DNA of 64,000 nt from a virus (taxonomy: Duplodnaviria; Caudoviricetes). The position numbers were made by a program, and so were the translations under genes. The stretch covers positions 1 to 64,000 of the IMG/VR virus record IMGVR_UViG_3300028048_000069. One strand, written 5' to 3'. Under the pieces are notes generated by a model. It made no database searches. It was given only the letters and a program-made list of their open reading frames with translations, and was not told the DNA's origin. Of the stretch, positions 1-64,000 are shown in pieces (positions within the stretch are counted from its first letter, which is position 1; every line of letters starts with the position of its first letter).

Positions 1-180
1 AAAATAGAAGTAATTAAAGAAGATAAAAAGATTACTGCTTCTTTAGAAGAAAAGATTTTATGTCCTCATTGCAAACAAGTAATCGGGACAAAATTAGGTG
101 AAATTTTTCAAATATTAGACCAAAGATTAGTTTCGCTTAAAGGGCAAATTTGTCCTAAATGTAATAAGGAGATTAAATAA
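1..180 (+). CDS. 3' end of a protein with a C-terminal zinc ribbon (partial)
   Basis: Frame 1 is open from base 1: KIEVIKEDKKITASLEEKILCPHCKQ...ICPKCNKEIK*, with two CxxC pairs. Confidence 0.6.
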   Translation, partial: KIEVIKEDKKITASLEEKILCPHCKQVIGTKLGEIFQILDQRLVSLKGQICPKCNKEIK

Positions 181-183
181 TAT

Positions 184-459
184 ATGAAATTTGTTAAATT
201 GATTAAATCAGATTATAGAAAAACAATTGATGAATTAAATGATAATGAAAGGAAACAAGTGGATGAATATATCAAAGAAAGAAAAGCCACTTATGAATCA
301 ACATATCAAGTATTAGTAAATTTGGCGCAAACTATGGCAGCATATATTAATAATTATTCAAAAGATGCAAATGAGTTTAGAGATTATTCTGAAAAAATGA
401 ATAAAAGTACATCTGAACTTTTTAAAATTTTAACCGATTTAAAAAACAGAGGTAACTAG
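184..459 (+). CDS. Small protein with MKF..KS leader (putative virion cargo)
   Basis: N-terminus MKFVKLIKS; AGGAG upstream. Confidence 0.7.
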   Translation: MKFVKLIKSDYRKTIDELNDNERKQVDEYIKERKATYESTYQVLVNLAQTMAAYINNYSKDANEFRDYSEKMNKSTSELFKILTDLKNRGN

Positions 460-461
460 AT

Positions 462-863
462 ATGAAATTTATTCGTACTTTAAAAGCAAGTGATAATGAA
501 TTATTTCAAATAGGTTGGAGTTTAGAATTTGCTTGGGAAGATGATAATGAAACTTATTATCCATATTTTGAAATCCAAAATAAAAATATCGATTCTTTAA
601 TCGATAGAATAGAAGGATGGTTTTTGAAAGAAGGGTATAAAGAATATTTTACTTCTATTAGAGCAGAAGCACACGACGATTATGGTGTATATGGTTCTGC
701 TTGGGTAACACAATCTCAATTAGAAGAACTTAACGAAGAAGGTTGGATGACAAGTGCTGGAACATTTGATTTACCAGATAACTTACAGGCACCAGAAGGG
801 TTTTTGTATGTCCATCTTCAACCTTTTGACTTTGAAAGTCCAATAACAATAGAGGGTAGATAG
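462..863 (+). CDS. Acidic protein with MKF..KA leader (putative virion cargo)
   Basis: N-terminus MKFIRTLKA; tightly coupled to neighbouring genes. Confidence 0.7.
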   Translation: MKFIRTLKASDNELFQIGWSLEFAWEDDNETYYPYFEIQNKNIDSLIDRIEGWFLKEGYKEYFTSIRAEAHDDYGVYGSAWVTQSQLEELNEEGWMTSAGTFDLPDNLQAPEGFLYVHLQPFDFESPITIEGR

Positions 864-865
864 AT

Positions 866-1354
866 ATGAAATTTATTAGAACAATCAAAGCAGGGCCTGG
901 CGCGGCTGTAAATTTTAGATTTGAAGATTGTTGGTTTGAACATACATCTGAATTAAATAAATTTATAGTAAATGAATTATGTGTGGCATCATATTATGAT
1001 TCAAGAGTAATACATAATGATGCTGGCATATTAACATTAAACTTCGATACATTAAAGAGTTATATAGAAAAAGAATATCATTTACACGATATAAAAATAG
1101 AAGATATTGACAACCTAAAAGTGGATAATTATGATTATGGTGGCGGATATTCAAGATGTGAATTAGATAAAGAAGGATTTTCAAACGAAGATAAGTATTG
1201 TGCTGTATGTAGAGTAACAGTTACAGATTCTGAAGGGGATAAAAATTATGTTGATGGTTATTGTGACATAAGTTTTGTACCATCAGAAAAAACGATTGAG
1301 AAATACAATTATTTAGACACTTACGATGACTTATATGAAGAAGAAGGGTGGTAA
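866..1354 (+). CDS. Acidic protein with MKF..KA leader (putative virion cargo)
   Basis: N-terminus MKFIRTIKA. Confidence 0.7.
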   Translation: MKFIRTIKAGPGAAVNFRFEDCWFEHTSELNKFIVNELCVASYYDSRVIHNDAGILTLNFDTLKSYIEKEYHLHDIKIEDIDNLKVDNYDYGGGYSRCELDKEGFSNEDKYCAVCRVTVTDSEGDKNYVDGYCDISFVPSEKTIEKYNYLDTYDDLYEEEGW

Positions 1355-1359
1355 TTATA

Positions 1360-1824
1360 ATGAAATTTATACGAGTAATAAAATCAAATTCATCTTACAT
1401 TTCTAGTTCAATGGTTGAACAATCAATTGAAAATTATGAAGAAACAGGGAAAGTAGATGAAATTTTACTACAACTTAAACCTAGATTTATAGGTCAAGGA
1501 TATGGGTATAAATCCGATAAAAAGTGGGAAGATATGGCTATGGATGAAGTAATTTATATCCCAGAAGGTGGTTATACCAAAGGAACTAATGGCACCAATA
1601 TACCTGAAAGTTTTTATACAAAAGAAGATTTTATAAAAATACAGGAATATGAAGGTGGAGAGCCACGAGCCAAAATTCTTTTTGAAGATGTTGATTGGCA
1701 AGACCCAAATACCTTATCAGAAGAATATGATTGGAGAACAGACTATAATGAAAGTGGTAGTGAAGCACCAGAAGACTTTGAGCCACAATATGATGAAGAA
1801 GGACGTTATATTTCCAAAAAATAA
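1360..1824 (+). CDS. Acidic protein with MKF..KS leader (start revised to ATG 1360)
   Basis: MKFIRVIKS begins at ATG 1360, matching the family leader; the GTG at 1348 overlaps the previous gene. Confidence 0.7.
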   Translation: MKFIRVIKSNSSYISSSMVEQSIENYEETGKVDEILLQLKPRFIGQGYGYKSDKKWEDMAMDEVIYIPEGGYTKGTNGTNIPESFYTKEDFIKIQEYEGGEPRAKILFEDVDWQDPNTLSEEYDWRTDYNESGSEAPEDFEPQYDEEGRYISKK

Positions 1825-1845
1825 ATAAGTGTACTACTAATTCAT

Positions 1846-1876
1846 TAACCCACTAGCATAATTGTTAGTGGGTTTT
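1846..1876 (+). terminator. Intrinsic terminator
   Basis: AACCCACTAGCA-taat-TGTTAGTGGGTT followed by T run. Confidence 0.75.
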
Positions 1877-1890
1877 CATTTATATTTATA
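1876..1890 (+). promoter_or_regulatory. Putative late promoter motif TCATTTATATTTATA
   Basis: One of 11 intergenic copies of TCATTTA(G/T/A)ATTT(T)AT. Confidence 0.65.
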
Positions 1891-1939
1891 AGAAACCTAA
1901 TTGGTTTCTAAAGAATAAACGAAAATAGGAGAATTAGAA

Positions 1940-2935
1940 ATGTCTAAAAAGTATATTTTAAATAAGACAAATTCTGTCTTATTACTTCAAAAAGCCAACC
2001 TTACTACATTAGTAAAATTACAACCTAAACAATGTTCTTTCCAATCATTTGAAGAAACCGAATTATTGGAAAGCCCTTATGTTTATAGATGCTTAAATGC
2101 AGGTCGTATTGAACTATTAGACCAAAGAGTATCAGTTATTAAGAAAACAAATGCTCAAAATTATGGTCAAAAATATAAAATTGGTACTCGCGCTTATTTA
2201 AATGATAAAAATAATTTAGATATTGAAGTGCTTTCATACAATCCTAATAATCAATTGTATACTGTTAAATTGGTAAAAACTGGTGGTAAATTAACAATTC
2301 AAGAAGCAGCCATTTCATTAAAGAAAAATATTGGTGATAAAATCAATGTAGATATTGATGAAAATGGGGATTTAACAGATGTAGAAAATCATCAAGACCT
2401 TTCTTTACCGCAAGGCCCAGAACAAGTTCAAATTGTAAGAACGCAAGATAGAGCAGTAAATCGCGCCATCAATGCTAAATCTTTAATTGATAATCAAAAC
2501 AATTTAGCCAATGAAATTGCTAATCAAAAAGTAGATGTAGTGTATAAAGACGATAAAGAAGAAGTTAGACCAGAAGATGAAGAAGAAACATTTATTGTAA
2601 AATCAAAAGATGGTAAATTTGCTAAAGAAATTACTTCTTCTGAAATGGTAGAAAATACACAAAAAGCCATCAATGAAACCCTACAAGAAGTTGTAGACTC
2701 AACAGTTGTGGCTAAACCAGAAACAAAAGATGATGGGTTTAATACCGAAGAATATGTAAAATTAACCCCAGAATTACAGCAATACATTAGCACTTTTATG
2801 AGTAAAGATGCTCGTAGCAAAAAAGTAATCATTACAAGATTAAAAGATACTGCTAAATTAAATGCTATTGCTTCTTGCGCGGATGAATTATCATCTAAAG
2901 CAGCAAAAGTGAAATTGGAAAAATTAAATGCCTAA
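1940..2935 (+). CDS. Hypothetical protein, likely late/structural
   Basis: 331-aa ORF with AGGAG RBS, behind the late motif. Confidence 0.6.
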   Translation: MSKKYILNKTNSVLLLQKANLTTLVKLQPKQCSFQSFEETELLESPYVYRCLNAGRIELLDQRVSVIKKTNAQNYGQKYKIGTRAYLNDKNNLDIEVLSYNPNNQLYTVKLVKTGGKLTIQEAAISLKKNIGDKINVDIDENGDLTDVENHQDLSLPQGPEQVQIVRTQDRAVNRAINAKSLIDNQNNLANEIANQKVDVVYKDDKEEVRPEDEEETFIVKSKDGKFAKEITSSEMVENTQKAINETLQEVVDSTVVAKPETKDDGFNTEEYVKLTPELQQYISTFMSKDARSKKVIITRLKDTAKLNAIASCADELSSKAAKVKLEKLNA

Positions 2936-3434
2936 TAAAAATCATTTGCCAAATATTAATTTGCGCGTATTTAGAAGAGAGAAAACAGACCTTTCCCTCA
3001 TCTATAATAGTAGCGAATTAGCAACTTTATTTGGTAATAACCTAGTTAAACCAGAAGTATATATAAATGGTAATAAACTAGTGGCAATTGTCCAAAAAGC
3101 ACAGGCTAAAGATGCTACTTCTACGGACATCTGCATATTTATTGATTATGCTGAAAATAATCTAAATAGTGAAGATAGATATAATGTGGAATTAAGATTT
3201 CCATTAAATCAATTAGATTTTATTAAGTATAATATTATTGTGGAAGGCGCGGGTATTATACCTTCCCTTAAAGATAATAAACAGATGTTCTCCCAAAATT
3301 TCTGTTATGATACTAAAAAGAAGAGATGGGTAAAACCTTCTTCTATTGAAGATGAAAATGGAGATAATAGAATTTTGGTAAGTGACCCAGAAGTAACGAA
3401 TTTACTAAGGGAAATACTTAAAAAATTGAAATAA
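2928..3434 (+). CDS. Hypothetical protein
   Basis: 168-aa ORF overlapping the previous stop. Confidence 0.6.
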   Translation: MPNKNHLPNINLRVFRREKTDLSLIYNSSELATLFGNNLVKPEVYINGNKLVAIVQKAQAKDATSTDICIFIDYAENNLNSEDRYNVELRFPLNQLDFIKYNIIVEGAGIIPSLKDNKQMFSQNFCYDTKKKRWVKPSSIEDENGDNRILVSDPEVTNLLREILKKLK

Positions 3435-3477
3435 TCTTTGTAATAGGCTTATTTTGCTTTCTCCCTATTACAGTAAT

Positions 3478-3520
3478 AATGGCTAGTGGAATCATATATT
3501 AAGAATCTACTAGCCATTTT
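3478..3520 (+). terminator. Intrinsic terminator
   Basis: AATGGCTAGTGGA...TCTACTAGCCATT followed by TT. Confidence 0.65.
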
Positions 3521-3528
3521 ATTGGTTA

Positions 3529-3544
3529 TCATTTATATTTTATA
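3529..3544 (+). promoter_or_regulatory. Putative late promoter motif
   Basis: TCATTTATATTTTATA directly after the terminator. Confidence 0.65.
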
Positions 3545-3732
3545 TGGTAGAATTTCCAGAATATATAACACAAGATGAATGCTTTATTTACTGGCCAAAA
3601 AACAATGTGGCTGAAGTAACCCAATATGAAGAATTTATTCCTTTAAGCGATTTATTGGAAGGTTCGGCTGTAAGTAATGCTTATTACAATGTTATAGGAA
3701 CAATAGAAGGGAAAACAGTGGTGGTAATTTAA
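3544..3732 (+). CDS. Small hypothetical protein
   Basis: 62-aa ORF whose stop overlaps the next ATG. Confidence 0.45.
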   Translation: MVEFPEYITQDECFIYWPKNNVAEVTQYEEFIPLSDLLEGSAVSNAYYNVIGTIEGKTVVVI

Positions 3733-4217
3733 TGTTATTTGTAAAATTGATAAAATCTGCTACTAAAAATACAACTAGAACCAAGAAACTTGTTAATAAA
3801 CCTAGTGAAAAACTGCCCAAAACCGCGCCAAAACGCGATTTAAGCAAAAATACTAGTAAAGGGGTACAACCTACCCAAAAACATCTTAAAACTCAAAATA
3901 AGCCAGTTTCTAGGAGATTTAAGATAAAACCTAATACAGGTTATCCTTTACAAGATGTAAGTTTGCCTGTTTTTCAAGATTTATTGGAACAAGGGTATAA
4001 TATGGTTACTTTTGTAGCACATCCTAATGCTTGTAATCATTGTAAAGGTATAAATGGAAAAACAAAGTCATTAGACCAACATTTAAGAAGTTTAAATTAT
4101 GAAGCACCTGTATTCGAAATGGCTCACGTTAATAGCCAAAGCGAATTAAAAGTGTGGGATAAAAATGGTGAATTACCAGATGTTTTTGTAAATTATGAAG
4201 GAGATATACACGAATGA
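3732..4217 (+). CDS. MuF/SPP1 gp7-like minor head protein with MLF..KS leader
   Basis: HPNACNHC...AHVNSQS resembles the MuF C-terminal CxxC...HPNCRC motif; leader MLFVKLIKS; basic N-terminal half. Confidence 0.5.
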   Translation: MLFVKLIKSATKNTTRTKKLVNKPSEKLPKTAPKRDLSKNTSKGVQPTQKHLKTQNKPVSRRFKIKPNTGYPLQDVSLPVFQDLLEQGYNMVTFVAHPNACNHCKGINGKTKSLDQHLRSLNYEAPVFEMAHVNSQSELKVWDKNGELPDVFVNYEGDIHE

Positions 4218-6964
4218 AATTTTTTAAAGTAAAAAAAGCAGATATTGGTGAAAAATATAGAGGTAATAAAAATTTTCCCTTAAATATTCCATTAGATGAT
4301 TTCAATAAAGTAAAAGAAAATGCAAAATTAGTTTTTGATCCAAGAACAAAAAAAGAAGAAGTATGGTCATATATAGGAAATAATGGAAATTTAGACCTTT
4401 TTGAATTATTATCTTATGAAAATGTAGATAATAAACCTTGGGTAAAACTTGTTGTAAATAATTTATCTAATTCATATTATAATAAAGACCTTTATTATGA
4501 TGTTGGTGCATCATATGATATATCAAATTTAGAACTTAAAAACAATATGAAAAAAGAATCAGCAATTCAACAACCTAATAAACCTAAACCAACAACCATG
4601 TTACCAGACAATATGGAATGGGCTTGGGATCCAGAGGCTGCCGATTGGGTAGCTGTATTAAAAGATAATACAAATACTACTCCACCATTATATGATCCTA
4701 ATAATCAAAATGTAGTAAATCAAACTACAAATTATATGAGTACAGTAAAATCTGCTTCCAATAAAAACATAGATAGTATTATTGAAGATTATAAAGAAAA
4801 AGTATTGGTAGATGTTAGTGCTGTTTCTACAAAAGAAGATGATTTTTATAAAGAAAAAGAAATAGAAGTAGAAGAAGAAATTAAAGAGGCACAAAAATAT
4901 GTATCTTCTATTTTAGATAATAAAAATGCCAAAAGTTATTTAGAAAGACAAGTGCAAAAAACAAAAGAAGTTTATGGTGAAAATTCTAATTACTATAACT
5001 ATGCCAAATTTGTATTAGATTTATATAACGAAATGTCAAGAAACTCTGATATAAGAAATATGAAATCTGCTAGTAAAAAAGTTAAATCAGAAAAAAGTAT
5101 GATGGACCTTGCACAAAACATTATCTATGATGTGGTTTTAATTCACAAAGCAAAATCTATGGATGAAAGACCAGAGTGGGATGGCACTTTTGCTATACTT
5201 ACTTTGAACCCAGAAAAGACAGATATTGTTGATATAAAATATATACCACAATCTTCGTTGCCTTCATATACACCAAATGATAATGAATATGGACTTGTAA
5301 GAACAAGAGATACTGGCTTTGATGATACAGATTATCAGTTACAGCCATTAGAAATGATAATTAACCAAAGAAAATCAGATAGTTTTGCTAAAGATGATAA
5401 AAATGCTGTTGAAAGTGGCTATAAAAAACAATCATCTTGCTTATCTAACTTTTTAGATGGTCCAAGATATAGCAAAGAAATTAAAATTGAAGCAGGTTTA
5501 ATTAAAAATGGTTTAGTTAAATATGCTGGATTTGATTTTAATCGCGGTACAAAATATGCTATTACTGATAAAGGTTTAGAAGTATTAAGAAAAGCCTCTG
5601 AAAAAGAACATAATGAAGCCTTAAATGAAAGAGAAAAATTGGCTTATATGTTCGGTTTTAATACTGATAAAGAAACCACTCTAGATACTACTGGTAAGAT
5701 TATTAAATCAGACAAAAAATTTCACATACATCTTCCTGGAAGTTTTTACACGCAAGAAATTTATGGTGAAACCATAGATGATGCTTTAGAAAACTATGGG
5801 TACAAAAAAGATGAAATTATGGAATGGTATGATGACGAAGGTAATGGCGAATATATAGGTAATCTTGTTGAATGTGATTTGTGCGGTGAAAAATACGAAG
5901 CAGATGAATTAGTTTCAACTGATATGGGAAATATATGTTTCAAATGCAAAAAAGGCATTGAATCCAAAGAAGGGCCATTTCAAAAAAGGTTTTCTATCAC
6001 AGAAGCAGACGGAACTCCATTAGGTAAAGTAACCGCAAGCAGTGAATTAGATGCTAAAGTTAAATTTGGTATTGAACATCCAGAATATGCAGATAGCCAA
6101 AGTATTAGTGCCAAAGTAATATGTGCATCAGAAACAGAGTATATGTCTGTTCAAAATATGAAAACATTTTTGAAACAGCAAGGTGCAAAAGAAATTTCGT
6201 TCGGTGCTTTTACACAAGATGTACCACATAGTGATAGTGATTTAGTTAAAGTTATAGAATCTCACGGTACAAAGAAAATACATTTGACATACGACCACTA
6301 TAAAGTATTTGTTTATACTAATGGTGCAAGAATGATAGAAGATTTGGCTAAATATAATGGAAATTGGAAAGATAGATACTTTATTTTTACCAAAGTTTCT
6401 AATAACAAAAACATTGATGCCAAATATGAAGAAACAACCGAGTCTCATGAACCTTATATTAATCCCTCAGAAACTCCTAACGATCACATTATTTTAGAAA
6501 ATCATGATGGTTGGGTAAATACTGCTAGTTTTGAAGATGATGTCAGAAAACAATTTCAACAACCTCATCAAAAATTACCTAATAGTGATAGAGATTTAGC
6601 TTTATTAGAAAAACAAATTCTTGAAATTACAGATGAAGATACAAGAGATACTGTAAGAAAAATATTTGATGAATTTCAATTTTCTGATAAAGAAGCTGCA
6701 GAACATAGACCTTATACTGAAGAAGAAAAAAGATTATTACCTCTATTTAGACTTCTTAATCAGCATATAGCTAAAAAAGAGATTCAAATAGTTGAAGATC
6801 CTCAAAAAGATGGTAATATTGTAGCTACAGGTCAAGCAGAAGTAATTAATGATCTTGAACACGAAGTAAAAGATCTAGGATTTCATTGTGAGCCTATCGC
6901 AGAAATTACCGATGAAGATTATATTGGATATGATATTTATTCTTTAAGAATCTTTACTAAATAA
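4214..6964 (+). CDS. Large modular protein with MKF..KA leader and internal K-[VI]-x-[SA] linkers (putative polyprotein)
   Basis: MKFFKVKKA start; internal SASKKVKSE, KIIKSD, KVTASS, KVICASE; one Zn ribbon (CDLC...CFKC). Confidence 0.6.
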   Translation: MKFFKVKKADIGEKYRGNKNFPLNIPLDDFNKVKENAKLVFDPRTKKEEVWSYIGNNGNLDLFELLSYENVDNKPWVKLVVNNLSNSYYNKDLYYDVGASYDISNLELKNNMKKESAIQQPNKPKPTTMLPDNMEWAWDPEAADWVAVLKDNTNTTPPLYDPNNQNVVNQTTNYMSTVKSASNKNIDSIIEDYKEKVLVDVSAVSTKEDDFYKEKEIEVEEEIKEAQKYVSSILDNKNAKSYLERQVQKTKEVYGENSNYYNYAKFVLDLYNEMSRNSDIRNMKSASKKVKSEKSMMDLAQNIIYDVVLIHKAKSMDERPEWDGTFAILTLNPEKTDIVDIKYIPQSSLPSYTPNDNEYGLVRTRDTGFDDTDYQLQPLEMIINQRKSDSFAKDDKNAVESGYKKQSSCLSNFLDGPRYSKEIKIEAGLIKNGLVKYAGFDFNRGTKYAITDKGLEVLRKASEKEHNEALNEREKLAYMFGFNTDKETTLDTTGKIIKSDKKFHIHLPGSFYTQEIYGETIDDALENYGYKKDEIMEWYDDEGNGEYIGNLVECDLCGEKYEADELVSTDMGNICFKCKKGIESKEGPFQKRFSITEADGTPLGKVTASSELDAKVKFGIEHPEYADSQSISAKVICASETEYMSVQNMKTFLKQQGAKEISFGAFTQDVPHSDSDLVKVIESHGTKKIHLTYDHYKVFVYTNGARMIEDLAKYNGNWKDRYFIFTKVSNNKNIDAKYEETTESHEPYINPSETPNDHIILENHDGWVNTASFEDDVRKQFQQPHQKLPNSDRDLALLEKQILEITDEDTRDTVRKIFDEFQFSDKEAAEHRPYTEEEKRLLPLFRLLNQHIAKKEIQIVEDPQKDGNIVATGQAEVINDLEHEVKDLGFHCEPIAEITDEDYIGYDIYSLRIFTK

Positions 6965-6988
6965 ATTATTAGGAGGGAAATTTAAACT

Positions 6989-7414
6989 ATGCCAGCTTTT
7001 TCAAAGAAATCATTAGGAATGTTACAACAATGTCATCCAGATATTCAAAAGGTGATGACAGAAGCCATTAAGATTATAGATTTTTCTGTAACCGAAGGTG
7101 CTCGTACAAAAGAAAAACAAATTGAGTATTTTAAAACTGGAAAATCTAAAACAATGAATAGTAAACATTTACCTAAATATTGTAATGAAATTGGTAAAGA
7201 ATGCTCATTTGCAATAGATGTTGTTCCATATCCCGTAAATTATAATGATCGTGAAAGATTTTGTTTATTAGCTGGTATTGTTTTAGGTATGGCAAAGGTA
7301 TTAAAAGATCAAGGAAAAATTAAATCTACAATACGATGGGGCGGAGATTTTTCAATGAACAATATCACAAAGGATGAAAAATTTTCTGATATGCCACACT
7401 TTGAGATATTATGA
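6989..7414 (+). CDS. Endolysin, M15-family L-Ala-D-Glu peptidase (T5 Lys-like)
   Basis: EGARTKEKQ, SKTMNSKH, AIDVVP, RWGGDF and DMPHFE motifs. Confidence 0.9.
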   Translation: MPAFSKKSLGMLQQCHPDIQKVMTEAIKIIDFSVTEGARTKEKQIEYFKTGKSKTMNSKHLPKYCNEIGKECSFAIDVVPYPVNYNDRERFCLLAGIVLGMAKVLKDQGKIKSTIRWGGDFSMNNITKDEKFSDMPHFEIL

Positions 7415-7791
7415 AATTTTATAAACTTATTAAAAGTGCTTCTTATATAGGGTATCATGGAAGTCAAAATCCAAAATTAGTATTGACTAATAAACCTCTT
7501 TATTTAACAAGTAATTATGATGAGGCTAAAGATTGGGCGGATGGTTATGGATTTAATTATGACTTAATGGATTCAGATATTCCAACTGTTTATAAAATAC
7601 AAATGACTTTTAATAACCCGAAACAAATAACAACCGAAGAAGAATACGAAGAATTTATGGATATAACCTCAATACCGAATATTATCCCACAATTGACTAA
7701 AGATGGATATGATGGTGTTATTTATAATGAAATCGGTTACTATTTAGTTTTTAATGCACAAAAGCAGTGTAAAATACTAGGGGTAGAATAA
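7411..7791 (+). CDS. ADP-ribosyltransferase-like (ART-PolyVal-like) protein with MKF..KS leader
   Basis: YHGS...LYLTS..EA..WA...NNP...GYDGVIY...YLVF pattern; leader MKFYKLIKS. Confidence 0.55.
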   Translation: MKFYKLIKSASYIGYHGSQNPKLVLTNKPLYLTSNYDEAKDWADGYGFNYDLMDSDIPTVYKIQMTFNNPKQITTEEEYEEFMDITSIPNIIPQLTKDGYDGVIYNEIGYYLVFNAQKQCKILGVE

Positions 7792-8433
7792 ATGTTATAT
7801 CGCGGTAGAAGATACATAAATACAGTTTTTGTAAGCATAATGCGCCAGTTATTTACTGACCATCCACAATATCCTTGGACTCCTAAAAGATTAGAAACTG
7901 GGATATACATTGACGAAAGTTATCCGCGTGGCGAGAGAAAATTTCCAGAAATTATTTGTACAGATGTTACAGATAATGAATTTTTTCATGCATCATTTGA
8001 TAGAAACTTTCAAGAAGATGTATATGATGAACAAGGCAATATAACTGGTTCTATTTATGGTATCACAATTACTCCTACAATCAATGTAACAGTTTCTACC
8101 TTAACTAAATATGATACAGAAATAATTGCCGATTACATTTGTTCCTATATGAATTATAGTGGTATAAACCTACTAGCCGATGCTGGAATTATTATAGTTT
8201 CTGCGAGTGGTAATGCACCACAAACAGAAGAATATGGGAAAAATAATATTTATACAGTTACTTTAACATTTAATATACAAGCCGAATGGCAGAAATTTGT
8301 AAGTCCTGGGGATGTTATTGACAGAATTGTTATTCCAAATATCAATGTTATAGATAAAAAATATAATCCTACTGTTATTCAACAAGAGCCTGGACTTATT
8401 ATAGAAAAAGAAGAAAGTGATGAAAGTCTTTAA
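7792..8433 (+). CDS. Putative neck/tail-completion protein
   Basis: Size, beta-rich pattern (YP...FPEI...INVTVS) and position among structural genes. Confidence 0.35.
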   Translation: MLYRGRRYINTVFVSIMRQLFTDHPQYPWTPKRLETGIYIDESYPRGERKFPEIICTDVTDNEFFHASFDRNFQEDVYDEQGNITGSIYGITITPTINVTVSTLTKYDTEIIADYICSYMNYSGINLLADAGIIIVSASGNAPQTEEYGKNNIYTVTLTFNIQAEWQKFVSPGDVIDRIVIPNINVIDKKYNPTVIQQEPGLIIEKEESDESL

Positions 8434-8442
8434 GGCTTACCT

Positions 8443-8458
8443 TCATTTATATTTATAT
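8443..8458 (+). promoter_or_regulatory. Putative late promoter motif
   Basis: TCATTTATATTTATAT. Confidence 0.65.
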
Positions 8459-8486
8459 AATTTTATCATAAAGGAAGATAAATACA

Positions 8487-11400
8487 ATGGATCCAGTTAC
8501 AAATAAATTATTACAAGGTACACCTTATGCAGGTATGGGTGGAACACAAGAAAGAAATGCCTTAATTGGCGTTATCAGAAATTTAATTTCAGAAGATAAA
8601 TATACAGTAGATTACATTTTAAATTATGCACAATCTGTAGGTTATCAAAGACAAATGGCTGAAGAAGTTTTCAAAGAACTTACAGGTTTAAGTCCAAAAC
8701 TTATTGTAAATAATAACGAATATTACAATATGCCTTCTTATGTACCTAATATGTGTATTGCTTGGGGTACATCTAAATCAAATAAAGAAAAAGCCTTTTA
8801 CATTGTGCCTTTTGAATATGGTTATGCAGTAATGGAAAAAGACGAAGTAAATGCGCCTATTCCTACAGTTATTTCTGCGACTATTCCAGAAGCATTTGAA
8901 GAACTTAAAAAAGTAGCAAAGGGTATCCAAACATTAGATAAAATTATTACCAAAAAATTGTTAGAAGCAGAAGATGTGCAAACAGATGCTCATACAGTAC
9001 ATCAAGTAAATCTTCCTTATGCTGCCTCTCCTTTACAAATTCTTAAAAAGAACTTTAAGGATAAAGTATTAAGTGTTTCAGAGTTCGAAAGACAAGCATC
9101 TAAATTGTTAGCATCAGAAGAAATTACTGTTGACGAGGCCGAAGATTTAATGGCTTGGAAACAAGATTTAATTGATGAAGATGAAACCTATGGTAATGAT
9201 GTTCTTGAATTGGATGAACAATGGAAACCATTAGATGCGGATGTAGATGAAGATTTAGAAAGTTTCGATTATACCTATAGCCTTTTAGTAAATGGTAATA
9301 TCGACCTTTACAAAGAAAGATTAAATAAAATGTCCAAAGCCGAACTTATGGATTATATTTCTTGGGCAGAAGAAATGGGTATCGGTCGTGAAGAACTTAA
9401 ATTACACTATATTACTGCATCCAAACAGGTCAAATCTAGCAATAATTTTACAAAACAGCCAGGTTATCCGCTAGTGTTTGTTAGTGAAAATGATGAAGAA
9501 GTATTATCTCACGAAGAATTTGTTGATATGTGGAATGAAGATAATCCAGATAACCCTATCGGCGAATGGGATGAACAAGATAATGCCTACTTTGATTGGT
9601 TAGACCAACATTACAATGTAATGGAAGATGAAATGGAAGAATATCTTCGTAAAGCAACTTTACCAAAAGGAATTACAATTAAGATAAAACCAGGTGCTAC
9701 GAAAGGCGGTCAATTATGGGTAGAAGGCGACACATCCGATAAAAGTGCAGTTGCTAAAGTTATGATTGATGCTGCCAATGCCTGTGGTTGGGAAGTTGAA
9801 AATGACCAAAAAACAGCATCTAAAAAAGTAAAATCTGAACTGTCTGCTGATGTAAAATCCGAAATGGAACAAGAAGCACAAAACATCATTAAAAAATTCA
9901 AACCATATGTAATTAAATGGGAAGCGGATGATAATGGTGGTTCTGTGTTAATCGGAGATAAAAATTCTGATTTCCAAGCATGGGTAGATGTATGGATAAG
10001 CGGTAATGATGTAGATTGTGATTGGAATCAATATATTACCCATGTAAATGACCCAAAAGAATATCGAGATTTACAAGTCCGTAACGATACAGAAACAGTA
10101 TTTGATTTAGCTACTAGTGAAGCTATTTATTGTTTAGAGCAAAATAATATTATAGCTCAAGATGAAACTGCTCGTTGGTTTATGGTTAGAAATAATAAGA
10201 AAAATGCTTCTAAAAAAGTAATTTCAGAAAGTGTATCTGTAAAAGACCTTGAAGCAAAAGCCAAACACTACGAGGACTTACTTAAAGAAGAAGGTTACAA
10301 AGATATGAAAGTAACTCCTTACTTTGCTTATGGCTCTTATGGTTTTTACTTTGATTGGACTAGAGATGATGGAAAATCTGGCCAAAAGTTCACTGGTTTA
10401 GGCACTAAAAAAGAAACTTTAAATAATCTAAAATTGGTTTATTATGAACTTGTCAATAGAATTGATTGGTTTATGAAAAGAAAATCTGCCAATTCTAATT
10501 TGAATGATTCAATTAAAGAATGGTACACAAAAACCTATAAAACAGATGAATGTGGCGCGGATATTAACCCAAATACTACTTTTATGGAAGTATTATCTGA
10601 TGCAGAAAATGCCTATGATTTAATTGGTGTGACCGATTCAGTAGTTCGTGAAAGAGTATTTGATGAACTATCTAAAAGAACAAATATTCCCTATGAAAAA
10701 ATCTTTAATATGTGGATGGGAAAACAAGCTTCTAAAAAAGTTAAATCTAATAATAAAGATATCGTTGTAATTGATACTGGTAATGGTTATTTACAAGTAT
10801 TTGAAAATGACGATACCTACGATTATGGCGGTCATCAAGTAGGCGAACAACTTTATGAATTTAGTATCAATGATGAAGATAGAAACAATGGAAAAGCGAC
10901 CCTTGATGTTGATGATTTATTAAATAGTAAGTTTTATGGAATAGTCTTTGAGGATTTTGACAAATTAGAGTGGTTTGTTCAACATATTAAAGATTCAAAT
11001 ACACAACAAGAAATTAAAAACTTACTAAATAAAGAAGCCAAAGGTGTTTATTCTTCTAAAAAAGTAACTGCTGAAAATATGACTTTAGATGATATTGAAG
11101 CAGAAGATAATAAAGATCAAGTTCAAGAAGAAATTGAAAAGATTGATGAAACACCTACTGAAGATATTTTCTCTGAAACAACTCCAGAACAATACTTTGA
11201 TAAAGCACTACAAGAAGATAAGGTTGATACTATCAATGATGTAGTAAGCAAATGTATTGATAAATTCAGCGAAAAATTTAAAGACTTTGATAAATACCAA
11301 GTTAAGATTTTATCTTACAATACCAAAGTACTCGAAGATGATAAACCAGTACAAGAAGAAATGGTAGAAGATAAAGAACTTAATGCTAATGCTATTTTAC

Positions 11401-11606
11401 AAGTAATTTTGCAAATTACTAATAATTCCGAAGAAGCAAACATTAAAAAGGTATTAGCAGTATTTTCAATTACTAATGGTGAATTACATTGGACAGGCAC
11501 TGTACGCGGTGAAAATGACCAAGTGGTTGCCTTTACAGAAGAAGGATTTGATGCTTTATTTGAAGTAAATGAACCTTCTGAAGATGAATTAGAGGATATT
11601 ATTTAG
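8487..11606 (+). CDS. Large acidic modular protein with five ASKKVKS-type linkers (putative polyprotein/inner head protein)
   Basis: Linkers at ~9417, 9816, 10206, 10728 and 11052. Confidence 0.6.
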   Translation: MDPVTNKLLQGTPYAGMGGTQERNALIGVIRNLISEDKYTVDYILNYAQSVGYQRQMAEEVFKELTGLSPKLIVNNNEYYNMPSYVPNMCIAWGTSKSNKEKAFYIVPFEYGYAVMEKDEVNAPIPTVISATIPEAFEELKKVAKGIQTLDKIITKKLLEAEDVQTDAHTVHQVNLPYAASPLQILKKNFKDKVLSVSEFERQASKLLASEEITVDEAEDLMAWKQDLIDEDETYGNDVLELDEQWKPLDADVDEDLESFDYTYSLLVNGNIDLYKERLNKMSKAELMDYISWAEEMGIGREELKLHYITASKQVKSSNNFTKQPGYPLVFVSENDEEVLSHEEFVDMWNEDNPDNPIGEWDEQDNAYFDWLDQHYNVMEDEMEEYLRKATLPKGITIKIKPGATKGGQLWVEGDTSDKSAVAKVMIDAANACGWEVENDQKTASKKVKSELSADVKSEMEQEAQNIIKKFKPYVIKWEADDNGGSVLIGDKNSDFQAWVDVWISGNDVDCDWNQYITHVNDPKEYRDLQVRNDTETVFDLATSEAIYCLEQNNIIAQDETARWFMVRNNKKNASKKVISESVSVKDLEAKAKHYEDLLKEEGYKDMKVTPYFAYGSYGFYFDWTRDDGKSGQKFTGLGTKKETLNNLKLVYYELVNRIDWFMKRKSANSNLNDSIKEWYTKTYKTDECGADINPNTTFMEVLSDAENAYDLIGVTDSVVRERVFDELSKRTNIPYEKIFNMWMGKQASKKVKSNNKDIVVIDTGNGYLQVFENDDTYDYGGHQVGEQLYEFSINDEDRNNGKATLDVDDLLNSKFYGIVFEDFDKLEWFVQHIKDSNTQQEIKNLLNKEAKGVYSSKKVTAENMTLDDIEAEDNKDQVQEEIEKIDETPTEDIFSETTPEQYFDKALQEDKVDTINDVVSKCIDKFSEKFKDFDKYQVKILSYNTKVLEDDKPVQEEMVEDKELNANAILQVILQITNNSEEANIKKVLAVFSITNGELHWTGTVRGENDQVVAFTEEGFDALFEVNEPSEDELEDII

Positions 11607-11621
11607 GAGATTAATCTAAAT

Positions 11622-11882
11622 ATGAAATTTACAAAAGTGGTGAAATCAAAACAATCAACAGTTGATATAAAAGAAGAATTCGATAAAACTATATTAGAAG
11701 CAGATAAATTTTATAATTCTATAAATAACTTACAATCAATTATCGCTGATGTTATTTCTGAAGAAAAATATTCTGCACATTATAGCGATAATCTTATATC
11801 AGAAAAAATTAATGAGTTGAAAAATTATTTAAATTCAATAAATATAACATTAAAAGATATATCTAAAATTTATTATAAATAA
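11622..11882 (+). CDS. Small protein with MKF..KS leader
   Basis: MKFTKVVKS; AGGAG RBS. Confidence 0.65.
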   Translation: MKFTKVVKSKQSTVDIKEEFDKTILEADKFYNSINNLQSIIADVISEEKYSAHYSDNLISEKINELKNYLNSINITLKDISKIYYK

Positions 11883-11934
11883 TAAATTTGCGCTTGACCC
11901 TCCAGCGCATTGTAGCAAGTTATTAAAATTGCTC

Positions 11935-11962
11935 AAAGCCTAGCCAACTGCTAGGCTTTTTT
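11935..11962 (+). terminator. Intrinsic terminator
   Basis: AAAGCCTAGC-caact-GCTAGGCTTT followed by TTT. Confidence 0.8.
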
Positions 11963-11972
11963 ATTGCCTATA

Positions 11973-11988
11973 TCATTTAGATTTATAT
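11973..11988 (+). promoter_or_regulatory. Putative late promoter motif
   Basis: TCATTTAGATTTATAT. Confidence 0.65.
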
Positions 11989-12013
11989 ATTCAGAATAAA
12001 GGAGAAAAAGAAT

Positions 12014-12421
12014 ATGGCAAACCCAATGAGTGAATTTAAACAAGGTTTTTCTAAATCTTATGAAATTCAAGGAAAAACATTCTTGTTTCGCAGTTTAAGT
12101 ACTAAAGAGAGTAACGAGATTGAAAAAGAGGTCGCTCGCCAAACAGTTTCATTAAATGATGATAGCACCTTTAATACTCGTAAAATTGAAACCTTGGCCA
12201 GTTGTTTAGTTTCCGTAGATGGAACTAACTTAAATAAATTTGAAGATATTCAAATTGAAGTAAGTAAAGGTACTTCAGAAAGAGAAGCCATTAAAAATAT
12301 GCTCGGTGAACTTGACGATTCATTTACAAGTTTATTATATCTTTTTTATTTAGATATGTTGAAACTTAAAGATAAGCGTTATGAGAAAGAAGCTTCATTT
12401 CTTAACAGTAGTACAAATTGA
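12014..12421 (+). CDS. Putative tail assembly chaperone (short paralog)
   Basis: F.FRSLST.E..EI pattern typical of tail chaperones; lies upstream of the tape measure gene. Confidence 0.55.
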   Translation: MANPMSEFKQGFSKSYEIQGKTFLFRSLSTKESNEIEKEVARQTVSLNDDSTFNTRKIETLASCLVSVDGTNLNKFEDIQIEVSKGTSEREAIKNMLGELDDSFTSLLYLFYLDMLKLKDKRYEKEASFLNSSTN

Positions 12422-13409
12422 ACCACTCTAGAAATTCTTCTAAATTATAAAAAATTTTATAATTAAGATTATTTCTTTTAAAAGTTGCTAATTTATTAGG
12501 GTCATCTATAGTCCAAATATAGATGGCCTTATTATATTGCTTTTTTAGTTCATTTTTAAAATCAATCTCTTTTGATTTTTTAATCCAATTATTTAATTGT
12601 TCTTGATGGTTCAGATTATTTTTATCATATGGTTCAAAACCATGTGTCCAATAAAAATTTAATTCGATAAAAAGATCTAATGATTTTATATAAAAATCAC
12701 ATTCAAAAGGATATCTTTCTTTATCATAGTAATGATGTATGATATCTTCAAAATTAAATTTATGAATTAAAAATTGATAAATCATATCTTCTGCATTAGA
12801 TGTTCCATAAGTTCCATTTTTCTTTCTTGTTTGATAACGCTTTCTATTAATATTCTCTATTTTAGAAGACATTTTTTCTTTATATTCCATAGTTTTTGAA
12901 TAGCTATCCACTCCTCTTCGCTTCATATTAGTTTCTTTCATCTTTGGTCTATTGTTATAAAATTCGTCGCCATATAAAATATTACAAGTATTTCTAGCTT
13001 TAGTTCTATTTGTGTAATGTGGATGATTATATCTTTTTAAATTAGTGGCTTCTCTTTTATTTGGATTTGTATAGTATTTATTATTATATCTTTTATAGCA
13101 TGTATTATATGCTTTTTCTCTGCTATACTTTGTTCCACAACTTCTACAACAGTGGTATTTATAAATAATGCCATCAAATGGATTTTTATTTCCACAATTA
13201 CAAAAAATATGTAAATCTTCCAAATTATCTTTATGTTTTAGCAGATAAATTAGTTCATTATTGCTTCTTATATTAAGATTATTATTAGAAATTATTTTGC
13301 TTAAAATAGGTTTATTTGGATTATATCTAGTGGGTCTATTACCACTCAATTTTAATTGTTTTATTAGTGGTTCTGTTTCTAAGAAATTTTTTATATCTTG
13401 TATAGTCAT
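12402..13409 (-). mobile_element. Free-standing homing-endonuclease-like gene (Zn-binding/basic repeats plus PD-(D/E)xK, Vsr/DUF559-like domain)
   Basis: CNCG...CCRSC; repeats KRYNNKYYTN/KRYNHPHYTN; C-terminal ECDFYI...FIELN.YWTHG; antisense insertion in the tail operon. Confidence 0.7.
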
Positions 13410-13469
13410 ATAAAATAAAAACCACGAAATTTTAAGTTTTGGAAACTTTGGGAAGATTTCGTGGCTATA

Positions 13470-13481
13470 ATATTATACTAA
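13470..13481 (-). promoter_or_regulatory. TTAGTATAATAT promoter motif for the endonuclease gene
   Basis: + strand ATATTATACTAA lies ~60 nt upstream of the minus-strand ATG. Confidence 0.55.
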
Positions 13482-13569
13482 TTAAAGTATAATAAATTTA
13501 ATACTCAAATTGTTTGAACTTCCCTAGGTGTTTCCAAGACCTATATAAGATATAAATGAATAGACATTA

Positions 13570-13584
13570 TCATTTAGATTTATA
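13570..13584 (+). promoter_or_regulatory. Putative late promoter motif
   Basis: TCATTTAGATTTATA. Confidence 0.65.
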
Positions 13585-13587
13585 AGA

Positions 13588-14253
13588 GTGATTCAAATGT
13601 TAGACCCTCTTTCTATATTTAAGCAATCTTTACTAAAAAAGGTTAAGGTAATGGATAAAACTTTTACATTTGACCTTTCAAAACCCCTTAAATCACTAAA
13701 TAAGGTGGATATACTAGTAAATGGCTTAAAAGCGGTAGAAAACTTAAATTTGACCGATTTTGGCGAAGTAAAACAAGGTATAGAAAGAGGTTTAACAGAG
13801 CAAGAGGCAATAAAAGAAGAAATCAGTAGTTGGGAAATTGAAATAATCAATATATTAGTTGGTAAATATATTGAATTACTGAAAGCGCAAGAACCGATAG
13901 ATTTCAAAAAAATGCCCGATTTACGCATATATTGGAAGTTGCGTAAGATATTTACAAAAGAAGAAATAGATAATTGGTCGCAGATAGATTATGATTGGGC
14001 AGTTTGGAATTTACAACAAGATTTTATAGATAAAGATGAATTTGATGATAGGCAATTAGAAAAGAGAAAACCTTGGTACTCAGTAGATTTATATAATCAT
14101 ATTAATAAAGTTGAAGAACAAAAGAAAGCAGAAGAACAAGAAAATAAACTCTTAATACAAAAATTAATGGAAAAACAAGGTATTGATAGTAATAATTACG
14201 AAATTGAATTGGTAGAAGAGGAAGATATTCCAACAGTAATTGAGGAAAAATAG
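13588..14253 (+). CDS. Putative tail assembly chaperone, long paralog (start may be ATG 13597)
   Basis: N-terminal half aligns by eye with the 12014 protein; directly precedes the tape measure gene. Confidence 0.55.
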   Translation: MIQMLDPLSIFKQSLLKKVKVMDKTFTFDLSKPLKSLNKVDILVNGLKAVENLNLTDFGEVKQGIERGLTEQEAIKEEISSWEIEIINILVGKYIELLKAQEPIDFKKMPDLRIYWKLRKIFTKEEIDNWSQIDYDWAVWNLQQDFIDKDEFDDRQLEKRKPWYSVDLYNHINKVEEQKKAEEQENKLLIQKLMEKQGIDSNNYEIELVEEEDIPTVIEEK

Positions 14254-14256
14254 GTT

Positions 14257-15993
14257 ATGGCAACACCAGAAAAAGATATAGAAAGAGTTCAAAAAAATTT
14301 AGATTATGTTCAAGATGAATTATTAAAAAGAATGAATGCATTCTTTGGTGAAGCCAATTTGGGTAAAAATACAGATGATTTAGTTAAACAATTAAAAGAG
14401 TGGAAATTAAATATCCAAAAAGAAAATAGTGAGTTAAAGAAAAGACAAAGACTAGTTGAATTAGCAACAAAAGAAGAACAAGAAAGATTAAATAGTTTAA
14501 AAACATTAAATCAGCAAGCAAAAAAACCTGGAGTTTTAGGCGGTTTTTTACAAAGAATTGGATTTAATGAAAATTTATCAAAAGATGATTTAACTGCTCA
14601 ATATAGAGCGCGTCAAAGAGCAGGTGCTATAGAAACTATTGCATCTGGAAATCTTGGTGCTGGTTTAAGACAATTAGGTTCCACAATACCTAAAATTGCT
14701 AATTTTATGGGTGGTTCATATTATTTAGCAATAAAATTAGTAACTAGTTCATTATTAAAATTTGATAATGCCCTTGCTAAAGCATCCGCTTCAGCATCAT
14801 CTATTACTGGTGGATTAAATAGTGCATACCTTGGAAGAGGCGGACTCTCTATGGAATTTAATGCACAGATGAAAAATGCATTATACGATTTAGGTATGCA
14901 AAAAGAATATGATAATATTCGTCAAGCACTTCAAAAAGGTTATGGATTTGCTAGTTATCAAGGTAAACAACAAGATTTTATATCTACAATGGCTAATGCT
15001 CAAAAGGGTTTAGGAGCTTATGGAATAGATGCAAATTCTGTTAATGGTCTTGTAGCAAATTTGAGATCAATAGAAGGTAAAAATCAACAAGGTGTATATG
15101 CATCATTGCAAAGATTAACTGATAGATTTTCAAGTTCAAAAATGTTTTCACCAGAACAAGCACTACAACAAGCGACATCACTTTATGACCAAACAAAACA
15201 TCTAGGTACAAATTTTGAATGGGCATCAAGAGCAATTAAAAGTTTTGAGATTGGATTAAAAAATGGTACTATTTCATTATCGGATTTTGCGGCTGTGAAT
15301 AGAAGTTTAAGAGGCGGTGGTATTTCTCAAAATGCTGGAATAGCAGAAGTTGTATCTGATTATGCAGGTCGTCATGGAATGAATTTACCCTCTTCATTTT
15401 TAAGTTCAAATGCTGTTGGAAGAGGGTTTGCTGTTTCAACTAGGGCGATGCTTGGAAATAATCAATTTGCTCGCGCTTATCAGGGACAAATACAAGAAAT
15501 GATAGACCAAATGGGAATGTCATCAAGAGAAGAACGAGCAGGTGCTCTACAAATGATTTTACAAAGTAGAGGCATAAATCTTAGTCCAGAAATGGCAAAA
15601 GCAGCAATTAAATCTAATGGTAATATAGATTTAATCGGAACAAATATTATTGGGTCTGGTTCTTTCGTAAAACAAGAAAAAGAAGCACAGCAAGCAAAAG
15701 AATATGAAAATAGAGTAAAAAAATATTATGAAGGAACGACCTCTTGGCATAATAAAGTTTTAGATAATTTAGGTCAATTGGTAAATAATACAGCACCTCA
15801 ATTTGCAAAAGGACTTAGTGGTGAAGTAACTGGTGATGCTCCAGTGCGCGAATTTATAGGATTTTTCGCTAATCCAGGTAATTGGTTACCTGGATTAGTA
15901 AAAGATACAGCAAAAGCACTTGCAGATGCAAATCAAGGGATGTACAATGGTGGTAATTTGCATGGTCAAAAACAAACACCATCTGGACAGTAA
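14257..15993 (+). CDS. Tape measure protein
   Basis: Ala/Gly/Gln-rich helical protein between the chaperones and the baseplate genes. Confidence 0.65.
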   Translation: MATPEKDIERVQKNLDYVQDELLKRMNAFFGEANLGKNTDDLVKQLKEWKLNIQKENSELKKRQRLVELATKEEQERLNSLKTLNQQAKKPGVLGGFLQRIGFNENLSKDDLTAQYRARQRAGAIETIASGNLGAGLRQLGSTIPKIANFMGGSYYLAIKLVTSSLLKFDNALAKASASASSITGGLNSAYLGRGGLSMEFNAQMKNALYDLGMQKEYDNIRQALQKGYGFASYQGKQQDFISTMANAQKGLGAYGIDANSVNGLVANLRSIEGKNQQGVYASLQRLTDRFSSSKMFSPEQALQQATSLYDQTKHLGTNFEWASRAIKSFEIGLKNGTISLSDFAAVNRSLRGGGISQNAGIAEVVSDYAGRHGMNLPSSFLSSNAVGRGFAVSTRAMLGNNQFARAYQGQIQEMIDQMGMSSREERAGALQMILQSRGINLSPEMAKAAIKSNGNIDLIGTNIIGSGSFVKQEKEAQQAKEYENRVKKYYEGTTSWHNKVLDNLGQLVNNTAPQFAKGLSGEVTGDAPVREFIGFFANPGNWLPGLVKDTAKALADANQGMYNGGNLHGQKQTPSGQ

Positions 15994-15994
15994 T

Positions 15995-16126
15995 TTAAGG
16001 TCTGTTTAAATAGCTTCCATCTTTCCACCCATTCCATTTGGCAAAAGAAACAAATATCTTCGCCACAATAAAAAACATAATTATAGCAAGAACAATCATA
16101 CCAATTACTACATTTAAATTATTCAT
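15995..16126 (-). CDS. 43-aa single-pass membrane peptide (not in ORF track)
   Basis: MNNLNVVIGMIVLAIIMFFIVAKIFVSFAKWNGWKDGSYLNRP*; GGAGGGA RBS; perfect promoter upstream. Confidence 0.7.
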   Translation of the reverse strand: MNNLNVVIGMIVLAIIMFFIVAKIFVSFAKWNGWKDGSYLNRP

Positions 16127-16152
16127 ATTCCCTCCATATTGCCTCTACTAAT

Positions 16153-16181
16153 ATTATAATGATTTTTTGTTATTTTGTCAA
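16153..16181 (-). promoter_or_regulatory. Consensus sigma70/sigmaA promoter
   Basis: TTGACA (16181-16176), 17-nt spacer, TATAAT (16158-16153). Confidence 0.8.
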
Positions 16182-16221
16182 GTATTAATTTGCATTAGAT
16201 TCGGCACTATTTTATACCATA

Positions 16222-16238
16222 TCATTTAGATTTTATAT
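16222..16238 (+). promoter_or_regulatory. Putative late promoter motif
   Basis: TCATTTAGATTTTATAT. Confidence 0.65.
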
Positions 16239-16260
16239 ACAAATTTGAAAGGATAAAACA

Positions 16261-17085
16261 ATGTCATTAGATGCAAGAACTTCACTCCGTAGAATGTTAG
16301 TAGGTAATTTGGATATGGGATTACTTTTAGTAATGCGCCCGAACCCACAAACATTTCAAAAAACTTCAAATAAAATAGTAAGTGAACAATTAACAAATTC
16401 TGGATGGGTAACTACACATTGGGGAAACCAAATGGATGTTATTACTGTTTCTGGTGTTACTGCATCTAAAGTTGGAGTTCCACAACATTATAAAAAAGAT
16501 GAATTTTTAACCGCAAACTCTTCATCTTATCTTAATGATATGACATCTAATTCTGGTACTGCTAAACATGGTCCAAAACAATGGGCGGATGTAGATAGGT
16601 TTATGCTTAAATTAGAGCAGATTTATAAGTTAGATAAAGAAAGAGTAGGAAATTTAGCAGATTTATCTAGTGCTGCTCATTCATCTTTGTATAAGGGTTC
16701 TAAAAATATTTACAATTTACTTGTTAAAAAACAGAATGAAATAACTGAAGATAATTCAAAAAGTAGATCTGACCTATTAGAATCTATAAGAAATGGAACT
16801 GCTGCTCGTGCTCGTTCATTTATTGTGTACGATTATTGTATTTATTGGGGTTATTTTACCAACTTTAGTTATACAGAATCGGCAACAGATAAACCTAGAC
16901 AATTTAGTTATAATTTTACTTTTAAAGTGGTAAACTCTACTACTGATTGGTTAAGTCAATCTTTAATTAGTAATTTCCCAGAAGCAAGAATTTTAAACTT
17001 CTTTAGCCAAATCGGTGAAAATGCAGATTACATTATAAGCCAAACTTTATCTATGGATAAAGTATTGAAAGGCATAATGATATAG
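16261..17085 (+). CDS. Tail tube initiator / baseplate tube-like protein
   Basis: NPQ...GW...HWG...ITVSG...YWGYFTNFSYTE...F.Y.FTF pattern; follows the tape measure gene. Confidence 0.55.
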   Translation: MSLDARTSLRRMLVGNLDMGLLLVMRPNPQTFQKTSNKIVSEQLTNSGWVTTHWGNQMDVITVSGVTASKVGVPQHYKKDEFLTANSSSYLNDMTSNSGTAKHGPKQWADVDRFMLKLEQIYKLDKERVGNLADLSSAAHSSLYKGSKNIYNLLVKKQNEITEDNSKSRSDLLESIRNGTAARARSFIVYDYCIYWGYFTNFSYTESATDKPRQFSYNFTFKVVNSTTDWLSQSLISNFPEARILNFFSQIGENADYIISQTLSMDKVLKGIMI

Positions 17086-17094
17086 GAATAATCT

Positions 17095-19635
17095 ATGGGT
17101 ATTTTATCGGCAGAAAACAATACAGCATATACCGCTAATAATGAATGTAAAATTTATATAATCAAGCAAATAGATTATGATAAAATTGATGATTTCAAAA
17201 AGATTTATGTTGATTATATAAATAGTCAAAATACTTCGTGGTCAACTAAAGTAGATAATATAAATGTGTTGGATAACTATAAAATAAGTCTAACACCTTT
17301 ACTTACTTTTGAACAACAAACAAATCCGCCTTACACCGAAATAATATTTAATAATACTATTGATAAACCTACATTCGCAGACAGATGTTGGTTTTATACT
17401 CCTTTATTTGAATTAAGAAATTGTCCTTTGTTAGATTTTTCTAAATATGCTTATGTGTTTCAAATAAATGGGCAAACAAAAAGTGGATTATCTAATGTTG
17501 TTTCTTTTAATACAACATTTAATGTAAATGGTCAATCTACTTGTGAAATTATTATTAACAATAAAGATTTTAAGTATAATTTTAAATATTTTAATGACCC
17601 TAAAAAATATACATTACATTTACGACCATTTTTTGACACAAATGATATTATAATAGTTCGATATCAGAAAAAGAATACTGATGCTCGCCAATTAACTGGT
17701 TCATTTGTAAAACAAAGAATAGAAACATATGAAGACCCATATTTAGGTTCTGAAAATGACCCTTTAACTACCATTTTTACTGGTTATATTAATGATATAA
17801 ATAGTGCATTTTCATTCAATAGTGGGCAACAAACTATGTCTATTATTTGTACTGGTCCAAGTAAAAAATTGACTTGGACAAGATTATTGTCAAATAATGC
17901 TGTTGGTTCAAGGGATTCTGGTTCGGCACTATTGCCTATATCTGCATTTACAAATCCGCAAACAAATGATGATAACAATAAGGTTACATTGGAAAATAGG
18001 GATGTTATTAAAAATGTTATAACAAGAACTATGTCTGGGGTATTAAATATACCAGAAGTACAAAAGGCTTACGAAGATTTTCAAACATCATTCGATATTA
18101 ATGCTAACCTTATTACAGATAGTTATAGAAAGAACTTGGAAGAAAAACTTAAAAAAGCAGAAGATTCAAATGATAAAAAATTAGTTGATAAATATAGTAA
18201 TGAAATAAATGCTTATAGGTCTAAATTAAATTCTAGTATACAGACATCTAGAAAAACTTATAATGAAACTATTATGGCGAATATGAATAAATTTTCTGTA
18301 GAAGAAAATGGTATGATTCATATTAAAAAACATTCATTTTTAGGCGGTAATTATTTTCCTAAAACTCCATCTGTATTTGTAATAAATGGAACAACACAAC
18401 CTGCTTATCAATATGCTTTTAATAATTTTCAATCTATATTTCAATCGGACTTTTCAACAGTTTATCAATTTATTAAAGGTATAGCGGATAATTTACAATT
18501 TAACTTCTATGACGACCCATATGGAACTATACATTTTAGTGTTCCAGATATGACTTTGTTACATTTAGAAAAAGGAAATGGACCAAATAATATAACTCAA
18601 CTTATTTCCTTTGCAGAAACCCAAAATACAGAGAATATTGCTAATATTCAGTATGGTCAGGCTCAAAGTGTTTATTCAGTAGATATGAATATGATAAACA
18701 CAGTAACAAAGGATTATCAATCTATCGCTAAATATGGTGAAAAAATGATGCAACCATTTAGTATGGTAGGTATCACTTCGCAGACCGCTATTAGATATGC
18801 TTCTAAAATGAGAATGAATAAATATAACAGAAAAGCATTATCTAATATTAGAATTTCTATACAAGGTGAACCGCAGATTAAATTTGATAAATATGCATAT
18901 ATAAAAGAACTTCGTAAGTTGTTTTATATAGAATCTTATTCACATTCTTACAACGCGGGCGGAGAATTTACCACTTCAATTAATGGAACTTATACGAGAG
19001 AAGTTTTGGCTGATGCTGAATGTGAAAATTCCTTTATTAAAATAAAAGAAGAAGATGTAGAAAATCTATCTGATAAAGATAAAAAATTTTATAAAAATTC
19101 ATTTGCAAGAAGATTAGAACTTGCAACTAGTACAGAGGATATTCAAAGAACATTAGATGAAATAACTTTTAATCTGTCAGAAAAAACATTGAACGACGAA
19201 ATATATGCTATTTATGTTAGAAATTGGGCATACCCACAAGATAATGAAACTTTAAAAATGGAAATAGGTTCAATGTATACAGAAGAAAAATTAAGACAAT
19301 GCTATTTAGATGGTTTCTTTTGGGCAATTCCATTCGACATAAACATCTATGATACCGCAAAAAGTATTCAAGAAGAAGAATTTAAAAAATTAGCACAATT
19401 TAATAAAACTCAAAATGCTAAAAAAGAGTCTAAATCTAAAGCGGAGAAGGCAAGTACACAGAATAAACAACAGACTCCTAATACGAATGAAGCCTTGCCT
19501 TATTGCCCAGTTACTTATAATAGAGGAGATAGAGGAACAAATAAAAAAGAATTTCCTAAATTTCCTACATTGTTAGACATTATAAAAGTACCTTCAATAC
19601 TTAATTTTAAATTGGAATATAAGAAGAATAAATAA
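17095..19635 (+). CDS. Baseplate hub protein
   Basis: IFTGYI, FYDDPYGTIHF, IAKYG and FYIESYSHSY..G.FTT hub-type motifs. Confidence 0.65.
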   Translation: MGILSAENNTAYTANNECKIYIIKQIDYDKIDDFKKIYVDYINSQNTSWSTKVDNINVLDNYKISLTPLLTFEQQTNPPYTEIIFNNTIDKPTFADRCWFYTPLFELRNCPLLDFSKYAYVFQINGQTKSGLSNVVSFNTTFNVNGQSTCEIIINNKDFKYNFKYFNDPKKYTLHLRPFFDTNDIIIVRYQKKNTDARQLTGSFVKQRIETYEDPYLGSENDPLTTIFTGYINDINSAFSFNSGQQTMSIICTGPSKKLTWTRLLSNNAVGSRDSGSALLPISAFTNPQTNDDNNKVTLENRDVIKNVITRTMSGVLNIPEVQKAYEDFQTSFDINANLITDSYRKNLEEKLKKAEDSNDKKLVDKYSNEINAYRSKLNSSIQTSRKTYNETIMANMNKFSVEENGMIHIKKHSFLGGNYFPKTPSVFVINGTTQPAYQYAFNNFQSIFQSDFSTVYQFIKGIADNLQFNFYDDPYGTIHFSVPDMTLLHLEKGNGPNNITQLISFAETQNTENIANIQYGQAQSVYSVDMNMINTVTKDYQSIAKYGEKMMQPFSMVGITSQTAIRYASKMRMNKYNRKALSNIRISIQGEPQIKFDKYAYIKELRKLFYIESYSHSYNAGGEFTTSINGTYTREVLADAECENSFIKIKEEDVENLSDKDKKFYKNSFARRLELATSTEDIQRTLDEITFNLSEKTLNDEIYAIYVRNWAYPQDNETLKMEIGSMYTEEKLRQCYLDGFFWAIPFDINIYDTAKSIQEEEFKKLAQFNKTQNAKKESKSKAEKASTQNKQQTPNTNEALPYCPVTYNRGDRGTNKKEFPKFPTLLDIIKVPSILNFKLEYKKNK

Positions 19636-19636
19636 T

Positions 19637-20749
19637 ATGAGCGATAATGTATATAGAGTTTTAATGGGTGACAATGCGCCATTTATGGGAATGGCGAATA
19701 TCAACTACTTTGATAGAACATTAAAGGGAGAAATCGTTAATGTTCATTACGAGCCAATGAAAGAAACAGTAGATGGCCCGATTTTAAACCAGATACATTA
19801 CAGAACTGTTGATATTAGATGGTTAGAAGGAAAACCCTATACTTCATTAAATGTTCATATACCAGAACTTATATCTTTTAAAGGCGGTTATGGATTAAAC
19901 TATTTGCCAACAATAGGTGATATAGTTTTAGCATCTTTTGATACAAATAATAAGCCAAATATCATATCAATTGTGGCCAGATGTTCTGCCTATAATCATG
20001 GTGCTTTATCTGATGAAACTTTAAAACCAGTTTTAAACGAGTACGGAGATGTAATTATAGATACAGTTGTTGAACAATCTGTTAGACCATCCCCAATTAG
20101 ATTTATTAAAGAAGGTGAAATATCATTAACATCTTTAAATAATAACTCTGAAATATATCTTGATGAATTTGGTGCTACAAAAATTATAACTCGTGTACCT
20201 GATACTGTATTACATTCAGCCGAAACAGATGGTGGTGTTCAATGCGGCAATAGATTGTGGGAAATTTCGGTTGGTCAAGATATCTATGATGAAGGTAGCA
20301 AGGAATTAAAACAGAGTTCTTTTGGAAATAATATTCAATTTCAAGTATTAGGCCATCAAAATGACTGTAAGGTTGATTTTGATAGCGAAGGTAATATAGA
20401 ACTCAAAAACAAGGGAAATAACCTAAAATTAGCCAAAAATGGCGATTTTAACCTTGTTACGAGCACAGGTAACTCAATATCCTTAACAGATGGTGTAATT
20501 AAGGTAGCCGATAAAAATGGCAATAGTATTACTATGAATAGTTCTGGCATACAATTGGGAGATAATGCTAATTTTAGTGCTGTATTGGGGGAATCCTTAA
20601 ATACTTTATTGGAATCTATGATAGAAATATTTAATGCCCATACACATATGTATAGTCCAGGTTCTGGAAGTCCTACTCCAACAGCGACTACACTTACACC
20701 TATGATGATTTCAGATGTTTTAAGCAAAACAATTAAGTTAAAACAATAA
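19637..20749 (+). CDS. Baseplate central spike (gpV/gp5-like)
   Basis: OB-fold LPTIGDIVL, beta-helix repeats and C-terminal FNAHTH metal-binding tip. Confidence 0.75.
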   Translation: MSDNVYRVLMGDNAPFMGMANINYFDRTLKGEIVNVHYEPMKETVDGPILNQIHYRTVDIRWLEGKPYTSLNVHIPELISFKGGYGLNYLPTIGDIVLASFDTNNKPNIISIVARCSAYNHGALSDETLKPVLNEYGDVIIDTVVEQSVRPSPIRFIKEGEISLTSLNNNSEIYLDEFGATKIITRVPDTVLHSAETDGGVQCGNRLWEISVGQDIYDEGSKELKQSSFGNNIQFQVLGHQNDCKVDFDSEGNIELKNKGNNLKLAKNGDFNLVTSTGNSISLTDGVIKVADKNGNSITMNSSGIQLGDNANFSAVLGESLNTLLESMIEIFNAHTHMYSPGSGSPTPTATTLTPMMISDVLSKTIKLKQ

Positions 20750-20755
20750 CCACTA

Positions 20756-20772
20756 TCATTTAAATTTTATAT
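20756..20772 (+). promoter_or_regulatory. Putative late promoter motif
   Basis: TCATTTAAATTTTATAT. Confidence 0.55.
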
Positions 20773-20794
20773 ATAGATTTTGAGGATAAATACA

Positions 20795-22243
20795 ATGGCT
20801 TTAACAGCAGAACAAGTTAAAAATAATTTAGTAAATCAAATATTACAAAATTTTCCTACCGCAGAAGTAGATACTGGGTCTGTGTTGAGAGATATTCTTA
20901 TCGACCCACAATCTATTCAAATTGCTAATTTATCCGAAGAAATAGATTACAATAGACAATTAAATACATTTGTTCAAAATGCCAGTAACATTTTGGATAG
21001 TGATTTAGATGAAATTGGTGCTACTTTCGGTGTTTCAAGAAAAACAGGAGATTTAGCAACAGGTTCAATTACATTTCAATCTACAACAAGACCTACAGAA
21101 GATATTCAAATTGGCGCGGATGATGGTAGTGGTGGTATTTCAGTTAAAACTTTAACCACAGAAAATGGAAATACTTATGAATTTGTAACCACTGAAACTG
21201 TTTATATGAGAACAGATGCTACTTATAATGAAGAGCATAACTGTTATGAAGTTTCTGCCCCTATAAGAGCGACAACATCTGGAACAGTTTATAATGTAGG
21301 TATCGGAACAATTAAAATTTTAACCAATGGTATTGCAAATATTACTGGTGTTTATAACTATATTCCTACATCTGGTGGCACGAATAGACAAGAAAACGAA
21401 AGTTATGCTTTATCTATACAAGATGCCATTTTAGGTGCCTCAAAAAATATTGAATCTGGTGTAGATGCTATACTTAAAAGTATTCCTAATGTTACAGAAG
21501 TAAAAACTTTACATCCAAATTCTAAAGAAGAGCCTACAAAACCAGGATATTCTGTAAGTTATGTAAGGGGTTCTACAGAATCAATAGTAAATAATTATAC
21601 ATTTACTTATACAGGTAATGTATATCAATATAGATTGCCTAAAACCCCTGTAACTAGAATTATATCTATAGTTGCATTTGTTAATGGAGTTCAAAAAACA
21701 TTAGTTAAAGATATAGATTATTCTTTAACCACAGATTCAAATAGTATTTATGCCAATACAATTTATTCAAACGATTGCATTTTAATACTTGGAACTAATA
21801 ATGGAACTCCAGATATAGGAACTGATGTTACTGTAAGTTATGCTTATAATTCGCTCATAAGTGATTGCCAAGATACATTGGATGAAGAATCAGCGAATTA
21901 TTTAATATTGGGTAATTTATTGGTAGCGCAGGCCGAACCAATAATTATAGATATCGGTACAAATATAAAATTAAAATATAACTACAATACAGAACCTATA
22001 AAGGTTGAAATTTTAAATGGTTTATTTAGTTATATAGAAGGTTTAAAATTAGGGCAAGATATTACACAAGAAGATGTATTTACATATTTAACTACTAATT
22101 TTTCAACTTACATAAGTAGTATTACTTACCCATTTAATATATTTTATAAACGGGGAGAACAAAATACATTGAACTCCTTAACCTTTACCTATGGTGAATA
22201 TGCCTCATTAGATGCAAATTCATTACACATTACATTTGAATAA
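20795..22243 (+). CDS. Baseplate J-like wedge protein (start revised to ATG 20795)
   Basis: GSVLRDIL, LDEIG..FGVSR...ATGSITF and GGTNRQENE motifs; GAGGA RBS before 20795. Confidence 0.8.
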   Translation: MALTAEQVKNNLVNQILQNFPTAEVDTGSVLRDILIDPQSIQIANLSEEIDYNRQLNTFVQNASNILDSDLDEIGATFGVSRKTGDLATGSITFQSTTRPTEDIQIGADDGSGGISVKTLTTENGNTYEFVTTETVYMRTDATYNEEHNCYEVSAPIRATTSGTVYNVGIGTIKILTNGIANITGVYNYIPTSGGTNRQENESYALSIQDAILGASKNIESGVDAILKSIPNVTEVKTLHPNSKEEPTKPGYSVSYVRGSTESIVNNYTFTYTGNVYQYRLPKTPVTRIISIVAFVNGVQKTLVKDIDYSLTTDSNSIYANTIYSNDCILILGTNNGTPDIGTDVTVSYAYNSLISDCQDTLDEESANYLILGNLLVAQAEPIIIDIGTNIKLKYNYNTEPIKVEILNGLFSYIEGLKLGQDITQEDVFTYLTTNFSTYISSITYPFNIFYKRGEQNTLNSLTFTYGEYASLDANSLHITFE

Positions 22244-22245
22244 TT

Positions 22246-22959
22246 ATGTGGGATTTAAAATTAAATAATGCTTGTAATCATAGGATAATTAATGAACCTT
22301 TAGAGATTAAAGGTTCATATCCTAATTATTATGCGGTATTAAAAAGACCTGTTTACGGAGACAATCTAAAAGTAAAAATTTTAGACCAGAACAATTTATT
22401 TGTTGTAAATCCTACTTTAATTGATTATAACTTAACTGACAGAAAAGTTCTTAATTTTAATATTTCTGAAATTGATGTTGATGTTCGCGAAGAAATATAC
22501 CCAAAAAATACATATTATGCAACTTATTATACAAATCACGATAATTGCCCAAAATGTATTTATGGCACGAACACCACCAACGATATCTCTATAAATGTTA
22601 TTGGTAGACCTATATTGACTTCTGATTTTGCTTTAATGGTTCAAAAAATTAAAAAGATTTTGATTACAGAACTTCGTTCAAACTTATTTGATGCCGATTA
22701 TGGTAGTGAACTTCCTACTTTAATAGGGAAACCAAAAACAGTTTTGACTTTATTAAAGGCGCAATCAACAATACAAGATGCTATAACTTATATAAAAATG
22801 CAACAAACTAAAAATTATGATTTATTAAGTGATAGCGAAAAATTATTAAAGATAGATAACTTTCAAGTTATGCCTACGAACGACCCAAAATTGTTAAAAT
22901 TTTCATTTGAAATTTATAATCTAAATGGCGAAAATGTAAATGTTGGTGTAAGTATATGA
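22246..22959 (+). CDS. Baseplate wedge / sheath initiator (gp25-like C-terminal domain)
   Basis: IKKILITE..SNLFDADYGSEL..LIG motif. Confidence 0.6.
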   Translation: MWDLKLNNACNHRIINEPLEIKGSYPNYYAVLKRPVYGDNLKVKILDQNNLFVVNPTLIDYNLTDRKVLNFNISEIDVDVREEIYPKNTYYATYYTNHDNCPKCIYGTNTTNDISINVIGRPILTSDFALMVQKIKKILITELRSNLFDADYGSELPTLIGKPKTVLTLLKAQSTIQDAITYIKMQQTKNYDLLSDSEKLLKIDNFQVMPTNDPKLLKFSFEIYNLNGENVNVGVSI

Positions 22960-24140
22960 TGAATATAGTAACAGAAGGTATTTGCAACGATTTATTAGCA
23001 GTTCAATTAGAAAATGCTGTATTGGATTTGTCTTGGCAAGTAGATACCGATACATTAAAAAATATTTTAATAGAGCAGCATATTGATAAAGTTTTAAACT
23101 TTGTTGATACAGTTGATTTTTTGATTGAAATTGATAATGTTAATACATTTGATTCTATTAACCTAAAACAATATACTTTTTCTGAACTAGATAAAATATA
23201 TAGAGGAAATATGGTTTATTCAGCCATTATTCCCTTTAATAAAAATCAGTTTGAAGAAACCAATTATTTCTTTAGAGTTAAAATATCAAATATTGAAGGA
23301 AATTTTAATATTATTGCTCACGATACTTTAACATCCGAAACTATAACTATTGAAGATGAATGGTCAAATCCACATCCATTTACAATTAGAAAAGATTTTA
23401 CAAAAGATATTGTAGAACAAATGTACTTAACAGTAGCAGATTTTAATGCTTATAATAAAGAAGCAAAATCTGCGAATATGTACTATATTTTTCAAGCATT
23501 CGCAGATACATTAGATAAAGAATATGAATTTTCATTGGAAGATAAAAATAACCATTTTATAAATAAAATAAAACCAGACAATATAGCCAATATATTTGGT
23601 ACTCTATTTAATTTTTCAAATTCAACTTCTATCAATATGGAAGAATACAGACGAATTATGAAAAATTTAATTATTGCCTATCAAAATGGTGGCGCGTGGA
23701 ACTATGTTAAAAATGTACTTAAATATTTTGTAGGATGCACACCAGATTTATTAACATTTAAAAAATTTTATCCTTGGATATTAAGAAAACAAAATAATGT
23801 TGTAGTTGACCCACCTATAGAAGATAGAGTATATACAAATCCATCTTCAAATTATTATTTATATAAAGATGTTTTTGATTATTGGAAAAACAGAAACGAA
23901 ATAATGTTGTTATCAGAAAGTTTTGAAAACTTTACATTTATAGTTCGTTCAAACAATTTTTTTAATATAAAAGTAGATACAGAAAAAATATCAAATGTAT
24001 TAGATATTCTTAAATCAGTATATACAAAATACAATTTAAATATCGACCCATACGAAGAAGTACAAGAGGTAACAAATGCTATACTTGCTAATGAAGATAA
24101 TTACTTGTTGGCAAATAACGAGAATGTAGTACAGTACTAG
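22956..24140 (+). CDS. Baseplate wedge protein (gpI-like)
   Basis: FG.LF...EEYRR...AYQNGG....K..L..F.G pattern; gene position. Confidence 0.5.
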   Translation: MMNIVTEGICNDLLAVQLENAVLDLSWQVDTDTLKNILIEQHIDKVLNFVDTVDFLIEIDNVNTFDSINLKQYTFSELDKIYRGNMVYSAIIPFNKNQFEETNYFFRVKISNIEGNFNIIAHDTLTSETITIEDEWSNPHPFTIRKDFTKDIVEQMYLTVADFNAYNKEAKSANMYYIFQAFADTLDKEYEFSLEDKNNHFINKIKPDNIANIFGTLFNFSNSTSINMEEYRRIMKNLIIAYQNGGAWNYVKNVLKYFVGCTPDLLTFKKFYPWILRKQNNVVVDPPIEDRVYTNPSSNYYLYKDVFDYWKNRNEIMLLSESFENFTFIVRSNNFFNIKVDTEKISNVLDILKSVYTKYNLNIDPYEEVQEVTNAILANEDNYLLANNENVVQY

Positions 24141-24148
24141 GTATGGTT

Positions 24149-24165
24149 TCATTTAGATTTTTATA
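24149..24165 (+). promoter_or_regulatory. Putative late promoter motif
   Basis: TCATTTAGATTTTTATA. Confidence 0.65.
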
Positions 24166-24186
24166 ATAAAAAATAAGAGGTTTAAC

Positions 24187-26925
24187 GTGTCACAAAATAC
24201 TTTTCCACAATTTACAAATATGATGCCTACCGCTGGAGATATTCAGTTGATTGTAGATTCATTAAGAGAAGAAGATAGAAGTAGAATTACGAAAGATGGA
24301 ATTTTTACTCCTGGTATTGTGAATGAGCAATCAGATTACTTATCTGCAGGCACAAATGCAAATTCTATTAAAATTAAACCTTTTATTGCATATACATTAA
24401 GTGGTAATAGAGTAGAGGTAAGTTCTACTTGGGATAATCTTTATCCGCAAGGGTCTGTAATAAATGTAAGCGCAGAAAATTTAGCAGATGAATATAAAAA
24501 TATTCCAGTTTGGTATTCTTATTCTAAAAACTATACAAACCTTACCGATAATAGCATTGAACAATCAATCAAATTAACAACATTGGGTAAGGGTTCTATT
24601 TTACATGGTATTAAAGTAAGAACAAACGAACTATTTAGCATTATAAATACTCCAGTTCAGCCAAATATTACGATTAGTATCGGTACATCAGAGGACCCAG
24701 TTAAATTTTTACCTGAAACTTCTGTGTCAGAATCAAATTTGGCTACCAATTTAAGTGTAATGAACTTGATGTATAGTTTGGATGATAATAACACAACAGA
24801 TATCATTATTACATTTAAATCTGATTCTGCTGCTTTAAATACTTTAACAAGTGGTTCTATTACAGTTAATGTATGTATGGCAAATTTAAGTCAGTTCGAC
24901 AACTCTGATTTAGATACTGTTGAAGGCGGTTATCAAATATCCAATACTTCAGTAGGTTCTTGGCAACCATCCACAACTTATCATATTGTAGCGAGATATG
25001 TTGAAGATTTAAGTAAATATGAATCCTTAAACTATACAGATAATAATGGAAATACAATTTCAACCACACCTGAACCTACAAGAGTTACCACAAATTATAA
25101 ATTTTTTGCATTAAGAAAAACAGGTTCTGTAACGGATATTACAACTTCAAATGATGTTAAATTAGGCGAAGTAGTTACCGATAATTCTGGTACAATTACA
25201 TCCATCAATATAAATGGAAAAAATCCTATAACTGGTAATTTGTATACTCAATATCTAACATTACCAGGATACAGATTTGTTAATAATATTGATGCTTCTC
25301 AAATCGCTGATGGAACAGTATCAAATACAAAATTTCAATATTTAAATACATTAACAAGTAATGTTCAAACGCAGTTAAATAGTAAACCTAGTTTATCTAC
25401 AGATAATGTAATGACAGGTAAAAATACATTTACAGAACAAATTGTAGGTAGTATTGATAAAGTCAATGGGTTTACTGCTTATGCTACTCCAACTCCAAAT
25501 AATTTATTAGTTTTGGATGAAAATGGAAAAATACCCGCAGATGCTATTTCTGAAAGTACAATCTCTAGCATTGGTAGTTTTTATACAGTATCTGGTGGTA
25601 TTACAACTAATGGAAGAAGTGATTATCTAGAAGCCAATGATGCTAAAAATGGTGTTATTATAAAGGCGACTCAAGATAATCCACTTATTATAAACTATCC
25701 AAATGGTTCTGTAGAAAAAATTTACAACAATGTTGAAGTAGAAGGACTTTCTGCAGATGGATATTATTATTTAATTAAAGAAAAGAATGGAAACTACAAT
25801 TTCTTGCCTACAAGTGGCGGTACAGAAGCAACCATACCTGTTGTAAGCAGTGGTAACAGTTTTTACTATAAAGGTCAAAATGGTTCTGTATCATCTTCTT
25901 TCCAATATGCTAGTGCATATAAGGCATTTGATGGAACAATCACTGATGGTGCTTTAATGGGTTCTGTAACCTATAAAAATTTTGCCCACATTGAAACAAC
26001 AGGATTTTTACCTTCAAATGAACCTACATATATTGAAGTAACTTATCCAGTAGCCATAAATCCAACTGGTTTAGCACTTTGTTTTAGAAAAGAACAATAT
26101 GATGCTACACCAAAAACCTTTATTTTTGAAGGTTCTAATGATGATGGTGTTACTTGGACACAACTTTATATCGCTAATAACTGCACTTGGAATATAGGTG
26201 AAATAAAATACATTGAAACATCTAACATTCAAACATTTAAGAAATTTAGAATTATTTTCAATGTAAATTCTGCAACAATAAATAACTATATGTTGGGCGA
26301 ACAAACACGCGGTATAACAATGCCAATTATGTGTTATTATTGGCAGATTTATGCTACAAATACAGATACAACCAATAAAGGTAATATAGTAGAAGGCTAT
26401 AAAATGCCATCTAATATGAATATCGGAAGTTATTTCCTTGATATTTCTAAAAAACCATTTACTGGATATAAGGTTATTGGTAATAATCAAACAACAGAAG
26501 TTAATTTTATTAAATTAGGTTTTGTAAATTTAACTGGTTATAATACCGACAATGTAATTTTGACTTGTTATCCATTCTGTTATAATACATTCACATTTTC
26601 AGATGAATTTGTAATAAGTCAAAATGACCCTATCGTATTTGACCATAACCTAGGAGTGATACCTAACATCATAAATGCACGATATGTATGTTTAGAAGAT
26701 AATAATGGTTATACAGCAGGCGATATAATTACCGAAATGTATACTGCAACTTCTTATTGTACATTCTCGTTATTGGATGCTACAGAATTAAGCATAACTA
26801 GTTTAAAATTAAATCCTGGTAGCACAACTCAATCAATTTATATACGCCACAAAGAAACACACTTACCTGTACAAGTACCTGATGGTAAATGGGCGATGAT
26901 TATTTATTGTAGCAGGGGTTGGTAG
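24187..26925 (+). CDS. Tail fibre / receptor-binding protein with discoidin (F5/8C)-like domain
   Basis: AYKAFDG...PKTFIFEGSNDDGVTWTQL; LVLDENGKIP fibre motif; FDHNLGVIP. Confidence 0.65.
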   Translation: MSQNTFPQFTNMMPTAGDIQLIVDSLREEDRSRITKDGIFTPGIVNEQSDYLSAGTNANSIKIKPFIAYTLSGNRVEVSSTWDNLYPQGSVINVSAENLADEYKNIPVWYSYSKNYTNLTDNSIEQSIKLTTLGKGSILHGIKVRTNELFSIINTPVQPNITISIGTSEDPVKFLPETSVSESNLATNLSVMNLMYSLDDNNTTDIIITFKSDSAALNTLTSGSITVNVCMANLSQFDNSDLDTVEGGYQISNTSVGSWQPSTTYHIVARYVEDLSKYESLNYTDNNGNTISTTPEPTRVTTNYKFFALRKTGSVTDITTSNDVKLGEVVTDNSGTITSININGKNPITGNLYTQYLTLPGYRFVNNIDASQIADGTVSNTKFQYLNTLTSNVQTQLNSKPSLSTDNVMTGKNTFTEQIVGSIDKVNGFTAYATPTPNNLLVLDENGKIPADAISESTISSIGSFYTVSGGITTNGRSDYLEANDAKNGVIIKATQDNPLIINYPNGSVEKIYNNVEVEGLSADGYYYLIKEKNGNYNFLPTSGGTEATIPVVSSGNSFYYKGQNGSVSSSFQYASAYKAFDGTITDGALMGSVTYKNFAHIETTGFLPSNEPTYIEVTYPVAINPTGLALCFRKEQYDATPKTFIFEGSNDDGVTWTQLYIANNCTWNIGEIKYIETSNIQTFKKFRIIFNVNSATINNYMLGEQTRGITMPIMCYYWQIYATNTDTTNKGNIVEGYKMPSNMNIGSYFLDISKKPFTGYKVIGNNQTTEVNFIKLGFVNLTGYNTDNVILTCYPFCYNTFTFSDEFVISQNDPIVFDHNLGVIPNIINARYVCLEDNNGYTAGDIITEMYTATSYCTFSLLDATELSITSLKLNPGSTTQSIYIRHKETHLPVQVPDGKWAMIIYCSRGW

Positions 26926-26937
26926 TATAAAAGGGAT

Positions 26938-26978
26938 TAAATAAATAAGGCCATATCAATGATGGCCTTATTTATTTT
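26938..26978. terminator. Bidirectional intrinsic terminator
   Basis: AAATAAATAAGGCCAT...ATGGCCTTATTTATTTT. Confidence 0.8.
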
Positions 26979-27515
26979 GTCAACAATCTCATCTATTCCA
27001 CTAATTAGGCAATATCTTCCCCTCAAGGACATCCCATTAGGCTAACCTTTTAGATGCCCTAATTCCCTAACTTTATAGAATAGATAAGATTTAAGTATTA
27101 CTATAGTATAAAATTGTTTTAGTATAAATTATACACAAAAATATAAAAAATAAAAATAATACAATTTTATAACTAAAAAATAGAACTAAAATTGTTGTAA
27201 TACAGTTAGGCTCGGGAATTGTTTACTACTTGTTACACAGACATCATAAATTAGTTATACATTCTTCAATCAATCTAATGTATTCAAATATTTAATAGCC
27301 CTGTACCATTAAATACTTTACTCGTAGAACACTTTTAACATCTTCCTTGAGTGATGACTTCGCGATCTATTCTTCTACTTACTTAACGCCTGATTGATTA
27401 TTTAATGTCGCACTGGTCGACTGCACGACTAAGTAGTTTTACTGCTATAATATTTTACTAGTTTGATTTTTTGAAGTTTAATAGGTTGGTTTTTAGGTAA
27501 GTTAGGTTTTTTAAT

Positions 27516-27545
27516 ATATTATACTAAATTTATTTGGGGTGTCAA
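27516..27545 (-). promoter_or_regulatory. Leftward sigma70-like promoter
   Basis: TTGACA (27545-40), 16-nt spacer, TATAAT embedded in TTAGTATAATAT. Confidence 0.6.
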
Positions 27546-27568
27546 CTTTTATTGAATTTTTTAAGAAT

Positions 27569-27580
27569 TTAGTATAATAT
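27569..27580 (+). promoter_or_regulatory. TTAGTATAATAT promoter motif (early/middle class)
   Basis: Same 12-mer at 31416, 39887, 47932, 50171, 52943, 53139 and 62765. Confidence 0.65.
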
Positions 27581-27614
27581 AGGTGTAGTTAAACTGAATA
27601 AGAGAGGAAAAGAC

Positions 27615-27824
27615 ATGTCTACGAAAGTATTAACTAAAACTCAAAAGGTGTATAATATGTTGGCTACAGGGAAAAATGTAAAACTTTCTACTGTTGCCAA
27701 AAAACTATATGGTTCTGATGATTACACATCAAAGGATAATGCTAGAAGAATTATTAACGAAATCCGCTATAATTCTGATTTGGATGTAGCATTAGTAGCC
27801 GAAGGAACTTATAAAGCCTTATAG
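27615..27824 (+). CDS. Small winged-HTH-like DNA-binding protein
   Basis: Basic 69-aa protein: KVYNML...LSTVAKKLY...ARRIINEIR...GTY. Confidence 0.45.
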   Translation: MSTKVLTKTQKVYNMLATGKNVKLSTVAKKLYGSDDYTSKDNARRIINEIRYNSDLDVALVAEGTYKAL

Positions 27825-27879
27825 TTGTTTATCTCCAGTGGGGGTACTCTCTCAATCAAGTATCCCCACACCTATTTTT

Positions 27880-28950
27880 ATGAAACATATTAAAAATTTA
27901 ATTTTAAATAACTTTCAGCAATGGAAAAAAGGTAACATTCAATTCAAAGAAGGATTGAATGTTATTGTTGGTAATACTGAAAGTGGAAAATCTACTTTAT
28001 TCCGCGCTATTAATTCTGTTTTAACTGGTAAAATGCCAGAAGATTATGTCCGTAAAGGTACTAAAGGATGTGAAGTAGAAGTTCAATTTAGTGATGATAC
28101 ATTTTTTAAACGAAGTAGAACTAAAAAAGATAATATAGCCAATGCTAATGGAGTTATTTTTGAAAGGGTTGGTAAAGAAATACCTTTTGAATATTTTAAT
28201 AAACTAGGCAAAACTAGCATTGAATTTGGTAGTAAAGAGTTAAGTTTATGCTCTTATAGTCAATTTGAACCACATTTTTTCATTACTCTTTCTGATTATG
28301 ATAAATCTAAACTTATAGGTACGATTTGTGGTATTGATATTGTAGATAAGTTAGTGGATGCGATTAACAAAGATATTCGCTCTAATAATGCTAACATCAA
28401 GTTTTTAGATAATAAAATAAAAGAACAGGCCGAACAGCACGAAATTATTGAAAATCAGTTTAAAACCCTTGATGATAAGCATACAAAGTTATATTTATGT
28501 ATAAATGCTCTTAAAGATGATTATAAAAGGCTGGAAAACCTATCTATATCAAGCCATAACCTTATTTTGTTTAATGATGGTATAAAGAGTGCAAAAGATG
28601 AATTAAATCGTTTAAAAGCCAAATTTAATCAATTTGATACCGAAAAAGTTGCTAAATTGAGCAAGTTTTTAGGGTTAAGAACTAAACTTGATGGGATTAT
28701 TACTGATATTTCTAGTGTAAATTCTAACCTAAAAAAGTTAAAATTATCTGAAAATATAGACATTTCTAAAGCAAATTTGCTTGATGATTTAGTATTTTTA
28801 AAACAAAAATTGTTGGAACTTAATAATAAAACAACAGAAATCAATAAAAATTTAATGGAAACAGATAAACACATTGAATTTTTAGAAACTGAAAAAAGAA
28901 CATTATTGGCTGATTATGATAAATGTCCTTTATGTGGGGGTATTTTATGA
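27880..28950 (+). CDS. Rad50/SbcC-like ATPase, N-terminal half
   Basis: LNNFQ, Walker A GNTESGKS, coiled coil, ends at zinc hook CPLCG; ATG at 27880. Confidence 0.85.
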   Translation: MKHIKNLILNNFQQWKKGNIQFKEGLNVIVGNTESGKSTLFRAINSVLTGKMPEDYVRKGTKGCEVEVQFSDDTFFKRSRTKKDNIANANGVIFERVGKEIPFEYFNKLGKTSIEFGSKELSLCSYSQFEPHFFITLSDYDKSKLIGTICGIDIVDKLVDAINKDIRSNNANIKFLDNKIKEQAEQHEIIENQFKTLDDKHTKLYLCINALKDDYKRLENLSISSHNLILFNDGIKSAKDELNRLKAKFNQFDTEKVAKLSKFLGLRTKLDGIITDISSVNSNLKKLKLSENIDISKANLLDDLVFLKQKLLELNNKTTEINKNLMETDKHIEFLETEKRTLLADYDKCPLCGGIL

Positions 28951-29792
28951 ATTTAGTAATTGTTGGGGATCCACATATTAAATATACCGCGCCGACATTC
29001 AGAAAAGAAACTTATTTTCAAGAGTTAAAGGATAAGATTAACCAGATTAACATTATTGCTAAAGAAAATAATGCAAAAGTTCTTTGTTTAGGCGATTTCT
29101 TTAATAGTTATGTAGAAGATTATTTTGAACTTATTGTTTATGAACTTGCCGATATGATTTATGGTTGGCAATCTTTAATTGGGAATCACGATTGTAAAAG
29201 TGTTGATGGAAATTTGAAAGGAACAAGTTTTGGTGTTTTAGTTCAGATGGATACTATTAAAATACCTACTTGCGGTTCTTTTGATTATTTTCATTACTAT
29301 AACAGAGAACAATTTACTGGTAAAAGTATAAATCAAGTCGCATTTATTCACGATTATATTATGCCAAATGGAACTAAAGAAAAGTTCGATTATAGGGAGT
29401 GTTTTGAAAATGACTATAAAATTGTTTTTTGTGGGCATTATCATTATCCTTTTGATGTGGTGGTTGGTCGAACCAGATATATAAATCCAGGTTCGTTGAT
29501 GCGCTCAACAGTTAAAGAATTAGAATTAAATAGAACTCCAGAAGTTATTTTATTTAATTCCGATACAATGGAAGTTAAACATATTCCACTTAAAGTAAAA
29601 CCTTTAGCAGATGTTTCTAATACTTTAGAAGAAAATAAGTTAGATAAAACTTTTGAAAGTAAATTCGCTAATATGCTGTTAGAAACAGATATTAGTGGCG
29701 ATAATAATGATATTATAAACCTACTTAAAAAGAAAAACATTGAACCTAGTATAATATCTTATATAGAAAATAAATTGGAAGAGGTAAAATAA
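28947..29792 (+). CDS. Mre11/SbcD-like nuclease
   Basis: GDPH, GDFF, GNHD, GHYH and NPGS phosphoesterase motifs; ATGA overlap at 28947. Confidence 0.85.
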   Translation: MNLVIVGDPHIKYTAPTFRKETYFQELKDKINQINIIAKENNAKVLCLGDFFNSYVEDYFELIVYELADMIYGWQSLIGNHDCKSVDGNLKGTSFGVLVQMDTIKIPTCGSFDYFHYYNREQFTGKSINQVAFIHDYIMPNGTKEKFDYRECFENDYKIVFCGHYHYPFDVVVGRTRYINPGSLMRSTVKELELNRTPEVILFNSDTMEVKHIPLKVKPLADVSNTLEENKLDKTFESKFANMLLETDISGDNNDIINLLKKKNIEPSIISYIENKLEEVK

Positions 29793-30040
29793 TGATTGAT
29801 AATGCTTTAGTGAACGAACTTTTAGAAAAATCTAAAAAGATTGAACAACAAATTGAAGAAGATAAAAAGAAGAGCCAAGAACTAAATAATAAACTTATCG
29901 AACTTAATACCAAAAAGCAACAAGTTTTAGATGAGTTAAAAAGTTTAGGGGTTACTGAAGAAACTTTGGATACTACTATTGAAACCTTATGCAAGGAAGT
30001 ACAAAATGGAATTGCAAAATTTGAAGAACTCAATAAATAA
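29792..30040 (+). CDS. Small coiled-coil protein within the Rad50/Mre11 cluster
   Basis: 82-aa heptad-rich protein; GAGG RBS. Confidence 0.6.
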   Translation: MIDNALVNELLEKSKKIEQQIEEDKKKSQELNNKLIELNTKKQQVLDELKSLGVTEETLDTTIETLCKEVQNGIAKFEELNK

Positions 30041-30677
30041 TATTGAAACTGTTTTTCTTAAAGTAAGAGAAGAATGGCAGAATAAAAAATATGAGTTAGA
30101 AATGTTATCTTCTAACATCGAAGATAACAAAAAAAGTTTGGCTAAATTGCAATCCGATAATAAAATAGCTGAAACTAGCAAAGAAGTTATTAACAACATT
30201 ATTTTATCTACTCGTAACGAGGCCATAGAATTTATTGAAAATGTAGTAAATGCTGCTCTACTAGATGTTTTTCAAAATCCTAATCTTAAACTTAAATTAC
30301 AATTAAACACAGAAGGTTCAAAAACTTCTATTTCTACTTTTATTGAAGAAAATGGGGAATTGTATGATATTGAATCCGCGCGCGGTGGCGGTTTAAGGGA
30401 TTTGGTCAGTACAGCCATCTTAATTTGTTGTAGAGCAATTTCAAAACCTAAAATTGAATTACCACTTTTACTAGATGAAAGTTTTAAATTTTTACATAGT
30501 ACAAAAGATAACCCTTTTAAGAGTAATGCTTTTAAGTTTTTAAGGGATGTAGCAAATAAACTTAACGAGCAAATTATTATCATCACAGGTGAAGATGATA
30601 ATGAAGCAACTGATAATGCTGATAATGTTATTTATGTTGCTAAAAAGGGTAACGAATCCTATTTAGAAAATGATTGA
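30006..30677 (+). CDS. Rad50/SbcC-like ATPase, C-terminal half
   Basis: Coiled coil, signature-like SARGGG and Walker B LLLDESF. Confidence 0.8.
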   Translation: MELQNLKNSINNIETVFLKVREEWQNKKYELEMLSSNIEDNKKSLAKLQSDNKIAETSKEVINNIILSTRNEAIEFIENVVNAALLDVFQNPNLKLKLQLNTEGSKTSISTFIEENGELYDIESARGGGLRDLVSTAILICCRAISKPKIELPLLLDESFKFLHSTKDNPFKSNAFKFLRDVANKLNEQIIIITGEDDNEATDNADNVIYVAKKGNESYLEND

Positions 30678-31419
30678 ATTGTATAATGAAGATTGTTTAA
30701 CTCGTTTGGATTCTTTGATAGATAGTGGGGTAAAAGTTGATGCTATTTTAACTTCCCCACCTTATAATTTTGGCATTGATTATGGCGATTACAAAGATGA
30801 TAAAGATTTTTCAGAATATTTTAATTGGTTAGATATTTGTTTTGATAAATTTATAAAAATTCTTAAATCGAGTGGAAGATTTATTATCAATATTCAGCCG
30901 ATGTTTTCATCATATCAACCGACCCATCATATAATTTCTAGTATGTTACTTAAAAAAGGATTATTGTGGAAGGGTGAAATTTTGTGGGAAAAGAATAATT
31001 ATAATTGCGCTTATACTGCTTGGGGAAGTTGGAAAAGTCCATCAAGTCCATATTTCAAATATACTTGGGAATTTATTGAAATATTCTGCAAAGATGATTA
31101 TAAAAAAGATGGAAATAAGGAAGATATAGACATTACTGCAAACGAATTTAAACAGTGGGTATATGCCAAATGGTCTATAGCACCAGAACATACAGATTTT
31201 CATCCAGCACCTTTTCCAGAAGAATTACCGAGAAGATTGCTTAAATTATTAACCTATAAGCACGATTTAATATTGGATCCCTTTATGGGTTCTGGCACAA
31301 CTGGAGTTGTTTGTAAAGAATTGGATAGAAATTTTATCGGAATAGAATTAGATAAAAAATATTTTGATGTGGCTGAAGAACGAATTAGTCGTGCACAAAA
31401 GATTAGAAAATTATTTTAG
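30670..31419 (+). CDS. N4-C/N6-A DNA methyltransferase (beta class)
   Basis: TSPPY, HPAPFP and DPFMGSGTTG. Confidence 0.9.
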   Translation: MIELYNEDCLTRLDSLIDSGVKVDAILTSPPYNFGIDYGDYKDDKDFSEYFNWLDICFDKFIKILKSSGRFIINIQPMFSSYQPTHHIISSMLLKKGLLWKGEILWEKNNYNCAYTAWGSWKSPSSPYFKYTWEFIEIFCKDDYKKDGNKEDIDITANEFKQWVYAKWSIAPEHTDFHPAPFPEELPRRLLKLLTYKHDLILDPFMGSGTTGVVCKELDRNFIGIELDKKYFDVAEERISRAQKIRKLF

Positions 31420-31431
31420 TATAATATAGGT

Positions 31432-31764
31432 ATGACAAAGAGATTAACAGAAGAACAATTTTTACAAAGAGTAAATATGCTATGGGAACAATTCCATACT
31501 CGCCCAGAAATGTCTTCTGTTAATTATGAAGATTTTAAGAAGGAATGTTTTGAAGAATTTCAAAAACAAAAACAAATGACCGACGAAGAACTTGACTTTT
31601 ATAGAAAAAGTAGTTATAATCGTATCATTAAGGAAACAGATAAACTAACAACAAAACAAGAAAAACAGAAACTCGAACAACAAGATAACCACACTATAAC
31701 CATTCAAGATGAAATGAAATTTAATAACGGGGAAGATATGGTTGATGGGGATAAAAACTTGTGA
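31432..31764 (+). CDS. Hypothetical protein
   Basis: 110-aa ORF immediately after TTAGTATAATAT at 31416. Confidence 0.55.
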   Translation: MTKRLTEEQFLQRVNMLWEQFHTRPEMSSVNYEDFKKECFEEFQKQKQMTDEELDFYRKSSYNRIIKETDKLTTKQEKQKLEQQDNHTITIQDEMKFNNGEDMVDGDKNL

Positions 31765-32299
31765 TGGGTGTCAATATTTAAATAAGAAGAGAAAGACAAA
31801 CCCTTGTAATCTAGATTTACCAGCCGTTTATGATGCTAAAAGTGGCATTTATAAGCGGCCTTCTTCTTGCAAAAATAAGCCAAAAAAGGTTGACCCTAAA
31901 AAACAGTTACAAAAAATAAAAGACGAAGTTATAGATTTATTTCAAACTTATATCCGCTACCGCGATAACTTTACTTGTTGCTGTTGCGGATTTTTTATTG
32001 ATAAAAACGACCCAGAAGCGAAAAAACTTATGCACGCAGGCCATTTTATAAGTAGAACCATTAAGCAATTATTGTTAGATGAGAAAAATGTAAATGCTCA
32101 ATGTAGAAATTGTAATGGGCAGCAAGATTGGCAAGGCATAGACCCTAGATATTGCTCGTATATGGTTAAAAAATATGGCCCAGAAGTTTTTGATTATTTA
32201 CAAGCCAAAAAATCAATTCCTTGGGTTGAGCCGACACTTGAAGAATGGATGGCTTTAAGGGATTTTTGGAAAGCGAAATTAGAGGAGTTTAAAATATGA
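31742..32299 (+). CDS. ninG: NinG/Rap-like HNH endonuclease
   Basis: F..YIRYRD...CCCCG...HAGHFISR...NVNAQCRNCN. Confidence 0.8.
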   Translation: MMGIKTCDGCQYLNKKRKTNPCNLDLPAVYDAKSGIYKRPSSCKNKPKKVDPKKQLQKIKDEVIDLFQTYIRYRDNFTCCCCGFFIDKNDPEAKKLMHAGHFISRTIKQLLLDEKNVNAQCRNCNGQQDWQGIDPRYCSYMVKKYGPEVFDYLQAKKSIPWVEPTLEEWMALRDFWKAKLEEFKI

Positions 32300-33603
32300 T
32301 AGATATTGATATTCCTCAATTTAAGAAAGGTGTTTCTGATATATGTAAATTATTTAAAACTATGTTTCAAAACGATAGAAATATTATTATTTCTAAAAAT
32401 GATATCAATTACATAAATAATCTTGACCAATTATTTTCCCTTAAAACATCTAATAATACATCTTATAATTTCGCTATAAATTACACCTTAACTCAAATAC
32501 AAAATTTTAGAGAAAATATTTGTATCAATCCAATTTTATACATAACTGCATTCGAACAATTAATAAGCGGAATTACTTCTTTTAGAGATTTAGAAAAATA
32601 TGATTTTAAGAAGGTGGTTGACTTTCTTAAATGGTATTATGAAAATTCTAATTTATCAAAAGCAAAAATAAATAAATTGGATATTCAAAGATTATTCTAT
32701 AAAGAGCGACAAGATAAATTTTTATCAAAGATTATAGATTTAGTATGTAATAGATGTAATGTAGAAATCGTTGAATCAAAGGTTAATAATCTTATCAAAC
32801 ATAAGTATTATAAATTAAGAGCAAATTATGTTTGCGGTCAACTATATGGTTCGGATTATAGAATTTTTATTACCGATACTCTTACCAAAGATTTATTTAT
32901 TAAATTAGTTAATATTAAACTTCCTATATTAGTTCTTTGTAATAATGTCGATTTTGAAATAACAAATTCTTATAGATTATCCATTTTTAAAGTAACTCCT
33001 ACTGAAATTCTAAAAAATTATGATTGTATTTGCTTACTTACTGGATTTGGAAGAGGCTATCAAAACCTAGATGTTGAAGAATTAAATAGTTATAGTTTTG
33101 GCGCGGTAAGAGAATTTAAATTTATAGAAGGAACTTTACAATTTTCTGGAACTGTTCAATATGAAGCAAAACAAGTAGAACAGTTTAATAAAAAAGAAAC
33201 CCTTAATAAATACTATGCTTTACAAGGTAAAAATTTATTAATTGAATGCACAGAAGAATATTTAGAAAAGGTTAAATCAATAGTTTCTACCATAAAAGCA
33301 TTACAAAATAATGGTATTTTTTATACAGAAACTAAAACATTAAAAGTAATTATGAAGTCATTTGATGATGATTCCAAATTGAAATGTTTTATATATGATT
33401 TAGCAAAAAATTATTTGAGTTTATTTCATTTTGATTATAATAAGATACAACAAGTGATAGATAATGGTGATCTATCGGCCAGTTTTAATGTTAATACTGG
33501 TAGTTATGATGAAGAGATATTTACCTCATTAGATTATTATCTAAACATCTTCGCACTCTTGGATAGTAATGTAAAAACTTTGGGTAAATTAGGGATTGGA
33601 TGA
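32296..33603 (+). CDS. Highly divergent chaperonin (GroEL/Cpn60)-like protein
   Basis: Colinear resemblance to GroEL segments (see findings); no GDGTTT motif. Confidence 0.45.
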   Translation: MIDIDIPQFKKGVSDICKLFKTMFQNDRNIIISKNDINYINNLDQLFSLKTSNNTSYNFAINYTLTQIQNFRENICINPILYITAFEQLISGITSFRDLEKYDFKKVVDFLKWYYENSNLSKAKINKLDIQRLFYKERQDKFLSKIIDLVCNRCNVEIVESKVNNLIKHKYYKLRANYVCGQLYGSDYRIFITDTLTKDLFIKLVNIKLPILVLCNNVDFEITNSYRLSIFKVTPTEILKNYDCICLLTGFGRGYQNLDVEELNSYSFGAVREFKFIEGTLQFSGTVQYEAKQVEQFNKKETLNKYYALQGKNLLIECTEEYLEKVKSIVSTIKALQNNGIFYTETKTLKVIMKSFDDDSKLKCFIYDLAKNYLSLFHFDYNKIQQVIDNGDLSASFNVNTGSYDEEIFTSLDYYLNIFALLDSNVKTLGKLGIG

Positions 33604-34409
33604 TGGCAGAAACCACATATGGGGTGCGAAAGTATACTTGCTCGGATAAAACTAAAAGACCCCAAAAAGGAAGTCAAAATTTAGAGAAATTAGAGAAGAG
33701 AAACTCAACACAAAGAAGGCTATATATCACATTGGATAATATAGATGAAATTTTTTCTGAAAATGATGATAAATATCCTGTTTGTTATGCCTTAATTTTT
33801 AATACAATTCAAGGCAAAGTAACTAAGTATTTTAATGGGCGCAGTTATGATAGAAAAAAGGAACTTTCTTACGATTGTATGAATGTTCTTTATAGCACAT
33901 TAAAACGAAAACTATTGCGGATGAAAGATGCTCAAGGTTTACTGAACCCACCGCCTGTTTTATTCTTTTATTTAAGTCAATTCTTTAGATATGTAGAACT
34001 TGTTGTATTTAGTGTTGTTCATTATGGACAACAAGACCTAAAATATATGGTTCAAGAACCAGAAGATTTTGCTATAGATGCAATGCAAGGCGAGGAAGAT
34101 GGTTTTATAAGTAAGGATGAGATGGATGATTATATTTTAGACCCTAAAACACTACTTAATGATGATAAAGTGATGTTGGAGACGGAAGATACTGATAATT
34201 CAGATAGAATAAAGAAATGCATTGATTCAAATAAATTATTAAGTGATAGGGAGAAATCGGTACTGTTTAGAATATATAAAAATTCATACTCTAGTTTTGG
34301 TAGCAAAGCATTAACAAATAGAGATAATGAAGTTTTGATAGGTATTCAAAACAGATTAAAAAATGACCCTGCATTGTTAAAGGATTTAGAGGAGATATTA
34401 AATGCCTAG
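33600..34409 (+). CDS. Putative sigma-factor-like protein
   Basis: Region-2-like helices (YALI...KYF...ELSYDCM.VL...FFRY) and region-4-like LSDREKSVL. Confidence 0.35.
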   Translation: MMAETTYGVRKYTCSDKTKRPQKGSQNLEKLEKRNSTQRRLYITLDNIDEIFSENDDKYPVCYALIFNTIQGKVTKYFNGRSYDRKKELSYDCMNVLYSTLKRKLLRMKDAQGLLNPPPVLFFYLSQFFRYVELVVFSVVHYGQQDLKYMVQEPEDFAIDAMQGEEDGFISKDEMDDYILDPKTLLNDDKVMLETEDTDNSDRIKKCIDSNKLLSDREKSVLFRIYKNSYSSFGSKALTNRDNEVLIGIQNRLKNDPALLKDLEEILNA

Positions 34410-35187
34410 CGGAAGAACAGCAATTTTAGACAATTCAGTACATGTTAAATACATATTAGATTGTATTTCTAAGGGTATTTCTGTACCTAATATTCAAAAA
34501 GGGTTATTACAGCGCGGATTTAAGGTGTCTGTTCCTACTATTAGAAATTATGTAAATAGAGTTAAGAAAAAGGGAATAAATATAAATAAATTTATTGTAG
34601 AGACCGAATCAACTGCGCTTGATATTAATAATAAAATAAAGGGTATTAAAAATTTATCAAGCATTTTTAATAGAAGAACTTATTTAATTCAAACCTTATT
34701 AGATAGAAGAAATAAGATGCTTGAATATGCTTCTGAAGGTCCCAGAACTGGTTGGGTGGAATCAGAATTAGAAAAATTACATAAATACATTGACGAGCAT
34801 AAGGATAAACTTCCTTTAAATATGTATAATGAAATGATTTTGCAAATTGTATCAATACAAAGGTATGTTGGGCAAAACTTTTTAGATTCAAAATGTTATC
34901 CATCCATTGAAGATGCTATAAGAAAGAATACGATGGATATACACGAACTTTGTAAGTACATAGAACAATGGACATCTAGGTATGAAGTTGAGGCTTTAAT
35001 GGAAAAATTATGTGAAGGATTAACAAAAGCCGCAGTTAATACCTTTGGTCCATTGTTAAAACGAGAAACTGAGAACTATAGAAAACAATATATTGATAAA
35101 TTCCTAAGTGAAGTTGATACATTGATGAATGATTTAAAATCCTATCAGTTGGAGATAGAGGGTGAAAAATATGGTTCGGAAAAATAA
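34402..35187 (+). CDS. Putative terminase small subunit / HTH protein
   Basis: N-terminal HTH (GISVPNIQKGL...VSVPTIRNY) plus helical body; two genes upstream of the large terminase. Confidence 0.4.
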   Translation: MPSGRTAILDNSVHVKYILDCISKGISVPNIQKGLLQRGFKVSVPTIRNYVNRVKKKGININKFIVETESTALDINNKIKGIKNLSSIFNRRTYLIQTLLDRRNKMLEYASEGPRTGWVESELEKLHKYIDEHKDKLPLNMYNEMILQIVSIQRYVGQNFLDSKCYPSIEDAIRKNTMDIHELCKYIEQWTSRYEVEALMEKLCEGLTKAAVNTFGPLLKRETENYRKQYIDKFLSEVDTLMNDLKSYQLEIEGEKYGSEK

Positions 35188-35794
35188 ACTTTGTGAAGAT
35201 GAATTGATGACAGAATTTGATTTTACTAAAAATATTACAGTTAAGAATAAGTTGGATTATTCTCCCAAAATTTATACTATTAATTTTTGGCACGATTTCG
35301 ACGACCCTAGAAATTATATACCATATTTTAAGGTATTAGAAGATGCACACGAAGAAGACCAAATAGTATTTTACTTTAATTCACCAGGTGGTGATGTTAG
35401 TACATTAAATTTGTTTTTAAATGCTCTTCGTAGATGCAAGAGTAAATATATTTTGGCCAGAGTGAATTATGCTGCAAGCGCGGCCGCATTGTTAGCATTA
35501 TATTGTGATAATATAGAGTTTAATACAAATGCAACTTTAATGCTACACAACTATAAGGGTTTATTTTATGGTAAGGGTCAAGAAATCAAAGCAGATTTTG
35601 AACACAGTAATAAGAAATTTGAAGATATGCTAAAATACATCTGCAGAAAGATTTTGACCGATAAAGAAATAGAAGAACTTATTAATGGAAAGGACTTCTA
35701 TTTTAGTGGTGAAGAGGCTGTAAAACGATTAAAAGCGCGTGCAAATGAAAAAATAAAGGAAGACAAGAAGAAAAAGAAAAATGGACTTAAATAA
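35162..35794 (+). CDS. ClpP-family protease (candidate head maturation protease)
   Basis: FNSPGGDV, AASAAA (catalytic Ser), MLHN (His) and DFYFSGEEA. Confidence 0.85.
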   Translation: MKNMVRKNKLCEDELMTEFDFTKNITVKNKLDYSPKIYTINFWHDFDDPRNYIPYFKVLEDAHEEDQIVFYFNSPGGDVSTLNLFLNALRRCKSKYILARVNYAASAAALLALYCDNIEFNTNATLMLHNYKGLFYGKGQEIKADFEHSNKKFEDMLKYICRKILTDKEIEELINGKDFYFSGEEAVKRLKARANEKIKEDKKKKKNGLK

Positions 35795-37577
35795 CATTTT
35801 TGATGAATATTTTAAAGAGAGTGATGAACAAAATCCTGATGAAGTAATATGGGAAGAAACCCCACTTACTTTTAAGGAATTTGTTCATTCTCCAGAACAT
35901 ATGAACTTTCCGCCTTTATCAGAAAGGCAGATGGATGTGTTTGATTTTATGTTTGGAGATGATCCGAAGAAAATATTTGAAAATGAACATTATTTAAGCA
36001 TTTTGGCTTGGGGTAAAGGTAGCGGAAAAGATACAATAGCATATCTTTGTACTCTTTATGTAGTGTATGTATTGTTATGTTGTAAAAATCCTACCAGTTT
36101 ATTTAAGGGGGTGCATGCCGACTATTTAGATATTCTAAATGTGGCTTATTCATATCCACAGGCAATTCAAATCTTTTTTGCTAAATTAAGAAATGCAGTT
36201 AAAGATTGGAATTGGTTAAAAAATAAATATAGATATGTTGATTCTGGTCGTTCTATAAAAGACGATAAGAAGTACGAAACTATGGATATAGTAAATATCA
36301 AACAGGATATTATTATTTTCCCCAAAAAGATACGTGCTATGTCAAAATGTTCCCAACAAAATGCCGCAGAAGGTACAAACCTACTTGTATGGATTGCCGA
36401 CGAGTTTAGTGCATTTTCCGATAAAAACAATAAATCAAATGCTATGGAAATGTTTGATACTTTAAGAACTTCTAGCACTACTCGTTTCCAAAATTATGGT
36501 AAGGGGTTTGTAATATCCTTTACTCGCTACAAAAATGATCCTATTTTGAAGTTAATTGATATGTACAAGGATGATATCAATGTTTATACAGATATAGCAA
36601 GTACATTCGAAGTTAAGCCAAAATCTGCTTTTAAAGGCGAATGGGGGAATTGGAATGGTATAGAGATGCCTGTATCTTTTATAAACGATTTTGAGATAAA
36701 TCCAGAAGGAAGTAAGGCAAAATATCTATGTCAGCCACCAGATGCAGAAGACCCTTGGATTACTGAAAAGGGGTTATTGGAAGATAGTTTTGAAGATAGA
36801 GTACCTATGTTTGAATTTACAGAATCAATTCATCCAACTGTAAATGGAAATATGATACATAAGGATATTGTTAAAAAGAATTTTAATATTCCAAATATGA
36901 CTTATGTATTGGCAGGTGATATTGGTTTAACAAATGATAGGTCTGTAATTACAATGTTCCACGACGAATCAACCTATTTACCAGATGGTTCAGTTAGAAA
37001 GCATTATGTACAAGATTTTTGTTTAACTTGGATACCAAATAAGAAAGAAAATAAGAAGGTAGATATCAATAATATAGAATATATTATTAAAAAGATTATT
37101 TTTGAATATAAAGTACCCATTGTTAAAATTATATTCGACCATTTTTCAAGCAGCCAACTATTAGATGAGTTGGCAAATAATGGGGTTTTAAGTCAACAAT
37201 TTACACTCCGCGCAGAAAATTTTGTAAATTTTAAGAATTTGCTCTATACAGGTTGTATTGATTTAATACAAGATTCTGAAGTAGAAAATGAAATGAAACG
37301 ACTTATAAATGGTACAAGAGGATTACCAGACCACCCAGAAGGAGAGCACGACGATAGATTTAGAGCCATTTGTTTAGCAGTAAATGATTTAGATGGTTCT
37401 GGTGGAAAAGATAATGTTGTAGTAACTCAAGATGGTATATTTTTGAAGGGAAGAAAGAAGAATTTATCAGGTGTGGGAACAGAAGGAGACACAATAAAAG
37501 CCCGATTTCATCAGCAGATGTCTATAGATGATGATGACACCTTTGATGCTATTCAAGCAGTTAATTTCGAAAACTAA
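35781..37577 (+). CDS. terL: Terminase large subunit
   Basis: Walker A WGKGSGKD, Walker B WIADEF, RNase H-like AGDIG and C-terminal DHP...HDD. Confidence 0.85.
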   Translation: MDLNNIFDEYFKESDEQNPDEVIWEETPLTFKEFVHSPEHMNFPPLSERQMDVFDFMFGDDPKKIFENEHYLSILAWGKGSGKDTIAYLCTLYVVYVLLCCKNPTSLFKGVHADYLDILNVAYSYPQAIQIFFAKLRNAVKDWNWLKNKYRYVDSGRSIKDDKKYETMDIVNIKQDIIIFPKKIRAMSKCSQQNAAEGTNLLVWIADEFSAFSDKNNKSNAMEMFDTLRTSSTTRFQNYGKGFVISFTRYKNDPILKLIDMYKDDINVYTDIASTFEVKPKSAFKGEWGNWNGIEMPVSFINDFEINPEGSKAKYLCQPPDAEDPWITEKGLLEDSFEDRVPMFEFTESIHPTVNGNMIHKDIVKKNFNIPNMTYVLAGDIGLTNDRSVITMFHDESTYLPDGSVRKHYVQDFCLTWIPNKKENKKVDINNIEYIIKKIIFEYKVPIVKIIFDHFSSSQLLDELANNGVLSQQFTLRAENFVNFKNLLYTGCIDLIQDSEVENEMKRLINGTRGLPDHPEGEHDDRFRAICLAVNDLDGSGGKDNVVVTQDGIFLKGRKKNLSGVGTEGDTIKARFHQQMSIDDDDTFDAIQAVNFEN

Positions 37578-37584
37578 AATAAAT

Positions 37585-37601
37585 TCATTTATATTTTATA
37601 T
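37585..37601 (+). promoter_or_regulatory. Putative late promoter motif
   Basis: TCATTTATATTTTATAT. Confidence 0.65.
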
Positions 37602-37624
37602 ACTTATCGGGAGATTATTACAAA

Positions 37625-39316
37625 ATGGCACAAGATGTCTATAAATTAACTACATTAAATCTTTTTGAAGATTTAAAAGATACAAACATTTCTAACAGCG
37701 AATTTAAAGAAATTATCGCTTCATATTCAAAATTAGGTCAAGAATATATAAAAGATAACCAAGTTGAGTTGTTTAAGGATTTAAACAAGCAAAAAGAAAT
37801 TATTTTTTCTTACCTACCTTCGTTCAAAAAAGAAAGTTTAAAGAAAGTAGCCCACTTACATAAATCATTAGAAGCAGAAATGGGTAATATTGACGAAATT
37901 GATACCTTACAAACTCCCGAAAAACAGGTTCAATTTGTTAAAGTTGCTTATAATAATGGTAAGTGGACAATAAGTGCCAAGAATTTTGATAATGCCGAGT
38001 TCACTAACAAGGAAATTCCAGATGCTATCAATTGTTTAATTAGTGTGTGTGATAGATTGGATGAACAAGAAGCCGCTTATGCGCTGTGCCATGCCAAAAA
38101 AGCGGGTCTGTTCACTATGGCTGAATTACCCTATGTTAGAACAGAGGACTTCAATAATACAGCATTAGAAACTAGATATATTAAAGATCCTGGTACAACT
38201 TTAGGCCCAGTAGAACACTCTTGGGAATCTTCGGTTGATAATACAAATATGCCTGTTTCAAGGCAGATTGCCTCTGAAGATTTCCAAGAGATGGATAGCT
38301 TCAAAGATGAAGATGGTGATATTATTACCATTTCTTCAGTTAGCGGTGATGCTGTTATCACTTTTGATAACGATATCTACACTAAAGAAGAAGTGGAAGA
38401 AAATATTAGCAGTGGTCATTGGACAAAGGTTGAAGCGGCCTCTTCTGACATTAAATTAAAAAGATTGGAAAAAGAATTTGAAAGTATTGTTTCTGGTCTA
38501 CAAGATAAATTAGTGTTAGACGAAGCGGCACAAAGATTGAAAGATGAATTATCTCAAAAAGTTGATGCATTAGTAAGTGGTAAACTTGAGCAATATGATG
38601 AGTTAAAAGCAACCATTGAGCCTAGATTAAAAAAGATTGCTGCTAAAATTGATGCTATTACAGCCGAAGATGATAAATCAATCAAGTTGTTCAAAACTTT
38701 AAAAGCGAAAATAGGTCAATATATATTAAATTATAGCAAGCCATTAGATAAATATCAGAGAAAGGCTGTTTCTAAAGTAGAAGATGTAGAAGCACTCCTT
38801 GAACAAGCACGCGCTTATGTATCTCCTAAAAACTTGAAAGCCTTTGAAGAAAATGTTGTAAATAAATTCTTCTATTTTAATACTAAATCTGAAGTTTTCA
38901 ATTATGATTTAGATATGAAAAATCCTGAAAACCAAGAAATGGTAAATGAGCAGATAAACGAATTGAAAAAGAATATTAAAACTTCACAAGATAACAGTTT
39001 CTTGAAGGATGCTGCTTATGAAGAGTTAGATAGAATGTTAATTAATGGTGATTTGAATTTCAATCAGTACAATACCTTATCAGATTTAGCAGAAATAAAT
39101 GCTAAACCTGTATTGAGTTCATTAAAAACCATTAAAGCATCTCTCAAAAAGGATGTTAGAGCCGACTTCTTGGGTTCTATAACAAATGTAGTAAAATCCT
39201 TGTTTAACTCTATGAAACAGTGGATTACAAGCACTTTAACCTATGTATTAGGCCAAGAAAAGGATGTAAAAGATTTAAACGAGCAATTAGAAGAACTTAT
39301 TCAAGAGGGAGAATAG
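37625..39316 (+). CDS. Putative head/inner-core or scaffold-like protein
   Basis: Late motif upstream; coiled coils; KNIKTS, KTIKAS and KDVRAD linker-like sites. Confidence 0.4.
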   Translation: MAQDVYKLTTLNLFEDLKDTNISNSEFKEIIASYSKLGQEYIKDNQVELFKDLNKQKEIIFSYLPSFKKESLKKVAHLHKSLEAEMGNIDEIDTLQTPEKQVQFVKVAYNNGKWTISAKNFDNAEFTNKEIPDAINCLISVCDRLDEQEAAYALCHAKKAGLFTMAELPYVRTEDFNNTALETRYIKDPGTTLGPVEHSWESSVDNTNMPVSRQIASEDFQEMDSFKDEDGDIITISSVSGDAVITFDNDIYTKEEVEENISSGHWTKVEAASSDIKLKRLEKEFESIVSGLQDKLVLDEAAQRLKDELSQKVDALVSGKLEQYDELKATIEPRLKKIAAKIDAITAEDDKSIKLFKTLKAKIGQYILNYSKPLDKYQRKAVSKVEDVEALLEQARAYVSPKNLKAFEENVVNKFFYFNTKSEVFNYDLDMKNPENQEMVNEQINELKKNIKTSQDNSFLKDAAYEELDRMLINGDLNFNQYNTLSDLAEINAKPVLSSLKTIKASLKKDVRADFLGSITNVVKSLFNSMKQWITSTLTYVLGQEKDVKDLNEQLEELIQEGE

Positions 39317-39319
39317 TAG

Positions 39320-39874
39320 ATGATTGTGGTTAATAAAAGAAGTGGGCATAAATATATTGTTGCATCAATTATAAATATGCCCGAGCAAGAAAACTTGTAT
39401 AAATTAGAAGATTCTAAAGGTAAATTTAGATTAGTTAAAGAGTCTTTAATAAATGAAAAATTTATTAAGAAAAGTGCCGAAACTGGTAAAGCGGTAGATT
39501 ACTTTTCTGAATTAGATTTAATTAAAGATAAAGTAGTAGAACGAGTTAATAAGATTAATGAAGTTTTAAGATGGGTGGAATCAAGAAAATCTCTTCTAGG
39601 TAAAGATTCCCCAGAATATCAAAAATTGGAACAAGACGAAGAAAAGTATAAACAAGACCTTAAATATTATCAAAAGGTTTTGGAAACTGTAAAGGATAAA
39701 ATCGTTGATTTCCAATCTCTCCAAAGTCGTGTTAATCTAGAAAGACAAATAGACCTACAAGAATTATATAATTCTATAGGTTTATCCCCAGAAAAACTAG
39801 AAAAGCAAGATGTCCAACTTACAACGGAAACCCCTTCCGAAGTAAAAGAAACAACAGAAGTAGTAAATAAATAG
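39320..39874 (+). CDS. Hypothetical coiled-coil protein
   Basis: 184-aa ORF with GGGAG RBS. Confidence 0.55.
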   Translation: MIVVNKRSGHKYIVASIINMPEQENLYKLEDSKGKFRLVKESLINEKFIKKSAETGKAVDYFSELDLIKDKVVERVNKINEVLRWVESRKSLLGKDSPEYQKLEQDEEKYKQDLKYYQKVLETVKDKIVDFQSLQSRVNLERQIDLQELYNSIGLSPEKLEKQDVQLTTETPSEVKETTEVVNK

Positions 39875-39937
39875 AGTAGTTTTAGATTAGTATAATATAT
39901 ATATGATAGATTATCATATATAGAGGTGGATTTTCTT

Positions 39938-40447
39938 ATGATAAGTCCTTCCAACCTTATCAATTTTATCTCGGAATCTTTTTTGGACTACCCTGATAAT
40001 AGTAGTTTATCTGTCATTTTTTATATGCCAGGCTGTGATAGAAACTGCATTGGGTGTCAAAATAAAGATTTACAAAGGTTTGAAGGATATTTAGAAGTTC
40101 CACTTTTAACAGATTTATTGTATTCTTATTGTGAAAAATCAAGAACTAATAAGTTATGCTTGCAAGGTGGCGACCCCTTATATAAAGAAAATCTTTATTT
40201 TACAAAGTATATTTTATTAAAACTTGGTAAGAAATTGGATATTTGCATATATACAGGCGCAACATTAACACAAGTAAAAAAACTTAATTTAGAAGGTTTT
40301 AAGTTTATTAAATGCGGTAAGTTTGATAGTTCTAAATATATAGGTTCAAAGAAAACAGATACCTATTTACAATTAGCAACCAGTAATCAACAATTATATG
40401 ATAAAGATTTGAATTTAGTTTCAAAAGACGGAATTTATTATTTTTAA
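39938..40447 (+). CDS. nrdG: Anaerobic ribonucleotide reductase activase (radical SAM)
   Basis: GCDRNCIGCQN, GGDPL, IYTG and SNQ; adjacent to nrdD; ATG 39938 follows GAGGTGG. Confidence 0.9.
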   Translation: MISPSNLINFISESFLDYPDNSSLSVIFYMPGCDRNCIGCQNKDLQRFEGYLEVPLLTDLLYSYCEKSRTNKLCLQGGDPLYKENLYFTKYILLKLGKKLDICIYTGATLTQVKKLNLEGFKFIKCGKFDSSKYIGSKKTDTYLQLATSNQQLYDKDLNLVSKDGIYYF

Positions 40448-40460
40448 TGGAGTAAGTATT

Positions 40461-42638
40461 ATGGAAAACATAGAAGTAAAAAAACCACTTAAAGTTAATT
40501 TTAAAGGTAAGTACATCCCAAACGAAGAAGATAAACAATATCAAGTAGAATTAGATAAACTTACTGATAAAACATTTGCAGATGCGGGTAATACTAGAAC
40601 CATTAAAAATATTAGGGAAACTTTAATTTGGGCATTAAAGAAAAAATATGGTAAAACAAATGGTGAATTAAAAGCAATTACTGATGGTTTATTAAAAATT
40701 CATGGTTTGCACGAAGATAATTTTGACCATATTAATTTATTTTCTAAATATATGACTAAAAACATCAATGATTTATCGATTGATGCTAATGCTAATAAAT
40801 CAGAAAAGTCAGTTAAAGGAGTGCTAAAAGATTTAGAGTTAAGTTCTGATAAACTTATCGGCTATGATATGCTTTATCGTACTATGAAGGAAATGTATGG
40901 TCAGGATGAGGCAAAAAGATTAGCAGGCGAAATGTATGATTTATCTTTAGGTCTGGCCGACAGTTCAAATATTTTAATTCCTTATTGTTGGGCAATTGAT
41001 GCTTCTAAACTAATTACAATGGGCAGAGATTTTGGAGTATTGCCTTCGAAACCATCTAAACGATTATCCTCTTATATTTCTGCTTTATGTGAAACAATCC
41101 ATCAGTTAGCGAGCCATTTAGCAGGTGCTGTTGCTATTGGTTCATTCTTTACAGATGCTGCTCATATTTTGATTTACAAAGAGCGTATACCCTTGAAAGA
41201 TATTAAAGAAAATAAGAAGATTAGAAAGCAGATTGAAAATGAGTTTCAACAATTTGTACATTCTGTAAACTTCCTTTCTAGAAATGGTAACGAAAGTCCT
41301 TTTACAAATATTTCTGTATTTGATAAAGAAAAATTAGATACATTCTTATCCGCAGATAACTATGGTTGGTTATTCCCAAATAGAATTGAAGTGTGTGTTG
41401 ATAATAATATGAAAGGTGAAGAAGTAAATGGGGAATGTACCTATAAAGTATCTAAAGAAGAGTTCAAAGAGTTTGTAAAGGATTATGTTTTTGAATTGCA
41501 GAAGATATTTGTAGATTTTTTTGATAAGGGCGACCCGATGAATGGTGGTATTAATTATCGTTTTCCTGTTGTAACTGTAAACTTTTCAAAACATAAAAAT
41601 GAAGAAACGGGTAGAGATGAGTTGGATCCACATAATGAACTTCTTGAATATATGATTAAGAAAGATATTTCTAAATATAATATCTTTACTTCATATGGTA
41701 CAAAGATTTGTTCTTGCTGTCGTATGATTAACAACACAGAACTTATGGATATGGCCGCTTCTGTAAATAGTTTTGGTGGAAGTAATGTATCTTTAGGTTC
41801 ACATAGAGTTGTTACTACAAATTTTGCTCGTATAGCCTATGAAGCAGAAGATTACGAAGAGTTTTTGGAAATTTTGAAAGATAGAGTTTACTCATCCGCT
41901 AAAATTTTAAAAGCGCATAGAGTATTGCTCACTAAATTAACTGAATTAGGTTTAGAACCATTTATTAAAAATGGTTGGATAAATATGAATAGAATGTTTA
42001 GTACATATGGTGTACTAGGCATTGTAGAAGCAGAACAAATTATTAAGCAAAAATTTGGAAAGAAAGATTTTGACTATATGGGCGATATATTAGTCAAGTT
42101 TAATACTTTATGTAAAGAGGCATCTGCTGAAAATGGTATTATTTTTAACATTGAACAAATTCCAGCCGAGAGTTTTGCAGTAAGATTGGCAGATGCGGAT
42201 AAATTATTATATGGAAATCCTTATGGATTAGACCCACTTTATGGAAATCAATTTGTACCTCTTTGGAAGAAAGCAGGTATTTATGAAAGATTGGAAATTG
42301 ATGGTAAATATAATCAATTATTAAGTGGTGGTGGTATTGTACACGCTCAAGCAAATAGTAAAGTTACTTCTACACAAGCCAAAAACATTATTTTACACGC
42401 AGTTGAGTGCGGATGCGAACACTTTGCTATAAATGTAGTTTATACACAGTGTACAGAATGCCATAATGTTGTTATAGGTAATGCTGATATTTGTCCAAAA
42501 TGTGGCGGAAAGCATTTTGACCATTATTCTAGGGTTATTGGTTTCTTTACAAAGGTAGAAGATTGGAATCCAACTAGAAGGGATTGGGAATTCCAGCGCA
42601 GACAATTTGTTGACCTTAAACAAGCCGATAAAAAATAG
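40461..42638 (+). CDS. nrdD: Anaerobic (class III) ribonucleoside-triphosphate reductase
   Basis: SPFTN, FPV.T, SCCR, EQIPAES, Zn site CTEC...CPKC and glycyl-radical loop YSRVIGF. Confidence 0.93.
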   Translation: MENIEVKKPLKVNFKGKYIPNEEDKQYQVELDKLTDKTFADAGNTRTIKNIRETLIWALKKKYGKTNGELKAITDGLLKIHGLHEDNFDHINLFSKYMTKNINDLSIDANANKSEKSVKGVLKDLELSSDKLIGYDMLYRTMKEMYGQDEAKRLAGEMYDLSLGLADSSNILIPYCWAIDASKLITMGRDFGVLPSKPSKRLSSYISALCETIHQLASHLAGAVAIGSFFTDAAHILIYKERIPLKDIKENKKIRKQIENEFQQFVHSVNFLSRNGNESPFTNISVFDKEKLDTFLSADNYGWLFPNRIEVCVDNNMKGEEVNGECTYKVSKEEFKEFVKDYVFELQKIFVDFFDKGDPMNGGINYRFPVVTVNFSKHKNEETGRDELDPHNELLEYMIKKDISKYNIFTSYGTKICSCCRMINNTELMDMAASVNSFGGSNVSLGSHRVVTTNFARIAYEAEDYEEFLEILKDRVYSSAKILKAHRVLLTKLTELGLEPFIKNGWINMNRMFSTYGVLGIVEAEQIIKQKFGKKDFDYMGDILVKFNTLCKEASAENGIIFNIEQIPAESFAVRLADADKLLYGNPYGLDPLYGNQFVPLWKKAGIYERLEIDGKYNQLLSGGGIVHAQANSKVTSTQAKNIILHAVECGCEHFAINVVYTQCTECHNVVIGNADICPKCGGKHFDHYSRVIGFFTKVEDWNPTRRDWEFQRRQFVDLKQADKK

Positions 42639-42642
42639 TCTA

Positions 42643-42659
42643 TCATTTATATTTAATAT
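42643..42659 (+). promoter_or_regulatory. Putative late promoter motif
   Basis: TCATTTATATTTAATAT. Confidence 0.6.
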
Positions 42660-42689
42660 ATAGATTTAGTAAGGGAAACATCATAAAAT

Positions 42690-44453
42690 ATGGCTAAAAA
42701 AGTAAAAGCATCAGAAGTTAAGAAAATGAATGATTTTATGCCTATATTGGCAAAAACAGAGAGTTCTTTTAAAAAGAAGGCCGATTTATCAACAGATATG
42801 GCTATGGATAGCAGTAGAGTACCTCTTTATTGGCAAGATCCTCTGTATGATAGCCAACTTATTATGTTTCCCGAGTACAATCTACCCGAGGCAAATAAGA
42901 GATATAGACATTATTATAAGTTTAATCCTATTTTATCTTCTTGTGTAGATGCTCATGCTACTTTCCCTTTATCTGATTTCCAAGTTCTTTGTGAAAATGA
43001 AGAAATAAGAGAATATTATCAATTTACAGCCGATAGATTAAATTTGCTAAATATTGCTGAAAATTCATTGAGAGATATTGCTCTATTAGGGGAGTCGGTT
43101 TATTTAGGTAATTGGGATGCGGTAAATTTGGAATGGGAAGAATGGGTACAATATCCACCAGAATTTGTGGATATTTTAACAGTTCCTGGTTCAAATAAAC
43201 GAGTATTTACTATTAAACCAGACCCAGAAACAAAAAGAATTTTGCAAGAACAATCTGAAGCAAAAGATATTCTTTATAAAGCCTTGGAAAAACAAGATAA
43301 AGCATATTTACAAGCCGCAATTGAAGATAAGCCATATGTAATGCCAGATGCTAGAATAATGTATTTAGCAAATCAAGTAGATGGTTATTCTAAACGCGGT
43401 TATCCTTTAACAAAACGCGCTTTGCCAGATTTGATGTATGAACAAAAACTTCGTTCATTACAACACACCTTTGTAGAAAGACATTTATTCCCTATTAAAA
43501 TCTTTAAATTGGGTTCGGAATCAATGGGATGGGTTCCTAGCAATAAGCATTTTCAACAATTTAAGAAATTGTTAATTCAAGCAGCGGGCGACCCAGATAT
43601 GAGTTTAATTTATCATTTTGGCTTACAAGTTGATTATGTAGGTACGAAAGATAAAATTGAAAATTTAATACCACATTTCGAATTTACTACAAAGCGTATT
43701 ATGCAAGCATTCTTTATGAATGATGCTTTAATGAATGGAGATGCGAGTTATGCAGGTCAAACTGCTAATACTCGTTTGTTAATGCATCGTTTTATGACGA
43801 AGAGAACAATGCTTGAACAAGCATTTATTAATAAGATTTATTTACCAATGGCCAGACAGCAGCAACTAATTAAGTCTACCATTGATGAAAAAAGAACTAG
43901 AACAATGGTAAAATCTAAACGATTTGCCAACACTAGATATTATTTACCAAGTTTTATGTGGCAAAAACAAAACTTGCTAAATAGCCAAGCGGAAAGACAA
44001 TTTTTAATGCAGTTGTTTGAAAGAGATGCTATACCTTGGGGTATTATTAGAGATGTATTTGGTTTAGACCAAAAAGTAATCGATTATTATAGAAAAGAAG
44101 ACCAAGCAACTCTTTCTAATGAATTAACTAGAGAAATTATTGACCAAACAGTTAAGGATGACCCTTCGCTTTCATTGAGATATGCTTTGGGCGAAGACCC
44201 TATTGAGTTGTTAAAGAATAAACTTAAACAAGATACTATTGCTCAAGATACTGAAAATAAATTGAATGAAAATGGACCAGATAAATCAGATGATATAGGT
44301 GGCGGTTTCGGCGGTGGTTTTGATAGTTCCGCACCTATAGATTTAGGACCAGATAGTTCAATGGAAACAGGAGAAGAACCTAGTTTAGATGAAACTGGGC
44401 CAAGTACAGGTGATGAAGGTGCTGAACCCCCTGCTGAACCACCTATGGAGTAA
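42690..44453 (+). CDS. Portal protein
   Basis: YY..NP...CVD....P, G..Y, RGYP and FP...FKLG motifs of large-phage portals; acidic Gly-rich tail; near terL. Confidence 0.7.
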   Translation: MAKKVKASEVKKMNDFMPILAKTESSFKKKADLSTDMAMDSSRVPLYWQDPLYDSQLIMFPEYNLPEANKRYRHYYKFNPILSSCVDAHATFPLSDFQVLCENEEIREYYQFTADRLNLLNIAENSLRDIALLGESVYLGNWDAVNLEWEEWVQYPPEFVDILTVPGSNKRVFTIKPDPETKRILQEQSEAKDILYKALEKQDKAYLQAAIEDKPYVMPDARIMYLANQVDGYSKRGYPLTKRALPDLMYEQKLRSLQHTFVERHLFPIKIFKLGSESMGWVPSNKHFQQFKKLLIQAAGDPDMSLIYHFGLQVDYVGTKDKIENLIPHFEFTTKRIMQAFFMNDALMNGDASYAGQTANTRLLMHRFMTKRTMLEQAFINKIYLPMARQQQLIKSTIDEKRTRTMVKSKRFANTRYYLPSFMWQKQNLLNSQAERQFLMQLFERDAIPWGIIRDVFGLDQKVIDYYRKEDQATLSNELTREIIDQTVKDDPSLSLRYALGEDPIELLKNKLKQDTIAQDTENKLNENGPDKSDDIGGGFGGGFDSSAPIDLGPDSSMETGEEPSLDETGPSTGDEGAEPPAEPPME

Positions 44454-44458
44454 ATTAT

Positions 44459-45082
44459 ATGAAATTTATAAGAGTATTAAAATCTAGCCTACCAAACGAA
44501 AATTCATTGGGCGAACTTATTGCCAATAACGAGCAAACTTTACAAAATTTTTGGAATTGGTTTAATGGTAGTAAGGTTGTTGATGAACAAGGTAGACCAT
44601 TAGTTGTTTATCATGGAACCATGTCAGATTTTAATGAATTTAATACTAATTATGTTTTTTCAACAAATGATATAGAAACAGCAAAAAGATATGGACATAC
44701 ATTATCATTATATTTAAATATAAAAAATCCTTATATTATAAATGCCGATGGAGATATATGGAGTGAAGTTCAAATTCCAAAAGAAATTAAAGAAAATTTT
44801 TCATATCATATAGAGAATATTCAATATGAGATATACAGTGATGCTCAATTTGAAGAAGATGAAGAATATTATAGCAATGTATTACCTATAAGAGAAATTG
44901 TAGATATAATAAGTACAAATAGAGATATTATACAATGCGATGGAATTATAGTTAACGATATTAAAGAAGATGAAGGTATTGTAGACGATTATATAGTGTT
45001 TAACTCAAATCAGATAAAATCCATTAAAAATAATAATGCTTATAAATCTGAAGATAACAGTATATATGGTAGCAAGTTATGA
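44459..45082 (+). CDS. ART-PolyVal-like ADP-ribosyltransferase domain protein with MKF..KS leader
   Basis: SKVVDEQGRPLVVYHGT...FS....AKRYG...YLNIKNP...DGII...YIVFNSNQIKS; leader MKFIRVLKS. Confidence 0.7.
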   Translation: MKFIRVLKSSLPNENSLGELIANNEQTLQNFWNWFNGSKVVDEQGRPLVVYHGTMSDFNEFNTNYVFSTNDIETAKRYGHTLSLYLNIKNPYIINADGDIWSEVQIPKEIKENFSYHIENIQYEIYSDAQFEEDEEYYSNVLPIREIVDIISTNRDIIQCDGIIVNDIKEDEGIVDDYIVFNSNQIKSIKNNNAYKSEDNSIYGSKL

Positions 45083-46002
45083 TTCTTACATTTCCAGATA
45101 AGATTTTGGTTGAGAATTTATGTCATGGACCTAAAGGAAAATATAAGATTTCTTGGTCTGCATCTCCTCTTGCAACTTCTTATAATATTTATAGATCCAG
45201 AACTCCTTATGGTTGTGCAGACCTGATTAATAATACAACTGAATTATATTATATAGATACAGATTTTGAAATTATTGATGGGACAGAATGTTATTATAGA
45301 ATATCATCTGTTATGGCAGTTCCTGATAAAGATGGAAATATGATAGTTTCGGAATCAGAATTATCTAGATTTCAAGGCGCGCCTAATACTACAGAATATA
45401 TGGAGACAACTGCTGGTACTTGGACAGACTCTAATAATACTAGATGGGATCCACATGATAATAAATATCCGAATGGCGAATCATCTTATATAGGTACTAA
45501 TTATCTTCCATTAAATGTTTTAAGACGATATCAGTTTAATAAAATAGTTCGTGATGAGTTGTGGTTATTACAAGATCGTGGTGAACCAGTTTATCTTATT
45601 AAAAAGAAAAGAGTTAATTATGAAACAGATACCGAAGATGATGATAGAAGAGTTGGAAGAAAAAATAATGTTCAATATTTCTGTCCTATTATCATTTGGT
45701 CATCTATTGCAAGTCCAGGACAAACACATCTAGTAACTTATAGAGGGGCAGCATTAGAGAAAAATACAAGATGCTGGACTATCTATACACCTAAATTGGA
45801 TGATGGGGATATTATTATTACCAAAGATAATAAGCGTTGGGAAATTCAAAATGTTACTTATCAAAGAAGTTGGCGCGGTTCTGTAACATGGCAAGCATAT
45901 GATTTGAAAGCATTACCTGTAACTGACCCAGTTTATTCTCATCCACAATTAAAATGTTTAGATGGTTCTAAGTTATATCAAAAGAAACATTTCTGGCAGT
46001 AA
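45079..46002 (+). CDS. Putative neck/head-closure protein with N-terminal Fn3-like domain
   Basis: ISWSA..ATSYNIYRS...YYRISSV (Fn3-like); C-terminal WT...P.L..GD.I....RW.I..V. Confidence 0.5.
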   Translation: MILTFPDKILVENLCHGPKGKYKISWSASPLATSYNIYRSRTPYGCADLINNTTELYYIDTDFEIIDGTECYYRISSVMAVPDKDGNMIVSESELSRFQGAPNTTEYMETTAGTWTDSNNTRWDPHDNKYPNGESSYIGTNYLPLNVLRRYQFNKIVRDELWLLQDRGEPVYLIKKKRVNYETDTEDDDRRVGRKNNVQYFCPIIIWSSIASPGQTHLVTYRGAALEKNTRCWTIYTPKLDDGDIIITKDNKRWEIQNVTYQRSWRGSVTWQAYDLKALPVTDPVYSHPQLKCLDGSKLYQKKHFWQ

Positions 46003-46020
46003 AAATTGTTGGAGGGTTAA

Positions 46021-47544
46021 ATGGGCAAAATTACATCTAAACAAGATGTTATTCGCGAATATAAATCGTTGTTAAACGATTTTCTATCAACAACAGGTTC
46101 AAATAAAATCACCAGAAAATATTATAGGGAACATTCAAAATTTCCTTATTTATATGAAAAATTTTTTGGCAGTTTTGATGAATTAAAGAAAACCTTTTCA
46201 ATAGACCTACCTGAAAGAAAAATAATCAAAAAACGAGTAGTAATTTCTTCCATACTTCCTAATACAGAATTAGATAAAGATTTTATTCAAGCAATGGAAA
46301 ACTATTGTTTGAATAATAATGCTCAATTATTATTAGTTCCTATAAAGGGTGTTCGTGGAGAAACAACTTTTGATGAAAAAATAATGGTTAGATATGGCGG
46401 TTATTTTACAACAGAAGCAACCTTTAATGAAAATCTTAAATTAGTAAATACAGGTATAACTGCAAATAATAAAAATCCTTTAGTAAGTATAAAAGAGTTA
46501 GGCCATAAAGAATATTCTACAATTGTAGCATCCACTAAACAATGTATGGAGATGATACCTTCCATAAATAAAGGTAAAACTCATTTAATTTATTTAACAG
46601 GCACTTGTTCTAAACCTATTTACAATAAGAATATAACTGGTACAATAAATGCAAATAACAATAAAGTAGGCGGTTTAGTAGTAGAGATAGAAAGTGATAG
46701 AATATTTTACATAAGAAATATTGAATGGATAAATGGATACTTTGTAGATTTAAATAAAGCCTATTATAAAGACCATATAGAAAATATACAAGCAGAAGCC
46801 ATTGTAGCAGGGGATTTGCATTTAAGTGGCGACGAAGATGATAAAGCATTAGACTTATTAGATAAGGAAATGCGCCTACTTAAAGCAAAAAGGCTCGTAA
46901 TTCACGATTTTTGTAGCCATAATACAATTAATCATCACGAACAAGATAATTGGATTAAAATGGCAAAATTGACAAATAAATTCCATAGTTTACAAGATGA
47001 GCATAAATATACCGCAGAAAGGTTTAACAAATTTGCTAAAGATTTAAAAAATGTTGAATTTATAGTTGTAAAAAGTAATCACGATAGATGGTTGCATAAG
47101 TATTTAGGAAATAGAAGTTTATGGATTAAAGATAATTGTAATGCTTTTTATGCTCATACCTTATGTGGATATGCTCTACAAGGTATGGATCCTTTTGAGG
47201 CCACTATGAGAACATTTTTAGATAAAAAATTAAATGTTAAATTTCTTATGGATGGGCAAACTTATAGAATAGCCGATACAGAACTATCTTTACATGGCGA
47301 TATAGGAAATAATGGGGGACCTGCAACATTAAGAAGTATAGAATTAAGTGCTGGAAAATGTATTATAGGGCATAGTCATCAGCCTAGAATGGGTTTTTAT
47401 GGAATACAAGTAGGAACAAATACAAAGGTCGATTTAGGTTATAATATTGGTGGTAGCAGTTGGCATAATGGTAATGCCAGTTTATATAAAGATGGGCATA
47501 AACAATTGCTTTTGGGTGTAAATTATAAGATTTCAATAAAATAA
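46021..47544 (+). CDS. Large calcineurin-like metallophosphoesterase
   Basis: GDLH, HD, SNHD, HGD and GHSH motifs. Confidence 0.75.
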   Translation: MGKITSKQDVIREYKSLLNDFLSTTGSNKITRKYYREHSKFPYLYEKFFGSFDELKKTFSIDLPERKIIKKRVVISSILPNTELDKDFIQAMENYCLNNNAQLLLVPIKGVRGETTFDEKIMVRYGGYFTTEATFNENLKLVNTGITANNKNPLVSIKELGHKEYSTIVASTKQCMEMIPSINKGKTHLIYLTGTCSKPIYNKNITGTINANNNKVGGLVVEIESDRIFYIRNIEWINGYFVDLNKAYYKDHIENIQAEAIVAGDLHLSGDEDDKALDLLDKEMRLLKAKRLVIHDFCSHNTINHHEQDNWIKMAKLTNKFHSLQDEHKYTAERFNKFAKDLKNVEFIVVKSNHDRWLHKYLGNRSLWIKDNCNAFYAHTLCGYALQGMDPFEATMRTFLDKKLNVKFLMDGQTYRIADTELSLHGDIGNNGGPATLRSIELSAGKCIIGHSHQPRMGFYGIQVGTNTKVDLGYNIGGSSWHNGNASLYKDGHKQLLLGVNYKISIK

Positions 47545-47547
47545 TTG

Positions 47548-47576
47548 TTGACAAATCATTTATAATTTTGTAGTAT
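47548..47576 (+). promoter_or_regulatory. sigma70-like promoter
   Basis: TTGACA, 17-nt spacer, TAGTAT. Confidence 0.6.
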
Positions 47577-47598
47577 ATAATTTAGAGGTACTATAAAT

Positions 47599-47928
47599 AT
47601 GTACATTGATAATATTAAAAAATTGCACGACCAATTAAAAGAACTGATATTTGTATGTGATGATATAGAAACAGCAGATGCAGATGGTCAAGGGTATGAT
47701 TTAGATAATCTCATATCTATTATTAATAAATGGATAAATTCATCAATATGGAATATGAAAAGTGATGAATTTAGAATGCATTTTGGAGAATGGGAAGATA
47801 AGGATTTAAGTGATGTATTTTGGCCTTATGCAGATACAGTAATAGAGATGAAAGATAAATTGCGGAAAGATTATAATAAGTTAGTAAGAATAGATTATAG
47901 ATTGAAGGAAGAATTAAAAGTCAAATAA
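47599..47928 (+). CDS. Hypothetical protein
   Basis: 109-aa ORF with GAGG RBS and its own promoter. Confidence 0.6.
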   Translation: MYIDNIKKLHDQLKELIFVCDDIETADADGQGYDLDNLISIINKWINSSIWNMKSDEFRMHFGEWEDKDLSDVFWPYADTVIEMKDKLRKDYNKLVRIDYRLKEELKVK

Positions 47929-47962
47929 AAATTAGTATAATATGTATATATAGGAGAACAAG

Positions 47963-48385
47963 ATGACAGAAAAAATCGAAGTTTCGTTGACTTTTAATGA
48001 TTTTGCTAAAAATCACAAGTCAGCGATTGAACTAAAACAACTAGATGCTAAAAATTATAAGGCATTATTAACTGTTAAAGCGGTAGAAGACCAAACTAAA
48101 GATATTGGTTTTTCTGATGCTTGGAAAAAAGAATTAGCAGATAAAATTGCTGAATTAAAACCATTAGCAGAAGAAGAATTAAAATCAGCAAGCGAAAATA
48201 TTAATACTTATTTATTCAATTTGGTAAAAGAAGTTATTGCTTATCATAGAGCAGTAGTAGAAATGCCAAAGGATGAAAAGATTAAAGAATTATCAAATAC
48301 AATTCGTTCTATTATTGCCGCAGGTGGCGGTCAATTGGAAGCAGAATTTGTATTTAATTTAGTTAAAGTGTTGTACATTAAATAA
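47963..48385 (+). CDS. Hypothetical protein
   Basis: 140-aa ORF with AGGAG RBS; TTAGTATAATAT at 47932. Confidence 0.65.
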   Translation: MTEKIEVSLTFNDFAKNHKSAIELKQLDAKNYKALLTVKAVEDQTKDIGFSDAWKKELADKIAELKPLAEEELKSASENINTYLFNLVKEVIAYHRAVVEMPKDEKIKELSNTIRSIIAAGGGQLEAEFVFNLVKVLYIK

Positions 48386-48416
48386 GTATAATATAATTGA
48401 TATTTGATAATATGAT

Positions 48417-48489
48417 TGCGGAGAAGACAGCCAGTGCGGTCGGGAGTCTCATAAACTCTTCTAGATTGGTGCAACTCCAATCTCCGCTA
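48417..48489 (+). tRNA. tRNA-Met(CAT), possibly initiator type
   Basis: Cloverleaf; anticodon loop CTCATAA; 1:72 mismatch; T-loop TGCAACT. Confidence 0.75.
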
Positions 48490-48496
48490 TAATTAT

Positions 48497-49205
48497 AAGC
48501 AGATATATGTCGGAGGCAGAAGTGTATATCACAATATAGATTAATTACCTATTATTGTAAAATGCTTGGGAAACGCAGGTCGGGAATAGTGAACTTCGCG
48601 AATACATTGGCCGATAATACCGACAGCCCACGATTTAGGTGTAATAACCTAATAAAAAGGACATAAGGAATGGTAGTGCTCTTATGTGTGCCAATGGAAT
48701 GGAGTGTGAATGCCTACTTACGCTTTAGGTAACTATAGTAAGTCCTAAAGAAGTGGTTCCAAGGGTACGGGAACTGAAAACTAGACCCATTAGTGTAGTT
48801 TCGGCTACCTTAAACAAACCGAATAACGCTTGGCTTTAAAATCTGACAATGGATGGAACGACTCCAATTAAAATAAAGTTCCTGCCAAGTTTGGATATAA
48901 GAGTATTGTAGCAATCCTTTAGATAATTTTCTTCTAAAGCAAAAAACTATAAGAAATTATATCTTAAATTACTAGAAAGGTAATACAGCAAGTGATGGTT
49001 TGTTGGCTTGTGAGGACAAGTTATTAACATAGTATCCTATTAGGTAGAGTTCATCACTACCGAGATAGGAGAGTTTAGATGACTAAACCTTAAACCGATG
49101 TCAGGAATGAAAAGTGTACTGACTTCCTCCTAGTAAGTAGTGATATTATATAAATGCTGTAAATATAGCGACTTGTGGCTAGTGATTACTATTTATATAA
49201 TGTTT
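48497..49205 (+). ncRNA. Large ornate structured ncRNA (GOLLD/ROOL-like class, family unconfirmed)
   Basis: ORF-free ~700 nt between tRNAs with more than 15 complementary stems, including long-range and pseudoknot pairings. Confidence 0.7.
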
Positions 49206-49346
49206 ATTGACAACCTACTCGGGCTTAACTATATACGCGAGGACGCGAGAATAGACCGCCAAAACAGAGTTATAAGAGATACTAGTTAATTCTTATACAA
49301 GTTTTACCACTTTACTTGAGGAGCCATAAAGTGGATGATATTTTAT

Positions 49347-49417
49347 TCCCTTGTGGTGAAACAGTATCACGATCGGCTGTTAACCGATTATTCTGGGGGC
49401 AGAACCCAGCGAGGGAG
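49347..49417 (+). tRNA. tRNA-Asn(GTT)
   Basis: ATCGG-CTGTTAA-CCGAT arm; TCCCTTG/CGAGGGA acceptor; atypical T-loop. Confidence 0.75.
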
Positions 49418-49429
49418 TTCACTTTAATT

Positions 49430-49789
49430 ATGTTTTTTGATAGACTTAAAAATTGGTTATTTAAATATAACATAGAAACAGATGCTTATTCAGTTGGTGA
49501 GAAGATAAAAATATATGTGAGTTATATGTGTGGTAAAAACCATAATGAGTTTGGTGCTCGCGTGTGTAAATCAGATAAGTATAATCACTATAAAGACAGT
49601 ATTTGTTTTAAAGATGAAGAAGATGTTTTGAATTGGGTATGTAACCATAAACCTAGTTTTATAAGTCTTATATGTAATATTGAAGACCATAAAGCATCGG
49701 ATTTTTTTGGTATATTTGATAAACTACCCCAATATGTAAATAGAATAAAAGAATCATATTGGGAGAATGGTTTTAAGATATTTGATTAG
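49430..49789 (+). CDS. Hypothetical protein (start revised to ATG 49430)
   Basis: The upstream part of the track ORF is tRNA-Asn. Confidence 0.55.
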   Translation: MFFDRLKNWLFKYNIETDAYSVGEKIKIYVSYMCGKNHNEFGARVCKSDKYNHYKDSICFKDEEDVLNWVCNHKPSFISLICNIEDHKASDFFGIFDKLPQYVNRIKESYWENGFKIFD

Positions 49790-49795
49790 ATTTAA

Positions 49796-49869
49796 GCGGG
49801 TATAGTTCAGTTGGTTAGAACGCTGCCCTGTCAAGGCAGAGGTCGTCGGTTCGAGTCCGATTGCCCGCG
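49796..49869 (+). tRNA. tRNA-Asp(GTC)
   Basis: CTGCC-CTGTCAA-GGCAG arm; GGTTCGAGTCC. Confidence 0.9.
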
Positions 49870-49879
49870 AATTTTATTT

Positions 49880-50086
49880 ATGAAATATTTAGCATTATTT
49901 ATTTGTATATTTTTGCCCTTAATATCATATTCTAAAGTGACACTTAAAGCAACTGGATATGTAGTTGTTAGAATAGTTAGTAATGAACAACTTATAAATT
50001 CTGATACATTGGTTGAGAATAAACAAATAGGTAATGAATTAGTTTATAGTTATATAAAAGATAATACTATAAATTATGTATTTTAG
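49880..50086 (+). CDS. Small secreted/membrane protein (start revised to ATG 49880)
   Basis: MKYLALFICIFLPLISYS is signal-peptide-like. Confidence 0.5.
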   Translation: MKYLALFICIFLPLISYSKVTLKATGYVVVRIVSNEQLINSDTLVENKQIGNELVYSYIKDNTINYVF

Positions 50087-50091
50087 ATTTC

Positions 50092-50165
50092 GCGCTGATA
50101 GCTCAATTGGTTAGAGCATCCGACTCATAATCGGCAGGTTCAAGGTTCAAGTCCTTGTCGGCGCA
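50092..50165 (+). tRNA. tRNA(CAT), elongator Met or Ile2
   Basis: CCGA-CTCATAA-TCGG arm resembles bacterial Ile2; GGTTCAAGTCC. Confidence 0.85.
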
Positions 50166-50193
50166 GAAAATTAGTATAATATTATTCATAAGA

Positions 50194-50405
50194 GACTTCA
50201 AGGACCTGTTTCCTTTGTGCGGTGGTTTGCTACTACCACTGAAGTCGTAAAGTAGCACTCCTTTTGATAATTTTTATTGAGTTAGGACACACCTCGGACT
50301 CAATAAAAGTGGAAATGGGTGATGTAGAGGCCAAGGCTGTTCTACACTTCCATCTATTTTGAGGGATACTGGTACTCCCAATACCACAAAAAACCAGTAT
50401 TTTAT
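50194..50405 (+). ncRNA. Structured RNA / leader upstream of arginine decarboxylase
   Basis: Three-way junction with pseudoknot plus three hairpins; promoter motif at 50171. Confidence 0.45.
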
Positions 50406-50423
50406 TTATTGGAGATAATAACA

Positions 50424-50975
50424 ATGTACGAAGCATATGTACCTAAAGAAATATTTCTTACAAAAGGTATAGGTAGGCATAAAGAGAAATTAGCAAGTTT
50501 TGAAGAGGCATTAAGGGATGCTAAAATAGCAAGTTATAATATTGTTCCAGTCTCAAGTATTTTTCCACCACATTGTAAAATTATCTCAAAAGAAAAAGGT
50601 GTAAAGTTATTAAAACCAGGTCAAATTTTACATTGTGTAATTAGTAGAAATACTTGCAATGAAGCACGCAGATTAATATCTGCATCAGTAGGTGTAGCAA
50701 TTCCAAAAGACCCTAATCAACATGGTTATTTATCGGAACATCATAGTTTTGGGGAAACAGAAAAACAAAGTGGAGATTATGCAGAAGATTTAGCAGCATT
50801 AATGTTATCTACTACTATTGGAATTGACTTTGATAATGATACTACTTGGGATCAAAAAGAACAGATTTGGAAAATGAGTGGTAAGATTGTAAAAACAACA
50901 AATATTACTCAATCAGCAATTTGCGCTGATGATGTATGGACAACAGTAGTGGCAGCGGCAGTATTTGCTAGTTAG
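50424..50975 (+). CDS. pdaD: Pyruvoyl-dependent arginine decarboxylase
   Basis: SFEEALRDA.I..YNIVPVSSIFPP (Ser-Ser autocleavage site), GYLSEHH and WTTVVAAAVF; ATG 50424 with GGAG RBS. Confidence 0.9.
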   Translation: MYEAYVPKEIFLTKGIGRHKEKLASFEEALRDAKIASYNIVPVSSIFPPHCKIISKEKGVKLLKPGQILHCVISRNTCNEARRLISASVGVAIPKDPNQHGYLSEHHSFGETEKQSGDYAEDLAALMLSTTIGIDFDNDTTWDQKEQIWKMSGKIVKTTNITQSAICADDVWTTVVAAAVFAS

Positions 50976-50990
50976 TCATTTAGATTTTAT
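50976..50990 (+). promoter_or_regulatory. Putative late promoter motif before the tRNA cluster
   Basis: TCATTTAGATTTTAT. Confidence 0.55.
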
Positions 50991-51008
50991 TGTTATTTGA
51001 AAATTTAT

Positions 51009-51092
51009 GGCCAGATGGCGGAATTGGTATACGCGACAGACTTAAAATCTGTTGGTTGCAAAATCTTGAGGGTTCGAGTCCCTCTCTGGCTA
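51009..51092 (+). tRNA. tRNA-Leu(TAA)
   Basis: ACAGA-CTTAAAA-TCTGT arm; long variable arm. Confidence 0.9.
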
Positions 51093-51100
51093 TTTAAAAT

Positions 51101-51172
51101 GCCTTCTTCGTCTATCAGTTAGGACATCAGATTTTCAATCTGAAGAGAGGAGTGCGACTCTCCTAGAAGGTA
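51101..51172 (+). tRNA. tRNA-Glu(TTC)
   Basis: TCAGA-TTTTCAA-TCTGA arm; T-loop TGCGACT. Confidence 0.85.
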
Positions 51173-51176
51173 ATTT

Positions 51177-51248
51177 GCCCTTATAGCTCAATGGATAGAG
51201 CACCCGCCTTCTAAGCGGATGATATAGGTTCGATTCCCATTAAGGGTA
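51177..51248 (+). tRNA. tRNA-Arg(TCT)
   Basis: CCGC-CTTCTAA-GCGG arm; GGTTCGATTCC. Confidence 0.85.
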
Positions 51249-51258
51249 ATAATTTAAT

Positions 51259-51343
51259 GCTCAGTATGTTCCAATGGTGGGACAGCGGACTGTAAATCCG
51301 CCGCACTCGTGCATGGTAGGTTCGATCCCTACACTGAGCACCA
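51259..51343 (+). tRNA. tRNA-Tyr(GTA)
   Basis: GCGGA-CTGTAAA-TCCGC arm; long variable arm; encoded CCA. Confidence 0.9.
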
Positions 51344-51454
51344 TTTTAATAACCACACGAACGATAGGGTAATGCCTAGTTGATATTTTGGTGTTTAAGT
51401 GAATTGCTTAACAGAGAAGGGCAACTCTGGGTATAAATGCCCAATATATTTTAT

Positions 51455-51531
51455 CTACGTGTAGGATAGATGGTTATTCCGCGACACTTGGGCTGTCGAG
51501 ATCGCAGGTTCGAATCCTGCCACGTAGACCA
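51455..51531 (+). tRNA. tRNA-Pro(TGG)
   Basis: CGACA-CTTGGGC-TGTCG arm; encoded CCA. Confidence 0.9.
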
Positions 51532-51535
51532 TTTT

Positions 51536-51624
51536 GGAAAGGTGGCAGAGTGATTTATTGCACCGCTCTTGAAAAGCGGCAACGGAGATAACTTCGTTCG
51601 TGGGTTTAAATCCCACCCTTTCCG
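51536..51624 (+). tRNA. tRNA-Ser(TGA)
   Basis: CCGCT-CTTGAAA-AGCGG arm; long variable arm; T-loop TTTAAAT. Confidence 0.85.
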
Positions 51625-51638
51625 TTTTATTTATATAG

Positions 51639-52493
51639 ATGATAACTAAAGCAATAATAAACTATGGAATGGGCGATGCACTTAATGCTAGAACATTCCT
51701 ATTAAATTATTGTAAGCAAAAGAAATTGCCTACAAGTTCAATATCTATATATACTTTAAAATATTGGTGGATGTTCGAAGGATTAGGATTTAGAAGAAGT
51801 CTTAATAAAGATAGGTTTTTTAAATTGGTACCTTATAGAAATTTTGGAAAATATGATCTTCCAAAAATTTATAATGATAAGAAATTGGATTTATGTATCG
51901 CACATAATGCAGGCATAGATTTTAGTTTTGATTATATAGAATTTCTTCCAAAATATGAAGAACCTAATATAGATTTACCAGAAAAATTTATTACTTTTAA
52001 TACTGGTTATGGGGAATTATCAGGAAAACCACACGATTTAGGTTATGTTTGTACAAAATCCTGGCCTGTCGAATATTGGCAAAAATTAGTAGATTTATTA
52101 AAGATTCCTTGTGTACAAATAGGGGCTGGAAAAAGTTGTAGTATAATAAATAATACAGCCTTAAATTTAGTAGATAAATTAAATATTAAGCAAAGTGCGG
52201 AAGTAATGAGAAAATCTTTGTTTCATATAGATATAGAGGGCGGTTTACCTATATTAAATCAGCATTTAGGCGGAAAATCAGTAGTATTATTTGGACCTAC
52301 TGCTATAGAACAGCAAGGAAGAAGTTTTAATTTAAATTTAAGAGCAAATACTTGTACTCCTTGTTATGAGTGGGGAACAAACGATAAAAGTTTAGCAATG
52401 CTTAAAAAAGATTTACCTTGCAATGCTCATTGTATGAAGGATTTAAAACCAGAATATGTAGTAGATGAAATCTATAAGAACAAATGGTTATGA
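51639..52493 (+). CDS. Glycosyltransferase family 9 (heptosyltransferase-like)
   Basis: GMGDAL, KSWPVEYW, IEGG...LGGKSVVLFGPT and CM..LKPE.V. Confidence 0.8.
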   Translation: MITKAIINYGMGDALNARTFLLNYCKQKKLPTSSISIYTLKYWWMFEGLGFRRSLNKDRFFKLVPYRNFGKYDLPKIYNDKKLDLCIAHNAGIDFSFDYIEFLPKYEEPNIDLPEKFITFNTGYGELSGKPHDLGYVCTKSWPVEYWQKLVDLLKIPCVQIGAGKSCSIINNTALNLVDKLNIKQSAEVMRKSLFHIDIEGGLPILNQHLGGKSVVLFGPTAIEQQGRSFNLNLRANTCTPCYEWGTNDKSLAMLKKDLPCNAHCMKDLKPEYVVDEIYKNKWL

Positions 52494-52951
52494 ATAAAAT
52501 TAAAAAATTAGGCGATATTTTAACAGTAGTTTTACCAATAAGTATAATTCCGATAATTTTATGGTTAAATAATTGGAAATCACTTATTGTTTTTGCAATT
52601 ATTTATGGGTTAGGTAATTTAATTGTACAAGTATTAAAGGGCATTTTTGACGAACCTAGACCTAGAGAAACAGTTGGCGACCATGTTATTTATGTACATG
52701 GATATAGTCATAATGATGGGGAGAGTTTATGTTCTGGCCACGCTATGAGTGCTTGTCTACCTGCTTATTTTAGTTTATTCTTTATTAAGCCATTTTGGGT
52801 GTTTATACCATTTTTATTATTGGCTTGGCTATGTGGTTGGACAAGGATAAAAGTAAAAGCACATTGGTTTTTAGATGTGTTTCTATCAAATTTAATAGCA
52901 TTTAACTGTTGTTTATTAGTGGCCTATATTTATTTTAAATTATTAGTATAA
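52484..52951 (+). CDS. PAP2-family membrane phosphatase
   Basis: K-x6-RP, SGH and R-x5-H-x3-D motifs; hydrophobic helices. Confidence 0.85.
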   Translation: MVMNKIKKLGDILTVVLPISIIPIILWLNNWKSLIVFAIIYGLGNLIVQVLKGIFDEPRPRETVGDHVIYVHGYSHNDGESLCSGHAMSACLPAYFSLFFIKPFWVFIPFLLLAWLCGWTRIKVKAHWFLDVFLSNLIAFNCCLLVAYIYFKLLV

Positions 52952-52969
52952 TATATATAAATATTTGTT

Positions 52970-53042
52970 GCCGAAGTAGCTCAATTGGCAGAGCACTCGC
53001 TTTGTAAGCGAATGGTTGAAGGTTCGATTCCTTTCTTCGGCT
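52970..53042 (+). tRNA. tRNA-Thr(TGT)
   Basis: TCGC-TTTGTAA-GCGA arm; GGTTCGATTCC. Confidence 0.9.
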
Positions 53043-53108
53043 AATAAAATTTAATAACTGTAACCTCATCATACCTCCTACAGTTATTATGCAACAAGAG
53101 AACTAAAC

Positions 53109-53140
53109 AAGCCAGACTATTTTATAGTCTGGCTTTCTTT
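53109..53140 (+). terminator. Intrinsic terminator
   Basis: AAGCCAGACTAT-ttt-ATAGTCTGGCTT followed by TCTTT. Confidence 0.8.
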
Positions 53141-53157
53141 AGTATAATATATAATAT

Positions 53158-53499
53158 ATGATGGATATTCGAAATCCAATTGAATTTAGCGCGATGCTAA
53201 CTAGTCTAAAACCATCTGTAATTAGTTCAACTTTATTACTAATGGAAATGATTAAAGATAATAAATCAGAAATAATAATAGATGAAGAAGACTCACATAA
53301 TATTGTCGCTTTGCTTATGTATAATGCTATGATAAATGAAACTGTAGATTATAGTATTTTAGATGATTTTGATTTTGCTAAAGATGGTAAAATAATTTTA
53401 AAGAATGATAATAAAGATAAAGTTAGAGAGCACATAGAATTTTTGTTAAACTATATGTATTATCGAATAGAAGTTCCTATAGATATAGCAGTTTGTTAA
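53158..53499 (+). CDS. Hypothetical protein
   Basis: 113-aa ORF after promoter motif at 53139. Confidence 0.55.
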   Translation: MMDIRNPIEFSAMLTSLKPSVISSTLLLMEMIKDNKSEIIIDEEDSHNIVALLMYNAMINETVDYSILDDFDFAKDGKIILKNDNKDKVREHIEFLLNYMYYRIEVPIDIAVC

Positions 53500-53510
53500 A
53501 AGGAGAATTT

Positions 53511-53927
53511 ATGAGTAGAATATTAGAACATGCAAAAGAAGAATTAAAATATGCAGGAATGAATATTAGTGAAGAAGGCTGTAATCCTAAAAATCCAAAA
53601 GATCCAATGGATGGTTATGTAAATGCATGTGCTAAAAATGCAATGGAATTATTGGAAGTATTTGTAAAAGCAGGACATAGTGGAATGTCAGCAGAAATTA
53701 CATTAAATATTTTTAATAAACTTGCTAGACAAGAAAATTTAACTCCTTTAACAAATAATCCTGATGAGTGGATCAATTGTGGAGATTGGCTTAATAATAC
53801 GTATCAAAGTAAAAGAAATTGTTCTTGTTTTAGTGACGATGGATTAAAAACATATCATAACCTTAATGAAAAGGAACCTAGAAAAAATTATCCATTGGAG
53901 GATTATAAAAAATGTATTTCAAAGTAG
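53511..53927 (+). CDS. Hypothetical protein (start revised to ATG 53511)
   Basis: AGGAG RBS before 53511; GHSGMSA...LTPLT motif. Confidence 0.6.
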   Translation: MSRILEHAKEELKYAGMNISEEGCNPKNPKDPMDGYVNACAKNAMELLEVFVKAGHSGMSAEITLNIFNKLARQENLTPLTNNPDEWINCGDWLNNTYQSKRNCSCFSDDGLKTYHNLNEKEPRKNYPLEDYKKCISK

Positions 53928-54193
53928 ATAGAAAAGTTTTAAAGAAAGCATTAGTTTGGCTTAAAAGACAACCAAAAACTTACGTATTTGAAACAGATAT
54001 TTTAGATGGCGACACAGGTAAACCTACAGGTAATAAATATAGAGAAGATTTTCCTAATAATAATGATGAGTATATTGAACAAATAGAATTTGCGCTTTAT
54101 AAAACTAAAATGGATGAGTTTTATATTGATTATGATTTTGCTCAAGCAATTAGACCAGCATTATTAACTAAGAAGGCTAAAAAAGATGAATAA
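53912..54193 (+). CDS. Hypothetical protein
   Basis: 93-aa ORF with GGAGG RBS. Confidence 0.55.
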   Translation: MYFKVDRKVLKKALVWLKRQPKTYVFETDILDGDTGKPTGNKYREDFPNNNDEYIEQIEFALYKTKMDEFYIDYDFAQAIRPALLTKKAKKDE

Positions 54194-54313
54194 ATTTTAA
54201 CCACTGCGACAATTAATTTGTGAAGATTGCGGTACAAAATTTTTTGGTTTATATAATAAATATTGTACAAGTTGTATGCGAAAGAGAAAACAGTATAAAT
54301 TGGGAGATAAAAA

Positions 54314-55399
54314 ATGAGTTCTACACCTTTAAGACTTAAAAAATATGGAGTTAGTTCAACAGGTTTAATTGCGCCTATCATTAGAGAAGGTGATGATATT
54401 GCACAAATAACTGTGAATGCTGTATTAAATGCTATTGATAATATTGAAGATGGGGATATTGTAGGAATTACTGAATCTGTAGTTGCTCGCGCACAAGGTA
54501 ATTATGTAACTATTGATGAAGTTGCTGAAGATATTAAAAGGCAGTTGAATAATCCTAAAGAAGTATTTTTAATAAAACCTATTTATTCTCGTAATCGTTT
54601 TGCAATGATTTTGAAAGCATTTGCTCGTGCAGTTTCAGAAACTGTGTATATCTATATGCCTTTAATTGATGAAGTTGGAAATGTATTAAGAAATCATCCT
54701 TTTACAGGTTTAAATTATGATGAATATTATAAGTCTATCGTAGAAGGAGAAGGTAAGAAATTTGTATTGGTAGAGAGTGATGCCGATTCGCACTTTGATG
54801 TTGTAAGAAGTGAAGTTCCTACAGTGAATTGTACTTTAAGACCAGATGAAATTGATGCGGAGATAGAATTTACATTAGCACATTTTTGTCACGATAAATG
54901 TGAATGGGGATTATTAGGATCTAATAAAGCAAGTGAAGAGAAATTAAAATTATTTCCATCAAAGAAATTTGCTAAAAAAGTAGTTGATTATGTAAGGGAT
55001 GAAATTTATTATAAAACTGGTAAAAGAGTAGAAGTAATGGTTTATGGTGATGGTTGTTTCAAAGACCCAGTAGGTGGAATATGGGAGTTCGCAGACCCAG
55101 AAACTTCACCTGCTTATTCTGAAGGTTTAAAAGGAACTCCAAATGAATTAAAATTGAAGAATTTGGCAGATGAAAAGTTCAAAGATTTAAATGGTGCTAC
55201 TTTAGGTATGGCTATTTATAATGAAATTGCTAATAAGCAAAAAGATTTAAAAGGTAATATGACTTCTCAAGGTACAACTCCTAGAAGATATGTTGACCTG
55301 TTAGCATCTTTAATGGATTTAACAAGTGGTAGCGGTGATAAAGGCACACCGATTGTTTATGTAAAAAGATATTTTGAAAATTTTGCTACGGAGAAATAA
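54314..55399 (+). CDS. CofE-like (F420-0:gamma-glutamyl ligase family) protein
   Basis: G..APIIREGDD...VGITESVVARAQG...DL.SGSGDKGTPIV. Confidence 0.75.
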   Translation: MSSTPLRLKKYGVSSTGLIAPIIREGDDIAQITVNAVLNAIDNIEDGDIVGITESVVARAQGNYVTIDEVAEDIKRQLNNPKEVFLIKPIYSRNRFAMILKAFARAVSETVYIYMPLIDEVGNVLRNHPFTGLNYDEYYKSIVEGEGKKFVLVESDADSHFDVVRSEVPTVNCTLRPDEIDAEIEFTLAHFCHDKCEWGLLGSNKASEEKLKLFPSKKFAKKVVDYVRDEIYYKTGKRVEVMVYGDGCFKDPVGGIWEFADPETSPAYSEGLKGTPNELKLKNLADEKFKDLNGATLGMAIYNEIANKQKDLKGNMTSQGTTPRRYVDLLASLMDLTSGSGDKGTPIVYVKRYFENFATEK

Positions 55400-56452
55400 A
55401 TGACTAGAATTTATACCGAGCCACAATTAGATTTTTGTGATGTATTATTTCAGCCAAAAAGAACTACATTAAATTCACGAAGTGATGCTGATGTATTAAG
55501 AAAATATAATTTTAAGTATTACCCTTATATTTTGGAATCTTGTGGAATTATGGCTTCAAATATGGCTACCACAGGAACATTTTATATGGATGAAGTGCTG
55601 TCTAAATATAAAGCAATTACTTGTTTACATAAACACTATCAACACGATATTTTGGATTTATCCTTTAATGATTACAATCAGTTAATGTTTATATCTACAG
55701 GTCTTAAAGAAGATAAGAATAAACTATTCAGATTATTGGAATCCAATACATTTATAAACAAAGTCTGTATAGATATTGCAAACGGATATATACCTAAACT
55801 TATCGATTTAGTAAAGGAATTAAGAGATAAGTTTCCTGGTCTATTGATAATGGCAGGTAATGTAGTAACTGGTGATATGGTTCAAGATTTGATTTTAAAT
55901 GGCGCAGATATTGTTAAAGTAGGAATTGGACCAGGTAGTGTTTGTATAACTCGTTCTCAAACAGGAGTAGGCAGACCACAATTATCTACCATTCTTGAAT
56001 GTGCAGATGCTGCTCATGGTGTTGGTGGAATGATTTGTGCAGATGGTGGTTGTACTTGTCCTGGGGATATTGCTAAAGCATTTGGCGCAGGTGCTGATTT
56101 TGTAATGTTAGGTGGTATGTTAGCAGGTACAGACGAAGCCTCTGGAGAATTAGTGAATATTGATGGAAAATCTTATAAACAATTTTATGGGATGTCATCA
56201 AGATTAGCGCAAGTAAAACATTTTGGTGGAATGAAAGAATATAGAACAACCGAAGGAAGAGAAAAGTTAATTCCTTATAAAGGTTCTGCTAAAGATGTTA
56301 TTGAAGATATTTTAGGTGGTATTCGTTCTACTATGACTTATATAGGTGCAACGAGATTAAAAGATATTCCTAAATGTACATCTTTTTATACAGTAAATAG
56401 GCAATTAAATACAGTATTTGAAAATATGAAAGATATAGGGGGATGCAAATGA
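55400..56452 (+). CDS. guaC: GMP reductase
   Basis: DIANGY, KVGIGPGSVCITR, ADGG, FYGMSS and EG; no CBS domains. Confidence 0.9.
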   Translation: MTRIYTEPQLDFCDVLFQPKRTTLNSRSDADVLRKYNFKYYPYILESCGIMASNMATTGTFYMDEVLSKYKAITCLHKHYQHDILDLSFNDYNQLMFISTGLKEDKNKLFRLLESNTFINKVCIDIANGYIPKLIDLVKELRDKFPGLLIMAGNVVTGDMVQDLILNGADIVKVGIGPGSVCITRSQTGVGRPQLSTILECADAAHGVGGMICADGGCTCPGDIAKAFGAGADFVMLGGMLAGTDEASGELVNIDGKSYKQFYGMSSRLAQVKHFGGMKEYRTTEGREKLIPYKGSAKDVIEDILGGIRSTMTYIGATRLKDIPKCTSFYTVNRQLNTVFENMKDIGGCK

Positions 56453-56628
56453 CTTTATTGCAAGCATTAAACAATATAAACCCAGGTAATGTTATTAGTT
56501 GGGGAAATTCAGACGAAGTAGATTTTGTAGAAATATTTGTATTAGGCGATTGTTCTTTGAGATTTGCAGATTCTACAATGGAAATAAATTCAAAAAATAT
56601 AGGTTCAGATGGGTGGACAAGAAAATGA
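56443..56628 (+). CDS. Small hypothetical protein
   Basis: 61-aa ORF coupled to neighbours on both sides. Confidence 0.45.
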   Translation: MQMTLLQALNNINPGNVISWGNSDEVDFVEIFVLGDCSLRFADSTMEINSKNIGSDGWTRK

Positions 56629-56897
56629 AAGATAAACAAGAACTATTCGCCGAAAAAGTTAGAAAAATTACAAATGGAATAGCAGAACTTCTTATTGAAA
56701 AGAATAAGAGTTATGGTAATTCAGCATTAGAGCCTATAAATTGCTTTTATAAGGGTGATGCAGAAACCGCTATCAAAGTCCGTATAGACGACAAGTTATC
56801 TCGTATTATGCGCGGTAAAGAGTATAAGCAAGAAGATACCATTATGGATTTATTAGGTTATCTTGTTATTTTAAAAGTTAGTAAGGAAATGAAATAA
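56625..56897 (+). CDS. Nucleotide-modification-associated domain protein (DUF1599/Nmad1-like, dNTP-pyrophosphatase fold)
   Basis: KNKSYGNS...VRIDDKLSRI...EDT..DL.GY; ATGA overlap at 56625. Confidence 0.7.
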   Translation: MKDKQELFAEKVRKITNGIAELLIEKNKSYGNSALEPINCFYKGDAETAIKVRIDDKLSRIMRGKEYKQEDTIMDLLGYLVILKVSKEMK

Positions 56898-57703
56898 TGC
56901 CTAAAATTGACCTTTATCAAGGTGATTGCCTAGCAGTAATGGATAAACTAATAGCCGAAGGGGTTAAGGTGGATTTGGTGGTTACAAGTCCACCATACGA
57001 TAATCTGCGAACATACAACAATACGCTGAATTGGAATTTTGATATTTTTAAGAATATAGCCAACAAGTTAAAAGACATTTTAGCAGACGGTGGTGTTATC
57101 GTTTGGGTGGTGGCAGATGCTACAATTAACGGGAGCGAAACAGGCTCATCTTTTAGGCAGGCATTATATTTCAAAGAAATTGGTTTTAATATACACGATA
57201 CTATGATTTATCGGAAATTGAATTATGTGCCATTAACACATAATAGATATGAGCAAGAGTTTGAATATATGTTTTGTTTTAGTAAAGGAAAGCCAAAGAC
57301 CTTTAATCCTATTAAAGTGCCTTGTAAATATGCTGGAACAGAAACTTGGGGTAATAGTTCTTTTTATAAAAAATCAGATGGCGAATTAGTAGATGTAGGA
57401 AAGAAAAAAGTAAATGATGAAAAAATAAAGGGAAATGTTTTTGAATATCGAACAGGAAGCGCAACCGAAAGTAAACAATATCATCATCCTGCTATGTTCC
57501 CATTAAAACTTGCACAAGACCACATAATTTCTTGGTCAAACGAAAACGACACCGTTTTAGACCCATTTATGGGTAGTGGCACAACAGGTGTGGCCTGCAA
57601 GATGTTAAACAGAAACTTTATTGGCATTGAATTAGATGAAAACTATTTTAAGATTGCCAAAGAAAGAATTGAAAATACAGTTGTGCCTAAAAGGTTATTT
57701 TAA
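56897..57703 (+). CDS. N4-C/N6-A DNA methyltransferase (beta class)
   Basis: TSPPY, HPAMFP and DPFMGSGTTG. Confidence 0.9.
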   Translation: MPKIDLYQGDCLAVMDKLIAEGVKVDLVVTSPPYDNLRTYNNTLNWNFDIFKNIANKLKDILADGGVIVWVVADATINGSETGSSFRQALYFKEIGFNIHDTMIYRKLNYVPLTHNRYEQEFEYMFCFSKGKPKTFNPIKVPCKYAGTETWGNSSFYKKSDGELVDVGKKKVNDEKIKGNVFEYRTGSATESKQYHHPAMFPLKLAQDHIISWSNENDTVLDPFMGSGTTGVACKMLNRNFIGIELDENYFKIAKERIENTVVPKRLF

Positions 57704-60387
57704 TGGAAGCATATTTATCTCGCGGTAAGAAATTTATAGGAGATAGTATTATACTAAAGTTTGACTACGACCAAACTTTAGTTAATTTTGTTAAAGCACT
57801 TCCTTTAAGATTTTATGACCCAGATACAAAAACTTGGGAGATACCATTAGAGCAATTTCCTAGGTTTATTGATTTTTATAAAAAACCGATTACTCTACAT
57901 ATTTTTTATTCAAAGCCAAAAGATAAAAAAGAATTGGAAATACCTAGTGATTATAAATTTCCTTTTAATCCGTATCCACATCAATTAGAAGGAATTAAAT
58001 TTGGATTAAATCACGACAATTTTTTATTATCAGATCAACAAGGTTTGGGTAAAACAGTTCAATCCGCAACTATTGCTTGTATCCGTAAAAAGTTATATGG
58101 ATATAAACATTGTTTAATTGTATGCGCCATCAATGGTTCTAAATATAATTGGAAGAAGGAATGTGAGTTGTTTACTGAAGAAAAAGCACATATTCTAGGT
58201 ACAAGAACAACTAAAAATGGACACGAAGTTATTAAATCAAGTGTAGAGAAAATAGAAGATATAAATAATATTGATAACCTACCATTTTTTATTATTACCA
58301 ATAAAGAAACATTGCGAAATAAAGATATTATTAAGGCATTAGAAAAACAATCAGATAAAATAGATATGTGTATTTATGATGAAATACATATGTCTAAAAA
58401 TATTCAATCACAACAAGGTAAAGGATTATTAAAGGTAGATTGCGGATGCAAAATTGCTTTATCAGGTACACCAATTTTAAATAATCCATTAGATACCTAT
58501 ATGGTAATGAGATGGTTGGGATATGAAACCCATAGTATGACCGCTTATAAGCAAAGATATTGTGAATTTGGTGGTTATGGTGGGTATGAAATTGTTGGGT
58601 ATAAAAACATAAACGAATTAAAAGAAAGGTTTAGTGGTGTTCAATTAAGAAGATTAAAGGAAAACTGCCTTAATTTACCGCCAAAAATATATGAAACCGA
58701 ATATTTAGAATTATCTCAAAAACAAAGAATTTTATACAGTGAAGTATATAATGATATTGCCTTCAATGTAGATAATAAAGATTTAAGCCAAAACCCATTA
58801 GTTAGAACAATTAGGTTGAGGCAAGTTACAGCAAATCCAGCCATTTTGAGCGATAAAATAACAGATTCAGTAAAATATGATAGATGTATAGAGATGGTTG
58901 AAGAGTTAAGCAAAGAAGGCCGAAAATGCCTTATATTTAGCAATTGGGTAGATGTTATTAACCCATTGTATGTTTTACTCCAAAAATACAATCCTGCCCT
59001 AATAATAGGAGGAACAAAGGATATAGAGAAGGAAAAGAGCAAGTTAAATACAGACCCTACTTGTTCTTGTTGTTTAGGTACTATTGGTGCTATGGGAACA
59101 TCCCACACATTAACTGGGGCAGATACTGTTATATTTTTAGATGAACCTTGGAATAGAGGTACAAAAGAACAGTGCGAAGATAGATGTTTTTTGAAAGGTA
59201 CAGAAATTTTAACCCCTCTTGGTTTTAAATCCATAGAAGATATAAAAGTAGGGGATATGGTATACAGTGGAGATGGAAAAATTGTTAAAGTAAAAGATGC
59301 TTGGGTAACAAATTATAATGGAAATATTGCAAAAATAAAATTATGGGGGTCTAAAAAACCCATTTATTGTACAGAAGACCATAGATTTCTTGTTGATGGT
59401 AAGTGGATAGAAGCAAAACATTTATCTAAAGGTTCTATCTTATCATTTATAGAGAATAATAATAAAGACTATAATGATTTTATATATCCACCGAATTTAT
59501 GTAAATGTAAGAGAATATTTATAGGAAATAAAGGTCAATTAATTACAAATGGTAGACTTATAAATGCAAAGCCTATAAAAATAACTGATGAATTTTTATA
59601 TTTCTGTGGTTATTATTTAGGAGATGGATTTTCAAGAGTATCAGAGAGCGGAGGAAGTTGCATAGGTGTTTCAGGAAATACCTATAGTAAAATGGAAGCA
59701 TTAAAATTATGTAATAAATGGTTTAAACAAGTAGGACTTAAAACAAGTTATTTTAAATCAAAAAAAGACAAGGGTAATGAAATAAGGTCTTATAGTAGAG
59801 AATATGCTTTATGGTTTAAATATTTATTTGGCGATAACACTTATGAAAAACATTTTCCAGATTTTATTTATAAACTAAGTAATAGACAGTTAGAAATTTT
59901 ATTAAAAGGACTAAAAGATTCTGACGGTTATGTTAGAAAAACTCATCAATTTTCTTATTCAACCACTTCAAATAAATTATGTGCCAATGTATTATGGTTA
60001 TTATCTGTTTGTGGTTATAAGCCTTCTTATAGTTGGAGTAAAAGTTCAAAATGTTTTGTTTTAAATTGTATTTTAAATAAAGATTCTTCTAATTATAGAA
60101 TTAGAAGTGGAAAAATACGAAGTATAGAGTTTGAACATAAAAAAGATGTTGTTTATGATATTGAAGTAGAAGGAAATCATACTTTTGTTGTAAATAATAT
60201 CGTTGTCCACAATTGCCATCGTATTGGTACTAAAAATACAGTAAATATTATTACCTTTATTTGTAAAAATACTATTGATGAGAGAATAAATCAAATAGTA
60301 CAAGAAAAGGGTGAGTGGGCGGATTGTATTGTAGATGGAAAAGTTTTGAGAAAGTCCGAAGAAATTTTAAAGTTTTTATTATCGTAG
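57703..60387 (+). CDS. SNF2-family helicase (HARP-like N-terminus) interrupted by an intein
   Basis: DQQGLGKT, DEIH, LSGTP and motif VI QCEDR|CHRIG split by the intein. Confidence 0.9.
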   Translation: MEAYLSRGKKFIGDSIILKFDYDQTLVNFVKALPLRFYDPDTKTWEIPLEQFPRFIDFYKKPITLHIFYSKPKDKKELEIPSDYKFPFNPYPHQLEGIKFGLNHDNFLLSDQQGLGKTVQSATIACIRKKLYGYKHCLIVCAINGSKYNWKKECELFTEEKAHILGTRTTKNGHEVIKSSVEKIEDINNIDNLPFFIITNKETLRNKDIIKALEKQSDKIDMCIYDEIHMSKNIQSQQGKGLLKVDCGCKIALSGTPILNNPLDTYMVMRWLGYETHSMTAYKQRYCEFGGYGGYEIVGYKNINELKERFSGVQLRRLKENCLNLPPKIYETEYLELSQKQRILYSEVYNDIAFNVDNKDLSQNPLVRTIRLRQVTANPAILSDKITDSVKYDRCIEMVEELSKEGRKCLIFSNWVDVINPLYVLLQKYNPALIIGGTKDIEKEKSKLNTDPTCSCCLGTIGAMGTSHTLTGADTVIFLDEPWNRGTKEQCEDRCFLKGTEILTPLGFKSIEDIKVGDMVYSGDGKIVKVKDAWVTNYNGNIAKIKLWGSKKPIYCTEDHRFLVDGKWIEAKHLSKGSILSFIENNNKDYNDFIYPPNLCKCKRIFIGNKGQLITNGRLINAKPIKITDEFLYFCGYYLGDGFSRVSESGGSCIGVSGNTYSKMEALKLCNKWFKQVGLKTSYFKSKKDKGNEIRSYSREYALWFKYLFGDNTYEKHFPDFIYKLSNRQLEILLKGLKDSDGYVRKTHQFSYSTTSNKLCANVLWLLSVCGYKPSYSWSKSSKCFVLNCILNKDSSNYRIRSGKIRSIEFEHKKDVVYDIEVEGNHTFVVNNIVVHNCHRIGTKNTVNIITFICKNTIDERINQIVQEKGEWADCIVDGKVLRKSEEILKFLLS
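59185..60213 (+). mobile_element. 343-aa intein with LAGLIDADG endonuclease
   Basis: Starts CFLKGTEILT; block B CTEDHRF; GYYLGDG and GLKDSDG; ends VYDIEV..NHTF...VVHN with +1 Cys. Confidence 0.93.
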
Positions 60388-60397
60388 GGGAATATAT

Positions 60398-61054
60398 ATG
60401 CCTAAAGATTGGGTTGGAAATAAAGCATCCACATTTAAGATGATAGCGGCCACAAACCATGCACCAGAAGGGTATGAAAGAGAGAGCAGAGATTTTTATG
60501 CTACAGAACCGAAAGCAGCAGAGTTATTATTAGAAGTAGAGCCGAATTTAACCAATATTTGGGAAAATGCTGCTGGAAAATGTCATCTTGCAAATGTATT
60601 CGAAAAAGCAGGTAAATTAGGTCGTAAATCAGACATTATAAATCGTATGGATGACCCAAATTTAGAAGTAAAAGATTTTTTAACTAGTAGTGGAAAGGGG
60701 TTATTAGGCAAAAAAGAAGTGTGGGATGGAGATATAGTTACAAATCCACCTTATGCATTTGCCCAAGAATGGGTAGAGAAATCTATAGAAACAGTTACCG
60801 AAGGTCATAAAGTTTGTTTGTTTTTAAAATTGACATTTTTAGAAGGACAAGCACGAAGGGAGATGTATAAGAAATATCCACCTAAAGTAGTGTATGTATG
60901 TTCTAGCAGAATATGTTGTGCTATGAATGGTGAGTTTGAAGTTGTTGATAAGAAAACAGGCAAAATGAAACCGATAGGTTCTGCAGTATGTTATGCTTGG
61001 TTTGTATGGGAAAAGGGGTTCAAAGGTGACCCAATAATTAAATGGATAAATTAA
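60398..61054 (+). CDS. N6-adenine DNA methyltransferase (phage type)
   Basis: DFYATEP, WENAAG.., IVTNPPY and YAWFVW. Confidence 0.85.
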   Translation: MPKDWVGNKASTFKMIAATNHAPEGYERESRDFYATEPKAAELLLEVEPNLTNIWENAAGKCHLANVFEKAGKLGRKSDIINRMDDPNLEVKDFLTSSGKGLLGKKEVWDGDIVTNPPYAFAQEWVEKSIETVTEGHKVCLFLKLTFLEGQARREMYKKYPPKVVYVCSSRICCAMNGEFEVVDKKTGKMKPIGSAVCYAWFVWEKGFKGDPIIKWIN

Positions 61055-61066
61055 AGGACTGATTTT

Positions 61067-62773
61067 ATGAAAATAAGAAATGTTTTATCACTTTTTGATG
61101 GTATATCTTGCGGTCAATTAGCATTACATAGAGCAGGTATAGAATATGACACATATTATGCTAGTGAAATAGATAAAAATCCTATTTACATTACTCAATA
61201 TAATTTCCCCAATACAATTCAGTTAGGGGATGTAGAAAAATGGAAAGAATGGGATATTGATTGGAGTAAAATTGACTTGTTAATCGGCGGTAGTCCTTGT
61301 ACAAATCTTTCAATCGCTGGAAACAGAGAGGGGTTAGAAGGAGAAGAATCAAGATTATTTTACTCTTATGTAGATATTCTTAATCATATTAAAAAGTTTA
61401 ATCCTAATGTAAAATTTTTACTTGAAAATGTTGAGAGTATGAGTGATGAAAATAAAGGCATTATAAATAATTATATGGGGTGTAAGCCTGTTATGATAAA
61501 TTCAGCATTACTTTCAGCACAAAATCGTAAAAGATATTATTGGGTTAATTGGCATTTGAAAAAGGAAAGTTTATTCGGACTTCCCACCTGCACGATACCA
61601 CAGCCAAAAGACAAAGGCATTGTGCTAAAAGATATTTTAGAGAGTAGTGTTAAAGAAATTAAGGAGCCTAATTTAGCGCATTATTTGAGAGAGTTTGGTT
61701 CGAAAGGAAAAATATTACTGGATGATGAAAAAGCATCCACTTTAACTGCTGCTATGGGTGAAGGCGGTGGAAATGTTCCTTGTGTGGCAAATGAAGTTTC
61801 TCAAAAGTATTATTCTGGCAGAATTGTAGGGAGACCTTTAGATGAAAACGGAAAGAGAAAAGACAATGCCAATCTTGAACTTACGCAAGTTGTAGAAATA
61901 AGTTCCGACCCAAATAAAGCAAATAATTTAAGCACAGTTCAAAAAGATAATGTAATTGTAGAAAAAATAGATGCTAGTTGTTTAAGGTACGAAAGAACGG
62001 AAGAAGGTAAGAAATTAAGAAAACAGTATGAAAATGGTGAAATTAAACATGGTTATAATGAACATAGAATGTTATCACCTAGAACTGATGGTAAGACAAA
62101 CACTCTTACAACTGTAGAAAAAGATAATATGATTTTTGAACCTATTTGTGTAAATAGCCAAAGTGGTCGAGCAGATGGTTTAGCAAAACAACCTTCTTGT
62201 GCGGATAGAATTTATGATGTTAATGGAAAAAGTGTAGCATTGGCGAGTGGGTGGAAACAAAATATAGCAGAACCTATGAATAATTTTGTTAAAAAGAAGT
62301 ATGAAGAGTTTGCTACTGAAAAAGGGTATATTCCCACACAATTTAATCCCTATAATAAACAAGAAATTACTGATAAAGCACCTTCACAGACTACTAGAGC
62401 AGGTTCAACCGCAACAAGTAGCACTGTACTTATGTTCGAACCTTATAGATTAGGAACTTTAGAAGGTAGAAGTACAGGTCAAGCAAACAGAATATATTCA
62501 GTTCAAGGGAAATCTATTTGTTTAAATGCTAATGGCGGTGGTGGCGGTGCTAAAACTGGTTTATATAAAATAAATCTACCAGATGGGGAATATATTATAA
62601 GAAAACTTACTCCTATTGAATGCGAACGACTACAAACAGTGCCAGATAACTATACAGAATATGGTTTAAACGGAGATAAAAAGGTTAAAATTTCTAATGG
62701 TGCTCGATATAAAGCATTAGGAAATGGATGGACAGTAGATGTAATCAGTTATATATTTTCATTTTTAGTATAA
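61067..62773 (+). CDS. C5-cytosine DNA methyltransferase with expanded variable region
   Basis: SLFDG, GGSPC, LENV, Q.R.R, LTPIECERLQ and LGNGW. Confidence 0.92.
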   Translation: MKIRNVLSLFDGISCGQLALHRAGIEYDTYYASEIDKNPIYITQYNFPNTIQLGDVEKWKEWDIDWSKIDLLIGGSPCTNLSIAGNREGLEGEESRLFYSYVDILNHIKKFNPNVKFLLENVESMSDENKGIINNYMGCKPVMINSALLSAQNRKRYYWVNWHLKKESLFGLPTCTIPQPKDKGIVLKDILESSVKEIKEPNLAHYLREFGSKGKILLDDEKASTLTAAMGEGGGNVPCVANEVSQKYYSGRIVGRPLDENGKRKDNANLELTQVVEISSDPNKANNLSTVQKDNVIVEKIDASCLRYERTEEGKKLRKQYENGEIKHGYNEHRMLSPRTDGKTNTLTTVEKDNMIFEPICVNSQSGRADGLAKQPSCADRIYDVNGKSVALASGWKQNIAEPMNNFVKKKYEEFATEKGYIPTQFNPYNKQEITDKAPSQTTRAGSTATSSTVLMFEPYRLGTLEGRSTGQANRIYSVQGKSICLNANGGGGGAKTGLYKINLPDGEYIIRKLTPIECERLQTVPDNYTEYGLNGDKKVKISNGARYKALGNGWTVDVISYIFSFLV

Positions 62774-62797
62774 TATAGATACCGCAGAGAGAAACAT

Positions 62798-63589
62798 ATG
62801 ATTGAGACCAATAAAATATACAATGCTGATTGTATTGAATTTATGGGGGATATGTCAAAGGAGAACCTAAAGGTGGATCTCGTTTTGACATCTCCCCCTT
62901 ATAATACATCTAGAGTAACTGGTACTTTGGAAAATTATGAAAAAAGATACGATTGCTATCAAGAAGATAAAAGTAATGCCGATTATGACGAGTGGACATT
63001 AAATGTTTTTAAAGGGTTTGATAGTATTCTTAAAGAGAATGGGTGTGTAATTTATAATATTTCCTATGGCAACGAAAATCCAAGTCAAATGTTCACCTGT
63101 ATCAATAAAATTTTAGTAGGAAGTAATTTTACTATAGCAGATGTTATAGGGTGGAAAAAGCATAGTGCTATACCTAATAATGTTAGCCATAATAAATTAA
63201 CAAGAATTTTTGAATTTGTGTTCGTATTATGTAGAAAATCGGAATATTCTACTTTTTATTGTAATAAGAAGATGCTTAATAAAAGTATTACTGGCCAGAA
63301 AATATACGAGAATATTTATAATATAATTGATGCGCGAAATAATGATGAATCAACAAGTTTAAATAAGGCAACATTTAGCACAGAATTTGTTTGTAAACTT
63401 CTCAATATATACGGAAGGGAAAATGGATTGGTATTTGACCCTTTTATGGGTACAGGGACAACTGCTATCGCTTGTAAAAAATATGGTCTATCTTATTTAG
63501 GTACAGAACTATCAAAAGAACAATGCGAGCACGCCAACAGTAGATTGTCTGGTACTTCTTCCCCATTATTTAAACATAAGTTTAATTAA
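62798..63589 (+). CDS. N4-C/N6-A DNA methyltransferase (beta class)
   Basis: TSPPYN and DPFMGTGTTA. Confidence 0.9.
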   Translation: MIETNKIYNADCIEFMGDMSKENLKVDLVLTSPPYNTSRVTGTLENYEKRYDCYQEDKSNADYDEWTLNVFKGFDSILKENGCVIYNISYGNENPSQMFTCINKILVGSNFTIADVIGWKKHSAIPNNVSHNKLTRIFEFVFVLCRKSEYSTFYCNKKMLNKSITGQKIYENIYNIIDARNNDESTSLNKATFSTEFVCKLLNIYGRENGLVFDPFMGTGTTAIACKKYGLSYLGTELSKEQCEHANSRLSGTSSPLFKHKFN

Positions 63590-63593
63590 TAGT

Positions 63594-63932
63594 ATGAGAT
63601 ACGAAACTAAAAAGGGTTTATTTAAACCCAAACCACTACCTATTTCTAAAATTTATAATAATAGGATGGAAAATGACAAGAATTTTACTTACATAATTCT
63701 TAATTTTTCTAAAGAGCCTGTTATAATAAACTTATTGTTTGAATATGTAAAAAGTCTGCCTTTTACTTTAAGTTCAAAGTATTTTAAGAAACAGTTAAAA
63801 TTATTAGAACCACTAACAGTTGATGAACAGATACGAATTATTAGTAAAACTGTTGAAAAAGGTTGGAAATCTTTACTTTTTGAATATAACCGAGTGGTTA
63901 AAGAACGATTGGGCGAGTTAGATAGCGAGTAG
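63594..63932 (+). CDS. Hypothetical protein
   Basis: 112-aa ORF. Confidence 0.55.
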   Translation: MRYETKKGLFKPKPLPISKIYNNRMENDKNFTYIILNFSKEPVIINLLFEYVKSLPFTLSSKYFKKQLKLLEPLTVDEQIRIISKTVEKGWKSLLFEYNRVVKERLGELDSE

Positions 63933-63935
63933 ATA

Positions 63936-64000
63936 TGGGTAAAATATTGAATGATAAGTATTATACCCCCAAAGAATTAGCAAAAAGGCTTATAGAAACT
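63936..64000 (+). CDS. 5' end of a probable further DNA methyltransferase (partial)
   Basis: MGKILNDKYYTPKELAKRLIE; the D.YYTP start is typical of amino-MTases. Confidence 0.45.

Follow-up and report, generated by a model that had tools for sequence, protein, structure and literature searches.

The window analysed here, a stretch of 64,000 nucleotides from the 136-kb genome of an uncultured phage (~180 ORFs, 30% GC), holds an ORF which, as judged from its sequence, is probably a precursor polyprotein of capsid-loaded cargo, cut by the prohead protease and framed by an old head-region protein of ~430 aa. We found that a short motif recurs along this protein, that the modules between its ends turn over among relatives, that its joints are equivalent to the MKF leaders of other proteins, and that its carrier originated by the splitting of an older protein.

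A near-invariant joint motif in the 1039-residue protein

The ORF and its parts, in window coordinates, are as follows.

8487..11606, + strand: whole ORF, 1039 aa, 119 kDa, pI 4.5, uninterrupted, without an MKF leader
8487..9239, + strand: N core, aa 1-251; kept in all 90 relatives; homologous to the N half of the base family
9240..9416, + strand: module a, aa 252-310; small helical unit, pLDDT 90+; elsewhere or duplicated in relatives
9417..9437, + strand: joint 1, ASKQVKS, aa 311-317
9438..9815, + strand: module b, aa 318-443; acidic; common to P0005 and, distantly, P0095
9816..9836, + strand: joint 2, ASKKVKS, aa 444-450
9837..10205, + strand: module c, aa 451-573; also in P0003, P0008, P0064 and the leader-bearing 388-aa P0096 and P0097
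10206..10226, + strand: joint 3, ASKKVIS, aa 574-580
10227..10490, + strand: module d1, aa 581-668, pLDDT 86-95; homologous to leader proteins P0100, P0098 and P0099
10476..10511, + strand: decayed joint, aa 664-675; aligned in P0098 to a K-rich joint that is intact and ends IKA|EEE; homology breakpoint of relatives
10491..10727, + strand: module d2, aa 669-747, pLDDT 79-93; found without d1 in relatives
10728..10748, + strand: joint 4, ASKKVKS, aa 748-754
10749..11051, + strand: module e, aa 755-855; ~80% identical to a module within P0092 and P0093
11052..11072, + strand: joint 5, SSKKVTA, aa 856-862
11073..11603, + strand: C module, aa 863-1039, pI 4.05; homologous to the C half of the base family

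The five motifs which the initial annotation had placed in this ORF were recovered at the same nucleotides, and the spacings it gave (133, 130, 174 and 108 codons) were reproduced exactly. All five joints fit [AS]-S-K-[KQ]-V-x-[SA], with a longer basic form K-K-x-[AS]-S-K-K-V-[KT]-[SA]. Using [AST]SK[KQR][VILM]x[SA] as the search pattern, we counted five matches in the protein versus a mean of 0.003 and a maximum of one in 20,000 residue shuffles of the same protein. Among the ~180 ORFs of the genome the pattern occurred eight times in total, five times in 8487-11606, once in 4214-6964 and twice in the ORF at genome positions 122986-123843, and both of the other carriers are MKF-leader proteins. 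The joint motif is far above chance and is confined to the leader/mosaic class of proteins. Its sequence is near-invariant over 194 instances, and variable residues are found solely downstream of it; the conserved part ends in Ser or Ala, and the residue that follows the internal joints is Glu in only 36 of 110 cases, while SKK[VI]TA and then Glu precede the C module in 83 of 84 relatives. We also considered whether the reading frame might shift at the A6 run of the joints, but A6 is an ordinary product of Lys-Lys codons in a 30% GC genome and lends this idea no support.

Joints and MKF leaders are equivalent in homologous domains

ORFs that begin with an MKF leader number 22 genome-wide, nine of them in the window.

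Starts 184, 462, 866, 1360, 3732, 4214, 7411 and 44459, and ORF 11622..11882 (+ strand): leader ORFs in the window
4214..6964, + strand: second mosaic protein, 916 aa, MKF leader; a single identical joint (nt 5069-5089); module e present in its orthologs
44459..45082, + strand: ART-PolyVal protein, MKF leader; the sole leader-bearing protein here with a named effector-type domain

The initial annotation had likened the core of the joint to the end of this leader, and the match proved real, if short. Using a five-residue matrix built from 21 leaders, the KKVKS joints ranked 20th-23rd of 41,710 windows and KKVIS and KKVTA about 360th, and five-residue matches to the leader end also arise by chance in non-virion proteins. 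Firmer support comes from the positions of the two elements in homologous domains. The same domains occur as stand-alone proteins with an MKF..K[SA] leader, the last five residues of which fall on the joint in an ungapped alignment; in the stand-alone P0100 and the two-module P0098 and P0099, a leader beginning MKF, MKW or MKY stands at the exact position of the joint. P0092 and P0093 are orthologs of the second mosaic gene (4214-6964), so that module e is common to the families of two genes. A secretion or lipoprotein signal was rejected as an identity for the leader, which is nine residues long and lacks both Cys and a hydrophobic core.

Middle modules turn over between conserved ends

About 90 related proteins (91 with the same ends), all of them metagenomic, keep the N core and the C module and carry zero to five middle segments between them, drawn from ~60 families in 59 architectures; their lengths range from 576 to 1094 aa, and the same module families were seen with up to 17 different neighbours. 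A tblastn search of 50,697 cultured-phage records, with the protein and two base-form relatives as queries, found no match. On the protein itself, homology breakpoints lie at residues 254, 311, 441-444, 570-577, 665-670, 746-756 and 852-860, and identities are discordant along its length, being 68% for the N core and 91% for module d1 against P0009, and 79% for the N core and 95% for module d2 against P0005. Orthologs colinear over their full length, which the initial annotation had named as evidence against a polyprotein, were not seen, given 59 architectures and breakpoints that cluster at the joints. The swapping of modules that it proposed is borne out by the same architectures, but its placing of the crossovers in linker DNA is not, as joint DNA shares only ~11 identical bases among linkers, and selection for in-frame cassettes is an alternative.

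The five joints alone, by which domain boundaries had been drawn, overlooked two more boundaries, one at about residue 251 and one at the decayed joint, about residues 664-675. That the segments are unrelated to each other, as had been noted, held in BLASTP against the phage's own proteome, which found no internal repeat; that they are acidic held for most (pI 4.0-5.1) and failed for module d1 (pI 8.7). Searches of Pfam, PHROGs and NCBIfam with the whole protein, each module, the base family and 52 homologs yielded nothing usable except CtsR_C in P0052, and no module received a recognised function in these family searches; nor did the ESM Atlas give a usable match. The middle modules of the 91 relatives had no match among the other ORFs of the source genome.

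The conserved ends are halves of one older protein

The N core (~250 aa) ends in a conserved W-x-x-[LV]-x-A site, here PLDA|DV, and the C-module block together with joint 5 (11052-11603), in which the joint reads SKKVTA|EN, makes up the last 184 aa. In remote relatives of 376-532 aa the N core is joined directly to the C module, with no cargo between them. Profile comparison using hhalign matched residues 5-161 to the base-family profile A3 with a probability of 99.5% (E 9e-23, 151 columns, A3 versus P0001) and the last 184 residues to the same profile with a probability of 99.1% (E 2e-18, 156 columns). The two halves, which in the base family are adjacent with a short acidic stretch between, are set apart here by ~600 residues of cargo. 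Because distant relatives fuse them directly, we take the N and C anchors to be two halves of one older head-region protein. The initial annotation was right about conserved ends, but the remote relatives and hhalign make them halves of one older protein of ~430 aa and not separate anchors. By these profile matches the source clade is an expanded variant of an unnamed base family of phages with a phage-G-like portal, and the point at which the cargo entered the older head protein appears to have been a protease site that was probably already there.

Predicted structures of the protein and its modules

AlphaFold predicted separate confident islands for the whole protein (pTM 0.27), and each of the five joints fell in a stretch of pLDDT <50. 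One integrated fold, which had been offered as a second sign against the polyprotein, was not predicted; instead the model consists of separate domains with low-confidence joints. Residues 1-310 modelled alone gave a poor prediction (pLDDT 59.6). Foldseek of the whole model against PDB and BFVD returned rows of TM 0.05-0.1 only, and sequence searches for solved structures with the base-family profile and with the protease found nothing.

The model of module d1 weakly resembles the HPF/RaiA fold and T7 Gp1.2. VIA-align gave Z 8.4 against HPF (rmsd 3.5 A over 83 of 100 residues; about ten rows belonged to the HPF family) and Z 7.4 against T7 Gp1.2, where best Z values of 7-8 are typical without a clear match. 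The folded part of the modelled C module (aa 912-1031) likewise bears a weak resemblance to the NTF2/cystatin-like fold; a single row for P1 DarA/Hdf (9vz0_I, Z 5.7, 90 residues aligned) stood among a crowd of NTF2-like folds. Phage G gp7, which appeared as a Foldseek row, was rejected as a relative, as hhalign found neither phage G gp7 nor gp11 related.

Joint-like sites in head proteins

Three further genes bear on the processing of the protein.

Genome 125782-127446: putative head-maturation protease, PHROG match, E 1e-15
42690..44453, + strand: portal protein, N-terminus MAKKVKA|S joint-like; closest to the portal of Bacillus phage G
6989-7414: peptidase/endolysin-like ORF, phrog_465, E 7e-38; inside the cargo island; matches cell-wall hydrolase families

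Joint-like sites were found directly after the protease domain (DIKA|S), at several places in the scaffold, and at the N-termini of the portal and the capsid protein, the capsid site KKEAS being a poor fit to the [VIL]-x-[SA] rule.

A model for loading and release, and its alternatives

Cleavage, capsid location, ejection and effector activity are what we infer for the protein. In this clade ~600 residues of small, unrelated, mostly acidic modules, each flanked by a basic joint, have been placed between the two halves, and in the proposed mechanism the conserved halves would bring the precursor into the prohead. At each [VIL]-x-[SA] joint the head-maturation protease would then cut behind the small residue, and it would probably cut at PLDA|DV as well; the six to eight fragments of 7-29 kDa so produced would remain inside the capsid until they leave with the DNA. 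This protease would likewise strip the MKF..K[SA] leader off the 22 stand-alone proteins, the leader thus serving as 'address plus cut' and the joint as 'cut'. A broader reading, to which we give somewhat less than an even chance, is that this two-part peptide code, with the conserved head protein as a docking frame, makes any in-frame small gene into capsid cargo; a single pool of cargo would then exist in three forms, as stand-alone genes, as short chains and in the large frame, each convertible into the others.

The protein could instead be an uncut multidomain 'polyvalent' virion protein, with the joint as a flexible linker or a DNA- or scaffold-binding tag and the leader as a binding tag. 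There is precedent for polyvalent proteins made of many shuffled domains (PMC5512222), and the joints here, with charges of +3 to +4 in an otherwise acidic protein, lie in low-confidence stretches as any linker would; a passive linker, however, needs no near-invariant sequence of seven residues, the joint is interchangeable with an N-terminal leader ahead of the same domain, and the joint word also follows the protease domain and recurs in the scaffold, and we regard an uncut protein as unlikely. Alternatively, the polyprotein could be cut by another protease or at another time, either by a host protease after injection or by the small peptidase-like product of 6989-7414. The lying of that gene within the cargo island favours such a cut, as does the view that polyvalent proteins are processed by their own peptidases (PMC5512222), but its product matches cell-wall hydrolases, not processing proteases, and the joint-like sites are in classical prohead-protease substrates, namely the protease itself (at its C-terminal boundary), the scaffold, and the portal and capsid proteins (at their N-termini); we judge such a cut quite improbable.

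Position in the genome raises a further alternative, that the protein belongs to the tail or its lumen and is loaded together with the tape measure protein instead of into the head, its modules riding along in the tail. The gene lies directly upstream of two tail-chaperone paralogs and a tape-measure-like gene in the source genome and in loci L005 and L006. At locus L004, however, it follows the terminase gene, and in the remote relative L007 (147 kb) the base-form gene and those for the portal and protease are 5 kb apart; moreover, the spread of lengths among relatives is unlike that of a length-determining tail protein, and the shared motif ties the protein to head proteins. We consider a tail role very unlikely.

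Comparison with known systems

A capsid-loaded precursor cut by the prohead protease has several partial parallels. In T4, the internal proteins IPI, IPII, IPIII and Alt, which change fast and are otherwise unrelated, share a short N-terminal peptide, the capsid targeting sequence; the head protease gp21 removes it once they are loaded, and at ejection they leave the particle together with the DNA (PMC9026906, PMC3012670). The 22 MKF-leader genes seem to follow a similar scheme, but T4 has single proteins where we find a chain, and the gp21-type cut comes after Glu in [LI]-x-E, whereas the joints and leaders here end in Ser or Ala. The 1039-aa protein, which begins with MDPVTNK, also differs in having neither a leader nor a T4-type shared N-terminal targeting peptide and in using a split conserved protein as its frame, in a phage with a portal nearest to that of Bacillus phage G. 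In phiKZ-like phages, SPN3US gp53 and gp54 and those of 201phi2-1 are head proteins with several protease sites per polypeptide (PMC10052503, PMC9026906). Their cuts destroy long propeptides and leave one mature product, whereas here each piece would be a folded exchangeable domain, and the phiKZ/SPN3US sites end in Glu, [SAG]-x-E, which the joint logo does not match.

In phages and conjugative elements, polyvalent proteins (Iyer et al. 2017, PMC5512222) combine unrelated domains, are shuffled and have been proposed to undergo proteolytic release. The protein here resembles them in its several unrelated domains, its shuffled architectures and its late/virion context, and ART-PolyVal itself is present in a leader-bearing neighbour. 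Polyvalent proteins, however, carry their own peptidase and recognisable enzyme domains, while the units here are bounded by a fixed short motif, and Pfam, PHROG and NCBIfam found no MuF, ART-PolyVal or Zincin-like peptidase in the protein or its modules; the joint motif is apparently read by a protease acting in trans. Phage P1 DarA and Hdf, conserved head-internal proteins required for the packaging of other Dar cargo (PMC12810830), suggest one way in which the N core and C module might function, although the P1 cargo consists of separate genes and not insertions, and a sequence relation to the protein here was not found. Herpesvirus assemblin cuts after a small residue, [VL]-x-A|[ST], including in its self-release (YLQA-T, VQA-S; PMC4498786), and DIKA|S after the protease domain here is alike, as an analogy of site shape only.

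Significance

In the literature that could be searched, no paper describing the leader/joint cargo-loading system was found. Anti-defence and host-takeover factors abound among injected proteins, most of which have no known fold. If the proposed loading is true, the motif alone would give a sequence rule leading to the virion cargo of uncultured phages, likely anti-defence and takeover proteins, and leader and joint could supply natural parts with which to package foreign proteins into phage heads, a use to which the T4 targeting sequence has already been put. For the phage itself, cutting of the joints in the prohead would mean that a single gene delivers six to eight different small proteins 1:1, a set that could be changed by cassette exchange.

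Modules of the putative polyprotein turn over at the joints

The initial annotation had described five linker motifs in the putative polyprotein ORF (8487-11606, plus strand, 1039 aa), and we found all of them, with the spacings it reported, at residues 311, 444, 574, 748 and 856. They have the form [AS]-S-K-[KQ]-V-x-[SA], hereafter the joint. The broader pattern [AST]SK[KQR][VILM]x[SA] occurs five times in this ORF, where 20,000 shuffles of the protein gave 0.003 on average, and only three more times in the whole genome, always in leader-bearing proteins. The segments between the motifs were, as claimed, unrelated to one another and mostly acidic. At the DNA level, Lys-Lys is written AAAAAA after TCT or AGT in five of six joints (those at 9417-11072 and one at 5069-5089), and a -1 slip at joints with TCT before AAAAAA would lead to an immediate TAA; this is probably mere codon usage of a 30% GC genome.

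A search of 5.8 billion proteins yielded 94 relatives of the polyprotein (576-1267 aa), which we cut at the joint motif, clustering the pieces into families. Of these, 91 have both the N part and the C module (184 aa), and S-K-K-[VI]-T-A followed by E lies directly before the C module in 83 of 84 cases. The middle holds 0-5 segments drawn from about 60 families, a single family having up to 17 different neighbours, so that the conserved ends and variable content expected by the annotation are seen in 91 proteins with 59 architectures. As a boundary test independent of the motif, BLAST segment ends were mapped on the polyprotein; they cluster at residues 254, 311, 441-444, 570-577, 665-670, 746-756 and 852-860, and because they gather there, all five joints are breakpoints. 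Two further breakpoints are the end of the N core at residue 251, marked by a conserved W-x-x-[LV]-x-A, and residues 664-675 (10476-10511), where the polyprotein has a decayed joint and the metagenomic relative P0098 an intact basic one. The decay is predicted to merge modules d1 and d2 into one 20-kDa product; evidently, cargo units can merge as well as swap. Identities are discordant between modules and N core (91% in d1 but 68% in the N core against P0009; 95% in d2 but 79% in the N core against P0005), and it follows that modules move from one backbone to another. Module e also occurs, about 80% identical, inside P0092 and P0093, orthologs of the second mosaic gene (4214-6964).

Leaders align on a joint

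The M-K-[FL]-x-[KR]-x-[ILV]-K-[SA] start is carried genome-wide by 22 ORFs with no other kinship among them. In a separate search among shorter proteins, we found P0100 (95 aa), consisting of an MKF leader and module d1 and nothing else, P0098 and P0099, with an MKW leader before d1 and a second module, and P0096 and P0097 (388 aa), with an MKY leader before joints and module c. The resemblance of linker core to leader end noted in the annotation was borne out by ungapped BLAST, in which the five residues that end the leader (KLVKS, RLVKA) coincide exactly with KKVIS in joint 3, the domain beginning at the very next residue; short leaders such as MKFKVKS are almost the joint itself. This alignment is the strongest evidence that leader and joint would be read by the same machinery.

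Predicted structure

An AlphaFold model of the whole polyprotein, made with 50 aligned relatives, has a mean pLDDT of 63.5. One integrated fold had been named as the outcome that would speak against modules; the model instead predicts beads on a string (pTM 0.27), with confident islands at 21-130, 181-235, 261-305, 581-665, 671-745 and 915-1030. Stretches with pLDDT below 50 (237-255, 310-340, 436-498, 553-581, 747-755, 852-914) cover the joints, so that confidence is low at every one of them, and module c was modelled poorly because its part of the alignment is noisy. For d1, VIA-align pointed to T7 Gp1.2 (Z 7.4) and, at Z 8.4 and rmsd 3.5 A over 83 residues, to HPF/RaiA hibernation factors; for the C module it pointed to NTF2/cystatin-like folds (Z 6-7.4). 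By the tool's own warning, Z values of this size are usual for models with no true match, so these resemblances are leads only.

The two ends form one old protein

We ran a profile against 1.84 billion representatives and found dozens of proteins, 376-532 aa long, that match the N core and C module with nothing between them; in profile-profile comparison the halves matched at probabilities of 99.5% (E 9e-23) and 99.1% (E 2e-18). Judged from these profiles, the supposed anchors are a single old protein. At the N-terminus its base forms are longer by 10-45 propeptide-like residues, the last of them K-[KQ]-[AE]-[AGS]; their halves are joined by a short helical unit and then [RK]-x-A-[DE]. A 147-kb relative (51% GC) has its base-form gene 5 kb from a protease gene and a portal gene, the portal being 43% identical to that of our phage. 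The base family has no named match in Pfam, PHROGs, NCBIfam, PDB or cultured phages. The simplest history would be that cargo was put into a head protein at a pre-existing processing site.

Several observations concern related loci. Small ORFs near the base form (L007:11801-12124 and 12691-13044; L008:13871-14185) share the N-terminal M-[ST]-F-I-D-F-T-G-[RK]-A-I-P, which may be the cargo-free lineage's own leader, and a 2320-aa ORF lies immediately upstream of the base-form gene in these distant relatives. The large terminase of locus L004, with the polyprotein gene immediately after it, is interrupted and split across two ORFs (735-3808): its first 81 and last 518 residues are 81-90% identical to our phage's terminase, and the insert of about 245 extra residues, Cys-rich at its start, looks like an intein or homing-endonuclease insertion.

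Head genes carry joint-like words

The virus record (136,046 bp, direct terminal repeats, 30% GC), whose first 64 kb make up the window, encodes a sheath and a baseplate-J protein and looks like a myovirus; the nearest match of its portal (42690-44453) is that of Bacillus phage G (28% identity). Three head genes map to the distal end of the record (genome coordinates):

125782-127446, head protease (phrog_18299, E 1e-15)
127519-129102, scaffold
129581-130519, HK97-type capsid protein

Joint-like words occur right after the protease domain (D-I-K-A|S, the bar marking the candidate cut), at four or five places in the scaffold, its N-terminus among them, and at the portal N-terminus (K-V-K-A|S); K-K-E-A-S near the capsid N-terminus fits the joint less well. 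As joints are conserved ahead of the small residue and free at the position after it, the candidate cut most likely falls after S or A. This differs from the Glu-specific proteases of T4 and phiKZ (PMC9026906) and resembles, in site shape only, the herpesvirus assemblin sites [VL]-x-A|[ST] (PMC4498786). That polyprotein cargo is cleaved, packaged and ejected appears reasonably likely.

Genome setting and possible role of the cargo

A small-gene island runs from the tube and sheath genes to the tail-chaperone genes, also spanning the record's ends, and the polyprotein ORF, which has no MKF-type leader, is its last gene. In the island, between two leader-bearing genes, a leaderless 141-aa peptidoglycan-hydrolase-like protein (6989-7414; phrog_465 endolysin, E 7e-38) could be a virion-associated lysin. 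Elsewhere in the window are nine tRNA genes (Asp, Met, Leu, Glu, Arg, Tyr, Pro, Ser, Thr; 49796-53042) just downstream of about 0.9 kb with no ORFs (about 48400-49300), an NrdD/NrdG pair amid portal-region genes (39926-42638) and several dispersed DNA methyltransferase-like ORFs with SPPY/DPPY-type N-terminal motifs (30670-31419, 56897-57703, 61067-62773, 62798-63589).

We likened the leader genes to T4 capsid-targeting-sequence proteins. The polyprotein resembles polyvalent proteins (PMC5512222) as a chain but lacks their embedded peptidase and signature domains. For head-internal anchors, P1 DarA/Hdf (PMC12810830) can serve as a functional model. SPN3US is a known case of processing at several sites, which there, unlike what is proposed for the present cargo chain, removes propeptides (PMC10052503). 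No description of cargo chains punctuated by joints came up in our literature search. Overall, the reading as a cassette-like effector polyprotein released at its linkers withstood every test that could be run, and the observation beneath it is confirmed. An effector role of the cargo is hinted at by an ART-PolyVal domain behind an MKF-type leader (44459-45082) and by the homolog P0052, one cargo module of which is the CtsR C-terminal dimerisation domain (Pfam E 6e-11); this module hints at a Bacillota host, and may be a decoy for the Bacillota stress regulator CtsR.

Follow-up and report, generated by a model that had tools for sequence, protein, structure and literature searches.

The window analysed here covers 64 kb at the start of an uncultured virus genome of 136,046 bp that carries direct terminal repeats, has a G+C content of 30% and is represented in public runs from cattle, sheep and goat gut metagenomes of the rumen type. 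An RNA locus lies at the head of its tRNA array, nine tRNAs of which are called at 49796-53042. Upstream of the RNA, a 507-aa protein (46021-47544) is a distant relative of T5 A1-like metallophosphatases (27-32% identity) with kin in many large phages, and a 140-aa protein has 57 relatives, many of them on contigs of 40-167 kb; the small flanking proteins received no name from Pfam or PHROGs. No close cultured phage was found, and BLAST against 50,697 phage records returned no match to the region, to its conserved core or to the copy in the phage L023 described below.

A preliminary description had placed one ornate RNA of about 700 nt at 48497-49205. A structured, gene-free stretch does occupy this interval, but its true limits are 48491, directly 3' of a tRNA-like element, and about 49334-49346, directly 5' of a tRNA-Asn. 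Every stem then listed was recovered at or within 1-2 nt of its coordinates, and the characterization of the stretch as non-coding, structured, flanked by tRNAs and borne by a phage was upheld on all four counts. Under translation table 11, no ORF of at least 50 aa exists within 48490-49300, as had been claimed, nor does the stretch hold one when TGA is read as W; reading TAG as Q opens two ORFs only, of 51 and 64 aa, each through a single TAG. The G+C content of the stretch (0.35-0.41) exceeds that of its flanks (about 0.26-0.29). Minimum free energy z-scores are modest and similar for both strands (-2.8 and -3.3), and since the wrong strand also folds about three standard deviations below shuffled sequences, folding energy by itself is no proof of a structured RNA. 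It is covariation that raises the observation above chance, with compensatory changes found in D1, D2, the unit formed by core and domain H, and the 3' block (Table 1). In core plus H and in the 3' block, positions that pair as G-U in one sequence pair as A-U or G-C in another when read on the + strand, which identifies + as the RNA strand because such G-U pairs would be non-pairs on the opposite one. This covariation rests on three or four relatives, two of them close, and several compensatory changes common to two of these, L002 and L007, may be single events.

The search for relatives yielded four loci from a protein-anchored metagenome scan and three loci and one locus from viral scans, and four relatives proved informative. 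The first (L002/L005) is a 13.5-kb viral contig whose neighbouring genes are 82-87% identical to those of the window; it runs from the tRNA(CAU) element and D1-D2, through a middle part that is longer than the window's and differs from it, to the core, H and the 3' block, and it is without 48957-49209. The second (L007), a 5.3-kb rumen contig, is without tRNA(CAU) and D1-D2 and presents, in order, another hairpin-rich 5' part of 290 nt, the core, an extra hairpin, H and domain E. Its alternative 5' part (4640-4935 of that contig) consists of perfect hairpins in series plus one long-range helix and has no match in the window's genome. The third, an RNA variant from sheep rumen (X20), continues the L007 type, keeping 48978-49113 and rejoining the window's form at 49212. 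The fourth (L023) is a complete, unrelated 49-kb phage of 40% G+C that carries D1-D2 and, genome-wide, no core. There D1-D2 sits 85 nt 3' of an amber-suppressor tRNA(CUA) (9453-9527) and is followed by a U-run, a new promoter and a 194-aa ORF (9803-10387) that we take to be possibly thyX-like. Beyond this ORF, at 10390-10827, we noted a gene-free, G+C-rich stretch of about 440 nt with no Rfam match, which may be another structured RNA.

The phage group is rare in the collections that were searched. The locus is absent from the syntenic site of a relative of 71% identity (G001) and, by BLAST and the D2 covariance model R1, from the rest of that 86-kb record (64% complete); the phage's own genome holds neither a second copy nor the relatives' alternative modules. 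Among viral contigs, exact-pattern searches with core, E and D2 motifs led to no carrier past L005 and L023, and prokaryote genome contigs, scanned twice, yielded either no match or chance matches in coding DNA. Four unrelated high-G+C contigs raised by a 17-mer scan were discarded as chance matches. Across 302 genomes from the two families in which chance loci had turned up (Prevotellaceae and that of a Mobilitalea MAG), the D2 covariance model returned weak matches only; the two that were examined sit in coding-looking DNA, and a tRNA lies near none.

Table 1. Features of the RNA locus and its flanks, in window coordinates
Feature	Position	Strand	Evidence
Promoter-like 10-mer, extended -10 type	48385..48394	+	13 exact copies in window vs 1.1 expected
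tRNA-like cloverleaf, anticodon CAU, unusual D and T loops	48418..48490	+	stems covary with L002
D1: closing helix, hairpin with invariant 17-nt loop (48508-48524), second variable hairpin	48497..48567	+	covariation
D2: outer helix 48567-70/48627-30, conserved internal loop, inner helix 48579-83/48620-24	48567..48631	+	covariation
Variable part: hairpins 48635/48647 and 48661/48681; H-type pseudoknot candidate 48716/48738 crossing 48724/48744	48632..48755	+	stems present
Conserved core	48756..48890	+	86-89% identity to L002 and L007
Core hairpin	48756-60/48770-74	+	compensatory changes
Core pseudoknot: hairpin loop with downstream strand	48763-66/48785-88	+	pairing changed at two positions in both L002 and L007
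Core second hairpin	48795-98/48805-08	+	
Core closing helix	48828-34/48884-90	+	compensatory changes
Domain H: outer helix 48894-900/48957-63, middle helix 48906-11/48947-52, hairpin 48917-23/48933-39	48894..48963	+	
Optional domain E, 166 nt, closed by 48970-75/49130-35	48970..49135	+	closing helix doubly changed in L007/X20 form
Optional A+T-rich 11-bp hairpin	49145..49201	+	perfect inverted repeat
3' block: three hairpins	49212..49334	+	78% identity to L002
tRNA-Asn (GUU), 3' boundary	49347..49417	+	Rfam tRNA match, 44.7 bits

The promoter-like 10-mer recurs in the window at 3226, 13470(-), 27516(-), 27571, 29748, 31418, 39889, 47934, 48385, 50173, 52945, 53141 and 62767, a count reached in 0 of 100 shuffles, and it also stands ahead of the locus in L002 and L007, that is, in all carriers of the phage group. 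It is probably the phage's own promoter signal, and the copy at 48385 is likely the start of a tRNA/RNA transcription unit. Co-transcription from this point, as previously proposed, agrees with the over-represented motif upstream and with one RNA contig that spans tRNAs and RNA, although contigs of this kind cannot prove a single transcript.

The first element of this unit had been taken for a tRNA-Met. A conserved cloverleaf with the anticodon CAU is present, and its acceptor, anticodon and T stems covary with the L002 counterpart (6517-6591 of that contig), which places the element under selection; the name itself is less secure, as ARAGORN does not call it and the Rfam tRNA model (RF00005) gives no match even at E<=10. 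Its acceptor stem has 6-7 bp, the D loop is without the usual GG, and the T loop carries G at the expected U55. The best Rfam match is to the tymovirus tRNA-like structure (Tymo_tRNA-like, RF00233; 31.1 bits against a gathering score of 40), with D- and T-loop sequences that align to the tymovirus consensus. Unlike that structure, the phage element is a complete cloverleaf, lacks a 3' pseudoknotted acceptor and lies in a phage tRNA operon; the resemblance probably reflects a shared type of elbow, not homology. At the other boundary, the tRNA-Asn of the window has an odd T loop and is missed by ARAGORN, which does call the L002 counterpart (7409-7483, with G at T-loop position 55); L002 has a further tRNA-model match at 7493-7563 that ARAGORN does not list.

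Immediately 3' of the CAU element lies the 135-nt D1-D2 motif. In D1, a three-way unit, all nine counted pairs of the closing helix and first hairpin are doubly changed and still paired among the window, L002 and L023, a result equalled by 0 of 500 shuffles, and the 17-nt loop is identical in the three. D2 is 100% paired, with five of nine pairs doubly changed, and its helices surround strictly conserved unpaired tracts; the covariance model R1 built on it scores 97, 94.5 and 82.3 bits on the window, L005 and L023 and picked out no further copy there. A pairing proposed earlier for 48605/48690 crosses the covarying D2 helix; it retains five of seven base pairs in L002, and its partner is missing from L023. 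Two features of the exposed loops drew our attention. The D2 loop includes a self-complementary 8-mer (48595-48602), with words of 8, 12 and 6 nt in the three carriers that are only weakly beyond chance (shuffle fractions 0.08, 0.005 and 0.30). The invariant D1 loop holds a Shine-Dalgarno-like pentamer with a GUG five bases on, from which a reading frame runs for 5 codons in the window and L002 and 27 codons in L023.

In three of three carriers, D1-D2 follows a special tRNA, be it the non-canonical CAU element or the amber-suppressor CUA tRNA. This constancy is what one would expect if the locus were a cis-acting trailer and leader of its flanking tRNAs, with D1-D2, for example, controlling the maturation, stability or timing of the unusual tRNA upstream, and not a free RNA with a function of its own. 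We consider such a role for the whole locus very unlikely: some 700 nt of conserved, covarying and pseudoknotted RNA far exceeds the needs of known tRNA spacers, the core of L007 stands without an upstream tRNA, and abundance above the neighbouring genes, described below, would be unusual for a discarded spacer.

Downstream of D2, the variable part has counterparts in L002 and L007 that are unrelated in sequence and likewise hairpin-rich; in that of L002, at about 6920-6935, we observed the 16S 3'-end sequence displayed in a hairpin loop. The core and H that follow are present together in all three carriers of the core and form a conserved unit (48756-48963). Its 37 pairs are 97% paired, and nine are doubly changed, compared with 2.9 in shuffles (0/500) and 0-1 when the partners are slid. 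The core carries an invariant 36-nt tract. The inner helices of H covary, and its outer helix consists of three unrelated sequences in the three carriers that are self-complementary in each. We also noted that the same small arrangement, a hairpin, a 7-nt word and a 4-nt word, occurs twice, in the core (48795-48823) and in E (49073-49099), which suggests an internal duplication.

Domain E holds the pseudoknot candidate of the preliminary description, both arms of which are present (48991/49052 crossing 49035/49065), and hairpins at 49073/49083 and 49100/49119; these internal candidate helices are nearly invariant between carriers. The A+T-rich hairpin is absent from L002 and from the sheep-rumen variant X20, in which 49114-49211 is swapped for 30 letters. 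In the 3' block, three doubly changed pairs fall in the first and last hairpins. The last of these (49307-14/49327-34) has a Shine-Dalgarno-like loop, an invariant self-complementary 6-mer occupies a hairpin loop at 49281-86, and the 3' edge of E bears an anti-Shine-Dalgarno-like pentamer (49126-49130). Shine-Dalgarno-like words occur in loops of both the 3' block and E; the enrichment of such words is mild, in a stretch that is also G+C-richer. Together with the self-complementary loops they would fit ribosome binding or self-association, a suggestion that is weak and not beyond chance.

E is missing in L002, yet is 94% identical in L007 though the neighbouring protein gene is only 70% identical. 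Conservation so far above that of a neighbouring gene, as after recent transfer, and patchy presence among close relatives might be taken as signs of a decayed mobile element, either a group I or II intron remnant, which the preliminary description had named as an alternative, or another selfish RNA. The Intron_gpI model, the group II models and RF01998, a group II intron domain model, give no match, however, both flanking tRNAs are whole with no split exons, and the stretch encodes neither a reverse transcriptase nor a homing endonuclease. Small protein genes that escaped recognition fare no better, as conserved ORFs are lacking, indel lengths do not follow multiples of three and base changes keep pairing, not codons. 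We assign decayed elements and hidden genes, taken together, a very low probability.

What the comparison does establish is that relatives gain, lose or replace domains of the RNA locus. The earlier notion of a single ornate RNA of about 700 nt holds as regards structured RNA and must be qualified as regards a single unit, given the separable D1-D2, the optional parts and a search for long-range covarying helices joining the domains that turned up nothing convincing. The stretch is probably a string of locally closed domains, and not clearly one rigid 700-nt RNA.

The locus is abundant in RNA libraries, where the preliminary description had left room for there being no transcript. Six metatranscriptome runs hold the stretch, four of which, from four studies, were compared over 45000-53000. 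In run X1, a 2255-nt contig (47542-49796), which includes three small ORFs too, has a depth of 682, compared with 6-17 for the exact-match contigs of this phage to either side. In run X5, a contig at 48636-49323 has a depth of 49.7, compared with 2.3 at 48479-48629 and 2.5 at 47991-48194. The excess over neighbouring phage genes is about 40-fold in X1 and 20-fold in X5, and an excess of this order within one RNA library is as expected of an abundant stable RNA. RNA contigs of the window's own form contain no splice-type joints. As assembled contigs, these data show neither ends, strand nor a single transcript. Contigs from X5 and X8, which belong to different studies, both end at 49323/49325; the depth steps at 48630-48636 and at 49323 coincide with module borders and could for that reason be strain mosaics and not traces of processing. 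Uncovered parts of the RNA runs and the low shares in DNA runs carry no weight in these comparisons. Separately, over 50417-50974, the region of an arginine-decarboxylase-like gene, contigs of X5 and X8 reach depths of 188-252 with 26-50 differences per piece; they represent a diverged version of that gene, highly expressed in the same rumen samples. We are highly confident that the stretch encodes a genuine, expressed, structured non-coding RNA.

Whether its domains belong together is a finer question. The 20-fold fall in X5 depth lies exactly at the border between D2 and the variable part, L023 has D1-D2 by itself, flanked by a tRNA and the U-run before the next promoter, L007 has a core without D1-D2, E and the A+T-rich hairpin are optional, and each domain has its own closing helix with no covarying helix found between domains. 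All of this could mean that D1-D2, the variable hairpins, core plus H, E and the 3' block are an array of separate small genes for structured RNAs, interspersed with spacers, and that each is cut out on its own and has its own role or none. We regard such an array as possible and rather unlikely, because core and H occur together in all three carriers, E, closed by a helix of its own, is placed after H and ahead of the 3' block in the manner of the peripheral domains of large RNAs, the X5 contig runs unbroken and at one depth from 48636 to 49323, and the Rfam scan detects no tRNA-like or ribozyme cleavage signal between the domains.

On balance, we think it probable that 48491-49346 is a non-coding, highly expressed and modular structured-RNA locus within a phage tRNA operon, released by tRNA processing and acting as a free RNA particle. 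From the arrangement of the locus we infer a route by which this could come about, the likely ends of the product and its possible division into two molecules. Transcription would begin at the 48385 motif and take in the tRNA(CAU)-like element, then the structured RNA, then tRNA-Asn. Host enzymes that form tRNA 3' and 5' ends (RNase Z or E, and RNase P, respectively) would then cut at the tRNA borders and release a stable RNA about 850 nt long at most, with a possible second cut near 48632. Such a cut would separate the 135-nt D1-D2, which is always 3' of a tRNA and also stands alone, from a core-containing part of roughly 700 nt into which E and the A+T-rich hairpin would have been inserted; the variable part precedes the core, and recombination between related phages would swap these pieces. 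The product would work as a free RNA particle, as proposed for GOLLD and ROOL, and not as an mRNA, intron or leader, and its invariant exposed loops and self-complementary loop words suggest binding to a partner and possibly to itself.

A bolder version of this proposal carries the loop sequences further. The core RNA (about 48632-49334) would belong to a new class of ornate phage RNA that assembles itself into an RNA-only multimer through its exposed self-complementary and invariant loops. D1-D2 would be a new tRNA-linked motif that docks the small ribosomal subunit through the Shine-Dalgarno-like pentamer and GUG of the D1 loop, and the two together would serve rumen phages as a device acting on translation or tRNA supply during takeover. 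We consider this combination improbable.

The preliminary description had offered two identities for the RNA, membership of the GOLLD or ROOL families or a new class, of which the second is the better. Rfam scans at the gathering score and at E<=10 gave tRNAs and sub-threshold noise only, and no intron, RNase P, tmRNA or ribozyme model matched at E<=10. The GOLLD model (RF02032, which covers the conserved 3' domain; gathering score 150) had no match at its gathering score, none at E<=10 with relaxed filters across 48200-49800, and none in the whole 136-kb genome. ROOL (RF03087; gathering score 99.1 bits) had no match in the region scans at E<=10 and none in a whole-genome scan, a scan in which the control genomes gave none either, so that its sensitivity is undemonstrated. 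Neither model matched L005 or L007 at E<=1. Could a divergent GOLLD or ROOL have slipped past these models? The rumen is ROOL's habitat, the setting in a phage beside tRNAs is shared with both, and the variable 5' part ahead of a conserved part, downstream of a CAU tRNA, recalls GOLLD in particular. Set against the silence of the models on 1.6 kb of the window, on two relatives and on the whole genome (the ROOL controls being silent too), we judge a missed member of either family to be exceedingly unlikely.

Few known natural RNAs are as elaborate as GOLLD and ROOL, which were recently shown to form RNA-only cages and still have no function. The locus reported here adds a further class, unrelated to them in sequence, that comes from the habitat of ROOL and is plentiful in rumen RNA. 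Nature supplies variants that keep or lack E, that keep or lack D1-D2 and that differ in the 5' part; these amount to ready-made deletion and swap mutants that could help to show which parts large tRNA-adjacent RNAs need. D1-D2, found behind special tRNAs in two unrelated phages, is at 135 nt small enough for direct biochemical and structural work.

A comparison can also be drawn with the small stable RNAs of phage tRNA clusters, such as RNAC and RNAD of phage T4, which are made together with tRNAs and measure only about 120-140 nt. Like them, the present RNA is a non-coding RNA among phage tRNA genes, with a shared promoter motif and an RNA contig spanning tRNAs and RNA. It is several times larger than RNAC and RNAD, which are described as of yet unknown function (PMC9697503), and is modular; the likeness drawn here is one of context. 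GOLLD is a large, pseudoknot-rich RNA of phages and prophages that lies beside tRNA genes and has a conserved part after a variable 5' part in which a tRNA may be found, with one studied member downstream of a Met tRNA (bioRxiv 10.1101/2024.12.08.627333). The phage tRNA context, the conserved core and the 5' parts replaced in relatives are all reminiscent of it, a likeness of context alone that does not establish homology; the present RNA is a string of locally closed domains and has no sequence or structure match to the GOLLD model at any threshold tried, and the only hint here of anything like the 14-mer RNA cage into which GOLLD self-assembles is the self-complementary loop sequences. ROOL, first found in cow rumen, is about 580 nt long, phage-associated and often beside tRNAs, very abundant where measured, and of unknown function (PMC5737381). 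The RNA described here shares its rumen habitat and tRNA-adjacent phage context and differs in its serial domains, for which we found no equivalent global fold or long-range helices; its pseudoknots comprise the covarying one of the core and three or four candidates. In habitat, context, size, pseudoknots, abundance and variable 5' part it is like GOLLD and ROOL, and it is a member of no described family.
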